A stretch of 64,000 bases of DNA, taken from assembly GCA_049297495.1 (NCBI GenBank), contig JBAQUL010000015.1:128609-192608 (forward strand), given 5' to 3'. Below the pieces are notes generated by a model that saw only the letters and a list, made by a program, of their open reading frames with translations, was not told the origin of the DNA and made no database searches. A program made the translations under genes and the position numbers. Below are positions 1 through 64,000 of this stretch, one piece after another (positions within the stretch are counted from its first letter, which is position 1; each line of letters begins with the position of its first letter). The stretch is from Candidatus Moraniibacteriota bacterium (GTDB taxonomy: Bacteria > Patescibacteriota > Minisyncoccia > Moranbacterales > UBA2206).

Positions 1-464
1 ACGCGATCTTGCGTGGGCATTTTCTTGGTTGTCTTATAATCAATGATTTCAAACCCATCGGGCGTGCGGTCAATCCGGTCAATAATTCCGGAAATAATAT
101 GCTTATTATCCTTCTCTCCGATTTCAATTTGAAAACGTGATTCAAGGTTGACAATATTGAAATCCGCCGGATTATTTTGCCGGAAATAATCCTGGATAAT
201 TTTCACGCCTTGCACAAAAGCAGCACGCTCCTCTTCGGGCGAAGCGAACACGGCCGGATTCCAAGAATTAGAAAAAAACTCCATCGCTTGTTCCAGAGTA
301 GGGGAGAGAATACCTGGTGTGTGGATGAATTTCATTGTCGAATGCAAAATTGTCCCAAATACCGCTTCTTTGGATTTAGGCGTCTTAATTTTGTCGATTT
401 GCTGATATTTATACTTCAATGGGCAGCTTTTATAGGTATCTAGAGCGGAATATGAAATGCGCAT
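1..464 (-). CDS. PD-(D/E)XK nuclease superfamily protein, Cas4/RecB-like, N-terminal part (gene runs off window start)
   Basis: Minus-strand ORF starting ATG at 464 with no stop before position 1. It is absent from the ORF track because it is truncated. Hand translation gives MRISYSALDTYKSCPLKYKYQQIDKIKTPKSKEAVFGTILHSTMKF...GIIDRIDRTPDGFEIIDYKTTKK. These are the N-terminal Cys, the GxIDRID and IIDYKT (D...DYK) motifs typical of RecB-family/Cas4 nucleases. Confidence 0.5.
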   Translation of the reverse strand, partial: MRISYSALDTYKSCPLKYKYQQIDKIKTPKSKEAVFGTILHSTMKFIHTPGILSPTLEQAMEFFSNSWNPAVFASPEEERAAFVQGVKIIQDYFRQNNPADFNIVNLESRFQIEIGEKDNKHIISGIIDRIDRTPDGFEIIDYKTTKKMPTQDR

Positions 465-573
465 AATTTTTTTTAATGCTTAATGTGGGCATTATAGCAC
501 GGCTGGTCAAATAGGGCGAATGGTTGTAGCATAAGAATAGAGGTAGTGGCGGTTAATCTTTTATAAAAATCCT

Positions 574-3500
574 ATGGACAGTAAGAAATGTTTATTTGAT
601 GAGAAGTTTACAAATCTCTATGAATTAAGTAAAACTTTGAAATTCGAGTTAAGGCCGGTTGGGGAAAAAGTCGAATATGTTGATCAAAAAACAGGAGAAA
701 TTCGACAAGTCACAATGACAGAAAAAATGTTACTGGAAAACGGAGTTTTTAATAATGACAAAATTATTCAAGAGAAATATCAAAAGACAAAACCATATTT
801 TGATCGTTTGCATCGAGAGTTTGTTAGAGAATCTTTGGCGGGTGTTTCATTGACGAGTTTGGAGGAATATGAATCCATCCTGGGTGATTGGAAAAATGAC
901 AAGAAAAATAAAGAAAAGCAAAAGAGATTGCAGTTGAGAGAAAGTGGATTAAGAAAACAGGTGGTTAAATTTTTTGATAAAAAGACAACTGAGTGGGCAG
1001 ATAAAAAATATAAACACTTAAAGTTTAAAAATAAAAATACAGACTTATTTTTTGAAGAAGGAATTTTCGCTTTGCTGAAAGAAAAATATGGGGAAGAAAA
1101 AGATGCAAAGATAAGAAATGAAGAAACTGGAAAAGTAATTTCTATTTTTGATTCTTGGAAAGGATTCACCGGATATTTTACCAAATTTCAAGAAACAAGG
1201 AAGAACTTTTACAAAAATGATGGCACAAACACTGCTCTGGCTACTAGAATTATTAATCAAAATTTAAAAAGATTTGTTGATAATTTGCAAGACTTTAAAA
1301 AAGCTAAAGAAAAAATTGATTTTTCCGAGGTAAGAAATAATTTTAAAAAATTAGCAGATGAGGTTTTTTCTTTAGCTTTTTATGATAAATGTCTATTGCA
1401 AACAGATATTGATTTCTATAATCAATTTATCGGAGGAAAAGTGCTTGATAATGGCAAGAAGTTACGAGGAATCAATGAATTGATAAATGAATATCGTCAA
1501 AAAAACAAAGGAGAAAAAATAAACTTTCTTAAATTATTGGATAAACAAATTTTAAGTGAGAAAGAGGAATTTATTGATGAAATTGCTGATGACGTACACC
1601 TGCTGGATGTGCTAAAACTATTTTTGAATAAATCTGAAGAAAAAATTGCCATAATCAAGAATCTGCTTGATGATTTTACTAAAAATAATCAGAACTACGA
1701 TCTTTACAAGGTTTATATTTCTAGGGAGGCTCTTAATACTATTTCCAGAAAATGGACAAATGAAACTGAGCGATTCGAAAAAGCATTGTATGATTCTATG
1801 AAAACAGATAAGCCGCTAGGCTTAAGCTATGACAAAAAAGAAAATACCTATAAATTTCCTGACTTTATCGCGATTGCATATATTAAAAATGCGCTAGCTA
1901 CAGTTTCTAGTGATGAGAATTTTTGGAAAGAAAGATATTATAAAACTGAAGAAAATCCATGGGGATTTTTAGATGAGCATACTAGTAGCTGGAGTCAATT
2001 CTTGGATGTATTTATGTGTGAATTTGAATGGTTACTTAAAAAAGCGACTAACGGAGAAGGTAAGGAGGATAAAGTGATCGGTTTCGATATTTTTAAAAAA
2101 GATTTTGAAAGCTTAATTGGTAAACCTAATTTTTCAGTAAATCAAGAATCTAAAATAATCATTAAAAATTTTGCCGATTCCATTTTAACCATTTACCAGA
2201 TGGCGAAATACTTTGCATTAGAGAAAAAAAGAAGTTGGGTAGATACATATGAATTGGATGATTTCTATACCAATCCAGAAAGAGGCTATTTATTATTTTA
2301 TAGAGATGCCTACGAAGAAATTGTTCAAGTATATAATAAGTTGCGAAATTATCTTACAAAAAAGCCATTTAGTGAAGAAAAATGGAAACTGAATTTTGGA
2401 AATTCAACCCTAGCTAATGGCTGGGATAAAAATAAAGAAAGCGATAACTATACTGTGATATTAGAGAAAGGAGGGAGATATTATCTGGGGGTAATGAATA
2501 GGAGAAGCAATAAGATATTTTCGGATGAAAATAAAAAAATATTTGAAGATGGCTTGTCCGATGGAGGTTACAGAAAAGTTGTTTATAAACTCCTGCCAGG
2601 ACCAAACAAGATGTTACCTAAAGTTTTTTTTAGTGATTCAAGAATAGGATTTTTCAATCCTTCTGAAGAAATACTAAATATTAGAAATCATTCTAGCCAT
2701 ACAAAAGGAGGAGCTCCACAAAAAGGCTTTGAAAAGAAAGAGTTTAATCTAAAAGATTGCCATAGGTTGATAAATTTTTTCAAGAGCTCTTTAGAGAAAC
2801 ATGAAGAATGGAGAGATTTTAATTTTTTATTTTCTGATACGATAGCATATAGAGATAGCAATGATTTTTATAGAGAAGTGGAGCGGGGTGGCTATAAGAT
2901 TTCTTTCCAGGATATTTCAGAAAAATATATCCAAGAAAAAAATAGAAATGGGGAGTTGTATTTATTTGAAATTCATAGTCAAGATTGGAATTTAAAAGAT
3001 GGGAAGAAAAAAGCAAATACAAAAAATTTGCATACTCTTTATTTTGAAAATATTTTTTCTGCGAAAAACATGGCTAAAAATTTCCCAATAAAACTTAACG
3101 GTCAAGCAGAATTATTTTTTAGACCGAAGACAGTAGCAGAAAAATTAGCAAAAAAGGTAGTCAATGGAAAAGAAGTTATCGATCATAAACGATATAACCA
3201 AGATAAAATATTTTTTCATTGTCCAATAACAGTAAATAGGGCGACCGGGAATGTGTATAATTTTAATGCGAAAGTTAATAATTTTCTGGCTGATAATTCA
3301 GGTATGAATATTATCGGCGTTGATCGCGGAGAAAAGCATTTAGCCTATTACTCCGTGATTAAACAGGATGGGGAAGTTATTGAAAGTGGAAGCTTGAATT
3401 CTGTGAACAATATAAATTATGGTGAAAAACTAGAAACAAGAGCGAGAGATAGGGAGCGGGCGCGAAAAGATTGGCAGGGCGTTGAAGATATAAAAAATCT

Positions 3501-4491
3501 AAAGAAAGGCTACATTTCTCAAGTTATTAGAAAATTGGCAGATTTAGCAATTAAGCATAATGCGATTATTGTTTTTGAAGATTTAAATATGCGCTTCAAG
3601 CAAATTCGTGGCGGAATCGAAAAAAGCATCTATCAGCAACTAGAAAAAGCCTTAATCGATAAACTTAGTTTTTTGGTGGATAAGGGCGAGAAAAATCCAG
3701 AGCAAGCCGGACATTTGTTGAAAGCCTATCAATTGGTTGCTCCTTTTGAAACTTTTAAGGATATGGGAAAACAAACGGGAATTATTTTCTACACTCAAGC
3801 AAGCTATACTTCAAAAATTGATCCGGTAACCGGCTGGAGACCAAATTTATATCTAAAGAACACTAATTCGAAAACTAATAAAGAAAATATCCTTAAATTT
3901 GACAAGATAAAATTCAACAAAGAAAAGAACAGATTTGAATTTACCTATGATTTGAGAAAATTCGTAGTTCAAAAAGAATATCCCAAGAAAACAAAATGGA
4001 CATTGTGTAGTTGCGTAGAAAGATTTAGATGGAATAGGGAATTGAATAATAATAAAGGGGGATATGTTAGTTATGAGAATTTTACAATTGAATTTGCTAA
4101 ATTATTCTCTGATGCTTCGATTGATGTTAGTGAAAATATTTTAGAGCAAATTGAAAAAATGGATGCGGTAAAAAATGCAAAGTTTTTCAGAGATTTTATT
4201 TTTAATTTTAGTCTTTTGTGCCAAATAAGGAACACGCAAAAAGAAAAAGAGGGAAATGATAATGATTTCATCTTTTCTCCGGTTGAACCATTTTTCGACA
4301 GTCGCAAGGATAATGGAAATAATTTGCCCAAGAATGGTGATGACAACGGGGCATATAATATTGCTCGAAAAGGAATTGTGATTTTGGAAAAAATTTCTGA
4401 ATTTTATAGCAAAAATAAAACTTGCGATAAAATGGGCTGGGGAGAATTATATATCTCGCATACGGATTGGGATAATTTCGCACAAAAATAA
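574..4491 (+). CDS. cas12a: Type V-A CRISPR effector Cas12a (Cpf1), 1305 aa
   Basis: The N-terminus FTNLYELSKTLKFELRPVG is the conserved WED start. LNFGNSTLANGWDKNKE...YYLGVMN is present. RuvC-I is IGVDRGEKHLAYYSV, RuvC-II is IVFEDLNMRFKQIRGGIEKSIYQQLEKALIDKL, and RuvC-III/Nuc is DDNGAYNIARKG. A Cas12a-type CRISPR array lies immediately downstream on the same strand. Confidence 0.95.
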   Translation: MDSKKCLFDEKFTNLYELSKTLKFELRPVGEKVEYVDQKTGEIRQVTMTEKMLLENGVFNNDKIIQEKYQKTKPYFDRLHREFVRESLAGVSLTSLEEYESILGDWKNDKKNKEKQKRLQLRESGLRKQVVKFFDKKTTEWADKKYKHLKFKNKNTDLFFEEGIFALLKEKYGEEKDAKIRNEETGKVISIFDSWKGFTGYFTKFQETRKNFYKNDGTNTALATRIINQNLKRFVDNLQDFKKAKEKIDFSEVRNNFKKLADEVFSLAFYDKCLLQTDIDFYNQFIGGKVLDNGKKLRGINELINEYRQKNKGEKINFLKLLDKQILSEKEEFIDEIADDVHLLDVLKLFLNKSEEKIAIIKNLLDDFTKNNQNYDLYKVYISREALNTISRKWTNETERFEKALYDSMKTDKPLGLSYDKKENTYKFPDFIAIAYIKNALATVSSDENFWKERYYKTEENPWGFLDEHTSSWSQFLDVFMCEFEWLLKKATNGEGKEDKVIGFDIFKKDFESLIGKPNFSVNQESKIIIKNFADSILTIYQMAKYFALEKKRSWVDTYELDDFYTNPERGYLLFYRDAYEEIVQVYNKLRNYLTKKPFSEEKWKLNFGNSTLANGWDKNKESDNYTVILEKGGRYYLGVMNRRSNKIFSDENKKIFEDGLSDGGYRKVVYKLLPGPNKMLPKVFFSDSRIGFFNPSEEILNIRNHSSHTKGGAPQKGFEKKEFNLKDCHRLINFFKSSLEKHEEWRDFNFLFSDTIAYRDSNDFYREVERGGYKISFQDISEKYIQEKNRNGELYLFEIHSQDWNLKDGKKKANTKNLHTLYFENIFSAKNMAKNFPIKLNGQAELFFRPKTVAEKLAKKVVNGKEVIDHKRYNQDKIFFHCPITVNRATGNVYNFNAKVNNFLADNSGMNIIGVDRGEKHLAYYSVIKQDGEVIESGSLNSVNNINYGEKLETRARDRERARKDWQGVEDIKNLKKGYISQVIRKLADLAIKHNAIIVFEDLNMRFKQIRGGIEKSIYQQLEKALIDKLSFLVDKGEKNPEQAGHLLKAYQLVAPFETFKDMGKQTGIIFYTQASYTSKIDPVTGWRPNLYLKNTNSKTNKENILKFDKIKFNKEKNRFEFTYDLRKFVVQKEYPKKTKWTLCSCVERFRWNRELNNNKGGYVSYENFTIEFAKLFSDASIDVSENILEQIEKMDAVKNAKFFRDFIFNFSLLCQIRNTQKEKEGNDNDFIFSPVEPFFDSRKDNGNNLPKNGDDNGAYNIARKGIVILEKISEFYSKNKTCDKMGWGELYISHTDWDNFAQK

Positions 4492-4811
4492 AGAAAATAA
4501 AAGAAAATAAAATCTTTACAAATAATGATAGTGTGATAATATATGGAGTATGCGAGGGGTGCGAAAAGAAAATTATCCGTTATGAGCATCCCGTGCAAGA
4601 GGAACAGCCAGTTATTTTTTTCGGCTAGGTAAGAACTTTAAAAAATTAAATAAAGGTGTAAATCTTTATGCGGGTATTAAATTAGACATTATATTGTATT
4701 ATGCAAAACCTCAGTTTTCATAAAACTGAAAAAGCTTATCTGAGCCAAAAAGTCGTAGCTAGCCTTAGGGCGCTATTTGTATCTTTTTGGCTTAGATTAA
4801 ACATTTCGAGA
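4492..4811 (+). promoter_or_regulatory. Putative CRISPR leader, AT-rich, between cas12a stop and first repeat
   Basis: 320 bp AT-rich non-coding stretch directly upstream of repeat 1. The degenerate terminal repeat is at the far end of the array, placing the leader here. It contains short direct repeats (aagaaaataaa x2) and a hairpin cagttttcataaaactg. Confidence 0.5.
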
Positions 4812-5480
4812 GTCTAATACCAATATAAGATTTCTACTTTTGTAGATACCAGATATACTAAGTGGCTTAATATAGTCTAATGCCAATATGAGATTTCTAC
4901 TTTTGTAGATGGACATTTACATATCTGGTTAAGGTGTGTCTAATACCAATATAGGATTTCTACTTTTGTAGATACCAAGGGAGGCGTTACTCACGCCTTT
5001 AGTCGAATACCAATATAAGATTTCTACTTTTGTAGATCTAGCTTCTTGTATAAGAGGGTTTTCAGTCTAATGCCAATATAATATTTCTACTTTTGTAGAT
5101 AGCATTGGCGTTAATTATTAACCAAAACGTCTAATACCAATATAAGATTTCTACTTTTGTAGATAGTGGCTTAATAAAATAATATGCTTTGGGGTCTAAT
5201 ACCAATATAAGATTTCTACTTTCGTAGATTCCTTCCAAGTAGTTGTTCTATTTGAGAATAAAATCAACATAATATTTCTACTTTTGTAGATCCGTCTGAG
5301 TTTAACCAGTCCTACCAGTCTAATACCAATATAAGATTTCTACTTTTGTAGATTTAGTCCTCCAGGAGAGGAAACCTTTGAGTCTAATACCAATATAAGA
5401 TTTCTACTTTTGTAGATATCGTATCTTGGCGGACTTCCTTGATAGTCTAATGCCTATATAATATTTCTACTTTCCTAGAT
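4812..5480 (+). CRISPR. CRISPR array, 11 repeats of 36 nt with 10 spacers of 26-29 nt, Cas12a-type repeat
   Basis: Consensus repeat is GTCTAATACCAATATAAGATTTCTACTTTTGTAGAT. Repeat starts are 4812, 4875, 4938, 5002, 5065, 5129, 5194, 5256, 5318, 5382 and 5445. Spacer lengths are 27, 27, 28, 27, 28, 29, 26, 26, 28 and 27. The 3' handle UCUACUUUUGUAGAU is the Cas12a crRNA stem-loop in + orientation. Repeat 8 (5256..5291) is degenerate in its 5' half. Terminal repeat 11 (5445..5480) is degenerate, including the stem change GTAGAT to CTAGAT. Confidence 0.95.
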
Positions 5481-5590
5481 GCTACAATAACCCGTTTCTA
5501 GGGCCTTTTTAGTAATTTTTCAGCAAGATTTGACAGATTATCCAAAGAGGCTATACTTAAAGCATACTAAATTGGTATGTATTAACAGTT

Positions 5591-5974
5591 ATGCAATTCT
5601 CAACTAAAGCTGAATATGGTTTGCGAGCGATGGTTGCTTTGGCGCGCGCCTATCCGGCCCAAAAAAACATCACCGAAATTTCTCAGGAGGAAAATATTTC
5701 TGCCAAATATCTGGAAACACTAATCGGAAAGTTGCGGAAAAATAATTTGGTCAAAAGCCAGAAAGGCAAAAGCGGGGGATATACCCTCATTAAAAATCCA
5801 AAAAATATTTCCGCCGGAGAAATCATTGAAATTATGGAAGGACCGATTGTTTCCAAGTGTGATGGGAGCAATTGTATGAAAGCAAAAGTTTGCGCGTCCA
5901 GTCTCGTTTGGAACAAACTCGCGTTTCAAATTAAAAAAACTTTATTTGCAATTAAATTAAGTGAATTAATATAG
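5591..5974 (+). CDS. Rrf2-family transcriptional regulator (IscR-like)
   Basis: MQFSTKAEYGLRAMVALA...LVKSQKGKSGGYTL matches the Rrf2 wHTH consensus. The C-terminal Cx5Cx5C (CDGSNCMKAKVC) resembles the IscR cluster ligands. It lies upstream of iscS-iscU. Confidence 0.8.
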   Translation: MQFSTKAEYGLRAMVALARAYPAQKNITEISQEENISAKYLETLIGKLRKNNLVKSQKGKSGGYTLIKNPKNISAGEIIEIMEGPIVSKCDGSNCMKAKVCASSLVWNKLAFQIKKTLFAIKLSELI

Positions 5975-6010
5975 TGTAGGTACTTGCGCATTTGCCTAAA
6001 AAACAAACCG

Positions 6011-6149
6011 TGTCATCCTGAGCGAAGTCTGTACTCAGACGCAGTCGAAGGATCTACCAACCGTAACCCATAGCTTTCTATTTAATAGCAGGGCTTACGA
6101 TAATGGAAAGTAGATCCTTCGACTTCGCTCCGATTTGCTCAGGATGACA
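6011..6149. repeat. 139-nt imperfect inverted-repeat (long hairpin) element in the rrf2-iscS intergenic region
   Basis: The left arm is tgtcatcctgagc + gaag ... gtcgaaggatcta (6011..6056). The right arm is tagatccttcgac + cttc ... gctcaggatgaca (6111..6149). The inner stem is a perfect 13 bp and the outer stem about 17 bp with asymmetric internal loops. The central loop is 54 nt. Confidence 0.4.
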
Positions 6150-6174
6150 AATTTAATTCAAGTGTGTAAATCCT

Positions 6175-7413
6175 ATGAATAAACTTATGGCTAACAAAAA
6201 AATATATCTCGATTACGCAGCAACAACTCCAGTCGATGCAGAGGTGCTAAAAACAATGCTGCCATATTTCAGTGATGAATTTGGTAATGCCTCGTCTCTT
6301 CATTCGTTTGGACGAAACGCGGCCGATGCGGTTACTACAGCCAGAGAAAACTTAGCTAATTTTTTCAAGTGTAATGAAGAAGAAATTATTTTCACTAGTG
6401 GAGCAACTGAATCGAATAATCTGGCTATTAAAGGTGTCTTGCGCGCGTACAATAAAAATAAAATAAACAAAGGAAAGATTCCACATATCATCACGACTGT
6501 TTTTGAGCATAGTTGCGTTTTGAAAACTTGTCAAAAAATGGAAAAAGAGGGGAGCGCGGAGGTGACTTATCTTCCGGTCTATGTCGATGGAATTATTAAG
6601 GTATCTGACCTGGAAAAAGCCCTTAAGGAAAACACGATACTCATGTCTATCATGTATGTAAATAATGAAATTGGCACCGTGCAACCAATCGCGCAAATTG
6701 GAAAACTTTTGGCACACCTTAACGAAAAGCGAGCAGAAAAAATAATTTTCCACACTGATGCGACACAAGCTGTGGCCTATTTCGACACAAACGTCAAAAG
6801 ATTAGGCGCTGATTTGCTTTCGATGTCGGCGCATAAGATCTATGGCCCCAAGGGTGTTGGTATATTATATGTCAAAAAAGGCACCAAAATCACCCAGATT
6901 CAAGACGGCGGAGCACAAGAATTTGCTCTGCGTGCCGGAACGCTCAATTCAACTGGCATTATTGGTCTGGGTAAAGCCATTGAGGTACTCGAGAAAAGCA
7001 AGAAAAAAGAAGTCAAAAAAATCAAAGAATTGCGAGATTATCTAATCAAGAAAGTCTTAAAAGAAATTCCTAATGTTCGCTTGAACGGCTCACGTTCAAA
7101 AAGATCGCCCAATAATGCCAATTTTAGCTTTGCGGACGTGGAAGGGGAAAGTCTTCTTTTATACCTCGACGCTGAAGGCATCGCCGTTTCCACTGGTTCC
7201 GCCTGTTCCTCTGGCTCGCTTAGTCCATCCCACGTCCTTCTTGCCCTTGGCCTAAAACCAGAACAAGCCCACGGATCACTGCGTGTGACTCTCGGGAAAT
7301 ATACCGCAAAAAAAGAGCTAACCATTTTCGTCTCGAAGCTAAAAAAAGTTTTGGAAAAACTGCGAAAAGTTTCCGGAGAAATTTTGAAAGAATATTATTC
7401 CAAGAAAAAATAA
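6175..7413 (+). CDS. iscS: Cysteine desulfurase (IscS/NifS family)
   Basis: The PLP-lysine motif SAHKIYGPKGVGILYV and the active-site Cys loop STGSACSSGSLSPSHVLLALG are present. Confidence 0.9.
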   Translation: MNKLMANKKIYLDYAATTPVDAEVLKTMLPYFSDEFGNASSLHSFGRNAADAVTTARENLANFFKCNEEEIIFTSGATESNNLAIKGVLRAYNKNKINKGKIPHIITTVFEHSCVLKTCQKMEKEGSAEVTYLPVYVDGIIKVSDLEKALKENTILMSIMYVNNEIGTVQPIAQIGKLLAHLNEKRAEKIIFHTDATQAVAYFDTNVKRLGADLLSMSAHKIYGPKGVGILYVKKGTKITQIQDGGAQEFALRAGTLNSTGIIGLGKAIEVLEKSKKKEVKKIKELRDYLIKKVLKEIPNVRLNGSRSKRSPNNANFSFADVEGESLLLYLDAEGIAVSTGSACSSGSLSPSHVLLALGLKPEQAHGSLRVTLGKYTAKKELTIFVSKLKKVLEKLRKVSGEILKEYYSKKK

Positions 7414-7451
7414 ATTTCGCATTTTTTGTAATTTCGTAGTAAATAAAATAT

Positions 7452-7835
7452 ATGAACTATTCTAAAGAGGTGATTGATCATTTCACATCTCCCCATAATC
7501 AAGGAGTAATTGCTAACCCGGATGGTGTCGGCATGGTTGGCAATCCAACTTGCGGAGACCTCATGAAGATCTACATCAAAGTCAAAAAAGACGCAAAAAA
7601 GGGAGAGATTATTTCTGCTATCAAATTTGAAACGCTTGGCTGTGCCAGTGCAATTGCAACATCTTCCATGATTACCGATCTCGCCAAAGGCAAGACTATC
7701 AAGGAAGCCAGTAAAATTACTCGCGATGATGTGGCAAAAGCCCTTGACGGCTTGCCGCCAATTAAAATGCATTGCTCTAATTTAGCGAGCGAAGCATTGC
7801 TCGCCGCAATTAAAAACTATCAAGAGAAAAAATGA
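7452..7835 (+). CDS. iscU: Fe-S cluster assembly scaffold (IscU/NifU-like)
   Basis: The three conserved Cys are in NPTCGDLMK, LGCASAIATSS and MHCSNLASEAL, typical of IscU. Confidence 0.85.
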   Translation: MNYSKEVIDHFTSPHNQGVIANPDGVGMVGNPTCGDLMKIYIKVKKDAKKGEIISAIKFETLGCASAIATSSMITDLAKGKTIKEASKITRDDVAKALDGLPPIKMHCSNLASEALLAAIKNYQEKK

Positions 7836-8413
7836 TAACAAAAATGGAAAATAACGCTATCTTACTTCAAAAAACCAAAGAGCTTATGCTAGGAATCATC
7901 GCGCAAAATGGTTCTGATCCATGGTGCCTCACAAGCCACCTTCCAGAAGCCCAAAAGTGGGCACGATTCCTTACTATGAATCATCCCGAAGCGGATAGCG
8001 AAGTAGTCGTTCTTTCTGTGTGGCTGCATGACAGCGGACATTATCCGATTACTCCCGAAGACCATGCAATCAAAAGCGAAAAAATTGCCAAGGATTTTTT
8101 AGAAAAGGAAAAATTTAATCCAGCAAAGTTGGCACTAGTTTTGCATTGCGTAAGGGCACATCGATGCAAGGATGTTCAACCAGAATCACTAGAAGCGAAA
8201 ATTTTAGCTTGCGCTGATTCCGCAAGTCATATGACAGACTCATCAATGTATCCAAGTATGCTAAGGGATAAAAGGGCAGTACTTACTCTCGAAAAACTCG
8301 AGAGAGATTATCGTGACACTAAATCATTCCCAGAGGTTCAAGAAAAACTCAAGGATTTTTATGAAGCCTGGAAAAAAATACTAACTGCGTATATTAAATT
8401 AGATTTAGAATAA
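7832..8413 (+). CDS. HD-domain phosphohydrolase
   Basis: H...HD metal-binding pattern (LHDSGHY). Start overlaps the iscU stop by 4 nt. Confidence 0.55.
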   Translation: MITKMENNAILLQKTKELMLGIIAQNGSDPWCLTSHLPEAQKWARFLTMNHPEADSEVVVLSVWLHDSGHYPITPEDHAIKSEKIAKDFLEKEKFNPAKLALVLHCVRAHRCKDVQPESLEAKILACADSASHMTDSSMYPSMLRDKRAVLTLEKLERDYRDTKSFPEVQEKLKDFYEAWKKILTAYIKLDLE

Positions 8414-8417
8414 ATTT

Positions 8418-8843
8418 ATGTCTAACATTAAAACTCGTTTCGTAAGACCTGATGATGAAAAGCAGATCATTGCGCTGCTCAAAGAAATGACCGATAAGCC
8501 AATCAACTTTCAAATTGAAAATGTCATTGAAGACAAAAACTGTCATGCAATTGTTCTAGAAAATGAGAATGAAGAGGTTATTGGTTTCGGCGCATTAGTA
8601 GTTCACCTAGTTCCCGCCTTTGGTTATGTAGGCAGTATCGAAGATGTCGTCGTAGGGGAGACTTTTCGTGGACAAGGTCTCGGGGGAAAACTAATGGATG
8701 AACTCATTAGAGTTGCCAAGGATCAAAAGGTTATTCATATTAATCTAACTAGCAGGCCAGAAAGAGTCGCATCCCATAAACTTTATTTGAAAAAAGGATT
8801 TTTTTTAAGAGACACCGGCGTATATCGATTGAACTTGGAATAG
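8418..8843 (+). CDS. GNAT family N-acetyltransferase
   Basis: Acetyl-CoA binding motif RGQGLGGKLMDEL (Q/RxxGxG/A). Confidence 0.75.
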   Translation: MSNIKTRFVRPDDEKQIIALLKEMTDKPINFQIENVIEDKNCHAIVLENENEEVIGFGALVVHLVPAFGYVGSIEDVVVGETFRGQGLGGKLMDELIRVAKDQKVIHINLTSRPERVASHKLYLKKGFFLRDTGVYRLNLE

Positions 8844-9181
8844 AGAATAGTTTGAAAAATGGAATAATAAAAAAATAAAAACCGCCATTCTAAAATTCGT
8901 TTTATACGAGAGGGAAGTGTGGTTTTTTTGTTACTCAGGGTGTCTGTGGGAAATATTGACCGTGTCGCACAAGGTAACTTTTGCGACACTGCCTGTTCTA
9001 AGAAAGGCGCCTACCATGGCGCTAAACAAAGTTATACTTGAATCAATAGTCTGATATACGGACACCTCTCTACTCTTTTAAATTGCTCCTAGCTCAATTT
9101 TGAAGCTCGTTTTTTCAAGCTTTTATCTATATCCACGTCTAATCCCCATCCTTTCAATATTGCAAAAAAAATCAGAAAAAG

Positions 9182-10519
9182 TTAATTATAAACAATCATC
9201 TGATCAATTGATACCCCACTATCAACACCCAATTTTCCCACAAGTGATTTTGATGTGCCAAGATAAAGATTTGCTCCAAAATATGGATCATGCACGATAT
9301 AATCTTTACTATCTTTTCCTGTGACAACAACATAATGACCACCGCCACGACTTCGCTTAATATAGACAATTACGGGATTGCCTTTTTTAATTTCCGCATC
9401 AACAGTCGACCACTTAATATTGCCATGAGAACTTGATGATACTAATTTGATACCTGGGGACCAGGTAGCTGGCCACTTAATTAGATCATAGTAAAATATC
9501 TTCTGAGATGCCATTGTTCCCGGATTGATACTTGCTCCTTTTTCGCGAAACACCATTGAGACTGCAGTCACCGCACACCCATAAGATTTCATAAGTGTCT
9601 TTGAGTTTCCGATTTTCTTATCACCCCAACGCGAATCTTTTTGCGAAAAATACCAACTAGTTGATGCAAGATTACTACTAGGTTTGGGGTAGCTACCAAC
9701 ACTCGAACTGACATCTCCGAGATTACTTGCTGCACTAAAATCCAACAACTCTTGTTTTTGTGCTTCAACCCGCGCAAGTAATTTTTTATACTTTTCTTCC
9801 TCGCCCTGAGTTTGCACTAGTAGGTTTGTTTTTTGATTTTCTGTCGCTTGCAAATTTTCCTTTTTATCAATCAACGTCTCTTTCGCTTTATCACTTTCTT
9901 CCTTTTTCTGTATCAAGCTATTTTGGTTATCAACGAGCTTCTGTCTTGTTTGCTTGATTTCTGTCAGCAATCGGGACACCTTATCGCCGGATTGTTCAAT
10001 ATAATCCAATTGATTCATGGCTTCCGAAAATGCTTTACCAGCAAGAACTAGAGGCAAAACGCCCTGCTGATCGTATTCATAATAAGACTGCATGAGCCCT
10101 GCAAGAATTTTTCTTTGAAAATCAACCTTAAATTCCCCCTCCTTAATTTCTTCAGATAAATCATCGATTTGCTGGGCAAGTGTCTGTACTTTTTTTTGAG
10201 TTTCTTGCAATTGCGCCAAGGTCTTGGCTTGTTCATTGTCAATATTATCAAGTTGTCCAGCCAGTGCGTCTTGCTGCTTATTCTTCAGTCTGATCAGATC
10301 TTCATACACTTTCGCCTTTTTCTCAAGACTTTCGCAATCGTCCACGCAGTCTTTTTTACACTTCTTCTTATCGCCATCATCGCTGGGATATTGGGCTACG
10401 CATTTCGACTCACAAGTGTTATCACAAGAACTTCCACTAGCAAACTCTTTTGGCAAAACCAAAAAAATAGAAACGATGAGTAAGAAAAATATTTTTTTAT
10501 TTTTTTTAAATTTTTGCAT
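9182..10519 (-). CDS. Secreted coiled-coil protein with C-terminal papain-like (C39-like) peptidase domain
   Basis: N-terminal signal/TM (KIFFLLIVSIFLVL). A Cys-rich stretch is followed by a long coiled coil rich in Q/K/E. The C-terminus has a GCAVTAVSMV Cys and a GGGHYVVVTG His resembling Peptidase_C39-like cell-wall hydrolases. Confidence 0.45.
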   Translation of the reverse strand: MQKFKKNKKIFFLLIVSIFLVLPKEFASGSSCDNTCESKCVAQYPSDDGDKKKCKKDCVDDCESLEKKAKVYEDLIRLKNKQQDALAGQLDNIDNEQAKTLAQLQETQKKVQTLAQQIDDLSEEIKEGEFKVDFQRKILAGLMQSYYEYDQQGVLPLVLAGKAFSEAMNQLDYIEQSGDKVSRLLTEIKQTRQKLVDNQNSLIQKKEESDKAKETLIDKKENLQATENQKTNLLVQTQGEEEKYKKLLARVEAQKQELLDFSAASNLGDVSSSVGSYPKPSSNLASTSWYFSQKDSRWGDKKIGNSKTLMKSYGCAVTAVSMVFREKGASINPGTMASQKIFYYDLIKWPATWSPGIKLVSSSSHGNIKWSTVDAEIKKGNPVIVYIKRSRGGGHYVVVTGKDSKDYIVHDPYFGANLYLGTSKSLVGKLGVDSGVSIDQMIVYN

Positions 10520-10525
10520 TGTTTT

Positions 10526-12058
10526 TTATCCCATTAAAGAAATCGCCTTCGCAATTCTTTTTTGACTTTCAGTTTTCCCGAGAACCCACGCCACCTCAAA
10601 AGGGGATGGTGATTTTTGCACTCCCGTGAGTGCTGCACGAAGCGGCCAAAGCAACTCTCCCCTCTTCTCCCCTGCCGCCGCGAGTAATTTTTCTTCCAAA
10701 TTTTCCTTCGACCAATCATCTTTGGAAATATTTTCCAAAAGCTCCTGAACTTTTTCTAAGTTTTTTTTCAAATCATCATCAGACATCTCTTTCCAGCGCA
10801 AAAGTGATTTATCATAATTCAAGTCGGTCGCAAAAAAGAATTGATTATTTTCTCCTACATCCGACAATTTAGACAGACGATCAAGCTCAATAGTCAGCAC
10901 TTTTTTTAGAAATTCCGGCGATTTTTTTTCTGCGCCAGCCTGAATAAAAAATTCCTTTTGTTCGAAAAAGAGCAATGCTTTTTCATAAAGTTCATCAATA
11001 GATAACTTTTTAATATACTCAGCATTGATCCAATCAAGTTTTTTCAAATCAAATACGGCACCAGCCTTGTGCACTTTTTCCAACTCAAATCTTTGCACCA
11101 GCTCATCAAGTGAAAATATCTCTTGTGTCTCCCCTGCTCCAGGGTTCCAGCCTAAAAGTGCCACAAAATTAATGATTGCTTCTTTGAGATAACCTTTTTT
11201 AATGTAATCTTCCACTGCCACATCACCTTGGCGTTTGGAAAGTTTAGTCTTATCAGGATTAAGCAAGAGTGGCAAGTGAGCGAATTTGGGCAATTCCCAA
11301 CCGAAAGCTCTATATAGTAGCACGTGCTTAGGAGTGCTGGGGAGCCATTCTTCTCCACGAACGACACAATCAACTTTCATTTCATAGTCATCCACAACGA
11401 CTGCTAAATGATAGGTCGGATATCCATCGGATTTCAACAGTACCTGATCATCAATATTATCGGTATTAAAAGCGATCTTGCCTCTTATAATATCTTCAAA
11501 CTCAATTGTTTCATTTTTAGGAACCTTGAGTCGAATCACATGCGAACAATTAGCTTTTAGATTTTTGTTAATTTCGTCTTCCGTCAAATTGCGCAAGCAA
11601 TACTGATCATATCTCGGCGCAAGTTTATTTGCTGATTGTTCCTCGCGTAATGTCTCAAGTCTTTCTGGTTCACAAAAACAATAATAAGCATAGCCTTTCG
11701 CCACCAGTTCTTCGGCATATTTTTTATATATCTCCAGTCTTTCTGATTGGACGTATGGTCCATAATCTCCGACTTCAAAAATTCCGGGATAACTTTTTGA
11801 TTCGGTCGATTCCATAGCTGCTGATTTTTCCAATTTTGGTCCCTCAGAATATTCAATTCCCGCCCACTCAAGTACTTTTAACAGACTCTCTAGCGCCCCA
11901 CTCACAAAGCGCTTCTTGTCAGTATCTTCGATACGCACAATGAAACCAGCGCCGGTTTTTTTGGCAAATAAATAATTATAAAGTATCGTGCGAAAATTTC
12001 CGATATGCACATATCCGGTCGGTGATGGCGCAATCCTGACGCGATTTTTTTTATCCAT
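10526..12058 (-). CDS. gltX: Glutamyl-tRNA synthetase
   Basis: HIGH motif (PSPTGYVHIGNFRT) and KLSKRQ (KMSKS). Confidence 0.9.
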   Translation of the reverse strand: MDKKNRVRIAPSPTGYVHIGNFRTILYNYLFAKKTGAGFIVRIEDTDKKRFVSGALESLLKVLEWAGIEYSEGPKLEKSAAMESTESKSYPGIFEVGDYGPYVQSERLEIYKKYAEELVAKGYAYYCFCEPERLETLREEQSANKLAPRYDQYCLRNLTEDEINKNLKANCSHVIRLKVPKNETIEFEDIIRGKIAFNTDNIDDQVLLKSDGYPTYHLAVVVDDYEMKVDCVVRGEEWLPSTPKHVLLYRAFGWELPKFAHLPLLLNPDKTKLSKRQGDVAVEDYIKKGYLKEAIINFVALLGWNPGAGETQEIFSLDELVQRFELEKVHKAGAVFDLKKLDWINAEYIKKLSIDELYEKALLFFEQKEFFIQAGAEKKSPEFLKKVLTIELDRLSKLSDVGENNQFFFATDLNYDKSLLRWKEMSDDDLKKNLEKVQELLENISKDDWSKENLEEKLLAAAGEKRGELLWPLRAALTGVQKSPSPFEVAWVLGKTESQKRIAKAISLMG

Positions 12059-12062
12059 AAAT

Positions 12063-12674
12063 TTATTCGATACTTTTTAATTTTTCCACAAATTCTGGGA
12101 ATTCTTTGAGATTAAAATGCCCCTTATCCTTAAAAATTACTTTTTCTGCCTTCGGCAATTTTTGCGCATATTTTCCCAAATCAACAAATGGCACCATTAA
12201 ATCATCTTGTGAATGATAGAGAAATATTTTTTCTACTTGTTTTGAAAAACTATCCAGAGAGTCTGGCAGAATAAAATCTCCTAGCGTATAGTAGATATCG
12301 CCCCTTTCTTTGTCATCATACGGTGCGGCAATTAAAAATGCCGCTTTAATTTTCACTGGAAAATTATTTTCAGATAAATATTTTGCCAAAAATATCCCTC
12401 CCAATGATCCTCCAATTAGAATAACATCATCTCTCAGAAATGGAAAAAACTTTTCAAACCAAATTTTCCACTCTGAATATTTAGCATTGTGATAATTTTC
12501 CATTCGAGGGAAAATTATTTCATAATCATCCCCTAGCGTTTCTTGAAGATGGTCCTTCCATCCACCATTCTTAATCTTATCAAGGTTAATCTTATAGTTT
12601 TTTAGAAACTCCAAATATTCCTCATATGTTCTATGAGCTTCTCCTCCATGGACGATGAAAATCTGTTTTTTCAT
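12063..12674 (-). CDS. Alpha/beta-fold serine hydrolase (YdeN/RBBP9-like)
   Basis: GxSxG nucleophile elbow (IGGSLGG), with later conserved D and H (HSQDD...DKGHF). Confidence 0.5.
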   Translation of the reverse strand: MKKQIFIVHGGEAHRTYEEYLEFLKNYKINLDKIKNGGWKDHLQETLGDDYEIIFPRMENYHNAKYSEWKIWFEKFFPFLRDDVILIGGSLGGIFLAKYLSENNFPVKIKAAFLIAAPYDDKERGDIYYTLGDFILPDSLDSFSKQVEKIFLYHSQDDLMVPFVDLGKYAQKLPKAEKVIFKDKGHFNLKEFPEFVEKLKSIE

Positions 12675-12700
12675 GAATCAAAAATTATTAAACTGTTTTT

Positions 12701-13099
12701 TCATTCCTTCTCTTCTTTTTCCTTCTTAATAAATCTCCAGTGAATTAAAAGTATCGGTAGAGCGATTATTACCATTGTGAGTGCGTCAATAAAGTTATTC
12801 TGTCTGGCAGGTACGATACAATTATCACCGGATTGATTTTCTTTCCAATTTTCATAGTCCTTAAGCAGCGCGTCTATTTGCACTTTCTGGTCGGCCGTCG
12901 CCCCTTCCTTTGAAATGACCGGCGAGATCGGTGGTTGTTGATTGCATTCATAATAATCCTTTTTTTCCGCCGCAGGAAAGATAAAATATTTAAGTCCAGT
13001 ATCAAGTAGTCTGCCACTTCCAATCGCAACAAAAAGAAGACTCGCGGCCGCGATCAGGTAGAGATAAATTATTTTAATTAATTTAGTTTTTGGTGTCAT
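12701..13099 (-). CDS. Hypothetical membrane protein
   Basis: Two predicted TM helices. No recognisable motif. Confidence 0.35.
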   Translation of the reverse strand: MTPKTKLIKIIYLYLIAAASLLFVAIGSGRLLDTGLKYFIFPAAEKKDYYECNQQPPISPVISKEGATADQKVQIDALLKDYENWKENQSGDNCIVPARQNNFIDALTMVIIALPILLIHWRFIKKEKEEKE

Positions 13100-13104
13100 A
13101 TTTT

Positions 13105-13695
13105 TTAATCAATTATTTTTAATGTATCAACTCCTATTTTTTTTAGGCCTAGGTGCAATTTATTCAGAGGTAATCCGACAACGGAATAAAAATCGCCTTC
13201 CACTTTTTCAATCAGCACTGCTCCGCGATGCATCAGGCCATAAGCCCCGGCCTTGTCCATCGGTTCTCCAGTCGCGATGTAATCTTCAATTTCTTCGGGA
13301 GACAATTTTCTAAAGGTTACCTTCGCTTCATCATAATCAGTAATAATTGTTTTGCTTTTTGTATCAATAATAGCCAGTCCCGTGACAATCTCATGTGTTT
13401 TCCCAGAGAATTCAGTCAATATTCTTCTCGCATCCATAACATCTTTTGGCTTTCCAATAAACTTTCCGCCAGAAAAAACAAAGGTATCCGCTCCAATAAT
13501 AATTGCGTCTTCATAATGTTTGGCGACATCCTGAGCTTTTCCGAGAGCTAAGAATTTTGCCAATTCATAAGGGTCACTCATCGCATACATATCTTCCTCA
13601 TACTCACTTTCCCTTATCTCAAAATCTAGCTTTATCTGCCCCAGAAGCATCTTTCTTCTTTCTGATTTTGAAGCCAGGACTATTCTTCGTTGCAT
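13105..13695 (-). CDS. maf: Maf-like nucleoside triphosphate pyrophosphatase
   Basis: VLASKSERRKMLL N-terminus and IIGADTFV motif. Confidence 0.85.
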   Translation of the reverse strand: MQRRIVLASKSERRKMLLGQIKLDFEIRESEYEEDMYAMSDPYELAKFLALGKAQDVAKHYEDAIIIGADTFVFSGGKFIGKPKDVMDARRILTEFSGKTHEIVTGLAIIDTKSKTIITDYDEAKVTFRKLSPEEIEDYIATGEPMDKAGAYGLMHRGAVLIEKVEGDFYSVVGLPLNKLHLGLKKIGVDTLKIID

Positions 13696-14417
13696 AAAAT
13701 TATCTTAATTGGAAATACTATTACCGCTTTCCAGATTCTTTTTAGTCGATTTTTCTTATATTTCCATTGTTGCGCCTGGAATATCCGCCAAAGCCACTCC
13801 AATCCAATTTGACGCATCCAAACAGGGGCGCGTTTGATTTTTCCCGTTAAAAAATCGAAGGAACCGCCAACGCCCATCGCTAACTGTATTCTAGCATCTT
13901 TTTGAGAATCAAGAAAGACTTCTTGATATGGAGCGCCAAAATTGCAAAGAAGCACGGGGCATGTGCTATAGAGCATACAACACACCACTTTTTTTTCAAA
14001 ATTTGCCCCTTTTATAACTAGCTTTGGATATATTTTCAGAATAGCACTCCGTATTTCTTCAAATTTACTCAAACCATCTTTGTTTATCGCCAAAAAAACG
14101 CCCAACTCTCTCTCACTGGCCATTCTCAAAATTTCCATCATCAAATCAGCTCCGGCGATTCTTGCTCGCAAGAGACGGCCATATCTCAAAAAGGCACATC
14201 CAATGCCAAAGCCATCTGCAATGTTCAATGCACAATTATTGAGAATGACCCTGAAACAAAGATTTTTTTGCGCTTCGAGCAAGAATTCAGGATTGACAGT
14301 CGCAATTTGGTGAAACTTCTTTTCATCCAAAAAAAATGAAATTCTTTTCAGAATGTCCGATTTATTCAGATTATCAATTTTTACACCTAAAATTGCATGT
14401 CTATTTCTCATTTTCAT
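13680..14417 (-). CDS. WecB/TagA/CpsF family glycosyltransferase
   Basis: Family-diagnostic GLEWLWR motif and overall WecB/TagA architecture. Confidence 0.8.
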   Translation of the reverse strand: MKMRNRHAILGVKIDNLNKSDILKRISFFLDEKKFHQIATVNPEFLLEAQKNLCFRVILNNCALNIADGFGIGCAFLRYGRLLRARIAGADLMMEILRMASERELGVFLAINKDGLSKFEEIRSAILKIYPKLVIKGANFEKKVVCCMLYSTCPVLLCNFGAPYQEVFLDSQKDARIQLAMGVGGSFDFLTGKIKRAPVWMRQIGLEWLWRIFQAQQWKYKKNRLKRIWKAVIVFPIKIILCNEE

Positions 14418-14438
14418 ATTTGATTCGTCACTTCAAAA

Positions 14439-14987
14439 CTAAAGACTACTTAGCGGACAGCTCTCAATCAAGACAAAATTATTCTTTCCTTCGCCAAAAT
14501 GGCTAGCCATAATATCAACGGATTCAACATTAACAGCAAAAGAAGCTTTTTCATCCACTTCAGGAATACTTCGAAGCTCTTCCCACTTTTCTTTCCTGAT
14601 TTTTCCGAGCGTAATGTGCGGAGAAAAGATTTTCTTGGAAGCAACAAAAATGTCTAGCTCTCTCTCAATCGCTTCGCAAAGATTTTTAAGCCTATCACTG
14701 GTCTTCCCAACCACACGAAATTCTTGCGGCTTTTCCGCGCTCGGAGCAAGCATGATTTTTTCAAATTCAAGATCAAACAGCTCGATTTCCAAAACAGCCT
14801 CTCGCACTTTCTGACACGCTTCAGCCACGACATCGTTGTCGATATAGCCCAGAAAAAACAAACTGACGTTCAAATTTTCTTCCTTTGCCCATTTCACTGG
14901 CAAATCACGCCATTTTTCACAACTCGCCATTAGTCGACGCTTAATTCTGTCGGCTAGATTGATACTAATATATATTTTTCTTTTCAT
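14439..14987 (-). CDS. 2H phosphoesterase (LigT/ThpR-like), first HxT motif degenerate
   Basis: The second motif HITLGK is canonical. The first position reads NVSLFFLG (N-x-S instead of H-x-T). Confidence 0.45.
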   Translation of the reverse strand: MKRKIYISINLADRIKRRLMASCEKWRDLPVKWAKEENLNVSLFFLGYIDNDVVAEACQKVREAVLEIELFDLEFEKIMLAPSAEKPQEFRVVGKTSDRLKNLCEAIERELDIFVASKKIFSPHITLGKIRKEKWEELRSIPEVDEKASFAVNVESVDIMASHFGEGKNNFVLIESCPLSSL

Positions 14988-15097
14988 AATGATTCCAAGA
15001 CCTAACTCTAAGTAGTTTAGCCTGTTTTGAGGGATAAATCAAGAGTTTCTCGCGCCCTTTATCTTCATTCATTATCTTGCTAGAATAGAATAAACCT

Positions 15098-17143
15098 ATG
15101 AGCGGAAATAAGCCACAATTCATCCTAAGCATAACACCCCTGGTCAGGATTCCTCTTATCCGTGATCAATTTTTTTACTACCTATCTGACGAAAAATTGC
15201 CGACAGGAACACTGGTAAGCATTCCTCTCTTTAAAAAGTTCGTAGAAGGAATAGTAATTGAGAGTAAAGATGACTTCCCCCGTATTGGCGGAATGACACT
15301 CAAAAAAATTGAAAAAGTTTTGGAACTTAATTTTCTCACGAAAGAGCAACTCCGTCTCGCTAAATATATTTCTAATTATTACATTATTTCACTAGGAGTT
15401 GTTTTGAAAGGTTTTGTGCCAAAAAGAAGCAAGGCAAGGAACCTGCTTACGCTGAAGCTTCTACAGGCAAGCAAGAAACCCTCCTTCGCTGAAGCTACGG
15501 CGGGCAAGCAAGAAACAAACGGGGAGGAAAAAATAGTATTAACAGATGAGCAAACTAGTGCCGTAAAAGCAATTGCTAGAAATAATACCAGATACCTCCT
15601 CCACGGCCCAGCCGGATCAGGCAAAACCGAGGTCTATATCCACACTATTCTAGAACTCAAAAAACAAAACCCAAATAGTCAATTTCTAATTTTAGTGCCA
15701 GAAAAAACTCTCACGCCTCAGGCCTTGGAACGATATGGCGCCTATTTTCCTGAAAATGAAATAGTCCTGCTTAGTAGTAACCTATCCAAGGGCGCATTAT
15801 TCTCTAACTGGCAGAAGATAAAATCTGGCGAAGCAAAAATTATTATTGGCACTCGGATGGCGGTTTTTGCTCCGTTTCAAAAGCTAGCCTTTATTGTGAT
15901 TGATGAAGAGCAAGACATGTCCTTTAAGCAATGGGACATGAATCCGCGCTATGACGCCAGAACGGTCGCGGAAGAATTGGCACAACTACACAAATGCAAG
16001 CTCCTGCGTGGATCAGCAACACCAAGCATCGAAACTTATTTTAAAACTCAAAATAAAGAATACCAACTACTAAAACTCAGTGATTCCTATCATCCAAAAA
16101 ATTCAACCGCCCAAAAAGTACGTAGCACCATTGAGTTAGTTGATATGAAGAAAGAACGCTGGATCAAGAACTATTCTTGCATTAGCAAAAAACTGAAAAG
16201 CGAAATTGCCTATGCCCTTAAAAATAATTTGCAGACTATTTTGTTCATCAATCGCCAGGGGATGAGCAGTTTTTCTGTTTGTGGAAATTGTAAAACGGTG
16301 CTCAAATGCCCAAAATGTGACCGCGCCCTAATCTACACTAATTCACGAGAGTACAGTTGTCCTCATTGCACCTTCGTCGCATCTGCAATTCCTAACTGCA
16401 TCAAGTGCAAAGGCATTGAATTCAAGAATGTAGGCTTAGGAACACAAAAAGTGGAAAAAGAAGTACGCGATTTTTTCCCTGGCGCAAGAATATCAAGAAT
16501 TGATTCAGGCGAAAATTTGCAAAAAGATTTTCAAAAACATTCCTATGAAGATTTTTCTCAAGGCAAAATTGATATCTTAATCGGTACGCAGATGATTACC
16601 AAAGGATGGGATTTGCCTCGCATGGGATTAGTTGGCGTCATCGATTCAGATAACATGCTCACCCTTCCAGATTTTCGAATTGGAGAAAAAGCTTGGCAAG
16701 ATCTGGTTCAGCTGTCTGGCCGAGTATCTCGTCCAGGTGCCAAATTCCCCGGCAGGATAATTATTCAAACCTATCATCCGGAAAATAAAATTCTCTCCTT
16801 GGTCGCTCAAAATGACTACACTACATTTTACAATCAAGAATTACCAGACCGGAAACTCTTGCACTATCCCCCCTTTGGCAGAATTGCTAAATTAGTATTT
16901 GAGGATTATAATCAAAAAAAGGTTGCCGATGAAGCAGAAAAGGTGTATAACCTCCTGACCACAGAAGGAGTTGGCGTGGATATAAGCGCACCTGCAAACG
17001 CATTTGTATCAAAAATTCGCGGAAGATTCCGCCAACAGATAATATTGAAATTTCAAAAACAATTGCCCGAGAAAATCGAAACCCTTCTAAAAGCTTTACC
17101 AGCCGGCTGGATTGTCGATATCGACCCAATCTCTCTAATTTAA
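15098..17143 (+). CDS. priA: Primosomal protein N' (PriA helicase)
   Basis: Walker A GPAGSGKTEVY, the helicase motifs, and the Cys4-Cys4 zinc-binding region (CGNCKTVLKCPKCD...CPHC). Confidence 0.9.
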   Translation: MSGNKPQFILSITPLVRIPLIRDQFFYYLSDEKLPTGTLVSIPLFKKFVEGIVIESKDDFPRIGGMTLKKIEKVLELNFLTKEQLRLAKYISNYYIISLGVVLKGFVPKRSKARNLLTLKLLQASKKPSFAEATAGKQETNGEEKIVLTDEQTSAVKAIARNNTRYLLHGPAGSGKTEVYIHTILELKKQNPNSQFLILVPEKTLTPQALERYGAYFPENEIVLLSSNLSKGALFSNWQKIKSGEAKIIIGTRMAVFAPFQKLAFIVIDEEQDMSFKQWDMNPRYDARTVAEELAQLHKCKLLRGSATPSIETYFKTQNKEYQLLKLSDSYHPKNSTAQKVRSTIELVDMKKERWIKNYSCISKKLKSEIAYALKNNLQTILFINRQGMSSFSVCGNCKTVLKCPKCDRALIYTNSREYSCPHCTFVASAIPNCIKCKGIEFKNVGLGTQKVEKEVRDFFPGARISRIDSGENLQKDFQKHSYEDFSQGKIDILIGTQMITKGWDLPRMGLVGVIDSDNMLTLPDFRIGEKAWQDLVQLSGRVSRPGAKFPGRIIIQTYHPENKILSLVAQNDYTTFYNQELPDRKLLHYPPFGRIAKLVFEDYNQKKVADEAEKVYNLLTTEGVGVDISAPANAFVSKIRGRFRQQIILKFQKQLPEKIETLLKALPAGWIVDIDPISLI

Positions 17144-17153
17144 CTAAAACCAT

Positions 17154-17594
17154 ATGGCTATTCTCCCAATCCTAACCTACCCTGATCCACGCCTGCAAAT
17201 AAAAACGCGTGAAATCAAAAATCCCAAGGATCCTCTTATCCAAGAGCTGATTTTTGATATGCTGGAAACCATGAAAGAAAACAATGGCATGGGACTGGCC
17301 GCCACCCAAATCGGAAAACTGCTAAGGCTTTGTGTGATTAAGTTTGAAAGAAAGACCTATATCCTAATCAATCCTCAAATTATTTCAAAGTCATGGGGAA
17401 AGGAAATTTCCGAAGAAGGTTGCTTGTCATTCCCGGGCCAATTCATTCCAATTAAGCGATCCAAAAAGGTAAAGGTTACTGCGCTCAATAAAGCTGGGAA
17501 AGAAATTCGCATTGAAGCAGAGGGACTCCTGGCCAGAGCCTTGCAACATGAAATTGATCATCTAGATGGCATACTCTACATTGAAAGAGTATAA
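17154..17594 (+). CDS. def: Peptide deformylase
   Basis: GLAATQIG, EGCLSFPG and HEIDHLDG motifs. Confidence 0.9.
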   Translation: MAILPILTYPDPRLQIKTREIKNPKDPLIQELIFDMLETMKENNGMGLAATQIGKLLRLCVIKFERKTYILINPQIISKSWGKEISEEGCLSFPGQFIPIKRSKKVKVTALNKAGKEIRIEAEGLLARALQHEIDHLDGILYIERV

Positions 17595-17621
17595 GCTCCC
17601 CTAACACTAAATACCAAAAAT

Positions 17622-18584
17622 ATGCAAAACAAATCGATCAAACTGAGAGTCGTTTTCATGGGCACATCATCCTTTGCTGACACAATCCTCGCAGCGCTTA
17701 TTGAGGAGAAATACAACCTAATTAGTGTCTATACTCAAGGTGATAAAAAAGTTGGGCGCACTCAAAAATTACAAAAAACTGCTGTAAAAATAACTGCTGA
17801 AAATAAAAAAATTCCAGTTTATTCCCCCGTAAAATTTGGCGAAAAAGAAATTCAGGAACTCAAAGATCAAAAACCAGACCTTTTGATTGTCGCCGCCTAT
17901 GGAAAAATTCTTCCTCAGGCAGTTTTGGACCTCCCTGGATTTGGTGCGATCAATGTCCATGCCTCACTACTCCCCCATTATCGCGGACCATCCCCAATTC
18001 AAAATAGCATCCTTGACGGAAAGAAAGAAACAGGCATAACAATCATGCTCATGGACAGTGGGATTGATACGGGTGAAATTTTGAGTCAAGAAAAAATCGA
18101 AATCTTGCCAGATGAAACTAGCGTTGAACTTTCAAATAAAATGGCCAATCGAGCTATCCCCCTGCTTTTAAATACGCTCGCTCTTTGGGTTGAAAGAAAA
18201 ATCTCGCCTCAGCCACAAGACAATACCTCCGCCAGTCTTTGCCAGCTAATCGAAAGAAGTGATGGTAAAATCGTTTGGTTAAATGATGCACAGACCATTT
18301 ACGACCAGTATCGGGCTTTTTATTCCTGGCCAGGGATTTTTACCTACTGGCAACGTGGTGACACAAACCTTAGGATAAAAATTAACAAAATTTCTCTCGG
18401 AAGAAAATTGTCTTTCGGAGATTATCATCTCGGAGAAGTTTTCCGATCAAATGAAAAGGTCGCCGTCCAAGCAGGCACTGGAATAATCTTTCTCGAAGAA
18501 ATCCAGCTGGAAGGGAAAAGCAACCTAAAAATTGACGATTTTCTCAATGGTAATCCCAGTTTTATCGGAAGTATTTTGAAATAA
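17622..18584 (+). CDS. fmt: Methionyl-tRNA formyltransferase
   Basis: N-terminal formyltransferase fold with HASLLPHYRGPSPIQ motif, adjacent to def. Confidence 0.9.
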   Translation: MQNKSIKLRVVFMGTSSFADTILAALIEEKYNLISVYTQGDKKVGRTQKLQKTAVKITAENKKIPVYSPVKFGEKEIQELKDQKPDLLIVAAYGKILPQAVLDLPGFGAINVHASLLPHYRGPSPIQNSILDGKKETGITIMLMDSGIDTGEILSQEKIEILPDETSVELSNKMANRAIPLLLNTLALWVERKISPQPQDNTSASLCQLIERSDGKIVWLNDAQTIYDQYRAFYSWPGIFTYWQRGDTNLRIKINKISLGRKLSFGDYHLGEVFRSNEKVAVQAGTGIIFLEEIQLEGKSNLKIDDFLNGNPSFIGSILK

Positions 18585-18589
18585 ATATC

Positions 18590-19426
18590 ATGCATGATCA
18601 CAATGAGAAAAAGGAAATAGCCAATATTAAAGCGATTCTTGTCGGGTTAGCCCTAATCATCCTAATTGCCGTCGTCACTATTTTCAAGTCCAACTCAACT
18701 AAGCCTGCTGAACAAAAAACTAATCAATCACCAGCTCAGGCAGAAACAATTGACCTTGAAAAAATCAACCAAATCACTTCGGAAGAATTAATTGAGGGAT
18801 TGCAGGCCGACACAAACATAACAGTCATTGACATTCGCAGTGAAAATCAATACCAACAAGAACATATCATTGGTTCAATCAATATCCCTAGCTCAAATTT
18901 CGCATCTTTCTCTAGCATAGTTTCGAAAAATGATACATGCGTCATTATAGATGCATCCGGGGAAACTGCGGTTATCAATGCCATCGCAAATAACCTCGCT
19001 AGCAAGGGTTACAAAAATCTGGCATATTTAGTTGGTGGCTTTGATTCATGGAAAAGTAAATTCAATCCAACAATCAGTAACGGGGATCAAAAATCATTTA
19101 CAGATCAAGCAAAAGTAAACTACATTACAGCCGAAGAATTAAAGAAAAGACTTGAGACAGAAAAAAATCTGATCATTATAGATATTAGAAATAGCGCGGA
19201 TTTCCATTCTGAACATTTAGCTGGTGCAATCAATATTCCTCTTGATAATCTTGAGCAAAAAAGGAAAGAAATCCCCGCCGGAAGAAATATCATTATTTAT
19301 GATAAAGCCACTCCCGAAGCATTTAAGGGAGCTGTTAGATTATTTGATTTGGGTTTTTCGAATACTCTAGTACTCACTGGCGGACTTGATGGTTGGAAAA
19401 AAAATGGCTACGAAACTATGAAATAA
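18590..19426 (+). CDS. Membrane-anchored tandem rhodanese-domain protein
   Basis: N-terminal TM helix followed by two rhodanese-like repeats (VIDIRSENQYQQEHIIGSINIP and IIDIRNSADFHSEHLAGAINIP). Confidence 0.55.
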   Translation: MHDHNEKKEIANIKAILVGLALIILIAVVTIFKSNSTKPAEQKTNQSPAQAETIDLEKINQITSEELIEGLQADTNITVIDIRSENQYQQEHIIGSINIPSSNFASFSSIVSKNDTCVIIDASGETAVINAIANNLASKGYKNLAYLVGGFDSWKSKFNPTISNGDQKSFTDQAKVNYITAEELKKRLETEKNLIIIDIRNSADFHSEHLAGAINIPLDNLEQKRKEIPAGRNIIIYDKATPEAFKGAVRLFDLGFSNTLVLTGGLDGWKKNGYETMK

Positions 19427-19488
19427 AAAAACCACCCCTTCTGGTAAGTTCCGGCGTGGGTGGTTTTTTATGCTTACCAATATTTTTT

Positions 19489-19764
19489 CTATCCAACTAC
19501 CGCTAGAATATCTTCTGCTTTAAGTATCAGACATTCTTCTCCGGCAATTTTAATTTCCGTGCCACTATATTTGGCGAAAATCACAGATTGACCCTTCTTC
19601 GCCAGAATCTTCTTACTATCCCCTACAGCGAGCACCTTGCCTTCTTGAGGACGGTCCGCGCTGACATTTTCCGGCAAAAAAATTCCGGATTTAGTTTTTT
19701 GATTTGCCTTAACAAGTTTCACTAAAACATTTTCTCCCAATGGTTTTATGTTTTCTTTTTGCAT
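19489..19764 (-). CDS. groES: Co-chaperonin GroES
   Basis: IKPLGENVLVK...GKVLAVG...KYSGTEIKIAGEECLILKAEDILAVV matches GroES. No groEL is adjacent. Confidence 0.85.
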   Translation of the reverse strand: MQKENIKPLGENVLVKLVKANQKTKSGIFLPENVSADRPQEGKVLAVGDSKKILAKKGQSVIFAKYSGTEIKIAGEECLILKAEDILAVVG

Positions 19765-19809
19765 ATTTAATAAATTTTAATAAATTAAAGTCGAGGTAAT
19801 ATTATTATC

Positions 19810-20505
19810 TCAAATTTTCTCTCCTTTCAATACATAGCTATACAGAAAAATCGCTTGAGAAGCAAAAAGCTTTAGAATTTCCATGTTCTTCGGCTTTCTT
19901 TCCTCATTCTCATCATATCCGTTAATTATAAGACAACTTTTCACATCTTTTATTTTTTGAGGAGATAGAACAACAAGCACTGATCCCTGCTTTTTAATGT
20001 TAATATTCTCACCCATCTCAATTATATCCTTATTGGTGACATTCAGATTGATATGCTCCGCAAGACCTATTTCTTTTTCCGTTTGATTTGTTCTTAAGTT
20101 TATAAAACGAATTGTAGAATAATCCGCCTTAAGCAAAAAATTCGCTGCGTTAATAATTGACTCATAGGTCTCACTTTCTTTTTTCTTATCTAAAATAGAA
20201 TGGTCTGCTAGGCCAAGAGCCACCTCCATAAGAATATCCATCTTTCGGTTCACCTCGCCAATATAGCTATACGAGTCAACCAAATCTTTCACAGCTTGAT
20301 CCATTTTTTTTTGCGCATTCTCTTTTTCCTTTTTTTGATGGGCAATCCTTCTTTCGTTTTGCACGAAAGTTAGAAAAGCAATTGAGCCCAAAATGAAAAT
20401 TGCCACCTCCTCCGCGCGCTCTTCCGCCAGAAAGGAAACATCGTCTCTAACGATATCTGGAATCATGATTGAAACAGAAAATAGAATGGCAAAAATCCAG
20501 TACAT
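19810..20505 (-). CDS. Hypothetical membrane protein
   Basis: N-terminal TM segments, no recognisable motif. Confidence 0.35.
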   Translation of the reverse strand: MYWIFAILFSVSIMIPDIVRDDVSFLAEERAEEVAIFILGSIAFLTFVQNERRIAHQKKEKENAQKKMDQAVKDLVDSYSYIGEVNRKMDILMEVALGLADHSILDKKKESETYESIINAANFLLKADYSTIRFINLRTNQTEKEIGLAEHINLNVTNKDIIEMGENINIKKQGSVLVVLSPQKIKDVKSCLIINGYDENEERKPKNMEILKLFASQAIFLYSYVLKGEKI

Positions 20506-20525
20506 AGTGTTTTACTGCGAATAGA

Positions 20526-21485
20526 TTAATTTTTTAACGATTCCAACAAAAATGTCTTTAACTGGTCCAGTCTATCTTGATCATGAATCGAAACACTCAA
20601 AACATTTTTATTGATCTTAAACATCTCTTTAGTTTTCTGCTCAATAATTTTGGCGTCTACCATATCAGTCTTTGTAAGTAAAATAATCTCCTTTTTCTCA
20701 ATCAGCTCTTTGGAATATTTTTTTAACTCCTCTCGAATAACCTTATAATCCCTCTCGAGATCATCTGATTCCAAGCTAATGCAGTGCAATAATATCTTAG
20801 TTCTTTGAATATGGCGCAAAAACTTCGTTCCTAATCCCCTGCCTTCTGAAGCGCCTTCAATCAATCCTGGAATATCAGCTAGGATGATATTCTCCATAAC
20901 GCCCAAATTTGGCTCTAGCGTAGTAAAATCGTAGTTTCCTACCTTTGCCTTGGAAGCGGTAAGTTCGTTAAGCAGAGAGGATTTCCCGGCGCTGGGAAGA
21001 CCAATGAGACCAGCATCAGCAATAAAACGTAGCTCGACAAAAAAATCCCGCTCCTCACCAGACTTTCCCAGCTCCCGCTCTTTGGGAGAAGTATTGGATG
21101 GTCCGCGAAAGAAAAAATTTCCTCTTCCACCAATTCCTCCACTAGCCACCAGAACGCGCTGACCAACTCTAATTATCTCTATCTGTTTTTTTGAATTAAG
21201 ATCATGGAGAACACTGCCAATCGGTACAGTCAAAACCATATCTTTTCCGCGATGACCTTCAGAATTGTCACTTTTTCCATTTTGACCATTCTCCGCATAA
21301 TACTCTTTTTTGTGCTTATACTTATTGAGGGCTGACAAATTTGAGACGCCTTCAAAATAGATGCTGCCACCGTTTCCACCCTTACCGCCCGTTGGTCCAA
21401 GACTCATCTTGACTTTATTGAAGGCGACAACACCATCTCCTCCTCGTCCAGCAAAGACTTTAATTTTTACTTCGTCAGTAAACAA
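20526..21485 (-). CDS. obg: GTPase Obg/CgtA
   Basis: Gly-rich Obg fold (GGKGGNGG) and G1 motif GLPSAGKSSLLN, with DIPGLIEGAS. Confidence 0.9.
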   Translation of the reverse strand: MFTDEVKIKVFAGRGGDGVVAFNKVKMSLGPTGGKGGNGGSIYFEGVSNLSALNKYKHKKEYYAENGQNGKSDNSEGHRGKDMVLTVPIGSVLHDLNSKKQIEIIRVGQRVLVASGGIGGRGNFFFRGPSNTSPKERELGKSGEERDFFVELRFIADAGLIGLPSAGKSSLLNELTASKAKVGNYDFTTLEPNLGVMENIILADIPGLIEGASEGRGLGTKFLRHIQRTKILLHCISLESDDLERDYKVIREELKKYSKELIEKKEIILLTKTDMVDAKIIEQKTKEMFKINKNVLSVSIHDQDRLDQLKTFLLESLKN

Positions 21486-21510
21486 AATATTTTGATTCTA
21501 AACTAGTTAA

Positions 21511-21750
21511 TTATTTTTTTGGCACCGGATCATATCCCCCGTCATTCCAAGGATGGCAACGAACAATCCTCCGCAAGCCCAATGTTCCACCATGCAAGAC
21601 ACCAAAACGCTCAATAGCTTCATAGGTATATTGACTGCAAGTTGGATGAAAACGACAAATTCGCTCAGAAATAATGTAGGAAAGTGGCCCCTGATCAAGC
21701 GAAAGCGTTTTTTGGTAGAGCTTTATAAGTAATAGGATAATGCGTTTCAT
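21511..21750 (-). CDS. yidD: Membrane protein insertion efficiency factor YidD
   Basis: [16 protein letters not shown] and GxxRIxRCHPWxxGGYDPVP motifs. Confidence 0.85.
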
Positions 21751-21832
21751 CTCCTTTAGTTAACTCTAAATAGCGCCTTTTGTCAAGCAAATTTCCCTAT
21801 ATTCTAGCCTTGCTTTTTTTGCAAAAGGCACC

Positions 21833-23614
21833 CTATTCCACATCGCCAACGGCTTGCAGTTTAATCAGTTTCTGGTAAAGCCCACCGGAAAGACGCGAAA
21901 GTTCGATATGATTACCTTCCTCAACCACTCTCCCTTTCTCCAAGACAACAATTTTATCGGCTTTTTTTATAGTACTGAGGCGATGAGCAATCACAATTAC
22001 TGTTCGATTTTTTCTAATCTTATCCATTGCATCCTGGATCAATCTTTCTGAATATGAATCTAAGCTAGAAGTAGCCTCATCAAAAATTAAAATCCGAGGA
22101 TTAGCCAATATCGCCCTAGCAATTCCTATGCGTTGCCGCTGTCCACCAGAAAGCTTGATTCCACGCTCTCCTACTGTCGTGTCATAACCAGCCTTGAGTT
22201 GCAAAATAAACTCTTCCGCATTAGCCGTGCGAGCTGCAGCCATAACCTCATTCATGCTCGCTGTCGGTTTTGCATAAGCAATATTTTCCTTGATACTTGT
22301 ATCAAAGATTTCCACTTCCTGAGGAACAATCGCCATGAATTTACGAAAGGCAAACAAGTCATATTCTCGCAAATCTTTTCCGTCAAGAAGCACCTGGCCT
22401 TCCGAGGGATCATAATGCCTATAAATCATACGCACGACCGTTGTCTTTCCTCCTCCCGATGGTCCGACCAAAGCCGTTACACAACCAGAATTGATCGTAA
22501 AGTTAACCTTACTCAAAGCCCGATTATTACTATCCTTATAGAAAAATGACAAATCCTTAAATTCCAATCTTCCCTCGATGCTTTTTGGCTTAATGCCTTT
22601 AGCAATATTGACAATTTCCGACTCTTCCTTGGAAAGAGTGTGCAGCCTTTCCACAGCTTCACTAGACTCCATTATCCGGTCATACAAGCGTGAAATGCGA
22701 AACAGTGAAAGCAATGCCTTTTCGGAAATCGTATAAACAAAGACTACGCTTCCAATTGTGATCTGACCACGAATAACAAGATAAATCCCAAATATGAGCA
22801 CAAACGCGCGCCCAAGATCAATCACCAAATTTCGCGCTAAATTAAACTTAAGAATCTTGTCATATTCCTTAAGCAAACTGTTTTTCACGCTTTCCGTAGC
22901 ACGAGAGAATTGCACGTATTCGCGAAGTTCAGCAACAAAAGATTTTACGGTATTGATATTTATGATTGATTGAGTCATGATACTCGCGGCAGCCTCTTGT
23001 TGATCAAAACGCTTTCTACGAAAAGGGAAAACCATAGCATTAACCTTGAGTGTCAAAAAAACAAATGCGGGAACAAAAATAAGTACAATAACACCAAAAC
23101 GCCAATTCACAACAAATAGCGTTATTGTGGTGAAAACAACTTGAAAGATTGTTGGCGCCACCTCCCAGAAAAAATTTCCGAACAAAGTGTCGATCTTATC
23201 AATGCCTCTGTTAATTTTAATGATCTTGCTGCCAGTGTTTTCCTTCTCATGATATCCCAAACTCAAAAATACCATTTTCTTGTGAGCATCGTTTGCCAGA
23301 TAAGTTATGATGCCACCTAAGATTTTAAATATTTTTTTATCTGCAACAAAATCCAAAAGTGAAAAAACTTGGTTCGCCAAAAACATCGCGCCCACCAATA
23401 GCAAGATAATTCCCAATTGTGCGGGATCAAAATTAGTAATCTTGTCGATGATGATTTTTAGCATATAGGGACCACCTAGATGCACCACCTCCATTGACAT
23501 GATTAAAATAAGCAGCTGCTTTATCTGCCTGTGGCTAGGAGTTAAGAGTTCCCAAATACTTTTCCAGAAACGTCCTAGGTCAATTTTTGTTTGATTTTCC
23601 GCTTGTTTTTTCAT
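21833..23614 (-). CDS. ABC transporter, fused permease/ATPase (MsbA-like exporter)
   Basis: Six N-terminal TM helices. Walker A GPSGGGKTT, ABC signature LSGGQRQR and Walker B ILIFDEATS. Confidence 0.9.
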   Translation of the reverse strand: MKKQAENQTKIDLGRFWKSIWELLTPSHRQIKQLLILIMSMEVVHLGGPYMLKIIIDKITNFDPAQLGIILLLVGAMFLANQVFSLLDFVADKKIFKILGGIITYLANDAHKKMVFLSLGYHEKENTGSKIIKINRGIDKIDTLFGNFFWEVAPTIFQVVFTTITLFVVNWRFGVIVLIFVPAFVFLTLKVNAMVFPFRRKRFDQQEAAASIMTQSIININTVKSFVAELREYVQFSRATESVKNSLLKEYDKILKFNLARNLVIDLGRAFVLIFGIYLVIRGQITIGSVVFVYTISEKALLSLFRISRLYDRIMESSEAVERLHTLSKEESEIVNIAKGIKPKSIEGRLEFKDLSFFYKDSNNRALSKVNFTINSGCVTALVGPSGGGKTTVVRMIYRHYDPSEGQVLLDGKDLREYDLFAFRKFMAIVPQEVEIFDTSIKENIAYAKPTASMNEVMAAARTANAEEFILQLKAGYDTTVGERGIKLSGGQRQRIGIARAILANPRILIFDEATSSLDSYSERLIQDAMDKIRKNRTVIVIAHRLSTIKKADKIVVLEKGRVVEEGNHIELSRLSGGLYQKLIKLQAVGDVE

Positions 23615-23689
23615 TGATTACACAAAAAAATAGAGGGTACAAACCCTCTATTAATTATAGCCTAAAAACCTTTTTTCTGCAAGTAAGCC

Positions 23690-23926
23690 TTATTTTTTCT
23701 TACCCTTTGCGGATCTTCCAAGGAGTACCGCAACAGCTGCGCCCAAAGCTGCTCCAATTCCTGCAGAAATCATTGCTGCCTTTTCCGGGTTCTTTTTGGC
23801 GTAATCCTCGACTTTCTTCCCTACACTTTCTAGTTCCTTCTTGGCCTTGGCGATCTCTTTCTCGGCCATTTTTTGCACCTCTACTTTCATGTCCGTCGCC
23901 TTGCTTTTAATTTCTTTTGCATCCAT
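23690..23926 (-). CDS. Small membrane-anchored protein (coiled-coil N-terminus, C-terminal TM)
   Basis: 78 aa, K/E-rich helix then GIGAALGAAVAVLLG TM. Confidence 0.35.
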   Translation of the reverse strand: MDAKEIKSKATDMKVEVQKMAEKEIAKAKKELESVGKKVEDYAKKNPEKAAMISAGIGAALGAAVAVLLGRSAKGKKK

Positions 23927-23929
23927 ATA

Positions 23930-24253
23930 TTATTTTTTAATTATTAATAACCCAATTAAAATTGAAAATACTCCAACAATTGCATATCCGACTCCCTTTC
24001 CCATCAGAAGCATCTCATTAATAAACACCACGAGACTAATGAGAGCAAAAATCGTTCCAACGACAATCAAAAAAGTTCCTATTAATCCTCTCTGCAGTGC
24101 CACTATCATCTCCTGAATCCGGTGCTTGATTTTGTCTGCCAATGAATCTGCAAAATTTTTAAAGAAACTCACCCCCAACCCTGAAAACGTTTCATGCCAA
24201 TCAAATGTTGAGTCCCCTTCTTTTTTTACTTTTGTTTTTTTTGTCAATGCCAT
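23930..24253 (-). CDS. Hypothetical membrane protein
   Basis: Two TM helices. No motif. Confidence 0.35.
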   Translation of the reverse strand: MALTKKTKVKKEGDSTFDWHETFSGLGVSFFKNFADSLADKIKHRIQEMIVALQRGLIGTFLIVVGTIFALISLVVFINEMLLMGKGVGYAIVGVFSILIGLLIIKK

Positions 24254-24320
24254 ATTTTTATTTTATTTTAATTTAACTTGTACGCACTTATTATAGCACA
24301 ACATTTCCAATACCGCAAAA

Positions 24321-25013
24321 TCAATATTCGCAAATTTTAATTTTGTTCTCATCGATGGTTATATAGGAGCATGGCAAATCTGTCCAGCAGCCACTATTGT
24401 AATAAACCATGTCATGACTCTTCTTTTCCAAGGCGCGATGCGTATGGCCACAAAAAATATAACTAGCGCCTTGTTTTTTGCCATAATGCAAGGCTGAGTG
24501 AGCCACTTTTTCTGACAAACGCAGCCAACCCTTGCTTTTTCTTTTCAGAAAATGACTAAGCTTTTTTTCATCAGAATCAATCCTTTGAATAAAATCATAA
24601 ACGACAGTCGCTAAATAACTAAGAAAGGCATTATCCACCAAAAACCGATCAAATTGATGCCCATGAATCGCCAGATATTTTTTATGCTTATAATGCCAAG
24701 AATAGGCTTCATAAATCCGCGCGTCTATAAGTGAACCAAAAACATGAATCAATTCTCCATCATGATTACCCATGACCCAACGCACCTTCTTATCCTTGGA
24801 AATTTTACCAATATAGTTCAAAAGATCCCAACATTCTTTTGTCAGATTGCGAAAGTCCATATTGTCAAAAACGTCTCCTAGCAAGATCAACTTGCGAAAA
24901 GAATAGCTTTGCAATAGCTTCAAAACTTTTTCCGGCTGACTGACCGCAGAGCCCAGATGCAAATCTGAAATAATCAAAGTGTGTGTTTTTTTTGTTTCTT
25001 TTTTTTGTTTCAT
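24321..25013 (-). CDS. Calcineurin-like metallophosphoesterase (LpxH-like)
   Basis: ISDLHLG, LLGDVFDN and GNHD metal-binding motifs. Confidence 0.7.
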   Translation of the reverse strand: MKQKKETKKTHTLIISDLHLGSAVSQPEKVLKLLQSYSFRKLILLGDVFDNMDFRNLTKECWDLLNYIGKISKDKKVRWVMGNHDGELIHVFGSLIDARIYEAYSWHYKHKKYLAIHGHQFDRFLVDNAFLSYLATVVYDFIQRIDSDEKKLSHFLKRKSKGWLRLSEKVAHSALHYGKKQGASYIFCGHTHRALEKKSHDMVYYNSGCWTDLPCSYITIDENKIKICEY

Positions 25014-25261
25014 TCTAAGAAATTGAATCGATAAACCCTAAGACCATTATACACTAAAAATCGATTATTCACATTTCCCCTGTCATTGCTTTCTTGGGGT
25101 TGCGTATTTTTTAATCTACCACGAAAAAGATATGCACAAACCGATAGAAACACACCTGGCTAAAATTGGAAAATCACACCCCTCGCAAATATCCAAAAAC
25201 GCCTTAAAAATTAATTAAAGCCCGGCAGAGATTTGCCGAGCTTTAAGCCCCAAAAAAAGGG

Positions 25262-25831
25262 CTAGCGAACTTGCTGTAGCTTACTGATACAGCAAAAGTG
25301 TTTTAGCTGTTCCATGCCATCGTTAAAGAGCTGATTCACCCTTTGTCGAGAAAGCACAAGAACTGAAGCAATTTCTGCGAATGTCAACGCTTGGCCATCA
25401 TCATCCAGGCCAAACCGCATCCAGATTACCGCTTTCTCTTTCGGCTTCAGTTTTTCAGAAACAATTTCCAGACATTCCCGCTGCTCACTGATTTCCAGCT
25501 CGCTGCAAGGATCGGGCAATCCCAGATTCATAGCCCCATCATCAAACGGTATCCGTTCGATGGACACTTCAGATTCCAACTTCGCTACATCCAGTTGATA
25601 GAGTTCGGAAGGAAACAATTCTCTCGCGGAAATATTGAGATAATCGGCAATCCGATAACAGATTTGTCGAAAACGAGAGCCATTCTTTACCACCGGCGAT
25701 TTAGTGAGATTAATATACTGCCTCACCTCGCCTGCTTGCAATCCTAATAGATCACAAAAGGCATCCACCGAACCATACTGAGCGACAATCAAGTCATACA
25801 TTTGAGCATTGTAATAAAAACACTTTTTCAT
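25262..25831 (-). CDS. Small protein with sigma-70 region-4-like HTH (sigma factor-like)
   Basis: The C-terminus EKAVIWMRFGLDDDGQALTFAEIASVLVLSRQRVNQLFNDGMEQLK resembles sigma-70 region 4. It sits in a locally higher-GC patch. Confidence 0.4.
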   Translation of the reverse strand: MKKCFYYNAQMYDLIVAQYGSVDAFCDLLGLQAGEVRQYINLTKSPVVKNGSRFRQICYRIADYLNISARELFPSELYQLDVAKLESEVSIERIPFDDGAMNLGLPDPCSELEISEQRECLEIVSEKLKPKEKAVIWMRFGLDDDGQALTFAEIASVLVLSRQRVNQLFNDGMEQLKHFCCISKLQQVR

Positions 25832-25955
25832 CTGTTACTACCCCTTTCCCCATTTTTGACAATAAATATGCCATTTAACGATTAAACGGCAACCCTTCCC
25901 CTTGTACACAACTGCTATTTTCATGGTAAGAACAATTTACCTAGGTATAGCAGAT

Positions 25956-26999
25956 TTAGCTGGAACTGTCAATCTTTTTTGCTACACGCAACTTTTTCAT
26001 CTGCCTCACTGAATCCTTGAATATTGCAATATTCTTCTTTACCCCATCATGGAGCGGTTTGTCGCTTGATTTTTTCACCGTACTTAATTTAATTATTTGA
26101 TCCTCAAGCGAAATCATTATTTTATCAAATATATCAAACTCAATCTGATTAATTTTTCCATTAACGTCATAATTCATTCCTGAAAGCAAGCTTTTTAATT
26201 CCTCAGCTGATAACCCGATATAAAATACGGGAATATTTTCAATCGGTCTTTTGACTAATTTTTGCGCGCCTGTTGACGCGTCTTTTTTTAGCATCACGCC
26301 GTATTTCAAGGTCGCTCCATCATCCTTGGCAATTCTCTCAACTTTTTGAATTTTATCGCTCAATCGCTCCCCGTCTATTTCACTATGAACCTCATCAATT
26401 GCGCAAATAACAGCTCCCGTTTTTCTATTTACAATCACATTATCAATTCCATTGAAGTAATCATCATATGTACTGGAACGCATAACCATAAATTCAGCGT
26501 CTAGCAATCTATAAAAGAGTGCGATAACCGCTTTTTCCAACAGAAAACTAAGTTTTTTCTCATTATTTTTCTTAAATTGCTCAATTACATTATCAACAAT
26601 ATTCTCATCATTCTTAACGCCAAATTCGTCAATATAATGCAATTGTGTGCTCGGATTATCAGCCGCACTAAACTCAATATTTTTATTTCGAATTCTTTCT
26701 TTATCTGCGTCAACAAAAGTAAGCGCTTTCACTGGTTCCTCCTCATTAGTCACGCTCTGAGCCTCAAGCAAATTGTCTAACTTATTTTTATTGCGATCTC
26801 TTTTTCCTTTTGTTTTCTCACCAGGCCTAAACGCCTCCATGTTAATAGCGTTATCAGAATTGAGTAGCGCCTGATTTTCGCCAAGCGCCTGGAATTCAGC
26901 ATTCAATTTTTGTGCAATCACACTCATCATCCCATCCAACTTCTCTTTGAAATTTTCTGGACTTTTTGGTTTCTGAAATGCTCCGCTTTCCTTGAACAT
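25956..26999 (-). CDS. Hypothetical protein
   Basis: 347 aa ORF, no recognisable motif. Confidence 0.35.
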   Translation of the reverse strand: MFKESGAFQKPKSPENFKEKLDGMMSVIAQKLNAEFQALGENQALLNSDNAINMEAFRPGEKTKGKRDRNKNKLDNLLEAQSVTNEEEPVKALTFVDADKERIRNKNIEFSAADNPSTQLHYIDEFGVKNDENIVDNVIEQFKKNNEKKLSFLLEKAVIALFYRLLDAEFMVMRSSTYDDYFNGIDNVIVNRKTGAVICAIDEVHSEIDGERLSDKIQKVERIAKDDGATLKYGVMLKKDASTGAQKLVKRPIENIPVFYIGLSAEELKSLLSGMNYDVNGKINQIEFDIFDKIMISLEDQIIKLSTVKKSSDKPLHDGVKKNIAIFKDSVRQMKKLRVAKKIDSSS

Positions 27000-27022
27000 A
27001 TTTTTTTAAAAAAATAATTAGC

Positions 27023-27547
27023 CTATTCAATCCATTCTTCTCCAATCGCCTCTTTTGTTTTATATTTAAAAATCACATTCACATCGCACATGCCACCCTC
27101 GCAATAAATTATTCCGAAAAGCTCGAGGATGTTAATCAATTTTTCAAATGACAATGTCACCCTCACTTGCTCAAGCTCTTCTTTTTTCATCGGCAAATCC
27201 TCAAAAAATTCAATCACATTGTCCAGCTCATAGTCTTCGATATCCAAATCATAATCACCAGCTCGAATAGCATTTAAAATACGCACATTTTTAAAAAAGT
27301 TGCGCATTGTAATTGAAAGGGCACTTAAAAGAGCTGCGATAAATAAAAAACCAGCAGTTATCACGGCCGGATCAAATCTCAAAGCAGCCACAATAATAGC
27401 AGCAGAGACTATGATGAAAACCACAATAAATATATTGATGAGAATATTGCCATAAAAATATATGGGGAATTGCCTGATCCGTTCAGTCAGCACGGACTTC
27501 AACTCGACACGATAAGCTTCTTTATTATCAATTTCCATAGTTTTCAT
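27023..27547 (-). CDS. Hypothetical membrane protein
   Basis: Two TM helices, overlaps downstream gene by 20 nt. Confidence 0.35.
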   Translation of the reverse strand: MKTMEIDNKEAYRVELKSVLTERIRQFPIYFYGNILINIFIVVFIIVSAAIIVAALRFDPAVITAGFLFIAALLSALSITMRNFFKNVRILNAIRAGDYDLDIEDYELDNVIEFFEDLPMKKEELEQVRVTLSFEKLINILELFGIIYCEGGMCDVNVIFKYKTKEAIGEEWIE

Positions 27548-28127
27548 TTAAAGCGCTGATTTTTTGTATATCATTTTTCAAAATTTTCAGATCATCCGCC
27601 AGAGGATTTTCTTTCCACGCGTCCAAAATTGCCGCAATAACTTTTAGTTGGTTATCGATGATTTTTTCTTTCGGCGCGTTGAAACGAGAAAATACACTAT
27701 CGCCTCCTTTGGCATAGTCATCCACCAATTCCGTAACGTTACTGAGGATATCAGCTGATTTGAGCAGGAGCGAATCATACGAAAATTTTTCAACATGCAA
27801 AAGCGCTTCTTTTTTTCGTTCGTCCCAGGAAAGTTTTTTGTCTTTTTCTGTCACACTTAACACTAAATTTGAAACCTCTTCGCCAAACCGATCAGCCAGC
27901 ATTTTCTCCGTAACCTTCTTTTCCTCCACACTATCTTCAATTGTATCATGCAAAATTCCCGCCACGATCACATCCTCCTTAGCTCCAGCAGTGGCAAGAA
28001 TTAACCCGACAGTCAAGGGATGAGAAATATAGGCAGTATCTTTGCCCTTGCGCTTTTGCTTTTGATACACTTCGTGAGTCTTTATAGCAAATTTGATAGC
28101 CTTTTTAATTTTTTCAGAGTAGAGCAT
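27528..28127 (-). CDS. HD-domain protein, RelA/SpoT-type (p)ppGpp hydrolase-like (small alarmone hydrolase-like)
   Basis: ISHPLTVGLILATAGAKEDVIVAGILHDTIED matches the RelA/SpoT hydrolase HD motif. 199 aa, no synthetase domain. Confidence 0.55.
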   Translation of the reverse strand: MLYSEKIKKAIKFAIKTHEVYQKQKRKGKDTAYISHPLTVGLILATAGAKEDVIVAGILHDTIEDSVEEKKVTEKMLADRFGEEVSNLVLSVTEKDKKLSWDERKKEALLHVEKFSYDSLLLKSADILSNVTELVDDYAKGGDSVFSRFNAPKEKIIDNQLKVIAAILDAWKENPLADDLKILKNDIQKISALNENYGN

Positions 28128-28133
28128 ACTTTT

Positions 28134-28400
28134 TCATTTATTCCTTTGACTTTTTCCAGCTTCTGAAATTAGCGTTAACTTCTGCGCCCTTTGCAATTTC
28201 TTGATCCGCGCTTCTTCTTTGGAAGCCAAGGAGCGATTCTTGAATTCCCGCACGTATACCACCTTGACCGGCCGACGCGAAGCTGTGTATCTCGCACCCA
28301 GCTTCAGCGTATTATGCTCAGTGGTTCTGCGCCGAAGATCCGTCGTAATGCCAGTGTACAGAGTTTTATCGGCGCATTTGAGAATATAGAGGTAATACAT
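28134..28400 (-). CDS. GIY-YIG nuclease family protein (UPF0213/YhbQ-like)
   Basis: YYLYILKCADKTLYTGITTDLRRRTTEHN is the GIY-YIG signature. Confidence 0.8.
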   Translation of the reverse strand: MYYLYILKCADKTLYTGITTDLRRRTTEHNTLKLGARYTASRRPVKVVYVREFKNRSLASKEEARIKKLQRAQKLTLISEAGKSQRNK

Positions 28401-28402
28401 TA

Positions 28403-28720
28403 CTAATTTACGTTGGTAATATAATTATAAACAAAATAGAGAAAAGCGCTATTTTGAATGATCAGCAGTGGAATCCCGATCGCAAAATACCATTTTTGAG
28501 TTTTGTGACGAAAGACAAACATGCCCAAATACACACCGACACTACCAAAGGCTGTCGCCAGAAAAAAGAGCGTTCCTTCTGAAATCCTTTGGGAACCATC
28601 TTTTCTTGATTTCAATTTATCCCAAAACATCACAAAAAAAGCCAACAGATTCATTGCTAGAAAAAATATCACAACAATCATTGATTGAGTATTTAGTTCC
28701 ATCTTAGTCCAAGAAATCAT
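28403..28720 (-). CDS. DUF1294 membrane protein
   Basis: WDKLKSRKDGSQRISEGTLFFLATAFGSVGVYLGMFVFRHKTQK matches DUF1294 conserved core. Confidence 0.55.
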   Translation of the reverse strand: MISWTKMELNTQSMIVVIFFLAMNLLAFFVMFWDKLKSRKDGSQRISEGTLFFLATAFGSVGVYLGMFVFRHKTQKWYFAIGIPLLIIQNSAFLYFVYNYITNVN

Positions 28721-29159
28721 TAAACTCCGAGATATTTATAAAATCAATTCCAGCGTCAATCGCCGCTCCACTATCTGAACGACTGTCGCCAATCAAGAGA
28801 TATTGCGAACGAGCATTTCTCTCGTCATATATCAAGGCAAAACCGGCCGCTTTCGGCTTCACATATTCAACATCATTACGGGTAACAATTTTTTGAAACT
28901 TATCTATAATCTCAAGTTCGCGAAGTATCGGCGCCACAGTTCGCCTATCGTTAGACGTCCAAAGATATAACTTGGCAAATTTTTCAGCTGACTCAAGCAG
29001 CGGCATGGCAATTGGAGACAATTCGTAGCCGGAATAATAGTCTTTTTCAATCCGATAATTCAGTGCCACAATCCCATCTCTTCCCGCCTTTCCATATTTT
29101 TCAATATACAGATTAACGATATCGGCATAATTAAAATCTGGCTTGTTTTTCGGAGTCAA
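28704..29159 (-). CDS. HAD-superfamily hydrolase-like protein
   Basis: C-terminal GDSRSDSGAAIDAGIDFI resembles HAD motif III/IV. Confidence 0.45.
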   Translation of the reverse strand: MTPKNKPDFNYADIVNLYIEKYGKAGRDGIVALNYRIEKDYYSGYELSPIAMPLLESAEKFAKLYLWTSNDRRTVAPILRELEIIDKFQKIVTRNDVEYVKPKAAGFALIYDERNARSQYLLIGDSRSDSGAAIDAGIDFINISEFNDFLD

Positions 29160-29662
29160 ATCACTTGCAGCAAAAAGTTCATCCAGCTCTTTTCTCCACG
29201 GCGTCCAATCAACAAGTAACGTGCAAAGCGTTTCATCAAAATCGAAGATGATGTGCTTTTTGTTATTAGCGATAATGTATTTTTCAAATTGGTCCTTTTT
29301 GATAATATTAGTTTTAGTCGTTATGTCTTTATGATGCCATTTTAGGATTTTTTTAGCAAATTGAATTTTTCAGCACAATTAAAAAGTGCTGCCTCGCGTG
29401 ACAATGATCACGAGGCAGCACACCCTGAAGTTACGAAATGACAGAACTACCTGTTCTGTGGTATAAAATTCTTCCTCAAGGTTTTCTTCTGTTTGTGAAT
29501 ACCCTTCTGCTGGCCATTGCCACTCGCTCTCGTAGTGATCTGGTTTGTGGAATTGTTGCCCTGCTTTTTAAGCTTCTTACGCATCGGTCCCTCCTTACAA
29601 GTTTTTGTGTTAGAGATAGACTACGGGTATAAATAAAAAATTAACAGAATCAAGAAATTCTG

Positions 29663-29944
29663 TCAATTCTTCCTCTTGCCCCACCGATTTTCAATCCACC
29701 ATTTTTTGATGATTGGCAAAGATTGAGTGGAGAGAAAATAGCCCACCACCGGAATCAAAGCATTTTGCCAATAGCTTGCTACTCCAATCATACGCATAAC
29801 CAAAGCAGCAATCAGGTAGGTCATCACAACAATTGAAACCACGCGAAAAAAGCTCGTCTCCCAAGCCTTATCCGCTTCAACTTTTTGGTTTCGCTTTTTT
29901 ATTTCTAAAATTTCTTGTTCAATTTTTGCGATTCTATCTTCCAT
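29663..29944 (-). CDS. Small membrane protein
   Basis: 93 aa, coiled-coil N-terminus and two TM helices. Confidence 0.3.
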   Translation of the reverse strand: MEDRIAKIEQEILEIKKRNQKVEADKAWETSFFRVVSIVVMTYLIAALVMRMIGVASYWQNALIPVVGYFLSTQSLPIIKKWWIENRWGKRKN

Positions 29945-29991
29945 TGAGTATTTTTTGATTTATATAATTATATAGTTAAATATAAAATTAA

Positions 29992-30504
29992 TTAAAGCGC
30001 GACGTAACCCAGTTGCTCAAAATAATTTTTAATGTCAGCATATTTTTTCCCCGCCAACATTCCACCGGCAATCATCTTATCCTGTGTCATATCCACTAAA
30101 CAAAATTCAGGCATTTTGAATTTTTCTTTCTCAGCAACATTTTCAAATTCAATGTCCACGAGGACAAGACCCAAAAGATCCCCTTCGAAAACATCCACTT
30201 CAAATGCATTGCCCTCGCAAGAGTAATAATATCTCGTTTTCGCGACAATCTGAGCTGGAAGCTTTACAAGAGTTTCAAATTCATCGATGTCGAGCAAAAT
30301 TGTTTCTTCCAATTGGCGCGACGCGTCAATGTCATCGATTGGTCGTTTTTTAGTAAGCTCCATTTTCTCTCCAGATTTTCTCAAACGCAAAACAGGATGA
30401 CTACTTTCAAATGGAAGATAGCGATCAATAATTTTCTTTGATGGGCAATTCAACAGTCCGTCGGGAATATATTTTGCCAAATAGGTCAGCTCAAGTTCTA
30501 TCAT
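29992..30504 (-). CDS. CYTH-domain protein
   Basis: MIELELTYL N-terminus (ExExK-like) and the acidic VDVFEGDLLGLVLVDIEFE strand typical of CYTH. Confidence 0.5.
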   Translation of the reverse strand: MIELELTYLAKYIPDGLLNCPSKKIIDRYLPFESSHPVLRLRKSGEKMELTKKRPIDDIDASRQLEETILLDIDEFETLVKLPAQIVAKTRYYYSCEGNAFEVDVFEGDLLGLVLVDIEFENVAEKEKFKMPEFCLVDMTQDKMIAGGMLAGKKYADIKNYFEQLGYVAL

Positions 30505-30521
30505 GTCTTTATGCTAAAAAA

Positions 30522-30938
30522 TTATTTTCTCTTTAATGATTGCGCCCCTCTCTTGCTCATCTCTTCGGCATAGCCGTCATAGCCTTTTTCTTTGATCATA
30601 TTGATGCACGCTTGTCGGTCGGAGCCAAAGATAAGAGAAAATAGTTTCGAGATAATATTATTAAACTTCTTGCATTCAGATGCGCTCGCATAGACCTTGC
30701 AATCAGCGCAACTAAGCTTTCCGCCTTCAATGCAACATTTGCGCACTTTGCACCAACTCGCCTTTTCATTTTTCTGACAACCCGGACACTTACCAATCTT
30801 GTACGCTTTGCATTCACCGCAATAGAGTCCGCAATAAGCAATTAGATTTTTGTTGGGCGTTTTTTGGTCCATAAATTTTGTAAATAAATTATTTATCAGA
30901 GCCATTATTCGGTTGCTTTTACTATTGCTTAGTGTCAT
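30522..30938 (-). CDS. Cysteine-rich protein (DUF3795-like)
   Basis: CGLYCGECKAYKIGKCPGCQ...CKVRKCC...CADCKV cysteine clusters. Start moved to an internal Met (ORF as listed would overlap the upstream gene by 70 nt). Confidence 0.4.
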   Translation of the reverse strand: MTLSNSKSNRIMALINNLFTKFMDQKTPNKNLIAYCGLYCGECKAYKIGKCPGCQKNEKASWCKVRKCCIEGGKLSCADCKVYASASECKKFNNIISKLFSLIFGSDRQACINMIKEKGYDGYAEEMSKRGAQSLKRK

Positions 30939-31275
30939 CTTTCGGCCACCCCCAATGCCAACTTGGTTTCTCTCCCTTTTTATAAGTAACAAAAAATAAG
31001 GCAGCGGTCAATAAAATGACGATAGCAAGAAAAGTGTATGGCACAGCGTCCTTTGGCGCCGCTTCGTCAATTGTTTTTGTTGCCGCGATAAGTAGTGCCA
31101 CGTAGACCACAATCACTAGCCACCCTTGCCATTTGACCGGTGTCCAGCCCCAACCAAACCTCTTTTGTTTAAACCAAAGACCTTTTGGGTTATCTTTGAC
31201 GTATGCGATGTATCTTTCAAGCATTTTTTTTATTTTAATAATTAAATCGCTACTCACTCGGTGCAAATTTTGCAC
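30922..31275 (-). CDS. Hypothetical membrane protein
   Basis: 117 aa, two TM helices, GTG start at 31275 as inferred from the ORF-track translation. A TGCA-N5-TGCA palindrome overlaps the start. Confidence 0.4.
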   Translation of the reverse strand: MQNLHRVSSDLIIKIKKMLERYIAYVKDNPKGLWFKQKRFGWGWTPVKWQGWLVIVVYVALLIAATKTIDEAAPKDAVPYTFLAIVILLTAALFFVTYKKGEKPSWHWGWPKDDTKQ

Positions 31276-31490
31276 ATACTAATCTCTGACTAACCTTTTT
31301 GTCTTCTTTGTTCTGAATTAGTTCCATCCTAGAACCAGTTGCCCCGCTCTTGGGTTTATTTTTGAACTTGTGCAATTTTTGCACCAGCTGCGGATTGCCG
31401 TGAACCTGTAAGCATTCTCTACAAGTTGGAATCTCTTTTTGAAATTATTTTTGAGCTATCCGGAATTTCCGGATAGTTGCAGATTTTGCA
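31262..31490. promoter_or_regulatory. Three TGCA-N5-TGCA palindromic sites at about 108-bp spacing plus a 21-bp perfect palindrome
   Basis: tgcaaattttgca (31262..31274), tgcaatttttgca (31371..31383) and tgcagattttgca (31478..31490). ctatccggaatttccggatag (31456..31476) is a perfect palindrome. Confidence 0.45.
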
Positions 31491-31699
31491 TAATGTCTTT
31501 TCTGCATATTACTTTTCGAAGCTATTTTCCAATTCTTAAAGGTATCGAATTCGACACGGTTAAGATTGTTCTATACTCGATATATCAACTAGTCTATACT
31601 TAAGTTTAATAAAATCAAAACTTAAAAAAGAACCATGCACTTTTTCCGATATTTAAGCCTAAATCTTACGGTGTATTGCGCTATATTGTCAAATAGTAT

Positions 31700-31810
31700 A
31701 ATATAGAGCTACAAAGACCTGTATTCCGAACTGTCGCCGGACGGCGGCGTGGCTGGGACAACCAGCATAGGAACGTGGTTGGAAATAGCCCCTTTTGGGG
31801 TTATTTTTTA
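31700..31810 (+). ncRNA. Candidate small RNA, promoter-like upstream and intrinsic terminator at 3' end
   Basis: Putative -35 TTGCGC (31676..31681), 17-nt spacer and -10 TAATAT (31699..31704). A GC-rich body (gtcgccggacggcggcgtggctggg...) ends in hairpin gcccc-tttt-ggggt plus a T-run (31786..31810). No ORF on either strand. Confidence 0.3.
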
Positions 31811-32437
31811 TTATCTAAAATTCCATTCGTCCTGAATATATTTTTCAATGATCTTTTTATAAATCACAGAATCGGCTTTATCTTTTTGATATGACCTATG
31901 AATTGCACCTGCAACCATATCCGCCATCTGAATCAAAGCGTCGCTCTTTGAATCAACGAGTTTGCAGTTTTGCAATATCTTTCGATCTTTTCCGTTCAAT
32001 TCTTTTCTAAGATAGGAAATAAAGTTTCTCCTAAATGTGCGATCTCCACTTCCATCGATTCTGATTCTTGCATCCACGATAGTTTCGTTACTGTGCTTTA
32101 GCATCATCTTGATTATATAGCTATAAAAAGAATTTTTGTTACTTTTTAATTCTGGGCTATAAAGCAGATTTTTATCGACTACCACGCATCTTATTCTAAA
32201 CTTATGTTTCTTAATGCATTCTAAAAATTTTACCCTATTTTCATCTTTTGATTTGTGGAATTTAAACTCCACATCATCTCGTTCAAATAACTCTCTTCTT
32301 AATTCTTTTATCGAAATAGCTGTTTTTTCCGCTTCTAGATTGTCATCAAAAATGACCGCACTGATAATGAAAAATCGACTGGATCCTTTATCGAATTTAA
32401 ATCCAGCGCAACCCGAATCATCAATAAAAACTAACAT
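31811..32437 (-). CDS. DUF3800-domain protein
   Basis: N-terminal FIDDSG and C-terminal LIQMADMVAGAI match the DUF3800 (PF12686) termini. Confidence 0.6.
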   Translation of the reverse strand: MLVFIDDSGCAGFKFDKGSSRFFIISAVIFDDNLEAEKTAISIKELRRELFERDDVEFKFHKSKDENRVKFLECIKKHKFRIRCVVVDKNLLYSPELKSNKNSFYSYIIKMMLKHSNETIVDARIRIDGSGDRTFRRNFISYLRKELNGKDRKILQNCKLVDSKSDALIQMADMVAGAIHRSYQKDKADSVIYKKIIEKYIQDEWNFR

Positions 32438-32529
32438 AAAAAATTCTTTTTATATTTTTTAGATTTGATCTATCCTACTGATATTATACCACTATAATAA
32501 TCCTCCCGGCAAGCACCTTGATTGTGTAA

Positions 32530-32931
32530 TTATTTCCAATTCAAATAAGTAATCGTAAGTTGCAGCGCGGTGGCAAAGGCGACCCAGAGGAGATATGGGA
32601 TTTGAATGTAGCTGATCCAGCGTGCATGAGGATAGATGGCAATTATTGCCCAAATAAGCGTGGCCAACACCAGCACGATATCAATGGCGGCCAAGAGATT
32701 GTTTTTCAGGCCAAATTGCAAAAATGTAAAAGAAAGATTGAAAATCAGATTGAGGACATATGGCAAGACAACAATAAAAGAAATTTCTTTTTTGAAAAAC
32801 ATCAAAAAAACTTTCGCGAAAGAAATAGCAATCAAAGCATAAAGAAAAGTCCACACCGGACCAAACAGCCAAGCCGGCGGCGACCAAGTAGGTTTAATTA
32901 ATTGCAAATACCAACTCTGTGCTTCATTCAT
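32530..32931 (-). CDS. TspO/MBR (tryptophan-rich sensory protein) family membrane protein
   Basis: WYLQLIKPTWSPPAWLFGPVWTFLYALIAI matches the TspO N-terminal signature. Confidence 0.65.
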   Translation of the reverse strand: MNEAQSWYLQLIKPTWSPPAWLFGPVWTFLYALIAISFAKVFLMFFKKEISFIVVLPYVLNLIFNLSFTFLQFGLKNNLLAAIDIVLVLATLIWAIIAIYPHARWISYIQIPYLLWVAFATALQLTITYLNWK

Positions 32932-32971
32932 AGGTTTTTTGTTTTATATACGCTAATTAATAACTTTATGA

Positions 32972-33820
32972 TTAAACTTTTGCTAATTTTTTAATTTTCC
33001 TATTCGGTAAATAATTCTCACCAGTTACGACCGATTTGCCGGTTTTTTCTTCCAGTGCAATCCTCGCATCTTTGGCAATTTTTCCGCCCTTTTTTGCCGG
33101 TATCTTATTTTCTTCCAAGCCTTTTGTCTTGTCCGTCTCTGCAATCCTGCGCGTGGAAAGTTCCGCAAGCGCGGTGAAGATTAATTCTTCTTCACTCATA
33201 TGATCACGCAGATTTTGTGTTTTTAGTCCCTTGAGATTTTTATGCGCCTTTACTGACAAATCGCTCCATTCCTCGTGAATGATATTAGTCAGAATCGCAA
33301 ATTCATCCCCCTTTTTCACGCCACTGTCAGACCAATAATCCGTTAACTTATTTCTAGTTTCTTGCCCGGTCATTCGTTGCTGAATCCATTTTTCGCTTCG
33401 CCCTTGTTTTTTCCAATATTCACGGGAGCGATCAAGCGCTTTTTCCGGATCTGCCATTTCCTGCATTCGTTCATAGCCTACCTTGGCCAGCCAAAGCTTG
33501 ATTGGCTCGGCTTTTTTGCTGGGCACAGATTGGATAAGACGCAAAATGGTTTCCGTGTCAGCAACATCGGTTTCTCTCATTTTTCCATCTTGAGCGATCA
33601 TTTTCAACTGGTCACATTTTGTGACCACTTCACTTCCTTCGCTTTTTAAACGATTCTTGAGCGTAGTCCAATAGCTTTTTGCTTTTTTAAAATCTGTTTG
33701 CTCTATTAGAGCAGCAACAATATCAATCACCGAGAAGTACCAGATTTCCGTCTTTTCGTCGTAGTGACGGCGGATTCTAAAATTTTCAAAAATCGCCAGT
33801 GAGTTGTGTTTATTTTTCAT
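32972..33820 (-). CDS. Bro-N domain / DNA-damage-inducible protein D (DinD)-like protein
   Basis: N-terminal Bro-N-like segment (IFENFRIRRHYDEKTEIWYFSVIDIVAAL). The C-terminal half is similar to E. coli DinD (LKGLKTQNLRDHMSEEELIFTALAELSTRRI...). Confidence 0.65.
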   Translation of the reverse strand: MKNKHNSLAIFENFRIRRHYDEKTEIWYFSVIDIVAALIEQTDFKKAKSYWTTLKNRLKSEGSEVVTKCDQLKMIAQDGKMRETDVADTETILRLIQSVPSKKAEPIKLWLAKVGYERMQEMADPEKALDRSREYWKKQGRSEKWIQQRMTGQETRNKLTDYWSDSGVKKGDEFAILTNIIHEEWSDLSVKAHKNLKGLKTQNLRDHMSEEELIFTALAELSTRRIAETDKTKGLEENKIPAKKGGKIAKDARIALEEKTGKSVVTGENYLPNRKIKKLAKV

Positions 33821-33911
33821 ATTATTTAATCTGTTGATTATAATGATATTGTATCATTATAATAATTCCTTGGCAAGATTTGTCCATTCTGAGCAATAAT
33901 TCCTCTTTAAA

Positions 33912-34586
33912 CTATTTCTCATCGATGTATTGCTTATTCAAAATCAATATTTCATCTAGGTCTTTTCTAGAAAAATGAGAATAGGTTTTGAGAACATCGT
34001 CAATTTTTCGTTCTGAGCTTCCCTCATTCTTTTCGACAAAACTTTCCGTCAATTGAGCATACTTTGAACCAAGGACAATTTTCAATATTGCTTCAACTTC
34101 TTTGTCCGATGTTTTTTGAGCAATTCCATCTGACAACTGACGATAAATGAAATAAGCCGCCTCCCTGAAATCATAGGTGCCAGTGTTAATTATTTTCTTG
34201 TCCTTCCAATGCAATATTTTATACGGCAAATAACCAAAAAGGAGAACTGGGATGAAAAAAAATGCTGCTAAAACGCCAAAATTTATTATTGTCTCCAATG
34301 AAAAAATTTCGAGCATACTATGACTTTCTTCATAGTGCAACCAGGCAGTCAGGATGTACAATAGGAACACAAAAAAAATAATAACTTTCTTTATCTCTTG
34401 CTTAGTAAGAACCATATTCGCATCCAATCCCAAAAAGATGAGAGGGACATAGGCTAAAAATGCCCAGAACCGATCAATATTGTATTGGTCAAGAATTAAT
34501 ATTAGAGCTGTAGTTAAGACCGTGACCACCAAATTGAGCCAAAGCCAATATTTGCGTGTTTTGAATTTTAACTCTTGGAGATTCAT
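33912..34586 (-). CDS. Hypothetical polytopic membrane protein
   Basis: Several TM helices in N-terminal half. No motif. Confidence 0.35.
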   Translation of the reverse strand: MNLQELKFKTRKYWLWLNLVVTVLTTALILILDQYNIDRFWAFLAYVPLIFLGLDANMVLTKQEIKKVIIFFVFLLYILTAWLHYEESHSMLEIFSLETIINFGVLAAFFFIPVLLFGYLPYKILHWKDKKIINTGTYDFREAAYFIYRQLSDGIAQKTSDKEVEAILKIVLGSKYAQLTESFVEKNEGSSERKIDDVLKTYSHFSRKDLDEILILNKQYIDEK

Positions 34587-34716
34587 TTTTTTATTATTAA
34601 TAATTAGTCAGTTAGCGCAAATTTTGCACACACTTCCGCGAGGGGAGAAATTAGTTTTTAGTTGTTTGTGGTTTTTACGTGAAATTAGCTCTTCGCCTCC
34701 ATGCCAGTTCGCCAGA

Positions 34717-35346
34717 TCATAGCTGCACATACGCTGACCAGCAAGTATCATCTTGCGGGATATAGACAGGGTGCAGCTGATGCGTCTTGAAAACCTCTTC
34801 AATTGCCTTGGTCGCCCCAGGACAATGCTCGTGACCATAATCATCAAAATAGATCACGCCATGTTCTCTCATTATTTTTGGAACATTTTGAGCGCAATAT
34901 TTAACTGGGACATACAAATCACAATCCACATGCGCAAATGAGACGTCTTTTATCCCTAGTGATTCCAAAATTTCTTCAACCTTTCCGGTGTACAAAACAA
35001 TTTGATTTTCAAGTCCCTTTGATTTGATATATTCTTCCAAAGTCGCTTTTTCGACGTCCGCATATTTTCCCTCCGGATGAACGGCGTGACCATCGCTGTA
35101 GGGATGGCCAACGAAAGTGTCCACACCATAAACCTTATACTCCGGACAAATTTCTTTCAAGACTTCCGCCAACGCGATGAGCGTCCCACCCCGATACACA
35201 CCAACTTCCAAAATATTTCCTGGCGTTCGCTTAAGTGTTTCTTTGCATTTCCATACCAAATATTTCAGCCTGTTTTCAGGAATAACCGTTGCTCCATAAG
35301 GAACGGTTTCAATTGGCTCGTTAACATTCACTCCGTCGGTTTTCAT
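34717..35346 (-). CDS. Class I SAM-dependent O-methyltransferase (TylF/MycF-like)
   Basis: LEVGVYRGGT SAM-binding loop and HVDCDLY motif characteristic of macrocin-O-methyltransferase-like enzymes. Confidence 0.65.
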   Translation of the reverse strand: MKTDGVNVNEPIETVPYGATVIPENRLKYLVWKCKETLKRTPGNILEVGVYRGGTLIALAEVLKEICPEYKVYGVDTFVGHPYSDGHAVHPEGKYADVEKATLEEYIKSKGLENQIVLYTGKVEEILESLGIKDVSFAHVDCDLYVPVKYCAQNVPKIMREHGVIYFDDYGHEHCPGATKAIEEVFKTHQLHPVYIPQDDTCWSAYVQL

Positions 35347-35423
35347 GAGTTATTTTCTAATTTTTTTATGCTCGCGTTCCCCGCCAAAGACTTCATCTGA
35401 ACTGGTCGAGGACGGCCCTCTAT

Positions 35424-36794
35424 CTATTCACCTTCGCCATTTCTCCTGCTGAAACATATCTTACCACCGACAATTTCCACTTTCCTTTCTTCTGCTTTTT
35501 GATAAGACTTAAGCGCTGGGTCAATAACACTCATAAAATCACTCGATTTCTGCAATTCTGGCTCCAAATCAATATTTCTTTTTTTAAGAAATCTTAGCAT
35601 AAGAATAGCATGCGCCCAAGCATCCCGTTCGCATTTTTCATATCCCTTCAATACTTCGCCAAACTTATCGCATTGAGCTACATATTTTTTACCATCATAA
35701 CGATTAAAAACAATGTCGCCCGCCTTCACTCTATTGCTATCATAAATAAAATTATCCCTGTCAAAACTAATTCCCCTATCTCCCAATTGTTTGCGAACAA
35801 ATTGCACATATTTTTCACTCCTTTCTTCACTCAACTCTCCATTTTTTAGCTCTGTCATATTATCCTCCAACAATCCCAATAAAACAACAACGTCCAAATG
35901 AAGCTTCCCAAAATCTCCTCTCTCGTGCTTTCCAATGTATGCTTGCTGCCAACTATGAGCAATTTCGTGGAATAAGGCCAGTATATTTCCCTTCTTTGTT
36001 AAATCGCCATAATAAACTGTTTTTAAATTAAGATTGTAATAAAAGTTGCCGTTTGAACCACTTACTCCCGAATAAATTTTCAAATCTACCGGATAAATCC
36101 TATTAAGAAGAATGTTCTTTTCAGAATCATACTCCTCCTTAATATTGCACATATCTGAAGGGGCTAAAATATTCTCATTAGGAAGGAGTTGTTCGATATC
36201 TAATTTTAACCCGGAATTCCAATCAGAAATAATCAGCTGAGAAGAAATATAGTTATCCTCTTCCCCTAGCTGGTTATGCAACAACTCCTCTATTGTAATC
36301 TTACCATTATCTTTTAAATTTCGATGGTAAGATTCTTGCAACATATAACCGTCTCTTTTCTCCTCGTATACTTCCGAACTAAACCCTCGACTGAAATCGC
36401 GAAACTCTTGCACCTTATTGAGCTTGTTCCCCAATTTCAATCTCTCATTTTCAAAAGCAACAATAGATGGCATCTGATCGATGTGACTATACTCTTTTTC
36501 TGGCTTATGCAGTGATGATGGAATTAATTCTTCGAAATAGCTGCCCGCGCCAATACTGGCAAATATTGAGTTAGTCAAAAGAGCGCCATATTGCTCTAAG
36601 GATTTTTTCATTTCTTCATCAATTTTTCCCTCCTCTATTCCCATCATCTCATAAACACACCTCATCACCGTTGTCCGCATATTAGCATAATACTCTTCCA
36701 TATCCATCTTTCTGGATTCATTTTCCTGTATTGGTGCTTTCTCTGATTGATTGATCATATTAATAATCGGTTTATAATTATTTTTTAAGCGCAT
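35424..36794 (-). CDS. Hypothetical protein with HExxH zinc-metallopeptidase motif
   Basis: 456 aa, single HEIAHSW motif. No other recognisable domain. Confidence 0.4.
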   Translation of the reverse strand: MRLKNNYKPIINMINQSEKAPIQENESRKMDMEEYYANMRTTVMRCVYEMMGIEEGKIDEEMKKSLEQYGALLTNSIFASIGAGSYFEELIPSSLHKPEKEYSHIDQMPSIVAFENERLKLGNKLNKVQEFRDFSRGFSSEVYEEKRDGYMLQESYHRNLKDNGKITIEELLHNQLGEEDNYISSQLIISDWNSGLKLDIEQLLPNENILAPSDMCNIKEEYDSEKNILLNRIYPVDLKIYSGVSGSNGNFYYNLNLKTVYYGDLTKKGNILALFHEIAHSWQQAYIGKHERGDFGKLHLDVVVLLGLLEDNMTELKNGELSEERSEKYVQFVRKQLGDRGISFDRDNFIYDSNRVKAGDIVFNRYDGKKYVAQCDKFGEVLKGYEKCERDAWAHAILMLRFLKKRNIDLEPELQKSSDFMSVIDPALKSYQKAEERKVEIVGGKICFSRRNGEGE

Positions 36795-36840
36795 CCCTCA
36801 AAACCGCCCACATCAAGTTTTTTTGAGTCATATGCTTTAG

Positions 36841-37071
36841 TTATCTACCCAAAGAAAACCAAGAAATTATCACTAAAACTATAGCAGCTACCAGAATGAT
36901 CGCGAGTGTCGATATTTTCAGGGGTTTTGGATTGAATTTTTTGAGAACACGATCTGAGAGGGCTTTCATGATCATTACCATGACAAGCAAAAAGAAGAGA
37001 AAAAGAAAATACTTCATAGTTGTTGGGCTCGAGAACGTTTTCACTATTATTGCAAAAAGGTCTATTTTCAT
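36841..37071 (-). CDS. Small membrane protein
   Basis: 76 aa, two TM helices. Confidence 0.3.
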   Translation of the reverse strand: MKIDLFAIIVKTFSSPTTMKYFLFLFFLLVMVMIMKALSDRVLKKFNPKPLKISTLAIILVAAIVLVIISWFSLGR

Positions 37072-37135
37072 TTTTTTGTTTTATGTAAGTAATTGATTAT
37101 GTAATCAAAACTACGACTTGCAACAACTAAAAGAT

Positions 37136-39490
37136 TTATTTAAGTTCATACTTCTCACTTGCCTTAGCGTACAAGTTTTTTTGAAATCCAAAAAAGATTT
37201 TTCGAATTTGATCAACATCACCCAATGATTGCTCAGCATTAGCAATTGCATTGTATTTCAAATTTAACAGCATTGGTAATTTTTCCTCATCCAATTCGTC
37301 AACACCATTTTCTTCATATTTTGAAAGCACAAAATTTAAAAAGTTTTTCTGTTCATTGCCGACATTAGCTAGGATTTTTTCTTTTGATTGCTCTACTCTT
37401 TGCACGCGGGAAATCGTTGGTGTGAGAAATGAAATATAGACCAAAACGTCGAACAGATCACTATTTTCCGCGTCAATCATTTTTTGCAATGTTTCCAGCT
37501 CATCTTTGCCATAACCCATTTCTGCGATTTTATCCAAAAATACTTTGCGCGATGCAGGGTTTGACCAAATCACGCGAAGTTCATCTTCAGTTTTGAAAAA
37601 TTCCGGCATGGCGCCAAAGAGATTATTCATAAATTCCTCAATTGAAATCGGCTTACCATCTGCGCTCCAAAAAGAAGTCGAGATCATATGTTGAATCTCG
37701 CGCTCTTTTCCATCACGCAATTTTATTCTTAGCTTTTTTTGTGGCTCAATTCTGGCATCACGAAGTATTTCAGCGCCAGTTTCTTTGGATGCCATTTTGT
37801 AGCCCTCGCTCTGTTTTTCAGCTTTAATTTCCTCAATTGGTTCTCCGTCCCACTCTTTGTCAGCAAAGTGATGATAGGCATCGACAAAATCCAAAATCGT
37901 AAAAAATTCTTTACCCTCAAAAAGTCTCGTTCCCCTGCCAATGATTTGCTTAAATTCAATCATGGAATTGACCGGGCGCATTAGCACAATATTTCTGATA
38001 TTTCGTGCGTCCACTCCGGTGGAAAGCTTTTGCGAAGTGGTGAGAATTGTCGGAATGGTTTTTTCGTTATCCTGAAACTCGCGCAAGAATTGCTCGCCGC
38101 GAAATCCGTCATTGGCCGTCACTCGCACGCAATAATTCGGATCCTTGCTTTCCTTCATCTGATTGACCAAATCACGCACCGCCAGCGCATGATCTTGGTT
38201 GGCGCAAAAAATGATTGTTTTTTCGTTTTGATTAATTTCGGAAAGCACAACACGAACTCGCTTGGCTTCGCGTTCTTTGATAATTATGATTTTATTAAAA
38301 TCTGGCTCTTCATAGATTTTCCCTTCTTCCACTTCACCTTCAATGATTTGATCGTCTGAAGTGTAAACATAATCATCGAGAGTTGTCTTGATCCGCTTAA
38401 CCTTGAAGGGCGTGAGAAATCCATCATTTACGCCTTCTTTCAAAGAATAAATATACACCGGCTCGCCAAAATATTGATAGGTATCAACATTGTCTTTGCG
38501 TTTTGGCGTGGCAGTGAGACCGAGTTGCACCGCTGGTGAAAAATATTCTAAAATCCCCCGCCAATTACTTTCGTCATTCGCACCACCACGATGACATTCA
38601 TCAATGATAATAAAATCAAAAAAATCTGCTGGATATTCTCCAAAATATGGCGTACCATTTTGGCCGCCTTGCAGTGAGCTAGCCGAACCTGTCATAAAAG
38701 TTTGAAAAATCGTGAAATAGACCGAGCCACTCATCGGAACTCCGCCTTTTTTTCTAATATCAAGCGGATTGATCCGCACCAGTGCATCTTCGGAAAAAGC
38801 GGAAAAAGCATTAAAAGCTTGATCGGCTAAAATATTTCTGTCAGCCAAAAACAAAATCCGCGGCCGACGCTCCCCGTCCCGCTTCAGGTTCCATCTAGTT
38901 TGAAAAAGCTTCCAGGCAATTTGAAAAGCAATGAATGTTTTTCCTGTTCCAGTCGCCAGTGTCAAAAGAATGCGCTTTTTTTCTTCTGCAATTGCATCAA
39001 GCGCTCGCTCCACGGCTAGCTCCTGATAGTATCTTGGCTTCTTGCCAGTTCCGCCATCTTCAAACGGAACAGCATTGAATTTTTCTTTCCATTCATTTTG
39101 ATCTGAGAAAGTTTTGTGCCAAAGTTCGTCTGGCGTGGGAAAATCAGAAATATTTCCTTCTTGCCCATTTTTCATCGAGATCTGATAGATTTCTTTTCCA
39201 TTGGTCGCAAAGGTATACTCGATCTGCAATTTTTTGGCATAGGCCTTGGCCTGTGCCACCCCTTCCGTTGTCTCCAAATTTTCCGCCTTCGCTTCAATCA
39301 CGCCAATCTTACGATTACGATAAACTAAAATATAGTCGGCAATTTCCGGCTTGGCGCGCAGTCCACCGACTTGAATCCGACCTTCTGTAATGCGAAATTC
39401 ACGCAGAACTTTTGAGCCTTCCACTTCGCCCCAACCACTAGCCTTGAGCTTTGGGTCAATATATTCCGCCCTGGTTTCTGATTCGTTCAT
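37136..39490 (-). CDS. hsdR: Type I restriction enzyme R subunit (HsdR, EcoEI-like)
   Basis: N-terminal nuclease region SETRAEYIDPKLKASGW...VIEAK. SF2 helicase motifs LATGTGKT, DECHRG, GLTATP and QIIGRGTR. Long C-terminal EcoEI_R_C-like tail. Confidence 0.9.
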   Translation of the reverse strand: MNESETRAEYIDPKLKASGWGEVEGSKVLREFRITEGRIQVGGLRAKPEIADYILVYRNRKIGVIEAKAENLETTEGVAQAKAYAKKLQIEYTFATNGKEIYQISMKNGQEGNISDFPTPDELWHKTFSDQNEWKEKFNAVPFEDGGTGKKPRYYQELAVERALDAIAEEKKRILLTLATGTGKTFIAFQIAWKLFQTRWNLKRDGERRPRILFLADRNILADQAFNAFSAFSEDALVRINPLDIRKKGGVPMSGSVYFTIFQTFMTGSASSLQGGQNGTPYFGEYPADFFDFIIIDECHRGGANDESNWRGILEYFSPAVQLGLTATPKRKDNVDTYQYFGEPVYIYSLKEGVNDGFLTPFKVKRIKTTLDDYVYTSDDQIIEGEVEEGKIYEEPDFNKIIIIKEREAKRVRVVLSEINQNEKTIIFCANQDHALAVRDLVNQMKESKDPNYCVRVTANDGFRGEQFLREFQDNEKTIPTILTTSQKLSTGVDARNIRNIVLMRPVNSMIEFKQIIGRGTRLFEGKEFFTILDFVDAYHHFADKEWDGEPIEEIKAEKQSEGYKMASKETGAEILRDARIEPQKKLRIKLRDGKEREIQHMISTSFWSADGKPISIEEFMNNLFGAMPEFFKTEDELRVIWSNPASRKVFLDKIAEMGYGKDELETLQKMIDAENSDLFDVLVYISFLTPTISRVQRVEQSKEKILANVGNEQKNFLNFVLSKYEENGVDELDEEKLPMLLNLKYNAIANAEQSLGDVDQIRKIFFGFQKNLYAKASEKYELK

Positions 39491-39492
39491 AA

Positions 39493-39681
39493 TTATTTTC
39501 TACCGTAACGTTTTTCGATTTCTCCTTTTGCCAGCTCCCTTCCTGACCATCGACCAAAGCGCGCCCCGCAATCATTACAATCAATTTCACTGACCCCATC
39601 GTAACGCTCTGGACTGTTGTAGTCATATTCGACCATAACTATGTTTTTGCTTCCGCATTTTTTGCATTTTTCATTGTCCAT
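39493..39681 (-). CDS. Small zinc-ribbon protein
   Basis: 62 aa with CKKCGS...CNDCGA (CxxC...CxxC). Start is 4 nt after the fic stop. Confidence 0.4.
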   Translation of the reverse strand: MDNEKCKKCGSKNIVMVEYDYNSPERYDGVSEIDCNDCGARFGRWSGRELAKGEIEKRYGRK

Positions 39682-39684
39682 TTT

Positions 39685-40878
39685 TTATTTTTTAATATTT
39701 AAAGACACAGGAATAAAACTATTTTTTTCCAAGATATAAACAACTCCTCGTAACAGATAGTTGTTTGCAAATCCTACAGTATATATTCGTCCATTCTCCT
39801 TAAGAGGAACGAGCATATGTTTGTCCTTTAGTCGTTTTAAAATACGTGATCGTTGAACAGATGATTCTTGACCAATAATTTTTTCCAAATCAGAAGATTT
39901 GATACACATATCCCTGCTTTTCACCAACGTTGAAAGGATTTCATGTTCGCGTTTTGTAATATGCTCACGCTCAAGGGCATGTAGAAGCACAGGCAGTAAA
40001 ATAGTATTGGTAATGTAATTTAGATTTAATAATTTATCTATTTTCTCTATTTCTACGCGTAACCCTTCAAGCACATATAGGCACCACTGCAATGTCTTTT
40101 CTTTTTCTCCACTATCAGCTAACGTGAGCATTTCATAATATCTCTCCCTGTCCATGCAAAATATTGCTGTTGGATTCAATATGCGCCCACTTTTTACTTG
40201 AAATCCTTGTTTAATCAAAAGGGCGTATGTAAACATTCTAACCAATCTACCATTTCCATTATCAAACGGATGGATCCAAGCCATTCGATGATGTGACATT
40301 GCAATTGCCAGTAAATGATATTGCTCATCAAGAGGTTGATTGATAAAATTTATCAATTCTTCAAAGTACTCTGGAACTTTTATTGCTTCAGGCGGAATAT
40401 GATTTGATCGTTTGATCGTAACATTTATCGGGCGTAGCATTCCGGGATACTTTGATCCTTCACCCTCGGGAGGTGGCATAAGTCCATCCACTATAATCTT
40501 ATGGATTTCCGATATCAAGGCACGATCAAATTTAGTATTGTTTTTTATATTCTTCTCAATAAAGTCAATTGCTTTTTCAATATTATATATTTCTTTTAAC
40601 CCCTCGTCTTTTCCTTTTTTGGATGGATCTTCAATAATTTTTTCGACAAATTCTGCCAAGGTTGTATTATTACCTTCAATTCGCGCGGAGCCAAGACTTT
40701 CTAGCATTTGAAATATGTCTTTTAACTGAAAGAAAATATATGGAGGAACTGGCCCTCCGAGCTTTTTTACACGTAGCTTTTCAAGCTCGATAATAGTATT
40801 AGCAAGTTTACTGCCCCATTTGGGGTCATAGAGCTCGAGCGGAATATCCTTAAATGTTGAGTTATTTACACTTTTCAT
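39685..40878 (-). CDS. fic: Fic/DOC family protein (putative AMPylase) in RM operon
   Basis: Canonical HPFDNGNGRLVRM (HxFx(D/E)GNGRxxR) and N-terminal inhibitory motif SARIEGN ((S/T)xxxE(G/N)). Confidence 0.85.
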   Translation of the reverse strand: MKSVNNSTFKDIPLELYDPKWGSKLANTIIELEKLRVKKLGGPVPPYIFFQLKDIFQMLESLGSARIEGNNTTLAEFVEKIIEDPSKKGKDEGLKEIYNIEKAIDFIEKNIKNNTKFDRALISEIHKIIVDGLMPPPEGEGSKYPGMLRPINVTIKRSNHIPPEAIKVPEYFEELINFINQPLDEQYHLLAIAMSHHRMAWIHPFDNGNGRLVRMFTYALLIKQGFQVKSGRILNPTAIFCMDRERYYEMLTLADSGEKEKTLQWCLYVLEGLRVEIEKIDKLLNLNYITNTILLPVLLHALEREHITKREHEILSTLVKSRDMCIKSSDLEKIIGQESSVQRSRILKRLKDKHMLVPLKENGRIYTVGFANNYLLRGVVYILEKNSFIPVSLNIKK

Positions 40879-40990
40879 TATGATTATTTAACATTATATG
40901 CCTAATTTTATCTCATATAAGGGATTTTGTCAAGTATCTATTTTTTAGTTAATTAACATTATCCTGGATCCTGATTTAACAAGCCCTCTC

Positions 40991-42160
40991 TCATAACTCC
41001 CCGTTAAAAGCCTTCTTCAAAACGGACTTTTTCAACTCCTCCAAATCAGCCAGTTTTTGGCGATAATTCGCTTCCAGTTTTTTAGTCTCCGCCGAAAGCG
41101 CATCAAGTTTTTTGACGATGGATTTTTGGTCGACTAATGGTGGGGCTGGAATTGGATAGTTTTTTAGCTTCTGCCCGTTGATATTCGCCTGATTTACACT
41201 TGAGATAACAACCGAATTTCCATGTTCCTTTGCCTCATTACTATTCAGAAAATAATTCAAATAATCAGCATCCAATAATTTTTCCTTTCTATGGATTCGG
41301 ATTAGATAGCCAGCAAAAATCGCAGGCATTTCATTTTTGTAGATTGCTGTTTTCCCTACCAACTCTGGACTATTTGTACGATTAAACAATACGTCGTTAT
41401 ATTTCAATAGATATTTTTCTATTTCCTGTTTATCGTTAGAGTACTTAAGATCATCCCAGTTCAGCTTGCCATTTTGAATATTGCCCATTCGCAATACTGG
41501 CACTCGCCCTGCCTTTTTGGATTTTGAAGAAGATCCATATTCGACTCTTTCGCACAACTCTCCCAGCAATTTTACGCCCCATTTTTTCCTAGAATTATCC
41601 AAAATATTTCGCAAAGACAAATCAAAAAGCTCTTTGGAATTTTGCAGATTTTTTTCCGCATTGGCTTTCGCCTTCGCAATCCCTTCAAAAACCTCATCCA
41701 AAATTTTGACGATGCGGCGTTGTTCGGGGAGAGGTGGAAAAGATATTTCTAAATTTTCAAATTCTTCTTTGTTTAGGTGAGGTATAGCAGATCCTGTTCT
41801 TGATTTTGTAAAGTTTTCTCTGTGCGTTATTAAAAAATGCAAAAGATATTTCGGATTCAATAAATCTTTCTGATATTTAACAATCCCCATCGTTGAAGCT
41901 AATGCTCCCTCCAATCCTGTAAACATTTCGCCAGAATTTGATCCATCCATGATAATGATAATATCCTCTTTTTTTACCCAAACAGATGATGGACACTTTT
42001 CTGAAGCAAATTTTGGCTCTTCTGTTTTGCGAACAACTTTTGCAGTCAAATATGGCTTATTACTTTTCGATACAAAAACAGTAGGCTTTTTGCCCTTCAC
42101 TAAATCACAAACCTCTCTGAGTTTTTTTGTTTGCCATGTCATATTTATTTTTCGAAACAA
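40991..42160 (-). CDS. hsdS: Type I restriction-modification specificity subunit (HsdS)
   Basis: Two target-recognition halves separated by conserved PPLPEQRRIVKILDEVFE, and a C-terminal conserved helix (LEELKKSVLKKAF). Confidence 0.85.
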   Translation of the reverse strand: MFRKINMTWQTKKLREVCDLVKGKKPTVFVSKSNKPYLTAKVVRKTEEPKFASEKCPSSVWVKKEDIIIIMDGSNSGEMFTGLEGALASTMGIVKYQKDLLNPKYLLHFLITHRENFTKSRTGSAIPHLNKEEFENLEISFPPLPEQRRIVKILDEVFEGIAKAKANAEKNLQNSKELFDLSLRNILDNSRKKWGVKLLGELCERVEYGSSSKSKKAGRVPVLRMGNIQNGKLNWDDLKYSNDKQEIEKYLLKYNDVLFNRTNSPELVGKTAIYKNEMPAIFAGYLIRIHRKEKLLDADYLNYFLNSNEAKEHGNSVVISSVNQANINGQKLKNYPIPAPPLVDQKSIVKKLDALSAETKKLEANYRQKLADLEELKKSVLKKAFNGEL

Positions 42161-42552
42161 GATTTAATTTTTTTCCAAAAAATCTTAAGATTAATGCCTA
42201 TACCATAAAACTCTGGGGAAAGTTTTAAGATTTCCTCCCTGTCTTCTTTTATCATGGAGAAATTAGGAAAATTAGACTCAACTTCGTCTATACCTGCTAC
42301 AGTTATTTGATCTTGTACATTTGTAATAACTTTTAGATATTCTTTGTCCTCTAAATATTTGATGGTACTAAGTAACTCGTTATTATTGAAATCTTTTAAA
42401 TTAAGCTTTTCTGCCACTGCTGGGCGCATAACTAAATTCAATATATCACCATCAGAAATGTCATAATGCAGTTGCAATACTTTTTTCCTAAATTCTGTTT
42501 TTGTTTGCCAGTTAGTTTTCATATGGTACTTGTGAATATTCAATCTTCCCAT
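42145..42552 (-). CDS. Hypothetical protein (cassette gene 4, inside RM operon)
   Basis: 135 aa. Overlaps hsdS by 16 nt and the upstream gene by 41 nt. Only a weak Rx6H pattern (RKKVLQLH). Confidence 0.4.
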   Translation of the reverse strand: MGRLNIHKYHMKTNWQTKTEFRKKVLQLHYDISDGDILNLVMRPAVAEKLNLKDFNNNELLSTIKYLEDKEYLKVITNVQDQITVAGIDEVESNFPNFSMIKEDREEILKLSPEFYGIGINLKIFWKKIKSCFEK

Positions 42553-43171
42553 TTATTTGCAATAGACGAGCATCCCTAACCTTAAGATTTTCTCCCTCAC
42601 AATCAAATAGTTTCATATTCGCCTGCCAAACAGACCGACAAAATATATTATTTTGATCATTTGTATAAGTTAAAACAACACTGATAGGAATTTCCACGTG
42701 CATCTTATTATATAATTCATCAAACTTACCTTCAAGTCTTAATTTAATTACAAACGGATCATCATTTAATGTGAGATAGAGTGGCGCTTTATTATGCCGC
42801 GCTTCGTAAATAGAAATCCCCATAGATTTCGGCTGAGAAATATTGAAAGCGACACCACGTCCAGAGTTGAAGCACTCAAATTCAATACTAAAGATCACTT
42901 CGTAAGGTTTTTCAATAATTTTTCCCGAATCTATAGACATATAGTTGTTGTCTTCTTGTTTATTTTTAACACAAAGAAAAACATCGACAGGTCTCACTAT
43001 TATACTTGGCGCCGTGCTCATCGCTGAGTCAAATTCAGATTTTTTCAACACTTTGCGAGAAATCCATAGAGAAGCAATGGCAGCCGTGCCCAATATAGAG
43101 TTAAGCACTAGGCTAAATACATCAAATAGATCGTGTTTTATTTGCACATTAATAAATGGATGCCAACTCAT
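42512..43171 (-). CDS. Hypothetical membrane-anchored protein (cassette gene 3)
   Basis: 219 aa, single N-terminal TM helix (FSLVLNSILGTAAIASLWI). No known motif. Confidence 0.4.
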   Translation of the reverse strand: MSWHPFINVQIKHDLFDVFSLVLNSILGTAAIASLWISRKVLKKSEFDSAMSTAPSIIVRPVDVFLCVKNKQEDNNYMSIDSGKIIEKPYEVIFSIEFECFNSGRGVAFNISQPKSMGISIYEARHNKAPLYLTLNDDPFVIKLRLEGKFDELYNKMHVEIPISVVLTYTNDQNNIFCRSVWQANMKLFDCEGENLKVRDARLLQINGKIEYSQVPYEN

Positions 43172-43207
43172 AATTGTTTTTTTGTAAATTATTCTTTTTT
43201 ATAGAAC

Positions 43208-44140
43208 CTACATTAGAGGTTGTTGATACTGTTTTATTTCGACAATGCGAAGCTTAGGTTTTTGATAAAGCGACTTTCTTTCAACAATCGCCTCGACAGC
43301 AACATCCTCTTCGTAAAAATCATCCAGATCTTTGGTAGTCTTGCCTTCTGGTGGATAAGCTATGAGATCCCGGTCTCTTCTTGAAAATCCATGAACTTGT
43401 AATTTTAGCGAATCACCTTTGCTGCATTGCATAGCTACAATTTTTCCTGTAAACAAATACTTCTTTCCGTCTTCATAATTCGGAAGTATTTTTTCTTCGT
43501 CACTAAGATAATTATCAAAATTATTCTCATCGACCAACGATTCATTTTTAAAATCTGGATAATTACTCACTGATATAGATTTAACTTTTTCATCCACAAA
43601 AGGTTTTAATGCCTTTTTGAACTTATGGTTTTTAATCATCTTGTGAGCCGCAATAGCATAATCCTTTTTTAGCTCATCTAGATCAGGATATCTTTTCTGT
43701 CCTTGTGCTTTTCCAAAAAAATAAGCCACAAACCCAGTCACCATATTTGATAAAACTTCTTGATCGAATGGATTTCTGGCAAAATAATCATTTATATTCC
43801 TATGTCCATTTACTAATAAATCTGATGTAAATCCAAAGAAATTCTTAGCTTCTAAAAACTGCTGCGGGCTAACAATTTCCAGAAAATTCAATAAATCCGA
43901 AATTTTTTCAAAAGGTACATGTTCTTTATTGCTTATAACAAAAATAATGATATCAACTATCAAAGAGCCTTCTCTAGTTTTACTGACACCTACTTTTATA
44001 TCTGCATCAATTTTTGTAGTTTTGAAAATCTCCCTTATGACCAAATCAAATCCAATGATCGATTCTCCGAGAGTTACTAGGTCAATTTCAGAGTCATCAA
44101 TCCCTAATCCTTTGTACTTTATAAATAGATTTGCTTTCAT
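43208..44140 (-). CDS. Hypothetical protein (cassette gene 2)
   Basis: 310 aa, no recognisable motif. Confidence 0.4.
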   Translation of the reverse strand: MKANLFIKYKGLGIDDSEIDLVTLGESIIGFDLVIREIFKTTKIDADIKVGVSKTREGSLIVDIIIFVISNKEHVPFEKISDLLNFLEIVSPQQFLEAKNFFGFTSDLLVNGHRNINDYFARNPFDQEVLSNMVTGFVAYFFGKAQGQKRYPDLDELKKDYAIAAHKMIKNHKFKKALKPFVDEKVKSISVSNYPDFKNESLVDENNFDNYLSDEEKILPNYEDGKKYLFTGKIVAMQCSKGDSLKLQVHGFSRRDRDLIAYPPEGKTTKDLDDFYEEDVAVEAIVERKSLYQKPKLRIVEIKQYQQPLM

Positions 44141-44208
44141 ATTCTTATGATTAAATTTGTGATGCAGCCTTTGAAATAAAAGGCTGCATCACCGCTGGTT
44201 TATTTTTT

Positions 44209-44847
44209 CTACGCTTTCGGAAAAAGCAGGCCGTAGACTTCCAGATAATTCAGACATTCCATAAAGACCTCTTCTTTGATTCCCCAAGTTTTTTGAGACA
44301 AAACAGATTCTTTGATTAGCTCACCGCAACTATCCAAATAGGGAGGAACGATGACCTCGATCATTGATCGGGAAACCCACACCACCTTGGTATCGCAATC
44401 TTTAGTACTCTGCAGTTCGCGAAATAAATTTAAATCATTCCTGGAATACAGAAGACCTGAGTTTCTAAATTTAACCTCAACTAATTCATAACGATACCCT
44501 TGATGAGTTATGATGAGAAAATCGGGTGATTTCCTAAAGCCTACCATAGGAACCTCCAAATAACCCTGTTTAGTTCGTAAGAAAATCTCACTTTCATTGG
44601 CATGTTTTGATTGTCTCCACTCAACTCCAAAGAAATAAAGCTCAACCCCTGATCTTCTAAACATCTGCTCAATAATAGCTTCGGCAATCCGACCCTTTAT
44701 GTCTTTATTCATCCCCTCCTTCCAGCCATCAGAATCCCAAAGAGCCATTTTTTCAGCAACTTTATTTTTGACATCATCTATCGTGCCAATAATCCAATTT
44801 TCCGCCATCTTCTCACCTCCTTTTTCTTCATTTTGTAGAATGTACAA
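44209..44847 (-). CDS. Predicted PD-(D/E)XK restriction-endonuclease-fold nuclease (cassette gene 1)
   Basis: Helix with E (GRIAEAIIEQMF), then SPDFLIITHQGYRYELVEVKFR giving PD-x13-E-V-K, the classic PD-(D/E)xK arrangement. Immediately downstream of hsdM. Confidence 0.5.
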   Translation of the reverse strand: MYILQNEEKGGEKMAENWIIGTIDDVKNKVAEKMALWDSDGWKEGMNKDIKGRIAEAIIEQMFRRSGVELYFFGVEWRQSKHANESEIFLRTKQGYLEVPMVGFRKSPDFLIITHQGYRYELVEVKFRNSGLLYSRNDLNLFRELQSTKDCDTKVVWVSRSMIEVIVPPYLDSCGELIKESVLSQKTWGIKEEVFMECLNYLEVYGLLFPKA

Positions 44848-44874
44848 TCCTCCCTAAAGCAGCTCTCTATTATA

Positions 44875-46323
44875 TCAAAATCCGCCCAATTTATCAAGAA
44901 TTTTTCGACTCTCCTCATCCAACCTTTTCATCTCCTCCAAAATCACCTTCGGCTCCCGCAAAGCAACTTCTCCGCCTTTGCTCGGATTTTTGACTGACAA
45001 ATCAAATGTTTTTTGGTCAATTTTTGAAACGTCTATGCTCCACGAATTTTCAGAGTTGGCTTTTGTTTTTTGCAATTCCACAAATTCTTCCAAATCTTTT
45101 TCACTGAGCGAATTGGTCTTGCCCAAATTACGATCAAGATTCAATTGATAGAACCAGACTTTTTTCGTGGATTCACCTTTGGTGAAAAACAGCACCACCG
45201 TTTTCACGCCCGCACCTTGAAAAGCGCCGCCCGGCAAATCAAGAACCGTGTGCAGATTGCAATTTTCCAAAAGCAATTTTCGCAAACTAACCGAAGCATT
45301 GTCGGTGTTCGAGAGAAATGTATTTTTAATGACGATGCCTGCTCGCCCGCCGGCTTTGAAAATTTTGATGAAATGTTGCAAAAAAAGAAAGGCCGTTTCG
45401 CCGGTTTTGATGGGAAAGTTTTGTTGAATCTCGCGACCGATGCCAGCGCCAAACGGCGGATTGGCTAAAATAACTTGATAGCGATCTTTTTCTTGAATGT
45501 CATTGATATTTTCCGCTAGCGTGTTCATGTGGCGAATATTCGGCGCCTCAATGCCATGAAGAATCATATTCATAATCCCGATCACATAGGCCAGGGATTT
45601 GATTTCTTTGCCAAAAAAAGTTTTGTTTTGCAACGTGGCCATTTGAGCGGAAGAAAGCTTGGCTTGATTTTGGGTGAGAAAATTGTAGGCTTCGACCAAA
45701 AATCCCGCACTGCCACAGGCGCCGTCATAGATTGTTTCGCCGATTTTGGGCGCAACGACTTTGACAATTGTTCTGATGAGCGGTCTGGGCGTGTAATACT
45801 CTCCGCCGTTTCGACCGGCGTTTCCCATCTTGGCAATTTTCGCTTCATAGAGATGGGAGAGTTCGTGCTTTTCTTCATAGAGCCGAAAATGCATTTCATC
45901 CACCACATTCAAAATTTCCCGCAGTTTATACCCGCTGGAAATTTTATTTTTGAGTTCCGAAAAAATTTCCCCGATTTTATATTCAATCGTGTTTGGTTCT
46001 TCGGCTTTGAACTTTTTGAGATAGGGAAAAAGTTTATGATCAACAAAATCCTTCAAATCATCTCCATCTTGAGCTTTTTCATAGTCCAACTTCCCATCAG
46101 CATCTTTCGGACAAGCCCAAGTGTTCCAGCGAAATTCAGGAGCAAGAATATATTGATATTTTTTTCCCGCCAAGGCGTTTTCTGTTTTTTTGGTTTCCTC
46201 AAGATCGTCCAAATATTTCAAAAACAAAATCCAGGAAGTCTGCTCGACATAATCCAGCTCGGTCGCCGAACCTGAATCGGTACGTAAAATATTATCAATA
46301 TTTTTAAATGCTTGTTCAAACAT
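44875..46323 (-). CDS. hsdM: Type I restriction-modification N6-adenine methyltransferase (HsdM)
   Basis: HsdM N-terminal domain (TSWILFLKYL), SAM-binding FDGACGSAGFL, and catalytic NPPFG. Confidence 0.9.
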   Translation of the reverse strand: MFEQAFKNIDNILRTDSGSATELDYVEQTSWILFLKYLDDLEETKKTENALAGKKYQYILAPEFRWNTWACPKDADGKLDYEKAQDGDDLKDFVDHKLFPYLKKFKAEEPNTIEYKIGEIFSELKNKISSGYKLREILNVVDEMHFRLYEEKHELSHLYEAKIAKMGNAGRNGGEYYTPRPLIRTIVKVVAPKIGETIYDGACGSAGFLVEAYNFLTQNQAKLSSAQMATLQNKTFFGKEIKSLAYVIGIMNMILHGIEAPNIRHMNTLAENINDIQEKDRYQVILANPPFGAGIGREIQQNFPIKTGETAFLFLQHFIKIFKAGGRAGIVIKNTFLSNTDNASVSLRKLLLENCNLHTVLDLPGGAFQGAGVKTVVLFFTKGESTKKVWFYQLNLDRNLGKTNSLSEKDLEEFVELQKTKANSENSWSIDVSKIDQKTFDLSVKNPSKGGEVALREPKVILEEMKRLDEESRKILDKLGGF

Positions 46324-46439
46324 GGTTTATTTCCTTAAAATTGGCTTATCCCTGCAATCTCATCCTACCCCAAATTCCCCCTTTCGTAAAGAAAACAAGC
46401 CAATCTTTGGCTGAGTAAAAAAATTTGTCAAATTATTTT

Positions 46440-46520
46440 AAATATAACTAAAATAAATGCATAGGAGTAAATCCTCCTGTGTTGAGATACCGCAAGGCGT
46501 CCCGTTAAAGCAGGAGGTTT
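46440..46520. terminator. Hairpin with flanking A/T runs between radC and hsdM (bidirectional terminator-like)
   Basis: aatcctcctg...(loop)...caggaggtt, followed by ttttcttttttt on + and preceded by an A-rich tract. Confidence 0.35.
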
Positions 46521-46536
46521 TCTTTTTTTAGGAAAG

Positions 46537-47211
46537 TTATTTCATTAATCCCTTTTCCTGAAAACTCGCAAAACCATTTTTGGTAACAATAATATGATCC
46601 AAAACCTCAATTCCCAAGATCTTCCCCGCCTCCTTGAGGCGCCTGGTCACTTCCAAATCATCTTCGGACGGTTCGGCGCTGCCGGAAGGATGATTGTGCG
46701 CGAGGATGACAGAAGCCGCTAGCTGATCAATGGCGGACTTGAAAACTTCGCGAGGATGAATGAGGCTGGCGTTCAGCGTGCCAATCGAGACTGTTTCTTT
46801 GTGAATCAATTGATTTCTAGCGTTGAAATAAAGCACGACAAAATGCTCTTTTTTGACATTGCGCAATTCTTGCAACTGCGCCACGGCGTCTTTGGCAGAA
46901 ATAATAGTCGGCAAATTATTGTCCTCTACTTCCAAGGCGCGCTTGGTGAGTTCAAAAGCAGCGAGAAGCAGACAGGCCTTTCCCGGACCAATGCCTTTGA
47001 TTTTTGCTAAGTCTTTGAAATTAAGTGCGAGCAAATTTTTGGTGGGATTTTTTCGCAATACTTCACGAGAAACTTTCATAACATCTTTGCCTTTCGTTCC
47101 TGTGCGCAGAAGAATCGCCATCAATTCACTATCACGCAGATTTTCCGCGCCCTTTTCTATTAGTTTTTCTCTGGGCTGTTTGTGTTTTGGAAGATTTTTT
47201 ATTTTTGACAT
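46537..47211 (-). CDS. radC: RadC-like JAB-domain protein
   Basis: HNHPSGSAEPSEDD JAMM motif and N-terminal HhH region. Confidence 0.85.
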   Translation of the reverse strand: MSKIKNLPKHKQPREKLIEKGAENLRDSELMAILLRTGTKGKDVMKVSREVLRKNPTKNLLALNFKDLAKIKGIGPGKACLLLAAFELTKRALEVEDNNLPTIISAKDAVAQLQELRNVKKEHFVVLYFNARNQLIHKETVSIGTLNASLIHPREVFKSAIDQLAASVILAHNHPSGSAEPSEDDLEVTRRLKEAGKILGIEVLDHIIVTKNGFASFQEKGLMK

Positions 47212-47318
47212 AATTATTTTGTCTTTCTCAATATATCATTCCCCTGCTTGGTACGCTGCGAGACTGGATTCCCGCCGGAGTTTATACTCGTGAAACGGGT
47301 GCGGGAATGACACGGAGA

Positions 47319-47338
47319 GTGCGTAATTAATTACGCAC
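47319..47338. repeat. Perfect 20-bp palindrome gtgcgtaattaattacgcac
   Basis: Exact reverse-complement symmetry, located 4 nt after the stop of the 47343..47852 gene. Additional inverted repeats lie in 47215..47318. Confidence 0.5.
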
Positions 47339-47342
47339 ATCC

Positions 47343-47852
47343 TTAATCTTTAATAAACCCTCCCAACTCCTCAAAAACCCCATCTGTAAAATCATCCGGC
47401 TTGAATTTAAAAATTGCCATCGCGTTTTTTTGACAATAATCTAGCTCGGGAAGATTTTTGGTCTTAGTGTAATGTTTAAAACTATCGAGCGTATCGGCCG
47501 CCCGGATGATGAGTGCGTCACGTCCTGCCTCCGCCGCGCGATTGGCCAATTCTTCGATTCTTTCCTCTAAATTTTCAATTGAGCGGTTTTTGGTGTTGGC
47601 TTTCACCAATTGCAAAACGGTTTCCCCGAACTCCGTCCGCACGAGCTCTTCTGTGACGCCACTCCACTCCAGCGCGTCATGCAGAAGTCCCGCGATGACT
47701 GCGTCGCGGGAATAGTTATTTTCATAGAGATAAACTCCCACACGAACAACATGGAACAAGACCGGTTTTTTCGCTCCTTCATGTGAAACCGGCAGACGCG
47801 CAACAAGCATCCGCAGGGCCTTTTCAAATTCAATGTCGAGTGATTCTGGCAT
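47343..47852 (-). CDS. HD-domain protein (RelA/SpoT hydrolase-like)
   Basis: PVLFHVVRVGVYL...AVIAGLLHDALE H...HD pattern. Locally higher GC. Confidence 0.55.
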   Translation of the reverse strand: MPESLDIEFEKALRMLVARLPVSHEGAKKPVLFHVVRVGVYLYENNYSRDAVIAGLLHDALEWSGVTEELVRTEFGETVLQLVKANTKNRSIENLEERIEELANRAAEAGRDALIIRAADTLDSFKHYTKTKNLPELDYCQKNAMAIFKFKPDDFTDGVFEELGGFIKD

Positions 47853-48085
47853 AGTTATTTTCCAATCACTGATTTAGATATATCCCTATTCTACCCTCAT
47901 TCCCCCGCTTTGGCAAAGAAAAATAGCTAACCTGTTATACTGACCCCGGTCCGGAAATATCGAGAAAAACCTTGCCAAAAAACCTTTCTTTTGCTAGCAT
48001 AGCGGAAAGTTGCATTTTAAAAAATTGGAAACGGACGGGCCCAAATGGGCCAAAAATTAAACCCCAAGATAGGAGGAATCGGCTA

Positions 48086-48553
48086 GTGAAAACGAAAAAA
48101 CATTTACCCATTTTACTTATCATTCTATTGTTTCTCGTTGGCTGCGGTGGTGGCGGCGATGACAGCCATCCGTCTGCGTCATGTGACCCGATGAAAAGGG
48201 GCGACGGATTAACGCCCGAAATAACATTTACGCAAGTCCCAACATTCAATACAACCGAGAACTTGATTGGAATGGTTTGGAATGTTTCCCCAAAAAACTA
48301 CGGACTTGCAATCCTCATTAATGTCGGTGGACTCTGGTGGAGCAAGCCCACTGATGTTGCCCCGGTAACCCTGATTGCATGCAACTGCTCATTCGAAGGC
48401 GACGTCACAACTGGCGGCAGTGACCATTTGGCGACAAGGATTATCGCCTATTTGATACCAATTACCTATAAGCCACCGGTAGCTCTGGGAGCTAAAGATA
48501 TCCCGCCGGATATAATCAAGAATGCGATAACTTTCAAAGAAGCTGTTCGCTAA
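48086..48553 (+). CDS. Lipoprotein (GTG start after AGGAGG RBS)
   Basis: RBS aggagg at 48071..48076. GTG at 48086 then signal peptide with lipobox LFLVGC. The ORF-track start at 47972 lacks an RBS. Confidence 0.5.
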   Translation: MKTKKHLPILLIILLFLVGCGGGGDDSHPSASCDPMKRGDGLTPEITFTQVPTFNTTENLIGMVWNVSPKNYGLAILINVGGLWWSKPTDVAPVTLIACNCSFEGDVTTGGSDHLATRIIAYLIPITYKPPVALGAKDIPPDIIKNAITFKEAVR

Positions 48554-48584
48554 AATCCGCCGCACCTTGGTGCAACTGATCAAG

Positions 48585-48628
48585 AAAGCCTTTGAGGGAA
48601 TCCTCCCCCGAAGGCTTTTATTTTATGC
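48585..48628 (+). terminator. Rho-independent terminator after lipoprotein gene
   Basis: Stem aagcctt...gaaggctt followed by ttattttat. Confidence 0.45.
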
Positions 48629-48750
48629 TACTAGTATTATTATTTTGAAAAGAAAAAAAAGGGGTTGCCTGCATTAGCAAACAACTCCCTTTTTATTTAG
48701 TATCAATCAGCCCGTGATAGCGGGCAAGGTTTTTTAGTAGGGACTACTTT

Positions 48751-48993
48751 TTATTTGCTGAGAATATGTTCCAGCTCTTCTTCCAGATCTTCCGGATTAT
48801 TAGCATTGGGAAACACATAGCGTAGCATTTGCCGAGACCGACCCTCGCGACCATTGCTCTCAAAATTGGTCAGATATTCATAATCATCTGTTTCGTCTTG
48901 CGAGCTAGAACTCGCTTGAATAATAAGCTCAACAAACTCATCTATGCTCATTTCTGGAACTTCTTCTGCTAAACTAGTCACTAAAACCTCCAC
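48751..48993 (-). CDS. Small acidic hypothetical protein
   Basis: 80 aa, highly acidic. Confidence 0.3.
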   Translation of the reverse strand: MEVLVTSLAEEVPEMSIDEFVELIIQASSSSQDETDDYEYLTNFESNGREGRSRQMLRYVFPNANNPEDLEEELEHILSK

Positions 48994-49235
48994 TATTATG
49001 GTGATAATATTATGGCAACAATTCGCTGATTATCGCCAAGCAAAGAACAGCTTCTCAAGAAAAAACTAACCTTCTCGAGATTAATAGGATACAGCTAAAT
49101 TAGATGAAAGTCAATAATTCATCAATCAAAGGCATGAACCGCGGGGCAAGCCCTGGACACTATTCGTGGTAAGCCACGGAGAATTTACTCCAAATTAGCT
49201 CGTCCGCCGAATCCGCCAGCTGGCGGAGTAGGAGG

Positions 49236-49272
49236 ATTGAAAAAGGGTTATGAATCTCTTCATAACCCTTTT
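49236..49272 (-). terminator. Rho-independent terminator downstream of epimerase-family gene
   Basis: Stem aaaagggttatgaa/ttcataaccctttt (49241..49272) with a T-run on the minus strand (plus-strand gaaaaa at 49236..49241). Confidence 0.5.
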
Positions 49273-49318
49273 GTGACCAATACGCCGGTCAAAGCTTTTC
49301 TACGGAAAAGATCATTTT

Positions 49319-50071
49319 TTACGCCTTGCGCTCAGACTTGGCAAAGGGTCTGATGGTACAAGTAATTTCTGATTGCTCTCCCGTGTAAAGAAATTTTCCT
49401 TTTTTGGGGTTGGCAAACAGCTCCCTTTGTGCCATTACTGGCTCGACGCAGAAATACTGTTCAGGATCGTCACTCCAAGTGAAGACACTGGACTGTGCAT
49501 TAAAATCTCCGCCAAGCTCCATTCTCACCCACCATTTTCCCGTATTGATATAGATGAGTTTATGAGAAGAGCAAGACTTAGCCACATCATTAAACTCACC
49601 AATCTTTGTTTTGCCAATCTGGGCAAAATGCTTGCCGAGAGAGCGAAAGAACGGATGAAATGCAGGATTTATCGGCGCTCCAGCAGCATGCCCATCGGCA
49701 ACTCTTTTTACGCGCAGTTTTAATGTCAAACCATTTATCCCGCAAATGGATGCCCAGACTTCGTATTTCAATAACCATGGGTAGGATTTTGTTGGTTCAT
49801 TCCTACCACCAAATCCCGCGCGCGTCTTGGAAAATTCAATTGGATTAAGCTCCTGATTTCGAAGCCAGCCGTGACGATTATACTCGGAAAACTTTTTCGG
49901 AGGTGCCCCAAAAAAAGGAAAGCAAATTGGAATTCCTCCTCGCTGCTTTTCGCCCACCTTTCTTTCCGGATAGATAATCTCGCTCCCCTCCCAAACAAAA
50001 TTTGATAAGATTCCGCCGAAGGAAGACAAATCGGCATACGCATCACCGTTTCCAATCCGTATTATCATCAT
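49319..50071 (-). CDS. Aldose 1-epimerase family protein (glucose-6-phosphate 1-epimerase/YeaD-like)
   Basis: RGGIPICFPFFG motif characteristic of D-hexose-6-phosphate mutarotases. About 47 % GC. Confidence 0.65.
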   Translation of the reverse strand: MMIIRIGNGDAYADLSSFGGILSNFVWEGSEIIYPERKVGEKQRGGIPICFPFFGAPPKKFSEYNRHGWLRNQELNPIEFSKTRAGFGGRNEPTKSYPWLLKYEVWASICGINGLTLKLRVKRVADGHAAGAPINPAFHPFFRSLGKHFAQIGKTKIGEFNDVAKSCSSHKLIYINTGKWWVRMELGGDFNAQSSVFTWSDDPEQYFCVEPVMAQRELFANPKKGKFLYTGEQSEITCTIRPFAKSERKA

Positions 50072-50254
50072 TACCCCCTTTTTGATGTACGTTTTGTGAC
50101 ATGATTGTCACATTTAATTTCGCCAAATTTTTCAGGTGCTTCCAAAGAGTCTACCGGAAAATACAGCAATTGTCAATCAACTGAGAACATAAAAAAAGAG
50201 GCGGTGTCCACTCGGTGAACACCCCTCTCGTCACTTCAATCAGCATTAGTCTGG

Positions 50255-50458
50255 CTAAAGTGCATATTTGCTATGCATCCATACCTCATACTCCGGGTGG
50301 AGTTTTTCGGCAACGAAGTCAAACAAAGATTCTATGTTGATACTATCAAAATCGATTTTATATTCGATCCCCCTGTTTGCACATTCCTGCTGGATATAGG
50401 CAAGGAGCGCATCCTTATCCATCGACAGAAGCTCGGTCAATAAATCTTTCTCGCTCAT
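50255..50458 (-). CDS. Hypothetical protein (67 aa)
   Basis: Co-oriented and closely spaced with the next two unknown genes. Higher GC. Confidence 0.3.
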   Translation of the reverse strand: MSEKDLLTELLSMDKDALLAYIQQECANRGIEYKIDFDSINIESLFDFVAEKLHPEYEVWMHSKYAL

Positions 50459-50470
50459 CCCACCCCCCTT

Positions 50471-51133
50471 TCATAACATTGAAATTGCTGCCAACATCTC
50501 CAATCCCTCAGCAACATCATGAGAAAGTGGAATCGGTTTTTTGCGCCAGTGCAGATAGATTGCCTTCAACATATCCAGATTAGGATATTCCGGCAACGGT
50601 CCCATGACCTTAAGGGCTCGCCAATATTTTTGCAAAAAATGCTGGAAACCCGTAATGGGCTGCGTCACCGTCTTCTTACCGGGAAGATTCAGGTGTGGCG
50701 GAACTATCTCCCAATTAGAGTCTGGATAGCGAAGTGTCACGCCAACGCCGTCTTCCAACAGGTAAATAATCCTTTTGAGCATCACGGCTTCAGAAAGACT
50801 CAGGAGCTTGTCGCCAAGTTGAAAAATAACCTGAAGCATACTGACCTGTGGAGGCATTGGCTCATAGAGATAAACCGCCTTGGCCCAAGAGGCACCCCGG
50901 TATTTCTGCACAGAAGGCAAAAAATAAACCTTGTTGCCACTGATACCCTTGAGCAATGGCAGGTCGCGCTTCTTGACTTTGTACCGGCCGTTAATGCAAC
51001 CATTGTAGTAGACGCCTTCTTCAAATATTGACTCATAAACAAATCTCAAGGTAAGCGTGCCCGTTAATCCATTCCAGTTCGGCAAAATTCTTTTCGTAAA
51101 ACATCTGTCACTATTCCATGATACATTTTTCAT
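50471..51133 (-). CDS. Hypothetical protein (220 aa)
   Basis: No recognisable motif. Higher-GC region. Confidence 0.35.
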   Translation of the reverse strand: MKNVSWNSDRCFTKRILPNWNGLTGTLTLRFVYESIFEEGVYYNGCINGRYKVKKRDLPLLKGISGNKVYFLPSVQKYRGASWAKAVYLYEPMPPQVSMLQVIFQLGDKLLSLSEAVMLKRIIYLLEDGVGVTLRYPDSNWEIVPPHLNLPGKKTVTQPITGFQHFLQKYWRALKVMGPLPEYPNLDMLKAIYLHWRKKPIPLSHDVAEGLEMLAAISML

Positions 51134-51185
51134 CTAACCCCTCCCCGTTTTTGACATCATACAATCAATTAGCCTAACAAAAAAT

Positions 51186-52277
51186 TCATCCCATCTCAGA
51201 AATAAGCCCTTCTTCGGTTTGCCTTTCCTTTAATTGCGAATACTCCTGCAGCTCAACTCTTTCTCGACTGTCCGCAAACGCCTTATTAAGGCACTCAGCC
51301 AACTCAGAATCAAGCGTTCCAAACTCCGCCAAAATTTTACTGGCAGCTGCAGTTGTTTCAATATCGTAGATAACAAATTTATCAAATACGACAAACTGCG
51401 CAATGCGATGGCGCAGCTCCTCATACCTTTCTCCGGAAAAATGATTAAGCAATCGAAGCAGTTGACAGCCAGCAATCAGTTGCCTGCCAAAATTCCATTT
51501 TTCCAGAATGAATTCAACTTGAGATTCAAAGAGATCTCGCGAATAATTCAGCTGATTATGCAGCTGAGCCTGAATGATAGTCGCATAGCACTTCAACGCG
51601 TCCTCCCAATCTTCACGAGGACTTGTCAGTCTAGCGCGTTCAAGCTCGATAATTTTTCGCATTTCCTGATCCGCTCTCTTTTTCCATTCAATATCAATCT
51701 TTGGCATGCGCAAAAGTGTCTCGAATGGATGATAGCCAGAAACACATTCCGGACTCTCAAAAGTCGAGATGTCCCGAAGAGAGAGCTGCGGAAATATTTC
51801 TTCGCATCTTTTCTGAGGAAGCAGACCGAGTAGCGTCAAAATGCATGTGTTATAAAAACACAACGGACTGTGGTACTCGTCCCGAACTACGATAGGCGTT
51901 CTATCTTCCCGCATAACGATTGTTGGACGATCGGAATGCAAGGGCTTCAAAATTTTGCAAAAACCAATCACCAGGTCAGTTGCATAATTCAAAAGCTCCG
52001 ACGTAAGCCCTTCCAAAAAATTCGGGAAGCGATAGTCAAAACCACCCAGTTCCCCTTTCCAATAAATGGGATTATACTCCCGGAAAGGCACGAGAAGCAA
52101 AAAGACTGCTCTGCGCTTTATACTCTCCCGCACATCCTGGTTGAGCAGCACAATAAGACTATCCATCCCTCTTGTATTGCCGTCCACCCATCGCCGCCAA
52201 ATTTGATCATCCCCTACTGAAAACCACTTGATACGCAAATCTTCGATGAAACTTTTCAGTGTAATTAACATAGTCAC
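51186..52277 (-). CDS. Hypothetical protein (363 aa)
   Basis: No recognisable motif. Higher-GC region. Confidence 0.35.
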   Translation of the reverse strand: MTMLITLKSFIEDLRIKWFSVGDDQIWRRWVDGNTRGMDSLIVLLNQDVRESIKRRAVFLLLVPFREYNPIYWKGELGGFDYRFPNFLEGLTSELLNYATDLVIGFCKILKPLHSDRPTIVMREDRTPIVVRDEYHSPLCFYNTCILTLLGLLPQKRCEEIFPQLSLRDISTFESPECVSGYHPFETLLRMPKIDIEWKKRADQEMRKIIELERARLTSPREDWEDALKCYATIIQAQLHNQLNYSRDLFESQVEFILEKWNFGRQLIAGCQLLRLLNHFSGERYEELRHRIAQFVVFDKFVIYDIETTAAASKILAEFGTLDSELAECLNKAFADSRERVELQEYSQLKERQTEEGLISEMG

Positions 52278-52450
52278 CCTCCCCGATTTTTATAGTACGA
52301 TTTATATTTTAGCGACAAGTTTGCCGCCATTATTTTTTCAGGTACTTCAAACTAGCTTACTGCAAAACCAGCCTTTTGTCAAGGCGAATAAAGCATTTTT
52401 TCTATTTTTAGCTACCTCTAACACCAACCCTCCTCCCCTAAGTATTATTG

Positions 52451-53833
52451 TTATTTTTTCACAATGACCAATTTTTTCATCACTTTTTTTGCATAAACTA
52501 ATGAAATAGCCACCGCGGTCCAATTAATGGCAAAAATTCCCCACCAAACACCGTCGAGTTGCCAATTGAGCACACGAGAGAAAAAATAGAAAAAAATAAT
52601 TGGCGCGATGATTTGTCGATAGATTCCAATCCAAAACGCAAAGTTGGGCTTTTTGAGACCTTGTAAGGTAGAAACGACTACGTAGAGGATCATATAGGCC
52701 CAGTAGATCCAGATGGAAATGTGAAGATAGTGGACACCAATTTTAATTACTTCAGCGTCGTGAGTGAAAAGCGAGATGAAAGGCATGGCGAAAATATAGG
52801 CACCAATCATTCCAATTGATATGACTAAAAATCCATAACGCATTACCGTGCGATAGACTTCGAGGCAGCGTTCAAATTTTCCCGCACCATTATTTTGTCC
52901 AACTAGTGTAAGCGTGGCGGTAGTAAGTCCAATCGATGGAAGCATCGCGATTTGGTCCATTCTGGTCATAATGCCATAAGCAGCCACAGCTGCTTTGCCA
53001 AAAGGCGCAACAAAATAGGTAATGATAAAAATTCCTACCGCAATCGTAAGCATATTAAGACTGGCCGGAAAACCTTGAGCAAACAAAGCTTTATAATATC
53101 TTGCTTTAGGATAAAGAAGCGGAAAACATTCTCTACAAAGCACCCCGCGCTGCGTGAGCACCCAGCCCATATATGCGACACCACTGATTTGAATGACGAC
53201 TGTCGCCCACGCCACGCCAGAAAGTCCCATTGCCGGAAAGCCAAGCCAACCAAACATAAAAGCTGGATCCAAAAAACAATTTAAAAAAAATCCCACGATC
53301 AAAAAATTGCGAAATGTTTTTGTGTCACCGCGTGAATTCAAAATTCCACTCATCACAAAAGTGAGAATAAGAAAAACTGATCCCAAAAGGATAACATTAA
53401 TATAGTCTACAGCGATGGCAAGGTATTGACCTTGAGCCCCCAGCACGCCAAAGAGGAAAGGAGAAATCAGATAGCCAAGCACAGAAAGAAATATGCTGAC
53501 AATAACAGAAAAACTAAGCGCTTGCGAAGCAAAGATTCTCGCTTCATTTTCATCACCCGCCCCCACTGCATTTGCAATAAGCGCGGTTGCACCAGTAGAA
53601 ACGCCGGTGCCCAAAGCGATGATAATAAAGAAGACTGGAAATGACAAAGAAAGCGCCGCCAGAGCTTCGGTCGAAACTAATCCACCGAAATAGGTGTCCA
53701 CAGCGTTATACATCGTATTGAAGAAAAAACCCACACTGACTGGCACCGCAATCATCCGGATTTGTTTTGAAATATTTCCTTGTGTCAGATTATCATTTTC
53801 CATAAATTTGATTTTATTCGCATTACCCATCAT
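52451..53833 (-). CDS. MATE family efflux transporter
   Basis: 12 TM topology and MATE-like N-terminus (IRMIAVPVSVGFFFNTMYNAVDTYFGG). Confidence 0.8.
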   Translation of the reverse strand: MMGNANKIKFMENDNLTQGNISKQIRMIAVPVSVGFFFNTMYNAVDTYFGGLVSTEALAALSLSFPVFFIIIALGTGVSTGATALIANAVGAGDENEARIFASQALSFSVIVSIFLSVLGYLISPFLFGVLGAQGQYLAIAVDYINVILLGSVFLILTFVMSGILNSRGDTKTFRNFLIVGFFLNCFLDPAFMFGWLGFPAMGLSGVAWATVVIQISGVAYMGWVLTQRGVLCRECFPLLYPKARYYKALFAQGFPASLNMLTIAVGIFIITYFVAPFGKAAVAAYGIMTRMDQIAMLPSIGLTTATLTLVGQNNGAGKFERCLEVYRTVMRYGFLVISIGMIGAYIFAMPFISLFTHDAEVIKIGVHYLHISIWIYWAYMILYVVVSTLQGLKKPNFAFWIGIYRQIIAPIIFFYFFSRVLNWQLDGVWWGIFAINWTAVAISLVYAKKVMKKLVIVKK

Positions 53834-54486
53834 CTCTCAAAAATCCATTTCGTTTCCGGCAGTGTCAGCGCAAGTACAAGAAGTACGCAATAAAATATAA
53901 AAGTAGAGATTCGTGAAGCAGAAGAAAATTTGAGCGCGCTTCCAACTGATTGCTTGGGAAAAAGCGAACCGGCACTCAGGTTCGTTGAAGAATAGATTTC
54001 GTCCAAAATCAAATGTCCAATATACCCGATTGTAACTGACGCTCCGATAAGTAATTCTTTTCCAGTAACGATTGAAAGAATATGTGAAAACCAAATCATT
54101 AAAAGACCAAAAAGAATTGCCGCCGGGATAGAATGAAACATCCCTCTGTGATGAGTAAATTGTTTGAAAATCGACCCGGCCACAAAACGGATGAGAATGA
54201 AAGACAAGGCCGGAATGAAAAACAAAATTTTCAAACTCCGCTCCCCTTCCTGATAGAAATTGAAAAATATGAGACCGGCAAATCCCGCCCCTAAAAGTCC
54301 AAAAAGAATTTGAAAAGGAACGCCATCATCCAAGTCAAGGTCAGGCAAAAATGAGCCCAAGAGCACAGCAGAAAAAATCCAGATGGCTGATTCGACTCCG
54401 GAAAATATCGAAAAAATCAATCCAGCCACAACCAAGCCAACCCCAACAAAAACTCCCCAACCCATATGTGTTCTAAATTTGGCCAT
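53830..54486 (-). CDS. Membrane-bound metal-dependent hydrolase (DUF457/YdjM-like)
   Basis: HMGWGVF N-terminus, HRGMFHS and GHLILDEIYS motifs across 5-6 TM helices. Confidence 0.55.
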   Translation of the reverse strand: MAKFRTHMGWGVFVGVGLVVAGLIFSIFSGVESAIWIFSAVLLGSFLPDLDLDDGVPFQILFGLLGAGFAGLIFFNFYQEGERSLKILFFIPALSFILIRFVAGSIFKQFTHHRGMFHSIPAAILFGLLMIWFSHILSIVTGKELLIGASVTIGYIGHLILDEIYSSTNLSAGSLFPKQSVGSALKFSSASRISTFIFYCVLLVLALTLPETKWIFER

Positions 54487-54623
54487 TATTTAGTATGGAA
54501 TTAATTATTTATATATTCACACTTTCATATTAACTCAAGCCCTTTCTTTCGTAAAGAAAAACGCCCTGTCATCATCAAATGATGCCAGGGCGGTCAAGGT
54601 ACGTCAGGGTTTTATTTGAAACC

Positions 54624-56537
54624 CTAAAAATCTTTAAAATCACCTTCATCCATCGGGATGAATTTTTTCGACGCAGAAATTCTTCCTTTTGTCGGCTTCC
54701 TGATTACTGTTAAGTTTTTTTGAGCCGCTTGCTTGATCGGCTTAACAGCTTTCTGGTGCTTAATAGACGTTATTGCCACAGAAGAATCAACATCCCCACT
54801 CACCAGAGTAGATAAATTGTAAACGAAACTTTTCATCTCCTCGGCCTGTGCATTCAATTCTTCTGCGGAGGCAGCCGCTTCTTCCGCCGTTGCAGCATTT
54901 CCTTGGACAACCTTGTCCATCTCTGTAACAGCCTGATTCACCTGCTCGATGCCTTGCGCCTGTTCCGAAGATGCAGCGGCAATTTCACCAACCAGTTCAC
55001 CCACTTTCGTAGTACTCTGAGAAACTTCCCCGAAAGCCTCGTCAGTGATTCTCACCAACTCCGTTCCATCAGAAACCTTCTTTACGGTACCTTCAATGAG
55101 GCCTGCAGTATTTTTAGCAGCGTCTGCGGCGCGCAAAGCCAGATTACGAACTTCATCCGCTACAACCGCAAACCCAGCGCCAGCCTCTCCTGCTCTCGCA
55201 GCTTCAACGGCTGCATTCAAAGCCAAGAGATTGGTCTGAAATGCGATCTCATCAATTGTTTTGATAATTTTTGATGTTTCATCACTGGCTCTTGAAATCT
55301 CATGCATCGCCACTGTCAACTGGTTCATTGACGCATTTGCCCTGTTTACGACTTGATTGGCCTGTTTCATAAGTGAATCAGCCGTCCCAGCATTGTCAGC
55401 ATTTTGTTTTGTCATTGAAGATATCTCCTCTAGCGACGAAGAAATTTCTTCTATCGCTGCCGCCTGCTCCGAGGAACCTTCCGCTAGCGATTGCGACGCA
55501 GAAGAAACTTCCCCCGCTGCGGAGGATACTTGTTCTGCGGCCTCATGCAAGCCATCCACAATATTGTTGATTGGCCGTGAAATACTATGACTGAAAAACC
55601 AAATTACCAACAAAGCAAGCGCCAAGGAAACAGAAGCAACCAAAACCATAGCCTTTCGCATGGCAGTCAAGGAGCTCATGAATTCATCTGTCTCCTGAGT
55701 AAAACCGACACTCCATCCGGTCAAATCGACCGGAGCAAAACCAGCGATTTTTTCGATGCCCTCAAAGACATATAAATCAACGCCAGTCTGCTGTGCCAGC
55801 ATCTTACCCATAATCAATTTCATGTCTTTTAGGGCGGCCAAATTAAGCTCGAGGATATGTTTGGTATTGGGATGAACAATCACTAATCCATTTCGATCAA
55901 CCATGAAAGGATACCCAGTCTTTCCAATCTTGACCGCCAGTATCTTTTCAGTCAGAAAATCGATTTTGAGAATAATTGCCAGGGCGCCGGTAAACTGACC
56001 TGAGGAAGAAAAAACCGGAACACAAATTGGAACAACCGGATTTCCGGTTTTTTTGGATTTCACAGGGCTTGAAATATTGATTTTATTCGCCTTGGCATCC
56101 TGAAAATATGACCGGTCCTTCACGGATATGCCCTTGTTTCCACCACCGATGCTATCGGCGTAGACGACACCTTCGGCGTCGCAAACAACAATGCTTTCAT
56201 AGTTTTCTCCAATCTGCTTCATGGTGTTAATTAGTTTTTGCTCCAACCGTTGGATGTCCGCGACCGAGCCATTGACGCCAGCCTCAGCCACTTTGGCTCC
56301 AGCTTCGATTGTAGTGTTGCCAACAGCCAGATCCTTGGCAATCTTAATTTCCTCCTGCAGCACCGCTTGAGTTAAAGCCGCCAGACTTTTCGCGATACTT
56401 TCGGCGTTTTGCTGATTCATTGCTTTCAAGTCTCCTGACAACCGCATGTCCGAAAAGACAGCGAATGCCAGAAGTGGCAGCAGCACGCATAACGTGCCAC
56501 CCACTAACAATTTAAAGTTAAGGCTTCGATTTTTCAT
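54624..56537 (-). CDS. Methyl-accepting chemotaxis protein with extracellular Cache-like sensor
   Basis: N-terminal TM and periplasmic sensor, second TM, HAMP. Highly conserved MCP signalling domain ([53 protein letters not shown]). Confidence 0.85.
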
Positions 56538-56787
56538 TATGCACTCCCTTCAATTTATGAGTATGATGTCATTGCTTCATCTAACTTGTCAATACAGCAA
56601 TAAAAACTTTTACACCCCCTCTCGATAATATTTTTTAAACTTGTTTTTAAAATTGTCAAAGATCAGTCATTAGGATGCTACTTTACATGTTTTCAGCTTT
56701 TATGTCAAATTGTTCATGGGCTATGCCACAATAAAAAAACAAGGCTTAGCTAAGCCTTGTTTTAATACTCCCACAAAACAAGAATTG

Positions 56788-58866
56788 CTAAATTTTCGGC
56801 TTGATATCGGATTGACTTTTGGAGGTAAAAATATCCCGAAAAAGCTCTCTAATCTTATCATAATTATCCCCTCTTGGCAGCAAGATAAAACCAGTCTCCG
56901 CGGTAGCATCTGGCGCATAGAGCAATCCTTCTTTTGAATCCTCTAGTACTTTTTGATAAATTTTAGGATTATCCATTCCCTTATATAATTCAAACATTCT
57001 TCTCATCTCCGAAAGTTGCATATCAGTTCGAACATTGTCCCCGAGATTATTCAAGATAGCATTAATTTTTCCGAAATCACCAAATCCGAACTGCGAAGAT
57101 TTTTGCTTGAGTTGCGAAAGCACCAATTGTTGTCTTTTTGCTCTTTCAAAATCACTTGTCAAATAGCGAGAACGGATAAAGCAGAGCGCTTTTTCTCCGC
57201 TGAGCACATTCTTCCCTGCCGGCAAAGAAAAATTTCCACCACATTCCGGATTTTTATTCTTGCACAGTGGATAGCGCGAGACAACCTTTTTATTCTTTGT
57301 CCTCTCCTTAAACTCTCCGGTTGGTATCGTGAATGTTTCCGAATCACAAACTTTAATATCAATAAATTGTGCACTTTCATTGAACGGTTTTGCCAGATCG
57401 ACTTCTACGCCACCCAATGTGTCAACCAATTGCACAAATCCATTAGTGCTAACTATGGCAGTGTAGTGGATAGTGAGCCCGGAAATATCACCCACTAGCT
57501 GCTCCATGTCAGAAATACCTTGACCAACTCCCTTTTCTTCGCCATAGATATAGACTGCATTAATCTTGCTTTTATTATCTCTGCCAGGATCCATAACCCA
57601 TAAATCTCGCGGGATAGAGACAAGGGAAATCTTATTGGCCTTGGGCTTTATGGTTGCCACCATGATTGTGTCAGTATTCAACCCGCCTCCTAAATGATTG
57701 GCTCCAAGAACTCCCAAAAGAAGAATATTTATTTGATCATCACTCTCACCTTTCAGTGGACCTTGACTATCAAGACCAGCCTGAACGATGTTGCCGATAG
57801 AGGCACCGTTCACGGAAATCTTATCCAAGGTATTTTTCAACCTCCAAAAAGCAATAAGCCCAGAGATTGCAACAATCAAAAAGATAACAGCCAGAGTAAT
57901 CCACCATTTACGACTTTTACTTTTTATCCTTTTGGCGTGAGTAATATGAAAAAGTCTGATTTTCTCACGCAAAGACAAAAACAGACTTGACCACCTTTTC
58001 CATGAAAAAAATAATCTGATTTTTTTGAAATACACTGAGATTAAAACTATAGTGACTATGAGCAGCAAAATTGCAACCACAACCATTCCCTGCATTCGAC
58101 GATTTATTTTTAAGTTGCCCCAAAAAGTTTGCTGTTCAATCACTTTTTTTTGAACAACACCTTTCGGAAAACCCATGACAGTTATCATGCCCTCGTTAGC
58201 AACAACTCCCTTGTATGAATAATACACATCCGGATCCTTTCGATTATTGATCCGATCGACGCATTCTACTGTAGCCGCTTGAAGACCAATGAAGCATTTT
58301 TTGGTCACATTGTCCCGATCAACTCTTTGGGGCAGGTTAATTTTTATTTCTGGATACTTCACATAGACCGGCCAACGATCACCAGTAGCATTCCAAAATA
58401 GTTCATCATGATCAGATAGAAATCTTATCGCGCCTGAAATGCTATAATGAATGACGTATGTTTTCGTTCCCGATATTAACTGCTCCGTATCACCGATACT
58501 AATTTCCAAATATTTCTTTTTTTTATCCTCACTTTGCGATTGAGACTGAGCAAAGTTATATTGATTGCCATCCTTATCTGTCACCGAAACATCCGAAATA
58601 TCGATCGAAATATTAGTTCCCTCCAAATTCTGATAATTTAAAGGAACATATCGGGTTATTCCTGGCTTTGTGTTATTCCCAAAGTTATACTCAATTGTTT
58701 CTGTAACAAAAATAGTCGAATCCGACTTAATATCTATAACAACACTATTTGAATCCACATGCTCCACGCCATCAGGAATAATACTTTCTGCCAGCACCGG
58801 ACTGGCAAAAAAAGTTATGCCTGCGATAAAACTGATTGCGAATAAATAAATTCTTTTCATAGACAA
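56788..58866 (-). CDS. LytR-CpsA-Psr (LCP) family protein with N-terminal DUF2207-like domain
   Basis: The signal peptide and N-terminal extracytoplasmic domain are followed by a TM segment and then the LCP core (INILLLGVLG...TDTIMVATIKPKANKISLVSIPRDLWV). Confidence 0.65.
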   Translation of the reverse strand: MSMKRIYLFAISFIAGITFFASPVLAESIIPDGVEHVDSNSVVIDIKSDSTIFVTETIEYNFGNNTKPGITRYVPLNYQNLEGTNISIDISDVSVTDKDGNQYNFAQSQSQSEDKKKKYLEISIGDTEQLISGTKTYVIHYSISGAIRFLSDHDELFWNATGDRWPVYVKYPEIKINLPQRVDRDNVTKKCFIGLQAATVECVDRINNRKDPDVYYSYKGVVANEGMITVMGFPKGVVQKKVIEQQTFWGNLKINRRMQGMVVVAILLLIVTIVLISVYFKKIRLFFSWKRWSSLFLSLREKIRLFHITHAKRIKSKSRKWWITLAVIFLIVAISGLIAFWRLKNTLDKISVNGASIGNIVQAGLDSQGPLKGESDDQINILLLGVLGANHLGGGLNTDTIMVATIKPKANKISLVSIPRDLWVMDPGRDNKSKINAVYIYGEEKGVGQGISDMEQLVGDISGLTIHYTAIVSTNGFVQLVDTLGGVEVDLAKPFNESAQFIDIKVCDSETFTIPTGEFKERTKNKKVVSRYPLCKNKNPECGGNFSLPAGKNVLSGEKALCFIRSRYLTSDFERAKRQQLVLSQLKQKSSQFGFGDFGKINAILNNLGDNVRTDMQLSEMRRMFELYKGMDNPKIYQKVLEDSKEGLLYAPDATAETGFILLPRGDNYDKIRELFRDIFTSKSQSDIKPKI

Positions 58867-59040
58867 AAACTCAAAAAATGATTGAAAAAAATAAACAGGC
58901 CCAAAGTTACGCCGGTCGCCTGATTATGAATTAGATTATAACTAATGACATGCTCCGCTCAAATCCATAGGTACAATTCTAACAGCTTTTAACATCTCTT
59001 GCAACCGAATATTTGCCAATAGGCATATCAAAATCCTGAT

Positions 59041-59877
59041 TTAATTTTTCCTAATCTCAGCTGAGTAATTAGGCACGTCACCAATTCTTTCTGACATCTC
59101 GTTTATGTTATATTTTTCTCTGGCCTTTTCAATCGGAAGTTTGGTATCCAAAAGCCCCCGCTTCAATGCAAGCTCATCAGCTGATGAAGTCACCCACAAT
59201 TGCCAAGAGAAAGCAGAAATACGTCCGGGAGTAAGCTTATTCACATGACTAGCAATTCTTGAGGTGCAATTAGCAAATAAGGTGTTATACCAAGTCGGAT
59301 CAGTCGTAGCCAGCCGATTCATCTCTTTGAGCATATCCACCAGAAGCAATTTGGCATTTTCAGGCTTTTCCAATTTTACTGGATAAACATACACCTTATC
59401 TTTGCGCAAATTAGCACGCAAAAGGACAACATCCCTTTCGTCAGCCGCGATATATACAAGCGGATAAGCATGCAGCATACCTTTTAGGGTACTATATTTT
59501 TGACCTTTCGTTTTACGCGCTTCAATACTAATCGCCAAAAAATCTCCATTATTAAACTCAAAAGAAACAAACGTATGTGCTGCTATCTTATTTTCATTAA
59601 AGGGCTCCGTCACATACCAAACTTTTTTAATCTGACTCAAATCATAGGTCCTGTCATAATAACTCGGATACATATCAGCTTCAGTTGGATAGTAACGAAA
59701 ATTCCGCACATTCCTGATGGTAGCAAGATCACCATTAAACTCAGCGACTGAAATTACTGCCAGCTGCTCTTGCCAGTCCTCCTTGAGCGAAGGCTTGTCT
59801 AAAAAATACCAGCCAAAAAAAATCACTAACAGCCCCACCGCCACAATCATGTTTTTTTTGCTTCTTGAAATATGCAT
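59041..59877 (-). CDS. DUF4105-domain membrane-anchored protein
   Basis: N-terminal TM. The core HTFVSFEF...AISIEARK...YIAADERD resembles DUF4105. Confidence 0.45.
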   Translation of the reverse strand: MHISRSKKNMIVAVGLLVIFFGWYFLDKPSLKEDWQEQLAVISVAEFNGDLATIRNVRNFRYYPTEADMYPSYYDRTYDLSQIKKVWYVTEPFNENKIAAHTFVSFEFNNGDFLAISIEARKTKGQKYSTLKGMLHAYPLVYIAADERDVVLLRANLRKDKVYVYPVKLEKPENAKLLLVDMLKEMNRLATTDPTWYNTLFANCTSRIASHVNKLTPGRISAFSWQLWVTSSADELALKRGLLDTKLPIEKAREKYNINEMSERIGDVPNYSAEIRKN

Positions 59878-60150
59878 ATACTTTTTACTATAAAATTCCC
59901 TATGACTCTACTACAATTTTATCACAAAAGGCCCCATACGCATACCACTTATCGTAAACCAGAACAGCCAGCCCAAAAGAGCCCACCTCATCACGGGCCA
60001 GCATGCACACCTTGAACCAGTACGCTGGAAAATTGGGATTGGATTGAAGTGAGATTGGAGCGAGCGATGGCTTTGATGAAATAAAAAAACTGGCCATCAG
60101 TGCTTTTTGAGCGTCTGATAGCCAGGAACTAAATTTCGAGCACCTCGCGC

Positions 60151-60561
60151 TTAAATCTTGCCACATCTGGGACACAAGCCTGAGACGGCTTGCATATGCT
60201 CGATTGAGCCGTGCATTTCGCATATCGACGGCGAGACGGTGACATGCTCTGTCAAGTACAATCCTGTATGCCCCGCATCGCAATAGTGTACAATGCATTC
60301 CACAGGCATCTTAAGGCTCGTCTCGACAATTTTCCCTACAGTTTTCGCGTCATGATCAGGCCGTCCCGGTTCAAGCAAATGCTTTGAACGACTGTCGTAA
60401 TTTATGACAAGCCGCTCCGGACATCTGCATGAAAGAAACTCGACCGTTACTGCCTTCCTTGAGATGCCTTCTTTTTCGAGAGCATCTCTTATTTCCTTTC
60501 TTAGGAGAAATAATTCGGAATCACTCGTAACTTCAGTAACTGGTATTGTAATGATTGGCAT
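60151..60561 (-). CDS. Tautomerase (4-oxalocrotonate tautomerase-like) family protein
   Basis: With the internal Met as start, the protein begins MPIITIPVTEVTSDSELFLLRKEIRDALEKEGISRKAVTVEF. This is the Pro-1 beta-alpha-beta tautomerase signature. Confidence 0.45.
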   Translation of the reverse strand: MPIITIPVTEVTSDSELFLLRKEIRDALEKEGISRKAVTVEFLSCRCPERLVINYDSRSKHLLEPGRPDHDAKTVGKIVETSLKMPVECIVHYCDAGHTGLYLTEHVTVSPSICEMHGSIEHMQAVSGLCPRCGKI

Positions 60562-60920
60562 TGAAAAAATCCTCCTCTTTTTACCCAAAGTTATTGGTAT
60601 ATATGTAACGATAATTATCGCTTTAAATTTATCATGAATTATTCAGGAACATCAAAAAATAATAGCATTTTATCCCTTATTTGTCAATGTTTTCATACTT
60701 GGTTCGAAGGCTCATTTCTCTACGCAAAAGCAAGGCCTATTAAAGCCTTGCTTTATATGCACGGGCTAGGATACACGCTTCGAACCAATATTTTGGAAAA
60801 TTGGGATAGGATTGATGTCAGATTAGCCCGTGCTCAAGCCTTATTAGAACAAATTTAAAAAATAAAAGAGGTTCGTGTAACATTACACGAACCTCTACAA
60901 TCAACCTACATTTTTGCAGA

Positions 60921-61865
60921 TTATTCAGTTGTTCTTACCTTTTCCTTGCCGACTTGTTTGGAAACAAGTAATGCCTCCGTCAGCTGGGATTGGATGTCAT
61001 TGATTGCCCCGGGAACGTATGGCAACATTATTACGCTTGAATTACCGGATGATGCAACATTGTTTAGCATGTCGTAGTGCTGAGTGATCATGAGCATCCT
61101 CATAACTTCTCCGCCTTCTGCGCCAGTACTCTCTTTCAGCATATCCACCGACTCTTTGAAGCCATTGGCGATCGCTTTGCGCTGGTCAGCAATGCCCTCG
61201 CCCTGAAGACGCTTGGTTTCTTTTTCCGCCTCGGCCTTCTTGACAGCAAGAATCTTTTCCGCCTCGCCTTTTTCCTGTGCGGCGACACGCAGACGCTGGG
61301 CTGCATTAATCTCATTCATTGAAGCCTTAACTTTCGCATCGGGATCAATATCCGTCACCAGCGTGTTCGTGATCGCATAACCGAATTGCTTCATTGTTTC
61401 GTCAAGTTTTGCTTTGACTGAATTGGCAATGGCATCTTTGTCGGTGAAAACGTCATCGAGATCTCGATCAGGAACCTGTGAACGAATGACGTCTAACACG
61501 TAAGACATGATTTGATTGCGGGGGTCACGCAGTTTATACCAGGCTTCGTTGACCTTATCCGTAAGGATATAATACATGACTGACACTTTTATCGTAACGA
61601 AAACATTATCGCGAGTCTTTGTCTCGACAGGCACACTCAACTCTTGCACCTGAAGACTTGGCCTACCGGCGACTTGGTCAACAAAAGCAATTTTAAATCC
61701 CAAACCAGGGTCAGCAATGCGGATAAATTTTCCGAAGCGCTCGATCACTCCCATTGTTTGTTGCTTGATAGTAAAAAATGCCGATGCAATTATCCCTACA
61801 AGCATCCCCAATACTGCCGTAACACTCACCACCGTGATGATAATTTTTACCCAATTCATTTCCAT
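60921..61865 (-). CDS. SPFH/Band-7 (stomatin/prohibitin-like) membrane protein
   Basis: N-terminal TM, SPFH core (GVIERFGKF...VETKTRDNVFVTIKVSVMYYI) and a C-terminal coiled coil. Confidence 0.85.
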   Translation of the reverse strand: MEMNWVKIIITVVSVTAVLGMLVGIIASAFFTIKQQTMGVIERFGKFIRIADPGLGFKIAFVDQVAGRPSLQVQELSVPVETKTRDNVFVTIKVSVMYYILTDKVNEAWYKLRDPRNQIMSYVLDVIRSQVPDRDLDDVFTDKDAIANSVKAKLDETMKQFGYAITNTLVTDIDPDAKVKASMNEINAAQRLRVAAQEKGEAEKILAVKKAEAEKETKRLQGEGIADQRKAIANGFKESVDMLKESTGAEGGEVMRMLMITQHYDMLNNVASSGNSSVIMLPYVPGAINDIQSQLTEALLVSKQVGKEKVRTTE

Positions 61866-62055
61866 TTCTTCCTCCTTGTATAGGTACTTGTTTTTTTCTG
61901 CGAGAATATCACAGGTTATGGCAAAATTACCATTAACAAATTATGGTAGCATGAAATAAATATTTAGTCAATATTCCATCATCCACCCATCTCAGTTCTA
62001 CCTTCTAATCACCCCACCAAAAAAGAGGCTTCATTAAGCCTCTTTTTGTGTGCTG

Positions 62056-62126
62056 CACGGGATGTAGGAATCGAACCTACGTTAGAAGTTTTGGAGACTC
62101 CCGTACTACCACTGTACGAATCCCGC
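62056..62126 (-). tRNA. tRNA-Trp (anticodon CCA)
   Basis: Hand-folded cloverleaf. Acceptor GCGGGAT/ATCCCGT (G1-U72 wobble). D arm GTAC-AGTGGTA-GTAC. Anticodon arm GGAGT-CTCCAAA-ACTTC. T arm GTAGG-TTCGATT-CCTAC. CCA not encoded. Confidence 0.8.
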
Positions 62127-62179
62127 TTACGCTAAAGCTTCAGCGTGGCAAGGCCCGCCCATAGCTTTAGATAAGAATT

Positions 62180-62335
62180 CTACTTCATTTCCTTATGCAA
62201 TGTGTGCTTTTTGCATTTTGGACAATGTTTTTTCATTTCCAATTTTTCCTTCAGTTTTTTCTTATTTCTGGTTGTGAAATAATTGATGTTAGCGCATTCC
62301 AAGCATTTCAGCTTTGCTAAGTTTTCTCGAGACAT
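62180..62335 (-). CDS. rpmG: 50S ribosomal protein L33
   Basis: Hand translation gives [51 protein letters not shown], with the L33 zinc-ribbon Cys pairs. It is below the 60-aa cutoff, so it is not in the ORF track. Confidence 0.9.
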
Positions 62336-62388
62336 AATATTGTAAATTAATTTAACTTGATTAAACTTCTCTCTTCAATAATTCTGTG

Positions 62389-62461
62389 AGCCGTTGTCCG
62401 GAATCGGACCGGAGACCTTTTCCTTACCATGGAAATGCTCTACCGACTGAGCTACAACGGC
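62389..62461 (-). tRNA. tRNA-Thr (anticodon GGU)
   Basis: GCCGTTG-TA-GCTC-AGTCGGTA-GAGC-A-TTTCC-ATGGTAA-GGAAA-AGGTC-TCCGG-TCCGATT-CCGGA-CAACGGC-T. Confidence 0.8.
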
Positions 62462-62471
62462 ATGAATGATG

Positions 62472-62555
62472 TGGGCCGGGCAGGGTTCGAACCTGCGTAG
62501 ATACGAGATCGGCTGATTTACAGTCAGCTGCGATTGACCACTCCGCCACCGACCC
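62472..62555 (-). tRNA. tRNA-Tyr (anticodon GUA), long variable arm
   Basis: GGGTCGG...anticodon loop CTGTAAA...long extra arm...GCAGG-TTCGAAC-CCTGC-CCGGCCC-A. Confidence 0.8.
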
Positions 62556-62582
62556 ACTATTTCCTTTATTTTCATTTTTTTG

Positions 62583-62654
62583 AGCCGAAGATCGGAGTTG
62601 AACCGATAACCTACTGTTTACAAAACAGTTGCTCTGCCATTGAGCTACTTCGGC
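62583..62654 (-). tRNA. tRNA-Thr (anticodon UGU)
   Basis: GCCGAAG-TA-GCTC-AATGGCA-GAGC-A-ACTGT-TTTGTAA-ACAGT-AGGTT-ATCGG-TTCAACT-CCGAT-CTTCGGC-T. Confidence 0.8.
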
Positions 62655-62740
62655 AATTCACTTCACGCCGCTTCTGGTTTGCCCGCATTGTCATACAAAA
62701 CGTTGCAGGCGGACGCTATTTTTCATACCACACTATTCTA

Positions 62741-63523
62741 TCAGCTTCCCAGGATTTTTTCCAGTTTTCTTATTTTATATCTCGCATTCTTATTTGTTGG
62801 ATTCAATCTCAGCACTTGCTTGAAGCATTCTTTGGAATGTTCCAAGTTTTTTACTTCTAAGTAATACTCTCCCAGTCTTTCATATGCCTCGATATCTTTT
62901 GGATTTGCAGCAATCCTCTCTATTAGCAATTCCTCTAGGCGACTCTTAGTCTCTCGCCTTCTTTTGGGAACAACGACATGATCACTGACAAATGGTCGAA
63001 AAAACTTCTCCTCCACCTCCTCTTGTCTGGCTATTTGCTTTAGGCCCAATCTTTCGCGAATATTTCTTTTTTCCGGACTATATCTTCCCATTTTATCAAC
63101 AATACCATCCAATGCTTCATTTTCTTTCGGTTTAGCCAAATCTTCTTCGAATTGATCAGGTCTTGATTGAAACTCTGCATTTACGACATTATCATCTGTC
63201 TTGGGATTCCTTTTTTTTCTAATTCCCTCACCCCAAGTTTTCAGCGTATTTTCTAACTTCAAAAAAAGAATTCGAAAACGCTTGACCAACTTTTCCAGAA
63301 AAACCAATGAACCTTGCTTTAATTTTGAAGATACTCTCGATTCAGCTACGCCTCTATCGGAAAAATTACCAGAGCCTCCTGACGCTGCTCGAAACTCTCT
63401 TTCCTTTTCCATCTTCTCTTCTCTCTCCAAGCGATTAATTTCCGGAGCTTTCTTGACCAAAAAAATAATTATCCCAATAACGCTCAAAATCACTAAAATT
63501 GGTGGAATAATTGAATACAACAT
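62741..63523 (-). CDS. Membrane-anchored protein with C-terminal TPR-like repeat
   Basis: N-terminal TM, charged low-complexity middle, and a C-terminal TPR-like segment (AYERLGEYYLEVKNLEHSKECFKQVLRLNP). Confidence 0.45.
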   Translation of the reverse strand: MLYSIIPPILVILSVIGIIIFLVKKAPEINRLEREEKMEKEREFRAASGGSGNFSDRGVAESRVSSKLKQGSLVFLEKLVKRFRILFLKLENTLKTWGEGIRKKRNPKTDDNVVNAEFQSRPDQFEEDLAKPKENEALDGIVDKMGRYSPEKRNIRERLGLKQIARQEEVEEKFFRPFVSDHVVVPKRRRETKSRLEELLIERIAANPKDIEAYERLGEYYLEVKNLEHSKECFKQVLRLNPTNKNARYKIRKLEKILGS

Positions 63524-63541
63524 AAATTGAATAATTTTATT

Positions 63542-64000
63542 TTATTTGATCTGATCCTTCTTCATTGTCAGGTATTTTCCACTCTTCAGCTTAACCTTGA
63601 TTTCCTGTGTAATCGCATTTATCTCTATGACTGTGCCTTCTCCTTCGACTGTACTGATTGTGCTATAGGCCTCTGGCATTCCCACGAGCATCTCCCGATA
63701 ACTTTGTGCTTCGTATGCCAAACAACACATCAGTCTTCCACAAGCTCCCGAAATTCGCTCGGTCCCTCTGTGAGCTATTTGCTGAACCCTGGCCATATCC
63801 GTCGTAATACTAGGAATGTTATTTTTCGCCTTAATGCAACACATCGCTCTTCCACACACACCACAATCACCTAACTTTCTTGCTTCATCACGAGAACCGA
63901 TCTGCTGCATTCTGATTACCTTCTTAAACTTCAGAGAGAGATTCTTTACTAGCTCACGGAAATCAACCCTACCATCTGATGTAAAAATGAAAATTATTTG
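63542..64000 (-). CDS. PSP1 C-terminal domain protein (RicT/YaaT-like), extends beyond window end
   Basis: CGRLMCCLAYE signature. The reading frame is open upstream of the listed Met to the window edge (...FIFTSDGRVDFRELVKNLSLKFKKVIRMQQIGSRDEARKLG), matching the RicT core. Confidence 0.75.
   Translation of the reverse strand, partial: QIIFIFTSDGRVDFRELVKNLSLKFKKVIRMQQIGSRDEARKLGDCGVCGRAMCCIKAKNNIPSITTDMARVQQIAHRGTERISGACGRLMCCLAYEAQSYREMLVGMPEAYSTISTVEGEGTVIEINAITQEIKVKLKSGKYLTMKKDQIK

Follow-up and report, generated by a model that had tools for sequence, protein, structure and literature searches.

The window, by which we mean the entire 64-kb stretch of DNA analysed here, begins with a locus in which a cas12a gene is followed by a co-oriented CRISPR array (Table 1). 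An earlier note on this DNA had described the cas12a reading frame as intact with its RuvC D/E/D residues in place, and this is borne out: the protein matches Pfam REC1, REC2, PI, RuvC_1 and NUC, each above the cut-off, and carries the RuvC catalytic residues D917, E1002 and D1257 (GVD917RGE, VFE1002DLN, DD1257NGAY), the Nuc residue R1219 (QIR1219NT) and the PAM-interacting motif GWDKNK. In a scan of 143 window ORFs the PADLOC Cas12a models matched it with E = 0, among the 25 of 238 matched families listed, and its best solved relatives are ReChb (8qwd, E = 3e-210) and FnCas12a. In the WED region, NLHTLYF...KLNGQAELFFRPK can be aligned with solved ReChb; self-processing of pre-crRNA in the absence of a tracrRNA is putative. 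The nearest homologue, P0002, is 64% identical, with nothing closer in the database searched, and the three nearest relatives (57–64% identity) all possess cas4-cas1-cas2; an IMG/VR search returned no close relative. The protein is a candidate ortholog for the mining of CPR effectors.

Table 1. Features of the type V-A locus and its borders (window coordinates). L009 is the sister island described in the text.
Feature	Position	Strand	Remarks
Core PD-(D/E)XK (RecB-family) nuclease gene, 5′ part	1..464	-	Left flank of the island; Pfam PDDEXK_1
Left junction	490..500		CATTATAGCAC, last sequence common with empty-site relatives; intergenic comparison with L020, L021 and L022
Type V-A island (inserted)	501..5527	+	5,027 bp; empty-site comparison, junction mapping, GC content
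cas12a	574..4491	+	Intact, 1305 aa; Pfam domains, PDB matches, motifs
Junction filler	4492..4513		22 nt from cas12a stop to cas2 remnant; L009 homology ends here
cas2 remnant	4514..4628	+	Codons 57–93 and stop TAG (4626–4628); tblastn, HMM
CRISPR leader	4629..4811	+	Conserved with leaders following intact cas2 genes
CRISPR array	4812..5480	+	11 repeats, 10 spacers, strand as cas12a; consensus GTCTAATACCAATATAAGATTTCTACTTTTGTAGAT
Spacer 2	4911..4937	+	Near-perfect viral protospacer, 26/27 match
Island trailer	5481..5527		Aligns weakly with L009 trailer; missing from empty sites
Right flank (Rrf2 promoter and 5′ UTR)	5528..5590	+	Common to empty-site relatives and L009

The locus forms an island placed between a core PD-(D/E)XK nuclease gene and the Rrf2-iscS-iscU operon. 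The insertion site is empty in five related Moranbacteria (empty sites: L020–L024 and the P0137 contig), while a sixth relative, the sister island L009 (JAJYBE010000056.1, MAG BP8.bin61; right junction on the contig, left junction off it), has cas12a-cas4-cas1-cas2-leader-array in this position upstream of Rrf2, its repeat being the same as ours. One site is hence found in three states across relatives: empty, complete and reduced. The neighbourhood had been called chromosomal, and rightly so. The two flanking genes adjoin each other in CRISPR-free relatives. The suggestion that a mobile element had carried the locus is half correct: there is no mobility gene, but the GC content of the island is low (31% in cas12a and 34% in cas2 remnant plus leader, compared to 39.5% in the remaining window), the site is empty in relatives, and in a comparison of two species the cas2-leader segment is more similar than the flanking core genes. 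A sigma-70 promoter and terminator scan of positions 400–6200 yielded sites at the frequency of shuffled sequence, with only the Rrf2 promoter being convincing (TTGACA-16-TATACT, 5530–5557, 11/12 match). A promoter match inside the cas2 remnant (4515–4542, 9/12) was not taken as evidence because such matches occur at chance frequency, and an Rfam search of the locus gave no match.

The gene at the very start of the window had been read as a truncated, Cas4/RecB-like gene. Only the window edge cuts it, and the complete protein, a RecB-family nuclease, has 374 aa and carries DUF7376 as an additional domain. It scores 127 bits with Pfam PDDEXK_1 and 22.6 bits with Cas_Cas4, below the cut-off of 22.7; a type V-A Cas4 HMM did not match it, and the PADLOC Cas4 match to the fragment, among the 25 of 238 matched families listed, is weak (E = 4e-4). 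Cas4 proteins are about 160–200 aa long and associated with cas1-cas2. By contrast, this gene has 2411 homologues (71–95% identity) across Moranbacteria and adjoins Rrf2 in five genomes without CRISPR at the site. We rejected it as Cas4 on its sub-threshold score, its length and its conservation beside Rrf2 in CRISPR-free relatives; it is a housekeeping gene unrelated to the CRISPR locus. A further, weak Cas4-like match, on the plus strand of the nuclease gene before the window start (L001 9259–9354, E = 0.07), was judged to be noise.

The adaptation genes were sought by tblastn and with HMMs built from five or six type V-A Cas1, Cas2 and Cas4 sequences, covering all 1275 ORFs of at least 30 aa in the window and the 10 kb upstream. 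Neither cas1, cas4 nor a complete cas2 was found inside the window, over the 10 kb preceding it or along the 3 kb up to the end of the contig, and the Pfam matches of the genes called in contig positions 1–76,736 include no Cas1, Cas2 or Cas4; these negatives cover 76.7 kb of one 195.5-kb MAG contig. The earlier note had considered that such genes might lie just beyond the window start, where the 10 kb inspected hold nothing Cas-like. Its statement that no Cas1- or Cas2-like ORF exists in the window stands for Cas1 and a full-length cas2, but is wrong on Cas2-like ORFs, for it overlooked the 3′ end of cas2. The 320-bp gap between cas12a and the array consists of 22 nt of filler, this cas2 tail and the leader; what is missing are Cas2 residues 1–56 and the whole of cas4 and cas1. 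Three Cas2 queries matched the remnant by tblastn (E = 1e-8 to 1e-4), each over residues 57–93 only, and a Cas2 HMM recovered it with E = 5.9e-16.

Compared to cas2 of L009, the remnant is identical at 33 of 37 amino acids and 100 of 114 nucleotides (88%), and it occupies the exact place that cas2 has in this intact island. Homology to L009 starts abruptly at window position 4514, with 88% identity over the remnant and 93% over the leader, and a 10-bp tandem duplication (AAAGAAAATA twice) lies at 4490–4509. Since a cas2 tail and a conserved leader are still present in the gap, the adaptation module was once there and was then deleted, and the cas2 scar supports this loss directly. An ancient loss of the module had been among the earlier proposals. 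The loss itself holds, but its ancient date is not supported: the remnant is free of internal stops and frameshifts, differs from cas2 of L009 and L014 at 14–15 nt, which equals the distance between these two, and 10 of its 14 differing codons are synonymous. CRISPR loci are frequent points of breakage or collapse in MAG contigs and the two Logan contigs stop inside the first repeat, so that cas4-cas1-cas2 could have been dropped by misassembly. We regard this as highly improbable, as two independent SRA-run assemblies and the 195-kb NCBI contig agree base for base across the junction of cas12a, filler and cas2 remnant, and a misassembly would not yield an in-frame cas2 tail 22 nt past a stop codon.

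The array starts 320 nt past the cas12a stop and, as first described, is of the Cas12a type with ten spacers (26–29 nt). The 3′ end of its 36-nt repeat conforms to the handle motif UCUAC-N3-5-GUAGAU (PMC7757703), and the hairpin UCUAC-UUUU-GUAGA is predicted to fold. The repeat is not uniform, since the 11 copies comprise eight variants; no two of repeats 1–5 are alike, and the terminal copy is degenerate, with five changes and a broken stem. The arrays used for comparison are uniform throughout (L009, 7/7; L014, 7/7; L005, 34/34; L007, 48/48; L016, 4/4). In repeats 1–10 all 13 substitutions fall at positions 1–18 or in the loop and none at the 14 positions of stem and AUUU (P = 0.0017 under a uniform distribution, weakening to 0.03 without the strongly diverged repeat at 5256). 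This pattern indicates that the crRNA handle can be preserved by selection even as drift alters the half of each repeat that is discarded.

Among the spacers, the sole good protospacer is that of spacer 2, located at 773–799 of L019 (IMGVR_UViG_3300025009_000215) with TTTA directly 5′ of it; spacer 1 has a weaker match (22/27, with CTTA). Seven spacers (1–4 and 8–10) were searched in IMG/VR and only one gave an exact viral match, with no exact 22–23-mer match for spacers 1, 3, 4, 8, 9 and 10. L009, L013 and L014 have no spacer in common with our array, and none of our spacers targets the window itself.

How these spacers were acquired bears on the history of the locus. One explanation is adaptation in trans, the array still being fed by a Cas1-Cas2(-Cas4) module elsewhere in the genome. 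A stand-alone cas4-cas1-cas2-array of the same module family occurs with no effector beside it (L014), conservation of the leader is high (91–93%) and most of the MAG lies outside the 76.7 kb inspected. However, the repeat next to the leader is duplicated whenever a spacer is acquired. Because the first five repeats are five different sequences, while arrays beside intact modules are uniform, ongoing acquisition is disfavoured; no Cas1, Cas2 or Cas4 occurs in the inspected contig positions either, and we consider adaptation in trans quite unlikely. The array has probably been frozen as a record of earlier infections.

We think it likely that a canonical type V-A system has here been reduced to a remnant for interference only. 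Illegitimate recombination fused the 3′ end of a cas12a gene to codon 57 of cas2, removing cas4, cas1 and the first 56 cas2 codons and leaving cas2 tail, leader and array in place. The ten spacers would have been acquired by the locus's own Cas1-Cas2 before this deletion. Spacer acquisition in type V-A systems requires cas1 and cas2 (PMC9419969). With no spacers gained since the deletion, the repeats would be drifting as a consequence. Cas12a may still process the pre-crRNA by cutting at the conserved handle of the repeats, and use the old spacers against phages with a TTTV PAM. Alternatively, the locus could be a dead remnant that is no longer used, its cas12a merely having escaped disabling mutations so far. 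The adaptation module is gone, the repeats drift and the terminal one is broken, relatives show further states of decay with orphan arrays and solo repeats (L010–L012, L015), and another part of the window encodes a type I R-M system that could supply defence. Against this, the 3.9-kb reading frame is intact with all catalytic motifs in place, the repeat substitutions avoid the crRNA handle and the leader (93%) is more conserved than the adjoining cas2 remnant (88%). We therefore hold disuse of the locus to be unlikely, if somewhat less so than adaptation in trans.

In addition to the deletion, the effector itself appears to have a separate origin. Our locus shares with L009 and the module of L013/L014 an identical 36-nt repeat, 91–93% of the leader (93.4% identity to L009, 90.7% to L014) and 87–88% of the nucleotides at the cas2 3′ end, and with L009 also the right junction and the place of insertion, upstream of Rrf2. 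L009 differs in that it has kept cas4-cas1-cas2, its repeats are uniform and its Cas12a shares only 41% identity with ours; in the same C-terminal region, P0002 is 71% and even the 120th-ranked homologue 60% identical. On sequence comparison, our Cas12a hence belongs to a different clade from that of L009, for which a separate search gave fragments for the most part (the top match, at 79% identity, lies on a contig of 2.5 kb). L014 also differs from our locus, with uniform repeats, another genomic context and no effector within 1.5 kb upstream; no cas12a remnant was found upstream of its cas4. The module, recognizable by its identical repeat and about 90% identity of leader and cas2, thus occurs among related Moranbacteria in three pairings: with the 41%-identical Cas12a, with no effector, and with our Cas12a of a different clade. 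Since repeat and site are those of L009 but the Cas12a is so dissimilar, the locus is, judged by these identities, chimeric, with tail, leader and repeat from the L009/L014 module family and cas12a from a different clade. The shared crRNA handle would make an exchange of effectors possible. We give slightly less than an even chance to the reading that the locus is a natural snapshot of such an exchange inside a single subtype, at the cost of the adaptation genes. Effector exchange has been proposed as a means of anti-CRISPR escape (PMC6452270).

The canonical type V-A order, as in Francisella novicida U112, is cas12a-cas4-cas1-cas2-leader-array. Our locus resembles such systems in having a Cas12a with RuvC and Nuc, a 36-nt repeat ending in AUUUCUAC-UUUU-GUAGAU, a co-oriented array downstream of cas12a with the leader on the cas side, and one matched protospacer with a 5′ TTTA PAM. 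It differs in lacking cas4, cas1 and the first 56 cas2 codons and in its heterogeneous repeats. The locus is nonetheless a type V-A CRISPR-Cas locus; the absent adaptation module leaves the subtype unchanged, as this module is dispensable in classification. Stand-alone effector modules have been described (PMC6452270), and a published locus scheme already lists integrase-less Cas12a loci as its 'subtype VIII' (PMC12375029), so that the kind of locus is ordinary and no new system. With those loci ours shares cas12a plus array, the lack of Cas1, Cas2 and Cas4 and the small number of spacers, and the scheme would score it as integrase-less, or as 'Cas2 only' if gene calling took the fragment for a gene. 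In our case the deletion scar and an intact sister locus at the same site reveal how this state came about. The scar is still readable, the spacers would predate the loss of the acquisition genes, and the locus may serve as a clean natural example of class 2 loci losing adaptation and swapping effectors.

The window is a section of JBAQNG010000024.1 (195.5 kb, assembly GCA_049303595.1), on which contig positions are numbered in this analysis; the MAG is assigned to 'Candidatus Moraniibacteriota', within the Candidate Phyla Radiation. The effector of the CRISPR locus, already annotated as Cas12a at NCBI, proved to be as intact as the earlier note had read it. Each of the five Pfam Cas12a domains is well over its cut-off. 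In RuvC, residues D917, E1002 and D1257 are kept, as are arginine R1219 in Nuc and the PAM-interacting motif GWDKNK. Its closest solved structures are ReChb and FnCas12a, and its closest homologue is only 64% identical. The 10-spacer array likewise lies where it had been described, beginning 320 nt past the cas12a stop codon on the same strand.

Features of the CRISPR locus and of the rest of the window (window positions)
Feature	Position	Strand	Remarks
PD-(D/E)XK nuclease gene	1-464	-	cut by window edge only; full length 374 aa
cas12a ORF	574-4491	+	1305 aa
Filler	4492-4513		22 nt, between cas12a stop and cas2 remnant
cas2 remnant	4514-4628	+	stop codon TAG 4626-4628
Leader	4629-4811	+	5' of array
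CRISPR array	4812-5480	+	11 repeats of 36 nt, 10 spacers
Rfam DUF3800-IX RNA	31716-31784	+	55 bits, over gathering score
DUF3800 gene	31811-32437	-	directly adjoins DUF3800-IX RNA
Type I restriction-modification system	37136-46323	-	hsdM 44875-46323, hsdS, hsdR 37136-39490
Cluster of four tRNA genes	62056-62654	-	

The gene at the window start, formerly taken for a truncated Cas4/RecB-like gene, encodes a complete nuclease that matches Pfam PDDEXK_1 with 127 bits and stays under the Cas_Cas4 cut-off (22.6 versus 22.7); across Moranbacteria, over 2,400 homologues share 71–95% identity with it. In five relatives whose nuclease is 88–95% identical, this gene and Rrf2 are divergent, immediate neighbours about 120 nt apart, and none of the five carries a CRISPR between them. 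Comparison with such empty sites puts the insertion between CATTATAGCAC (490–500) and ATTTGACAG (5528), the latter being where the Rrf2 promoter has its −35 region, and delimits an island of 5,027 bp that contains no integrase or transposase. The GC content is 31% in cas12a and 34% in the remnant plus leader, against 39.5% in the rest of the window. Within the Rrf2-iscS spacer, about 140 nt form an imperfect palindrome (6011–6149; arms TGTCATCCTGAGCGAA / TTTGCTCAGGATGACA and CGCAGTCGAAGGATCTAC / GTAGATCCTTCGACTTCG) that has the look of a small hairpin element inserted there; among related Moranbacteria with an empty site, this spacer is unalignable in L020, L021 and L023 and 67% identical in L022.

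In all three closest relatives of the effector that could be placed on contigs (P0002/L004, P0007/L005 and P0025/L007), cas4-cas1-cas2 directly follow cas12a on its 3' side. We used the proteins of these loci and of the related loci L009 and L014 as queries for tblastn and home-built HMMs against all stop-to-stop ORFs of at least 30 aa in the window and 10 kb upstream. Neither Cas1 nor Cas4 gave a match in this search, and precomputed Pfam hits of the called genes in contig 1–76,736 (the window with 9.4 kb before it and 3.3 kb after it) contained no Cas family besides Cas12a. The reported lack of cas1 and cas4 thus holds, also immediately outside the window start, where a cas4-cas1-cas2 module would, according to the earlier note, have refuted it. 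The accompanying statement that no Cas2-like ORF exists does not: Cas2 matches a single place, 4515–4625, with residues 57–93 only (E = 1e-8 to 1e-4 in tblastn, 5.9e-16 with the HMM). Hence, over the stretch searched, the adaptation module is absent except for one cas2 fragment.

The origin of this fragment can be read from a sister locus. In a repeat search covering one genome per species, the only other locus with the window's repeat was L009, a 5.4-kb contig of MAG BP8.bin61, which carries on its minus strand the last 495 codons of cas12a, then cas4 (181 aa), cas1 (337 aa) and cas2 (93 aa), and, past the leader, an array of seven identical repeats that is followed by a small insertion and one degenerate copy. 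Its array end adjoins Rrf2, the same gene as after the window array. The insertion, of about 360 bp, breaks the trailer end of the array (about 925–1340, minus strand) and codes for a truncated GxxExxY/PDDEXK_3 protein, leaving the degenerate terminal repeat beside Rrf2. DNA alignment of both loci detects no homology left of 4514; from there on, the cas2 tail is 88% identical (100/114 nt, 33/37 aa), the leader 93% and the first repeat 100%. The alignment therefore resolves the 320-bp 'gap' into filler, cas2 remnant and leader. The filler region includes a 10-bp tandem duplication (4490–4509). Misassembly of the cas12a-filler-cas2 junction is ruled out because its bases are the same in assemblies from two separate sequencing runs.

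The cas2 tail, leader and repeat recur at about 88–91% identity to the window in L013 and L014, where an intact cas4-cas1-cas2 precedes the leader and array in a different genomic context, and no effector or effector remnant lies within 1.5 kb upstream of the module. The L014 locus (1525–3980), like L013, is a stand-alone unit, apparently with its own promoter; in the L014 array, spacer 3 equals spacer 6. An identical 32-nt stretch, TTGACAAAAACACCAAAATATGCTATGTTTTG, lies upstream of and overlaps the cas4 start in L004 (6798–6829) and L014 (about 1508–1540), although their Cas4, Cas1 and Cas2 are only 45–52% identical; L009 has a related version. The stretch may be a conserved promoter or operator of the adaptation operon.

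The cas2 remnant is free of stops and frameshifts and differs from the L009 and L014 genes by 14–15 nt, equal to the distance between these two, with 10 of 14 changed codons synonymous. On the scale of these islands, such preservation indicates a deletion that would not be ancient. Between window and L009, the remnant plus leader are 91.2% identical, Rrf2 84.6% and the iscS 5' end 71.7% (island segment versus Rrf2, Fisher P = 0.01), and empty-site genomes are nearer to the window than L009 is (Rrf2 87–89%, iscS 75–77%). By these identities, the island is younger than the genomes. The effector behaves differently: the Cas12a C-terminus of L009 is 41% identical to that of the window, for which P0002 reaches 71% and the 120th-ranked homologue still 60%. 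The Cas4, Cas1 and Cas2 encoded with P0002 share only 45–55% identity with their L009/L014 counterparts. Effector identities run against those of cas2, leader and repeat; the locus is therefore chimeric, and its cas12a and cas2 remnant have different histories. A foreign cas12a may have come with the deletion from cas4 to the 5' part of cas2, or before; the effector change may instead have happened in L009.

The leader-proximal repeat is duplicated at every acquisition, and repeats are thus uniform in active arrays. This is seen in every array found beside an intact module: L009 (7/7), L014 (7/7), L013 (6/7), L016 (4/4), L005 (34/34) and L007 (48/48). The window array has 8 different sequences among its 11 repeats, and repeats 1–5 are all mutually different; it is probably no longer growing. 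The 13 substitutions in repeats 1–10 all fall at positions 1–18, which are removed in crRNA maturation, or in the loop, and none hits the 14 stem and AUUU positions (P = 0.0017 under uniformity, 0.03 when the most diverged copy is left out). Such repeats are in keeping with a leader and array still under selection for crRNA production yet not renewed any more. V-A acquisition needs cas1 and cas2 and does not need Cas12a (PMC9419969). Adaptation in trans, with a module elsewhere in the MAG feeding the window array, is disfavoured by such divergent repeats, as judged from contig 1–76,736, the part of the MAG that was searched.

For spacer 2, a match at 26/27 positions lies in the IMG/VR contig UViG_3300025009_000215 (L019 773–799), with TTTA directly 5'. 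Spacers 1 and 6 have 12 nt in common and match in part (22/27 and a 19-nt 5' match, respectively) further copies of an intergenic motif that recurs within this 3.2-kb stretch of the virus, occupying at least four positions between small co-oriented ORFs (773–1945). Spacers 1, 2 and 6 all derive from copies or variants of this motif. Six spacers besides spacer 2 gave no exact match in IMG/VR, the window array has no spacer in common with its sister arrays, and the window contains no target of any spacer.

Elsewhere in the window, the DUF3800 gene is surrounded by many hypothetical genes and by Bro-N, GIY-YIG and sigma-70 region-4 proteins, a stretch that may be a mobile island. In the type I restriction-modification system, a second defence locus, four unannotated genes separate hsdM from hsdS, and a Fic-domain gene separates hsdS from hsdR.

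Among the comparison contigs, L011 and L015 carry arrays with a V-A-type repeat, GTTTAGAACCAATATAAGATTTCTACTTTTGTAGAT, lacking cas2 and adjoining methylase and IceA restriction genes; in L011 (3053–6796, minus strand), a 1246-aa ORF three genes upstream has neither a Pfam match nor tblastn similarity to Cas12a. The V-A handle is also found with V-L effectors (PMC7757703). Solo copies of the repeat (3' 28 nt) occur outside arrays in L010 (546–573) and L012 (5596–5623, flanked by rubrerythrin-like and glycosyltransferase-like genes); they may be left over from arrays or act as crRNA-like regulators. Many Cas12a-like proteins (P0243, P0245, P0249, P0251, P0252, P0305 and P0334) have only 470–860 aa, with RuvC and Nuc and a scant or absent REC lobe, although their contigs are long and reach 1.2 Mb; gene splitting, an alternative code or truncation of the effector could account for them.

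The locus classifies as type V-A by its effector, its repeat and the layout of its array; canonical V-A systems carry the adaptation module, and only this dispensable part is missing here. Expression, crRNA processing and cleavage are presumed functions of the locus. The literature already catalogues Cas12a loci that lack Cas1, Cas2 and Cas4 and have fewer spacers (PMC12375029), and it is established that CRISPR-Cas evolution involves shuffling of modules and effector modules that stand alone (PMC6452270), so the window locus is of a known kind. Its own contribution is that the deletion scar can still be read and that one chromosomal site is available in empty, complete and reduced versions.

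Follow-up and report, generated by a model that had tools for sequence, protein, structure and literature searches.

Probable mosaic of independently acquired genes between hsdM and hsdS of a type IB RM operon in Candidatus Moraniibacteriota

The 2.7-kb stretch between hsdM and hsdS of this type I RM operon holds four genes, named A to D here, and is probably a mosaic of at least three independently acquired passenger modules that sit in separate slots of a type IB operon. The original prediction had regarded the four genes as one cassette, a candidate defence system. This claim fails on co-occurrence: in a search of all 52 loci with tblastn and HMM profiles, A, B, C and D were found together in the source genome only (contigs L001-L004), and the closest related operon, L026, keeps C alone. 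Positions refer to the window, which is the whole stretch of DNA analysed, 64,000 nucleotides in length.

The operon frame and its variable slots

The operon belongs to a Candidatus Moraniibacteriota (CPR) MAG and is a complete type IB (EcoAI-type) hsdM…hsdS-fic-hsdR operon. In profile searches, HsdM matches Pfam N6_Mtase (1e-63) and HsdM_N as well as PADLOC MTase_I (1e-157), while HsdS matches Methylase_S in two stretches (4e-40) and is covered over its full length by PADLOC Specificity_I (residues 7-389 of 389, 3.5e-77). HsdR reaches 828 bits with the NCBIfam equivalog NF046051 (cut-off 550) and carries ResIII, Helicase_C and EcoEI_R_C, the domain set of a family IB HsdR; an HsdM that combines N6_Mtase and HsdM_N and, on the same strand, an HsdS containing two target-recognition domains likewise agree with family IB. 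The slot between hsdS and hsdR contains a SoFic-like Fic protein of 397 aa (match to SoFic, 2e-41) and a 62-aa zinc-ribbon ORF. The RM neighbours named in the original prediction (hsdM, hsdS, fic, the zinc-ribbon ORF and hsdR) are all in place, and the four minus-strand ORFs lie where it had placed them (44209-44847, 43208-44140, 42512-43171 and 42145-42552), embedded within the complete operon and on the same strand. These ORFs exceed chance, since B and C have clusters of homologues, A has relatives in a HMMER search and D stands out in a shuffle test.

Three starts were revised according to the source annotation, backed by the sequence: A begins at ATG 44808, D at ATG 42522 and hsdS at ATG 42142. 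With these starts, C and D overlap by 11 nt and a gap of 2 nt separates D from hsdS; the overlaps of 41 nt and 16 nt claimed before arose because the longest ORFs had been taken. The features are collected in Table 1.

Table 1. Features of the hsdM-hsdR region (positions in the window)
Feature	Position	Strand	Description
hsdM	44875..46323	-	482-aa type I methyltransferase; bounds the variable region on the left
Promoter-like site	44869..44897	-	sigma-70-like, TTGATA-17-TGnTATAAT; consensus scan, 11/12 matches
A	44209..44808	-	199 aa from ATG 44808; TTG-start version of 212 aa extends to 44847
Inverted repeat	44159..44192		perfect, 14 bp, 6-nt loop, between A and B; RNA fold -24.2 kcal/mol
B	43208..44140	-	310-aa stand-alone protein
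C	42512..43171	-	219 aa; TM helix at about 15-37; predicted cytoplasmic beta-sandwich
D	42145..42522	-	125 aa from ATG 42522
Direct repeat, copy 1	42498..42510	-	13 bp, TGGCAAACAAAAA; encodes W-Q-T-K of the ancestral hsdS start, which D now uses
Direct repeat, copy 2	42124..42136	-	13 bp; within the present hsdS start MTWQTKKL
hsdS	40991..42142	-	383 aa, start at ATG 42142; bounds the variable region on the right; two target-recognition domains
Second promoter-like site	40905-40933		just upstream of the Fic and zinc-ribbon span; consensus scan
hsdS-hsdR slot	39493..40878	-	third variable slot; Fic and 62-aa zinc-ribbon ORF
hsdR	37136..39490	-	784 aa, EcoAI/FtnUII family

Co-transcription with the RM genes had also been proposed. 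The shared strand speaks for it, but the promoter-like site before A, the hairpin between A and B and the smaller overlaps make it less clear. The first promoter-like site overlaps the end of hsdM and lies about 60 nt 5' of the ATG of A; it is a consensus match only, in a region where the count of such sites is not above the shuffle expectation and in a group (CPR) whose promoters are poorly known. The hairpin is unique to the A-D locus and has no U-tract on the minus strand; it may be a terminator, a processing site or a cassette boundary.

The boundaries of the slots come from L026, whose HsdM and HsdR are 87% and 83% identical to those of the source. By blastn, homology between the two operons covers hsdM, C, the conserved regions of hsdS and hsdR; no homology was found over A and B, the body of D, or the Fic and zinc-ribbon ORFs. 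The hsdM homology runs from 46323 to 44888 and ends 13 nt before the hsdM stop. In L026 unrelated genes replace A and B, D is absent, and an HTH protein of 229 aa and another protein of 130 aa take the place of the Fic and zinc-ribbon pair between hsdS and hsdR.

One undescribed nuclease and membrane-protein system for defence or abortive infection, co-transcribed with the RM genes, would be in keeping with the common strand, the tight packing, the uniqueness of the set and the presence of both a nuclease and a membrane protein. However, the comparative data largely refute it: the 52 loci lack conserved co-occurrence, L026 keeps only C, D was inserted separately and has a duplication of its own, and the promoter-like site and the strong hairpin isolate A. 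We consider a single four-gene system scarcely credible. When the gene-neighbourhood check suggested with the original prediction was run, B appeared alone in 7 other contexts, all lacking A, C and D, and C in about 20 contexts other than the source, all lacking A, B and D.

A candidate nuclease and an OB-fold protein in the first slot

A GGAGG motif 8 nt 5' of ATG 44808 supports the shorter form of A, and Logan gene calls likewise give 199 aa. A full HMMER search returned 36 relatives of 160-190 aa. Among 31 sequences of the family, E43, G61, D96 and E111 (199-aa numbering) are invariant and P95, V112 and K113 are conserved in at least 90%; the PD-x13-ExK motif noted earlier is therefore real, being kept in 30 remote homologues. 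By this catalytic signature, E ... (P)D ... (D/E)xK, A is a putative minimal PD-(D/E)XK nuclease. Close relatives are very rare: a word-seeded search of 5.8 billion proteins returned A itself only.

In catalytic order and spacing (E ... PD ... ExK) and in its small size, A resembles nucleases of the minimal VRR-NUC/Hjc type. Compared by sequence, though, it stays under the family thresholds, with 17.1-17.3 bits against a cut-off of 23.8 for Pfam VRR_NUC, so that the gathering threshold is not reached, and with weak links to the PDB entries 4qbn/2eo0 (E about 0.06). Five of the 31 family sequences match VRR_NUC (weakly, best E 0.002), and five match TnsA_N (best E 7.8e-5). These weak affinities to VRR-NUC, TnsA-N and Hjc-type minimal nucleases contrast with Shedu. 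Like SduA, A would be a PD-(D/E)XK nuclease carried as cargo in an RM operon, and SduA takes the corresponding slot, directly upstream of C, in the related loci L018 and L020, where the SduA_C/DUF4263 domain was found. Unlike SduA, A is half the size and has no sensor N-terminal domain; the SduA_C/DUF4263 domain is absent from A to D in Pfam and PADLOC.

The predicted structure of B comprises an alpha/beta domain at the N-terminus (about 1-70), a helical central part and, at the C-terminus (about 227-304), an OB-fold, a five-stranded closed beta-barrel superposable on known OB-folds. Residues 2-68 align to positions 3-70 of 302 in PDC-S42 and 3-70 of 183 in DUF7946; with DUF7946 the score is 22.4 bits, under the cut-off of 27. 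At E <= 0.01, PDC-S42 is matched by 8 and DUF7946 by 13 of the 36 members of the B family. B thus has an N-terminal domain in common with the DUF7946 and PDC-S42 families and belongs to neither. The original statement that, beyond the nuclease fold, none of the four proteins has a motif of a described system stands for A, C and D, for which PADLOC, Pfam, NCBIfam and PHROG gave no significant model, but has to be qualified for B, whose first 70 residues weakly match PDC-S42, DUF7946 and NCBIfam LAPAL_fam.

RM or methyltransferase genes adjoin B in 6 of 8 contexts. It is the sole gene between hsdM and hsdS in L011, follows a Type ISP enzyme in L009, adjoins MvaI/BcnI and a C5 methyltransferase gene in L052, and lies in L007 within a defence island with a type IIG methyltransferase, SMODS-SLATT and PDC-S19; SocA/Bro/Fic genes adjoin it in L051, and FtsK is upstream in L005. 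The co-occurrence contexts are those of B and C loci rather than of A homologues, and A may form a unit with B or act with some other partner.

Gene C, a mobile membrane protein at the hsdS start

Homologues fall into about 35 clusters for B and about 35 for C, and their strong conservation is a clear sign, at the sequence level, of purifying selection across phyla. C is a single-pass membrane protein, as had been predicted, with one N-terminal hydrophobic helix at residues about 15-37; charge predicts an N-out/C-in topology. C is a member of an undescribed family. The identity of C is uncorrelated with that of HsdM (Spearman 0.13, p 0.46): C is 87% and HsdM 32% identical between L038 and L039, and 61% and 87%, respectively, between the source locus and L026. 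These comparisons indicate a mobile gene that moves between operons independently of hsdM.

The hsdM-hsdS interval is a hot spot for defence cargo, as the original prediction had it, with Shedu, PIN_12 and HEPN-type (Hypoth_Ymh) genes in related operons. The cargo 5' of C varies: SduA; PIN_12 with a 195-aa protein; a 475-aa protein; 354-aa and 198-aa proteins; a type II methyltransferase gene with a DndB/DpdB-like gene; or Hypoth_Ymh. The position of C itself is steady. It lies in the hsdM-hsdS gap of 11 distinct operons from at least four divergent HsdM lineages, and in most of the 11 its stop codon either touches or overlaps that of the hsdS start. In the literature that could be searched, no description was found of this fixed position or of fusions at the hsdS start.

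Two other explanations arise from this arrangement. First, C, possibly with D, may serve the type I enzyme as an accessory that tethers it to the membrane or modulates it and is produced in a fixed ratio to HsdS, A and B being unrelated cargo; the methylase/restriction complex would then be held at the membrane, the entry point of foreign DNA. Membrane association has been reported for type I enzymes of E. coli. The recurrent junction with hsdS, the predicted topology with a cytoplasmic beta-sandwich (typically a protein-binding module) and a weak correlation between C and HsdS identity (Spearman 0.34, p 0.045) are consistent with such a role. We nevertheless regard it as rather unlikely, considering that C transfers independently of hsdM, that the majority of type I operons have no C, and that C is also found with no type I genes nearby: alone beside an IS200-like gene (L023, L029, L030), after SduA (L020), after HEPN_Swt1 (L042), and after an HNH gene and a 194-aa ORF (L044).

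Second, C may be the constant partner of a swappable upstream nuclease effector, here A and/or B, acting as a membrane sensor or regulator paired with a nuclease or nucleic-acid binder. A nuclease-type gene is often found directly upstream of C, a few nt apart, both inside and outside RM operons: SduA in L018 and L020 and a remnant of it in L036, HEPN_Swt1 in L042 and Hypoth_Ymh in L038, with PIN_12 (L015) and the HNH gene (L044) two genes upstream. However, Shedu needs no partner gene (PMC10441436), the gene directly before C is hsdM itself in L013 and one of housekeeping type in L023, and several genes 5' of C are not nucleases (the DndB-like protein, TM proteins, unknowns). Moreover, B occurs without C in its 7 other contexts, and nuclease genes are the commonest cargo of RM operons anyway, making a fixed two-gene module improbable.

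Embedded cargo and the D insertion

The mosaic is in line with previous work on embedded genes, which in type I RM, BREX and DISARM systems are mostly defence genes (Payne et al., bioRxiv 10.1101/2024.01.29.577857); embedding has yielded 145 untested PDC candidates (bioRxiv 10.1101/2024.01.29.577857), and 602 Shedu genes are located within RM systems (PMC10441436). A to D are cargo of this 'guilt-by-embedding' kind, a known phenomenon filled here with uncharacterised genes: they are nested on the same strand between the hsd genes of a complete type I system, and, as in the PADLOC PDC collection, the cargo mixes known systems with unknowns and includes, in the N-terminal domain of B, a weak match to PDC-S42. 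This match differs in being below family level and confined to the first 70 residues, and the host belongs to CPR, a group barely covered by RefSeq-based screens. PADLOC finds PDC-S19 and PDC-M36A in neighbouring loci.

The anticodon nucleases PrrC and RloC, whose genes lie within type I loci, are described as RM 'guardians' (EcoSal review PMC12707154). As with these, accessory genes are nested in a type I operon and inherited together, and by analogy A to D could plausibly be modelled as a back-up triggered by inhibition of the RM enzyme. The difference is that PADLOC, Pfam and NCBIfam detect no PrrC/RloC, ABC-ATPase or anticodon-nuclease domain in A to D. In EcoprrI, PrrC occupies the hsdS-hsdR gap rather than the hsdM-hsdS gap.

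We propose the following model for the mosaic. Slot 1, from the end of hsdM to the start of C, holds A and B. A would be a small Mg-dependent PD-(D/E)XK endonuclease that cuts DNA, and B would sense or bind phage nucleic acid, its OB-fold, on structural modelling, most likely binding single-stranded nucleic acid and its N-terminal domain forming a distant link to the single-gene defence candidate PDC-S42. C, a predicted membrane-tethered cytoplasmic beta-sandwich that has probably entered at least four divergent type I lineages at one place, would be co-translated with HsdS and act at the inner face of the membrane. Slot 2, the hsdS 5' end, received D. Cargo would be swapped by recombination anchored in two conserved stretches, the 3' end of hsdM and the 5' end of hsdS. 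Judged from gene context, each module may be an autonomous defence or RM-accessory gene, retained because it rides with the RM operon. B and C, 36 nt apart on the same strand, could cooperate in the source genome, and the conserved overlap between C and the start of hsdS may point to a functional connection with HsdS instead of a mere insertion preference.

D marks its own boundaries. The sister operon L026 has one copy of TGGCAAACAAAAA (4179-4191) and the source locus two; the hsdS start of L026 is MKTNWQTKKLGEV, and homology to L026 is missing from 42497 to 42137 (blastn). Codons 1-8 of D (MKTNWQTK) equal the ancestral hsdS start, and the remainder is a 361-nt insert. D is thus best read as a 374-bp in-frame insertion in the hsdS 5' end, flanked by a 13-bp duplication, that took over the ancestral hsdS start codon. 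No homologue of the insert was found in family libraries, phages, plasmids, viral contigs or the PDB.

It is also conceivable that some or all of A to D play no part in defence and are selfish or degenerating passengers, such as addiction modules or recombination remnants, and D may be a by-product ORF of a rearrangement at the hsdS 5' end. The borrowed hsdS codons of D and its lack of homologues in the collections searched, the rarity of close A relatives, and the Zeta toxin, Fic and HTH pairs that occupy neighbouring slots of related operons would fit. Against this stand the purifying selection on B and C, the retention of all catalytic residues in A and the length of the D frame, which is far longer than chance in DNA of 29% G+C: in 5000 dinucleotide shuffles of the insert, no open stretch reached the observed 116 codons. 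We therefore hold such an origin to be quite improbable and keep to the mosaic of acquired modules.

In Pfam and NCBIfam D matches no HTH family, and no PDB sequence match has E below 0.25, so D does not resemble an RM C-protein in these searches. In other loci, too, proteins encoded between C and hsdS carry the N-terminal peptide of HsdS at their start, namely those of 184 aa and 284 aa in L036 and of 183 aa in L039. By eye, D has a possible winged-helix-like pattern.

The host operon and proteins A and B

The four minus-strand open reading frames that the original prediction placed between hsdM and hsdS, here called A, B, C and D, are confirmed at their positions, and matches for hsdM, hsdS, the Fic gene, the zinc-ribbon frame and hsdR confirm that they are nested in a complete type I restriction-modification (RM) operon. 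HsdR passes the NCBIfam EcoAI/FtnUII equivalog (828 bits, with a cut-off of 550), thus making this a type IB RM system, and the hsdR start is abutted by the 3' end of the 62-aa zinc-ribbon frame. hsdM is directly preceded by a RadC-like gene (UPF0758_N and RadC) and an HD_4 gene, in the same order in the source contig. By exact sequence match, the window belongs to a Candidatus Moraniibacteriota MAG (GCA_049303595.1, contig JBAQNG010000024.1) of the CPR/Patescibacteria.

The gene overlaps first reported are a product of choosing the longest open reading frames; both the sequence and the gene calls of the source point to other starts, namely ATG 44808 for A, with GGAGG 8 nt upstream, and ATG 42522 for D. 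On this choice, C and D share 11 nt, and a gap of 2 nt separates D from hsdS. Simple co-transcription with the RM genes, which had been read from the arrangement, is weakened as far as pattern matches allow: a sigma-70-type near-consensus site (TTGATA-17-TGnTATAAT) lies across the 3' end of hsdM, about 60 nt ahead of A's ATG, and between A and B stands a 14-bp hairpin with perfect pairing (-24.2 kcal/mol), which lacks a U-tract on the coding strand. The hairpin occurs once, at this locus only, and is thus not a repeated attC- or REP-like element.

The assignment of A to the PD-(D/E)XK nucleases holds, as its E…PD…ExK signature is conserved in an alignment with 30 relatives: E43, G61, D96 and E111 (199-aa numbering) are invariant, and K38, G39, A42, E63, P95, V112 and K113 are at least 90% conserved. 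An exhaustive HMMER search brought up 36 relatives, all small (160-190 aa); a word-seeded search with A returned no match but A itself. At the family level the matches are weak, both of A to VRR_NUC (17 bits, cut-off 23.8) and of some family members to TnsA_N, and the PDB profile matches, 4qbn and 2eo0, have E of about 0.06. A would be a small endonuclease that acts autonomously.

Homologues of B form 38 clusters and those of C form 36, and numerous positions are invariant in either family; profile searches of the PDB with either gave chance-level matches only. A BFVD search with B returned low-TM full-length matches to uncharacterised phage proteins and generic OB-fold matches. B may be a single-protein candidate whose OB-fold binds single-stranded nucleic acid. 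It is distantly tied to an untested PADLOC candidate. B has no relative in plasmids, and a phage origin was rejected, as no relative of A, B, C or D occurs in IMG/VR.

Features of the window and of comparison loci (L numbers)
Feature	Locus	Coordinates	Strand	Match or remark
hsdM	window	44875-46323	-	N6_Mtase 1e-63
A	window	44209-44808	-	199 aa
B	window	43208-44140	-	310 aa
C	window	42512-43171	-	219 aa
D	window	42145-42522	-	125 aa
hsdS	window	start ATG 42142	-	383 aa; Methylase_S; PADLOC Specificity_I over full length
Fic gene	window	within 39493-40878	-	PADLOC SoFic, 2e-41
Zinc-ribbon ORF, CxxC	window	within 39493-40878, after Fic	-	62 aa; weak Lar-like match, E 6e-4
A/B hairpin	window	44159-44192		
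Promoter-like site, near-consensus	window	40905-40933	-	by Fic gene
RadC-like and HD_4 genes	window	46537-47852	-	
76-aa hydrophobic ORF	window	36841-37071		
456-aa ORF	window	35424-36794	-	
208-aa ORF	window	31811-32437	-	
Rfam DUF3800-IX RNA motif	window	31716-31784	+	55 bits (gathering score 36.8)
Genes inserted between C and hsdS	L036, L039	3566-4958 (L036); 4724-5275 (L039)		starts MQNNWPTKKLGE…, MNSINNWPTK…, MNCHWPTKKLGK…
SduA remnant	L036	2777-2935		53 N-terminal residues, between hsdM and C
hsdS C-terminal-region fragment	L022	10910-11026		
hsdS C-terminal-region fragment	L040	9807-9929		
PDC-S19/DUF3644 gene	L007	7015-8004		PADLOC 'embedded' candidate, 6e-108; directly before B homologue
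PDC-M36A gene	L013	9311-10789		PADLOC 'embedded' candidate, 2e-48; directly after hsdS, in operon with C homologue

Separate histories of B and C

The original prediction treated the four genes as possibly one undescribed defence or abortive-infection module. The genomic contexts of B homologues and C homologues (52 loci) were searched with tblastn, HMMs of A, B and C, and phmmer of D; all four genes were together in no contigs other than those identical to the window, and a single four-gene system is thus unsupported. B is found free of A, C and D: in L011, also a type I operon, it stands alone in the hsdM-hsdS gap. In L009 it lies directly 3' of a Type ISP enzyme, and in L007 its island also holds a type IIG methyltransferase, SMODS-SLATT and PDC-S19. 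A weakly Eco57I-like methyltransferase gene and a 323-aa frame precede it in L050; its neighbours are MvaI/BcnI and a C5 methyltransferase gene in L052 and SocA/Bro/Fic genes in L051, and once it lies 3' of ftsK (L005). These contexts point to autonomous single-gene behaviour, with RM neighbourhoods favoured.

C, a predicted membrane-anchored beta-sandwich protein, has no match in any family library searched. Its gene sits in the hsdM-hsdS gap of 11 distinct operons (the window, L013, L015/40, L018/22/28, L025, L026, L034, L035, L036, L038 and L039). It directly abuts hsdS in nine of the 11, with further genes intervening in L036, L039 and the window (D); in most operons the C stop lies over the hsdS start in the same way, as …Y-x-x-stop over ATG-x-x-x-TGG. 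On one rival reading, C would be a true partner of HsdS. Descent of C with the operon as a vertically inherited RM subunit is disfavoured, because C identity does not track HsdM identity (Spearman 0.13, p 0.46, nine operons): between L038 and L039, C is 87% identical and HsdM 32%, and between the window and its closest sister operon, L026, HsdM is 87% identical and C 61%. Some copies of C lie away from type I loci: after SduA (L020), after HEPN_Swt1 (L042), alone in Kaiserbacteria, and, in L044, after an HNH gene and a 194-aa frame, beside a gene judged by eye alone to be a putative methyltransferase gene. C is thus mobile, and strongly favours the start of hsdS as its site.

The interval from hsdM to C differs in content from operon to operon and is sometimes empty. 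Elsewhere it holds, among others, SduA (Shedu), PIN_12 with a 195-aa protein, a 475-aa protein, 354-aa and 198-aa proteins, a type II methyltransferase gene with a DndB/DpdB-like gene, or Hypoth_Ymh (HEPN-type). On a second rival reading, C would be the constant half of two-gene modules whose upstream nuclease varies. The genes of roughly 195 aa upstream of C in L015, L026, L042 and L044 were considered as a conserved partner and are mutually unrelated. In L036, the SduA remnant is 75% identical to the SduA of L020, which points to a former Shedu gene ahead of C in this operon that has since been deleted.

Insertion junctions at hsdS

The variable region of such operons consists of defined slots with precise junctions. 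A blastn comparison of the window with L026, whose HsdM and HsdR are 87% and 83% identical to those of the window, gives homology that covers hsdM (46323-44888), breaks off over A and B (44887-43176), returns for C and the former start of hsdS (43175-42498), is lost again across the body of D (42497-42137), and stands at 94% identity from 42136 onward. The 13-bp sequence TGGCAAACAAAAA is present once in L026 and twice in the window (42498-42510 and 42124-42136). The homology gap and the duplicated 13 bp thus mark D as a separate 374-bp in-frame insertion at the 5' end of hsdS. The hsdS of L026 begins MKTNWQTKKLGEV; the equivalent start, MKTNWQTK, opens D in the window, and the window hsdS restarts as MTWQTKKLREV. 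The D-specific insert (361 nt, 29% G+C) is open for 116 codons, longer than any open stretch in 5000 dinucleotide-preserving shuffles. Searches with D gave no significant family match, and phage and plasmid records, IMG/VR and PDB sequences likewise held none.

In L036 (184 aa and 284 aa) and L039 (183 aa), the genes that separate C from hsdS also open with the N-terminal peptide of HsdS. The 184-aa protein of L036 and the 183-aa protein of L039 share 75% identity, whereas HsdM of these operons is only 32% identical. At the other end of hsdS, a Zeta-toxin gene follows in L022 and L040, and beyond it lie short fragments of the hsdS C-terminal region with 55-57% identity to the resident hsdS, which suggests that cargo 3' of hsdS likewise lies between copies of a duplicated hsdS end; the window contains no such extra fragments. 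Between hsdS and hsdR, L026 has genes for an HTH protein of 229 aa and another protein of 130 aa where the window has the Fic and zinc-ribbon pair, and this pair thus occupies a third variable slot.

Proposed cargo exchange in RM operons

One study found the genes embedded in type I RM, BREX and DISARM loci to be defence genes for the most part, and drew the untested PDC candidates from them (bioRxiv 10.1101/2024.01.29.577857). The classic case of an embedded guardian is PrrC (PMC12707154), and Shedu is often located within RM systems (PMC10441436). The present stretch is most likely RM-embedded cargo of this 'guilt-by-embedding' kind. We propose that cargo may be swapped by recombination, with the conserved 3' end of hsdM and the 5' end of hsdS as anchors, and that C would act at the cytoplasmic membrane face and be translated together with HsdS.

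A joint reading, which we consider possible but rather unlikely, is that C represents a new mobile, membrane-anchored gene class and that the first codons of hsdS are a recombination anchor. C would then be a defence or RM-accessory gene, found here mainly in CPR and other uncultivated bacteria. It would home to the start codon of hsdS in type I operons unrelated to each other and be translated with HsdS. It would tether or modulate the restriction complex at the membrane, or couple membrane events of phage DNA entry to whatever nuclease is encoded upstream. D and the cargo of L036 and L039 would have been spliced in frame through the hsdS anchor, thus gaining the hsdS start.

RM-embedded cargo is a known phenomenon. 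New within the libraries and papers searched are three uncharacterised gene families from a poorly sampled phylum, the fixed junction of C and hsdS across divergent operons, and cargo genes that open with borrowed hsdS codons. The recurrent C-hsdS overlap and the borrowed starts suggest a specific route of cargo exchange. CPR/Patescibacteria have tiny genomes, CRISPR is rare among them and their reliance on RM appears heavy; thus, RM-operon cargo is likely a large share of CPR immunity. The locus provides three clonable candidates: A as a minimal nuclease, B as an OB-fold protein and C as a membrane-anchored beta-sandwich.

Elsewhere in the window, the 456-aa frame just downstream of hsdR, preceded by the 76-aa hydrophobic frame, has no family match and contains, by eye, a HExxH zincin-like motif (LFHEIAHSW). 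The DUF3800-IX RNA motif immediately adjoins the 208-aa frame.
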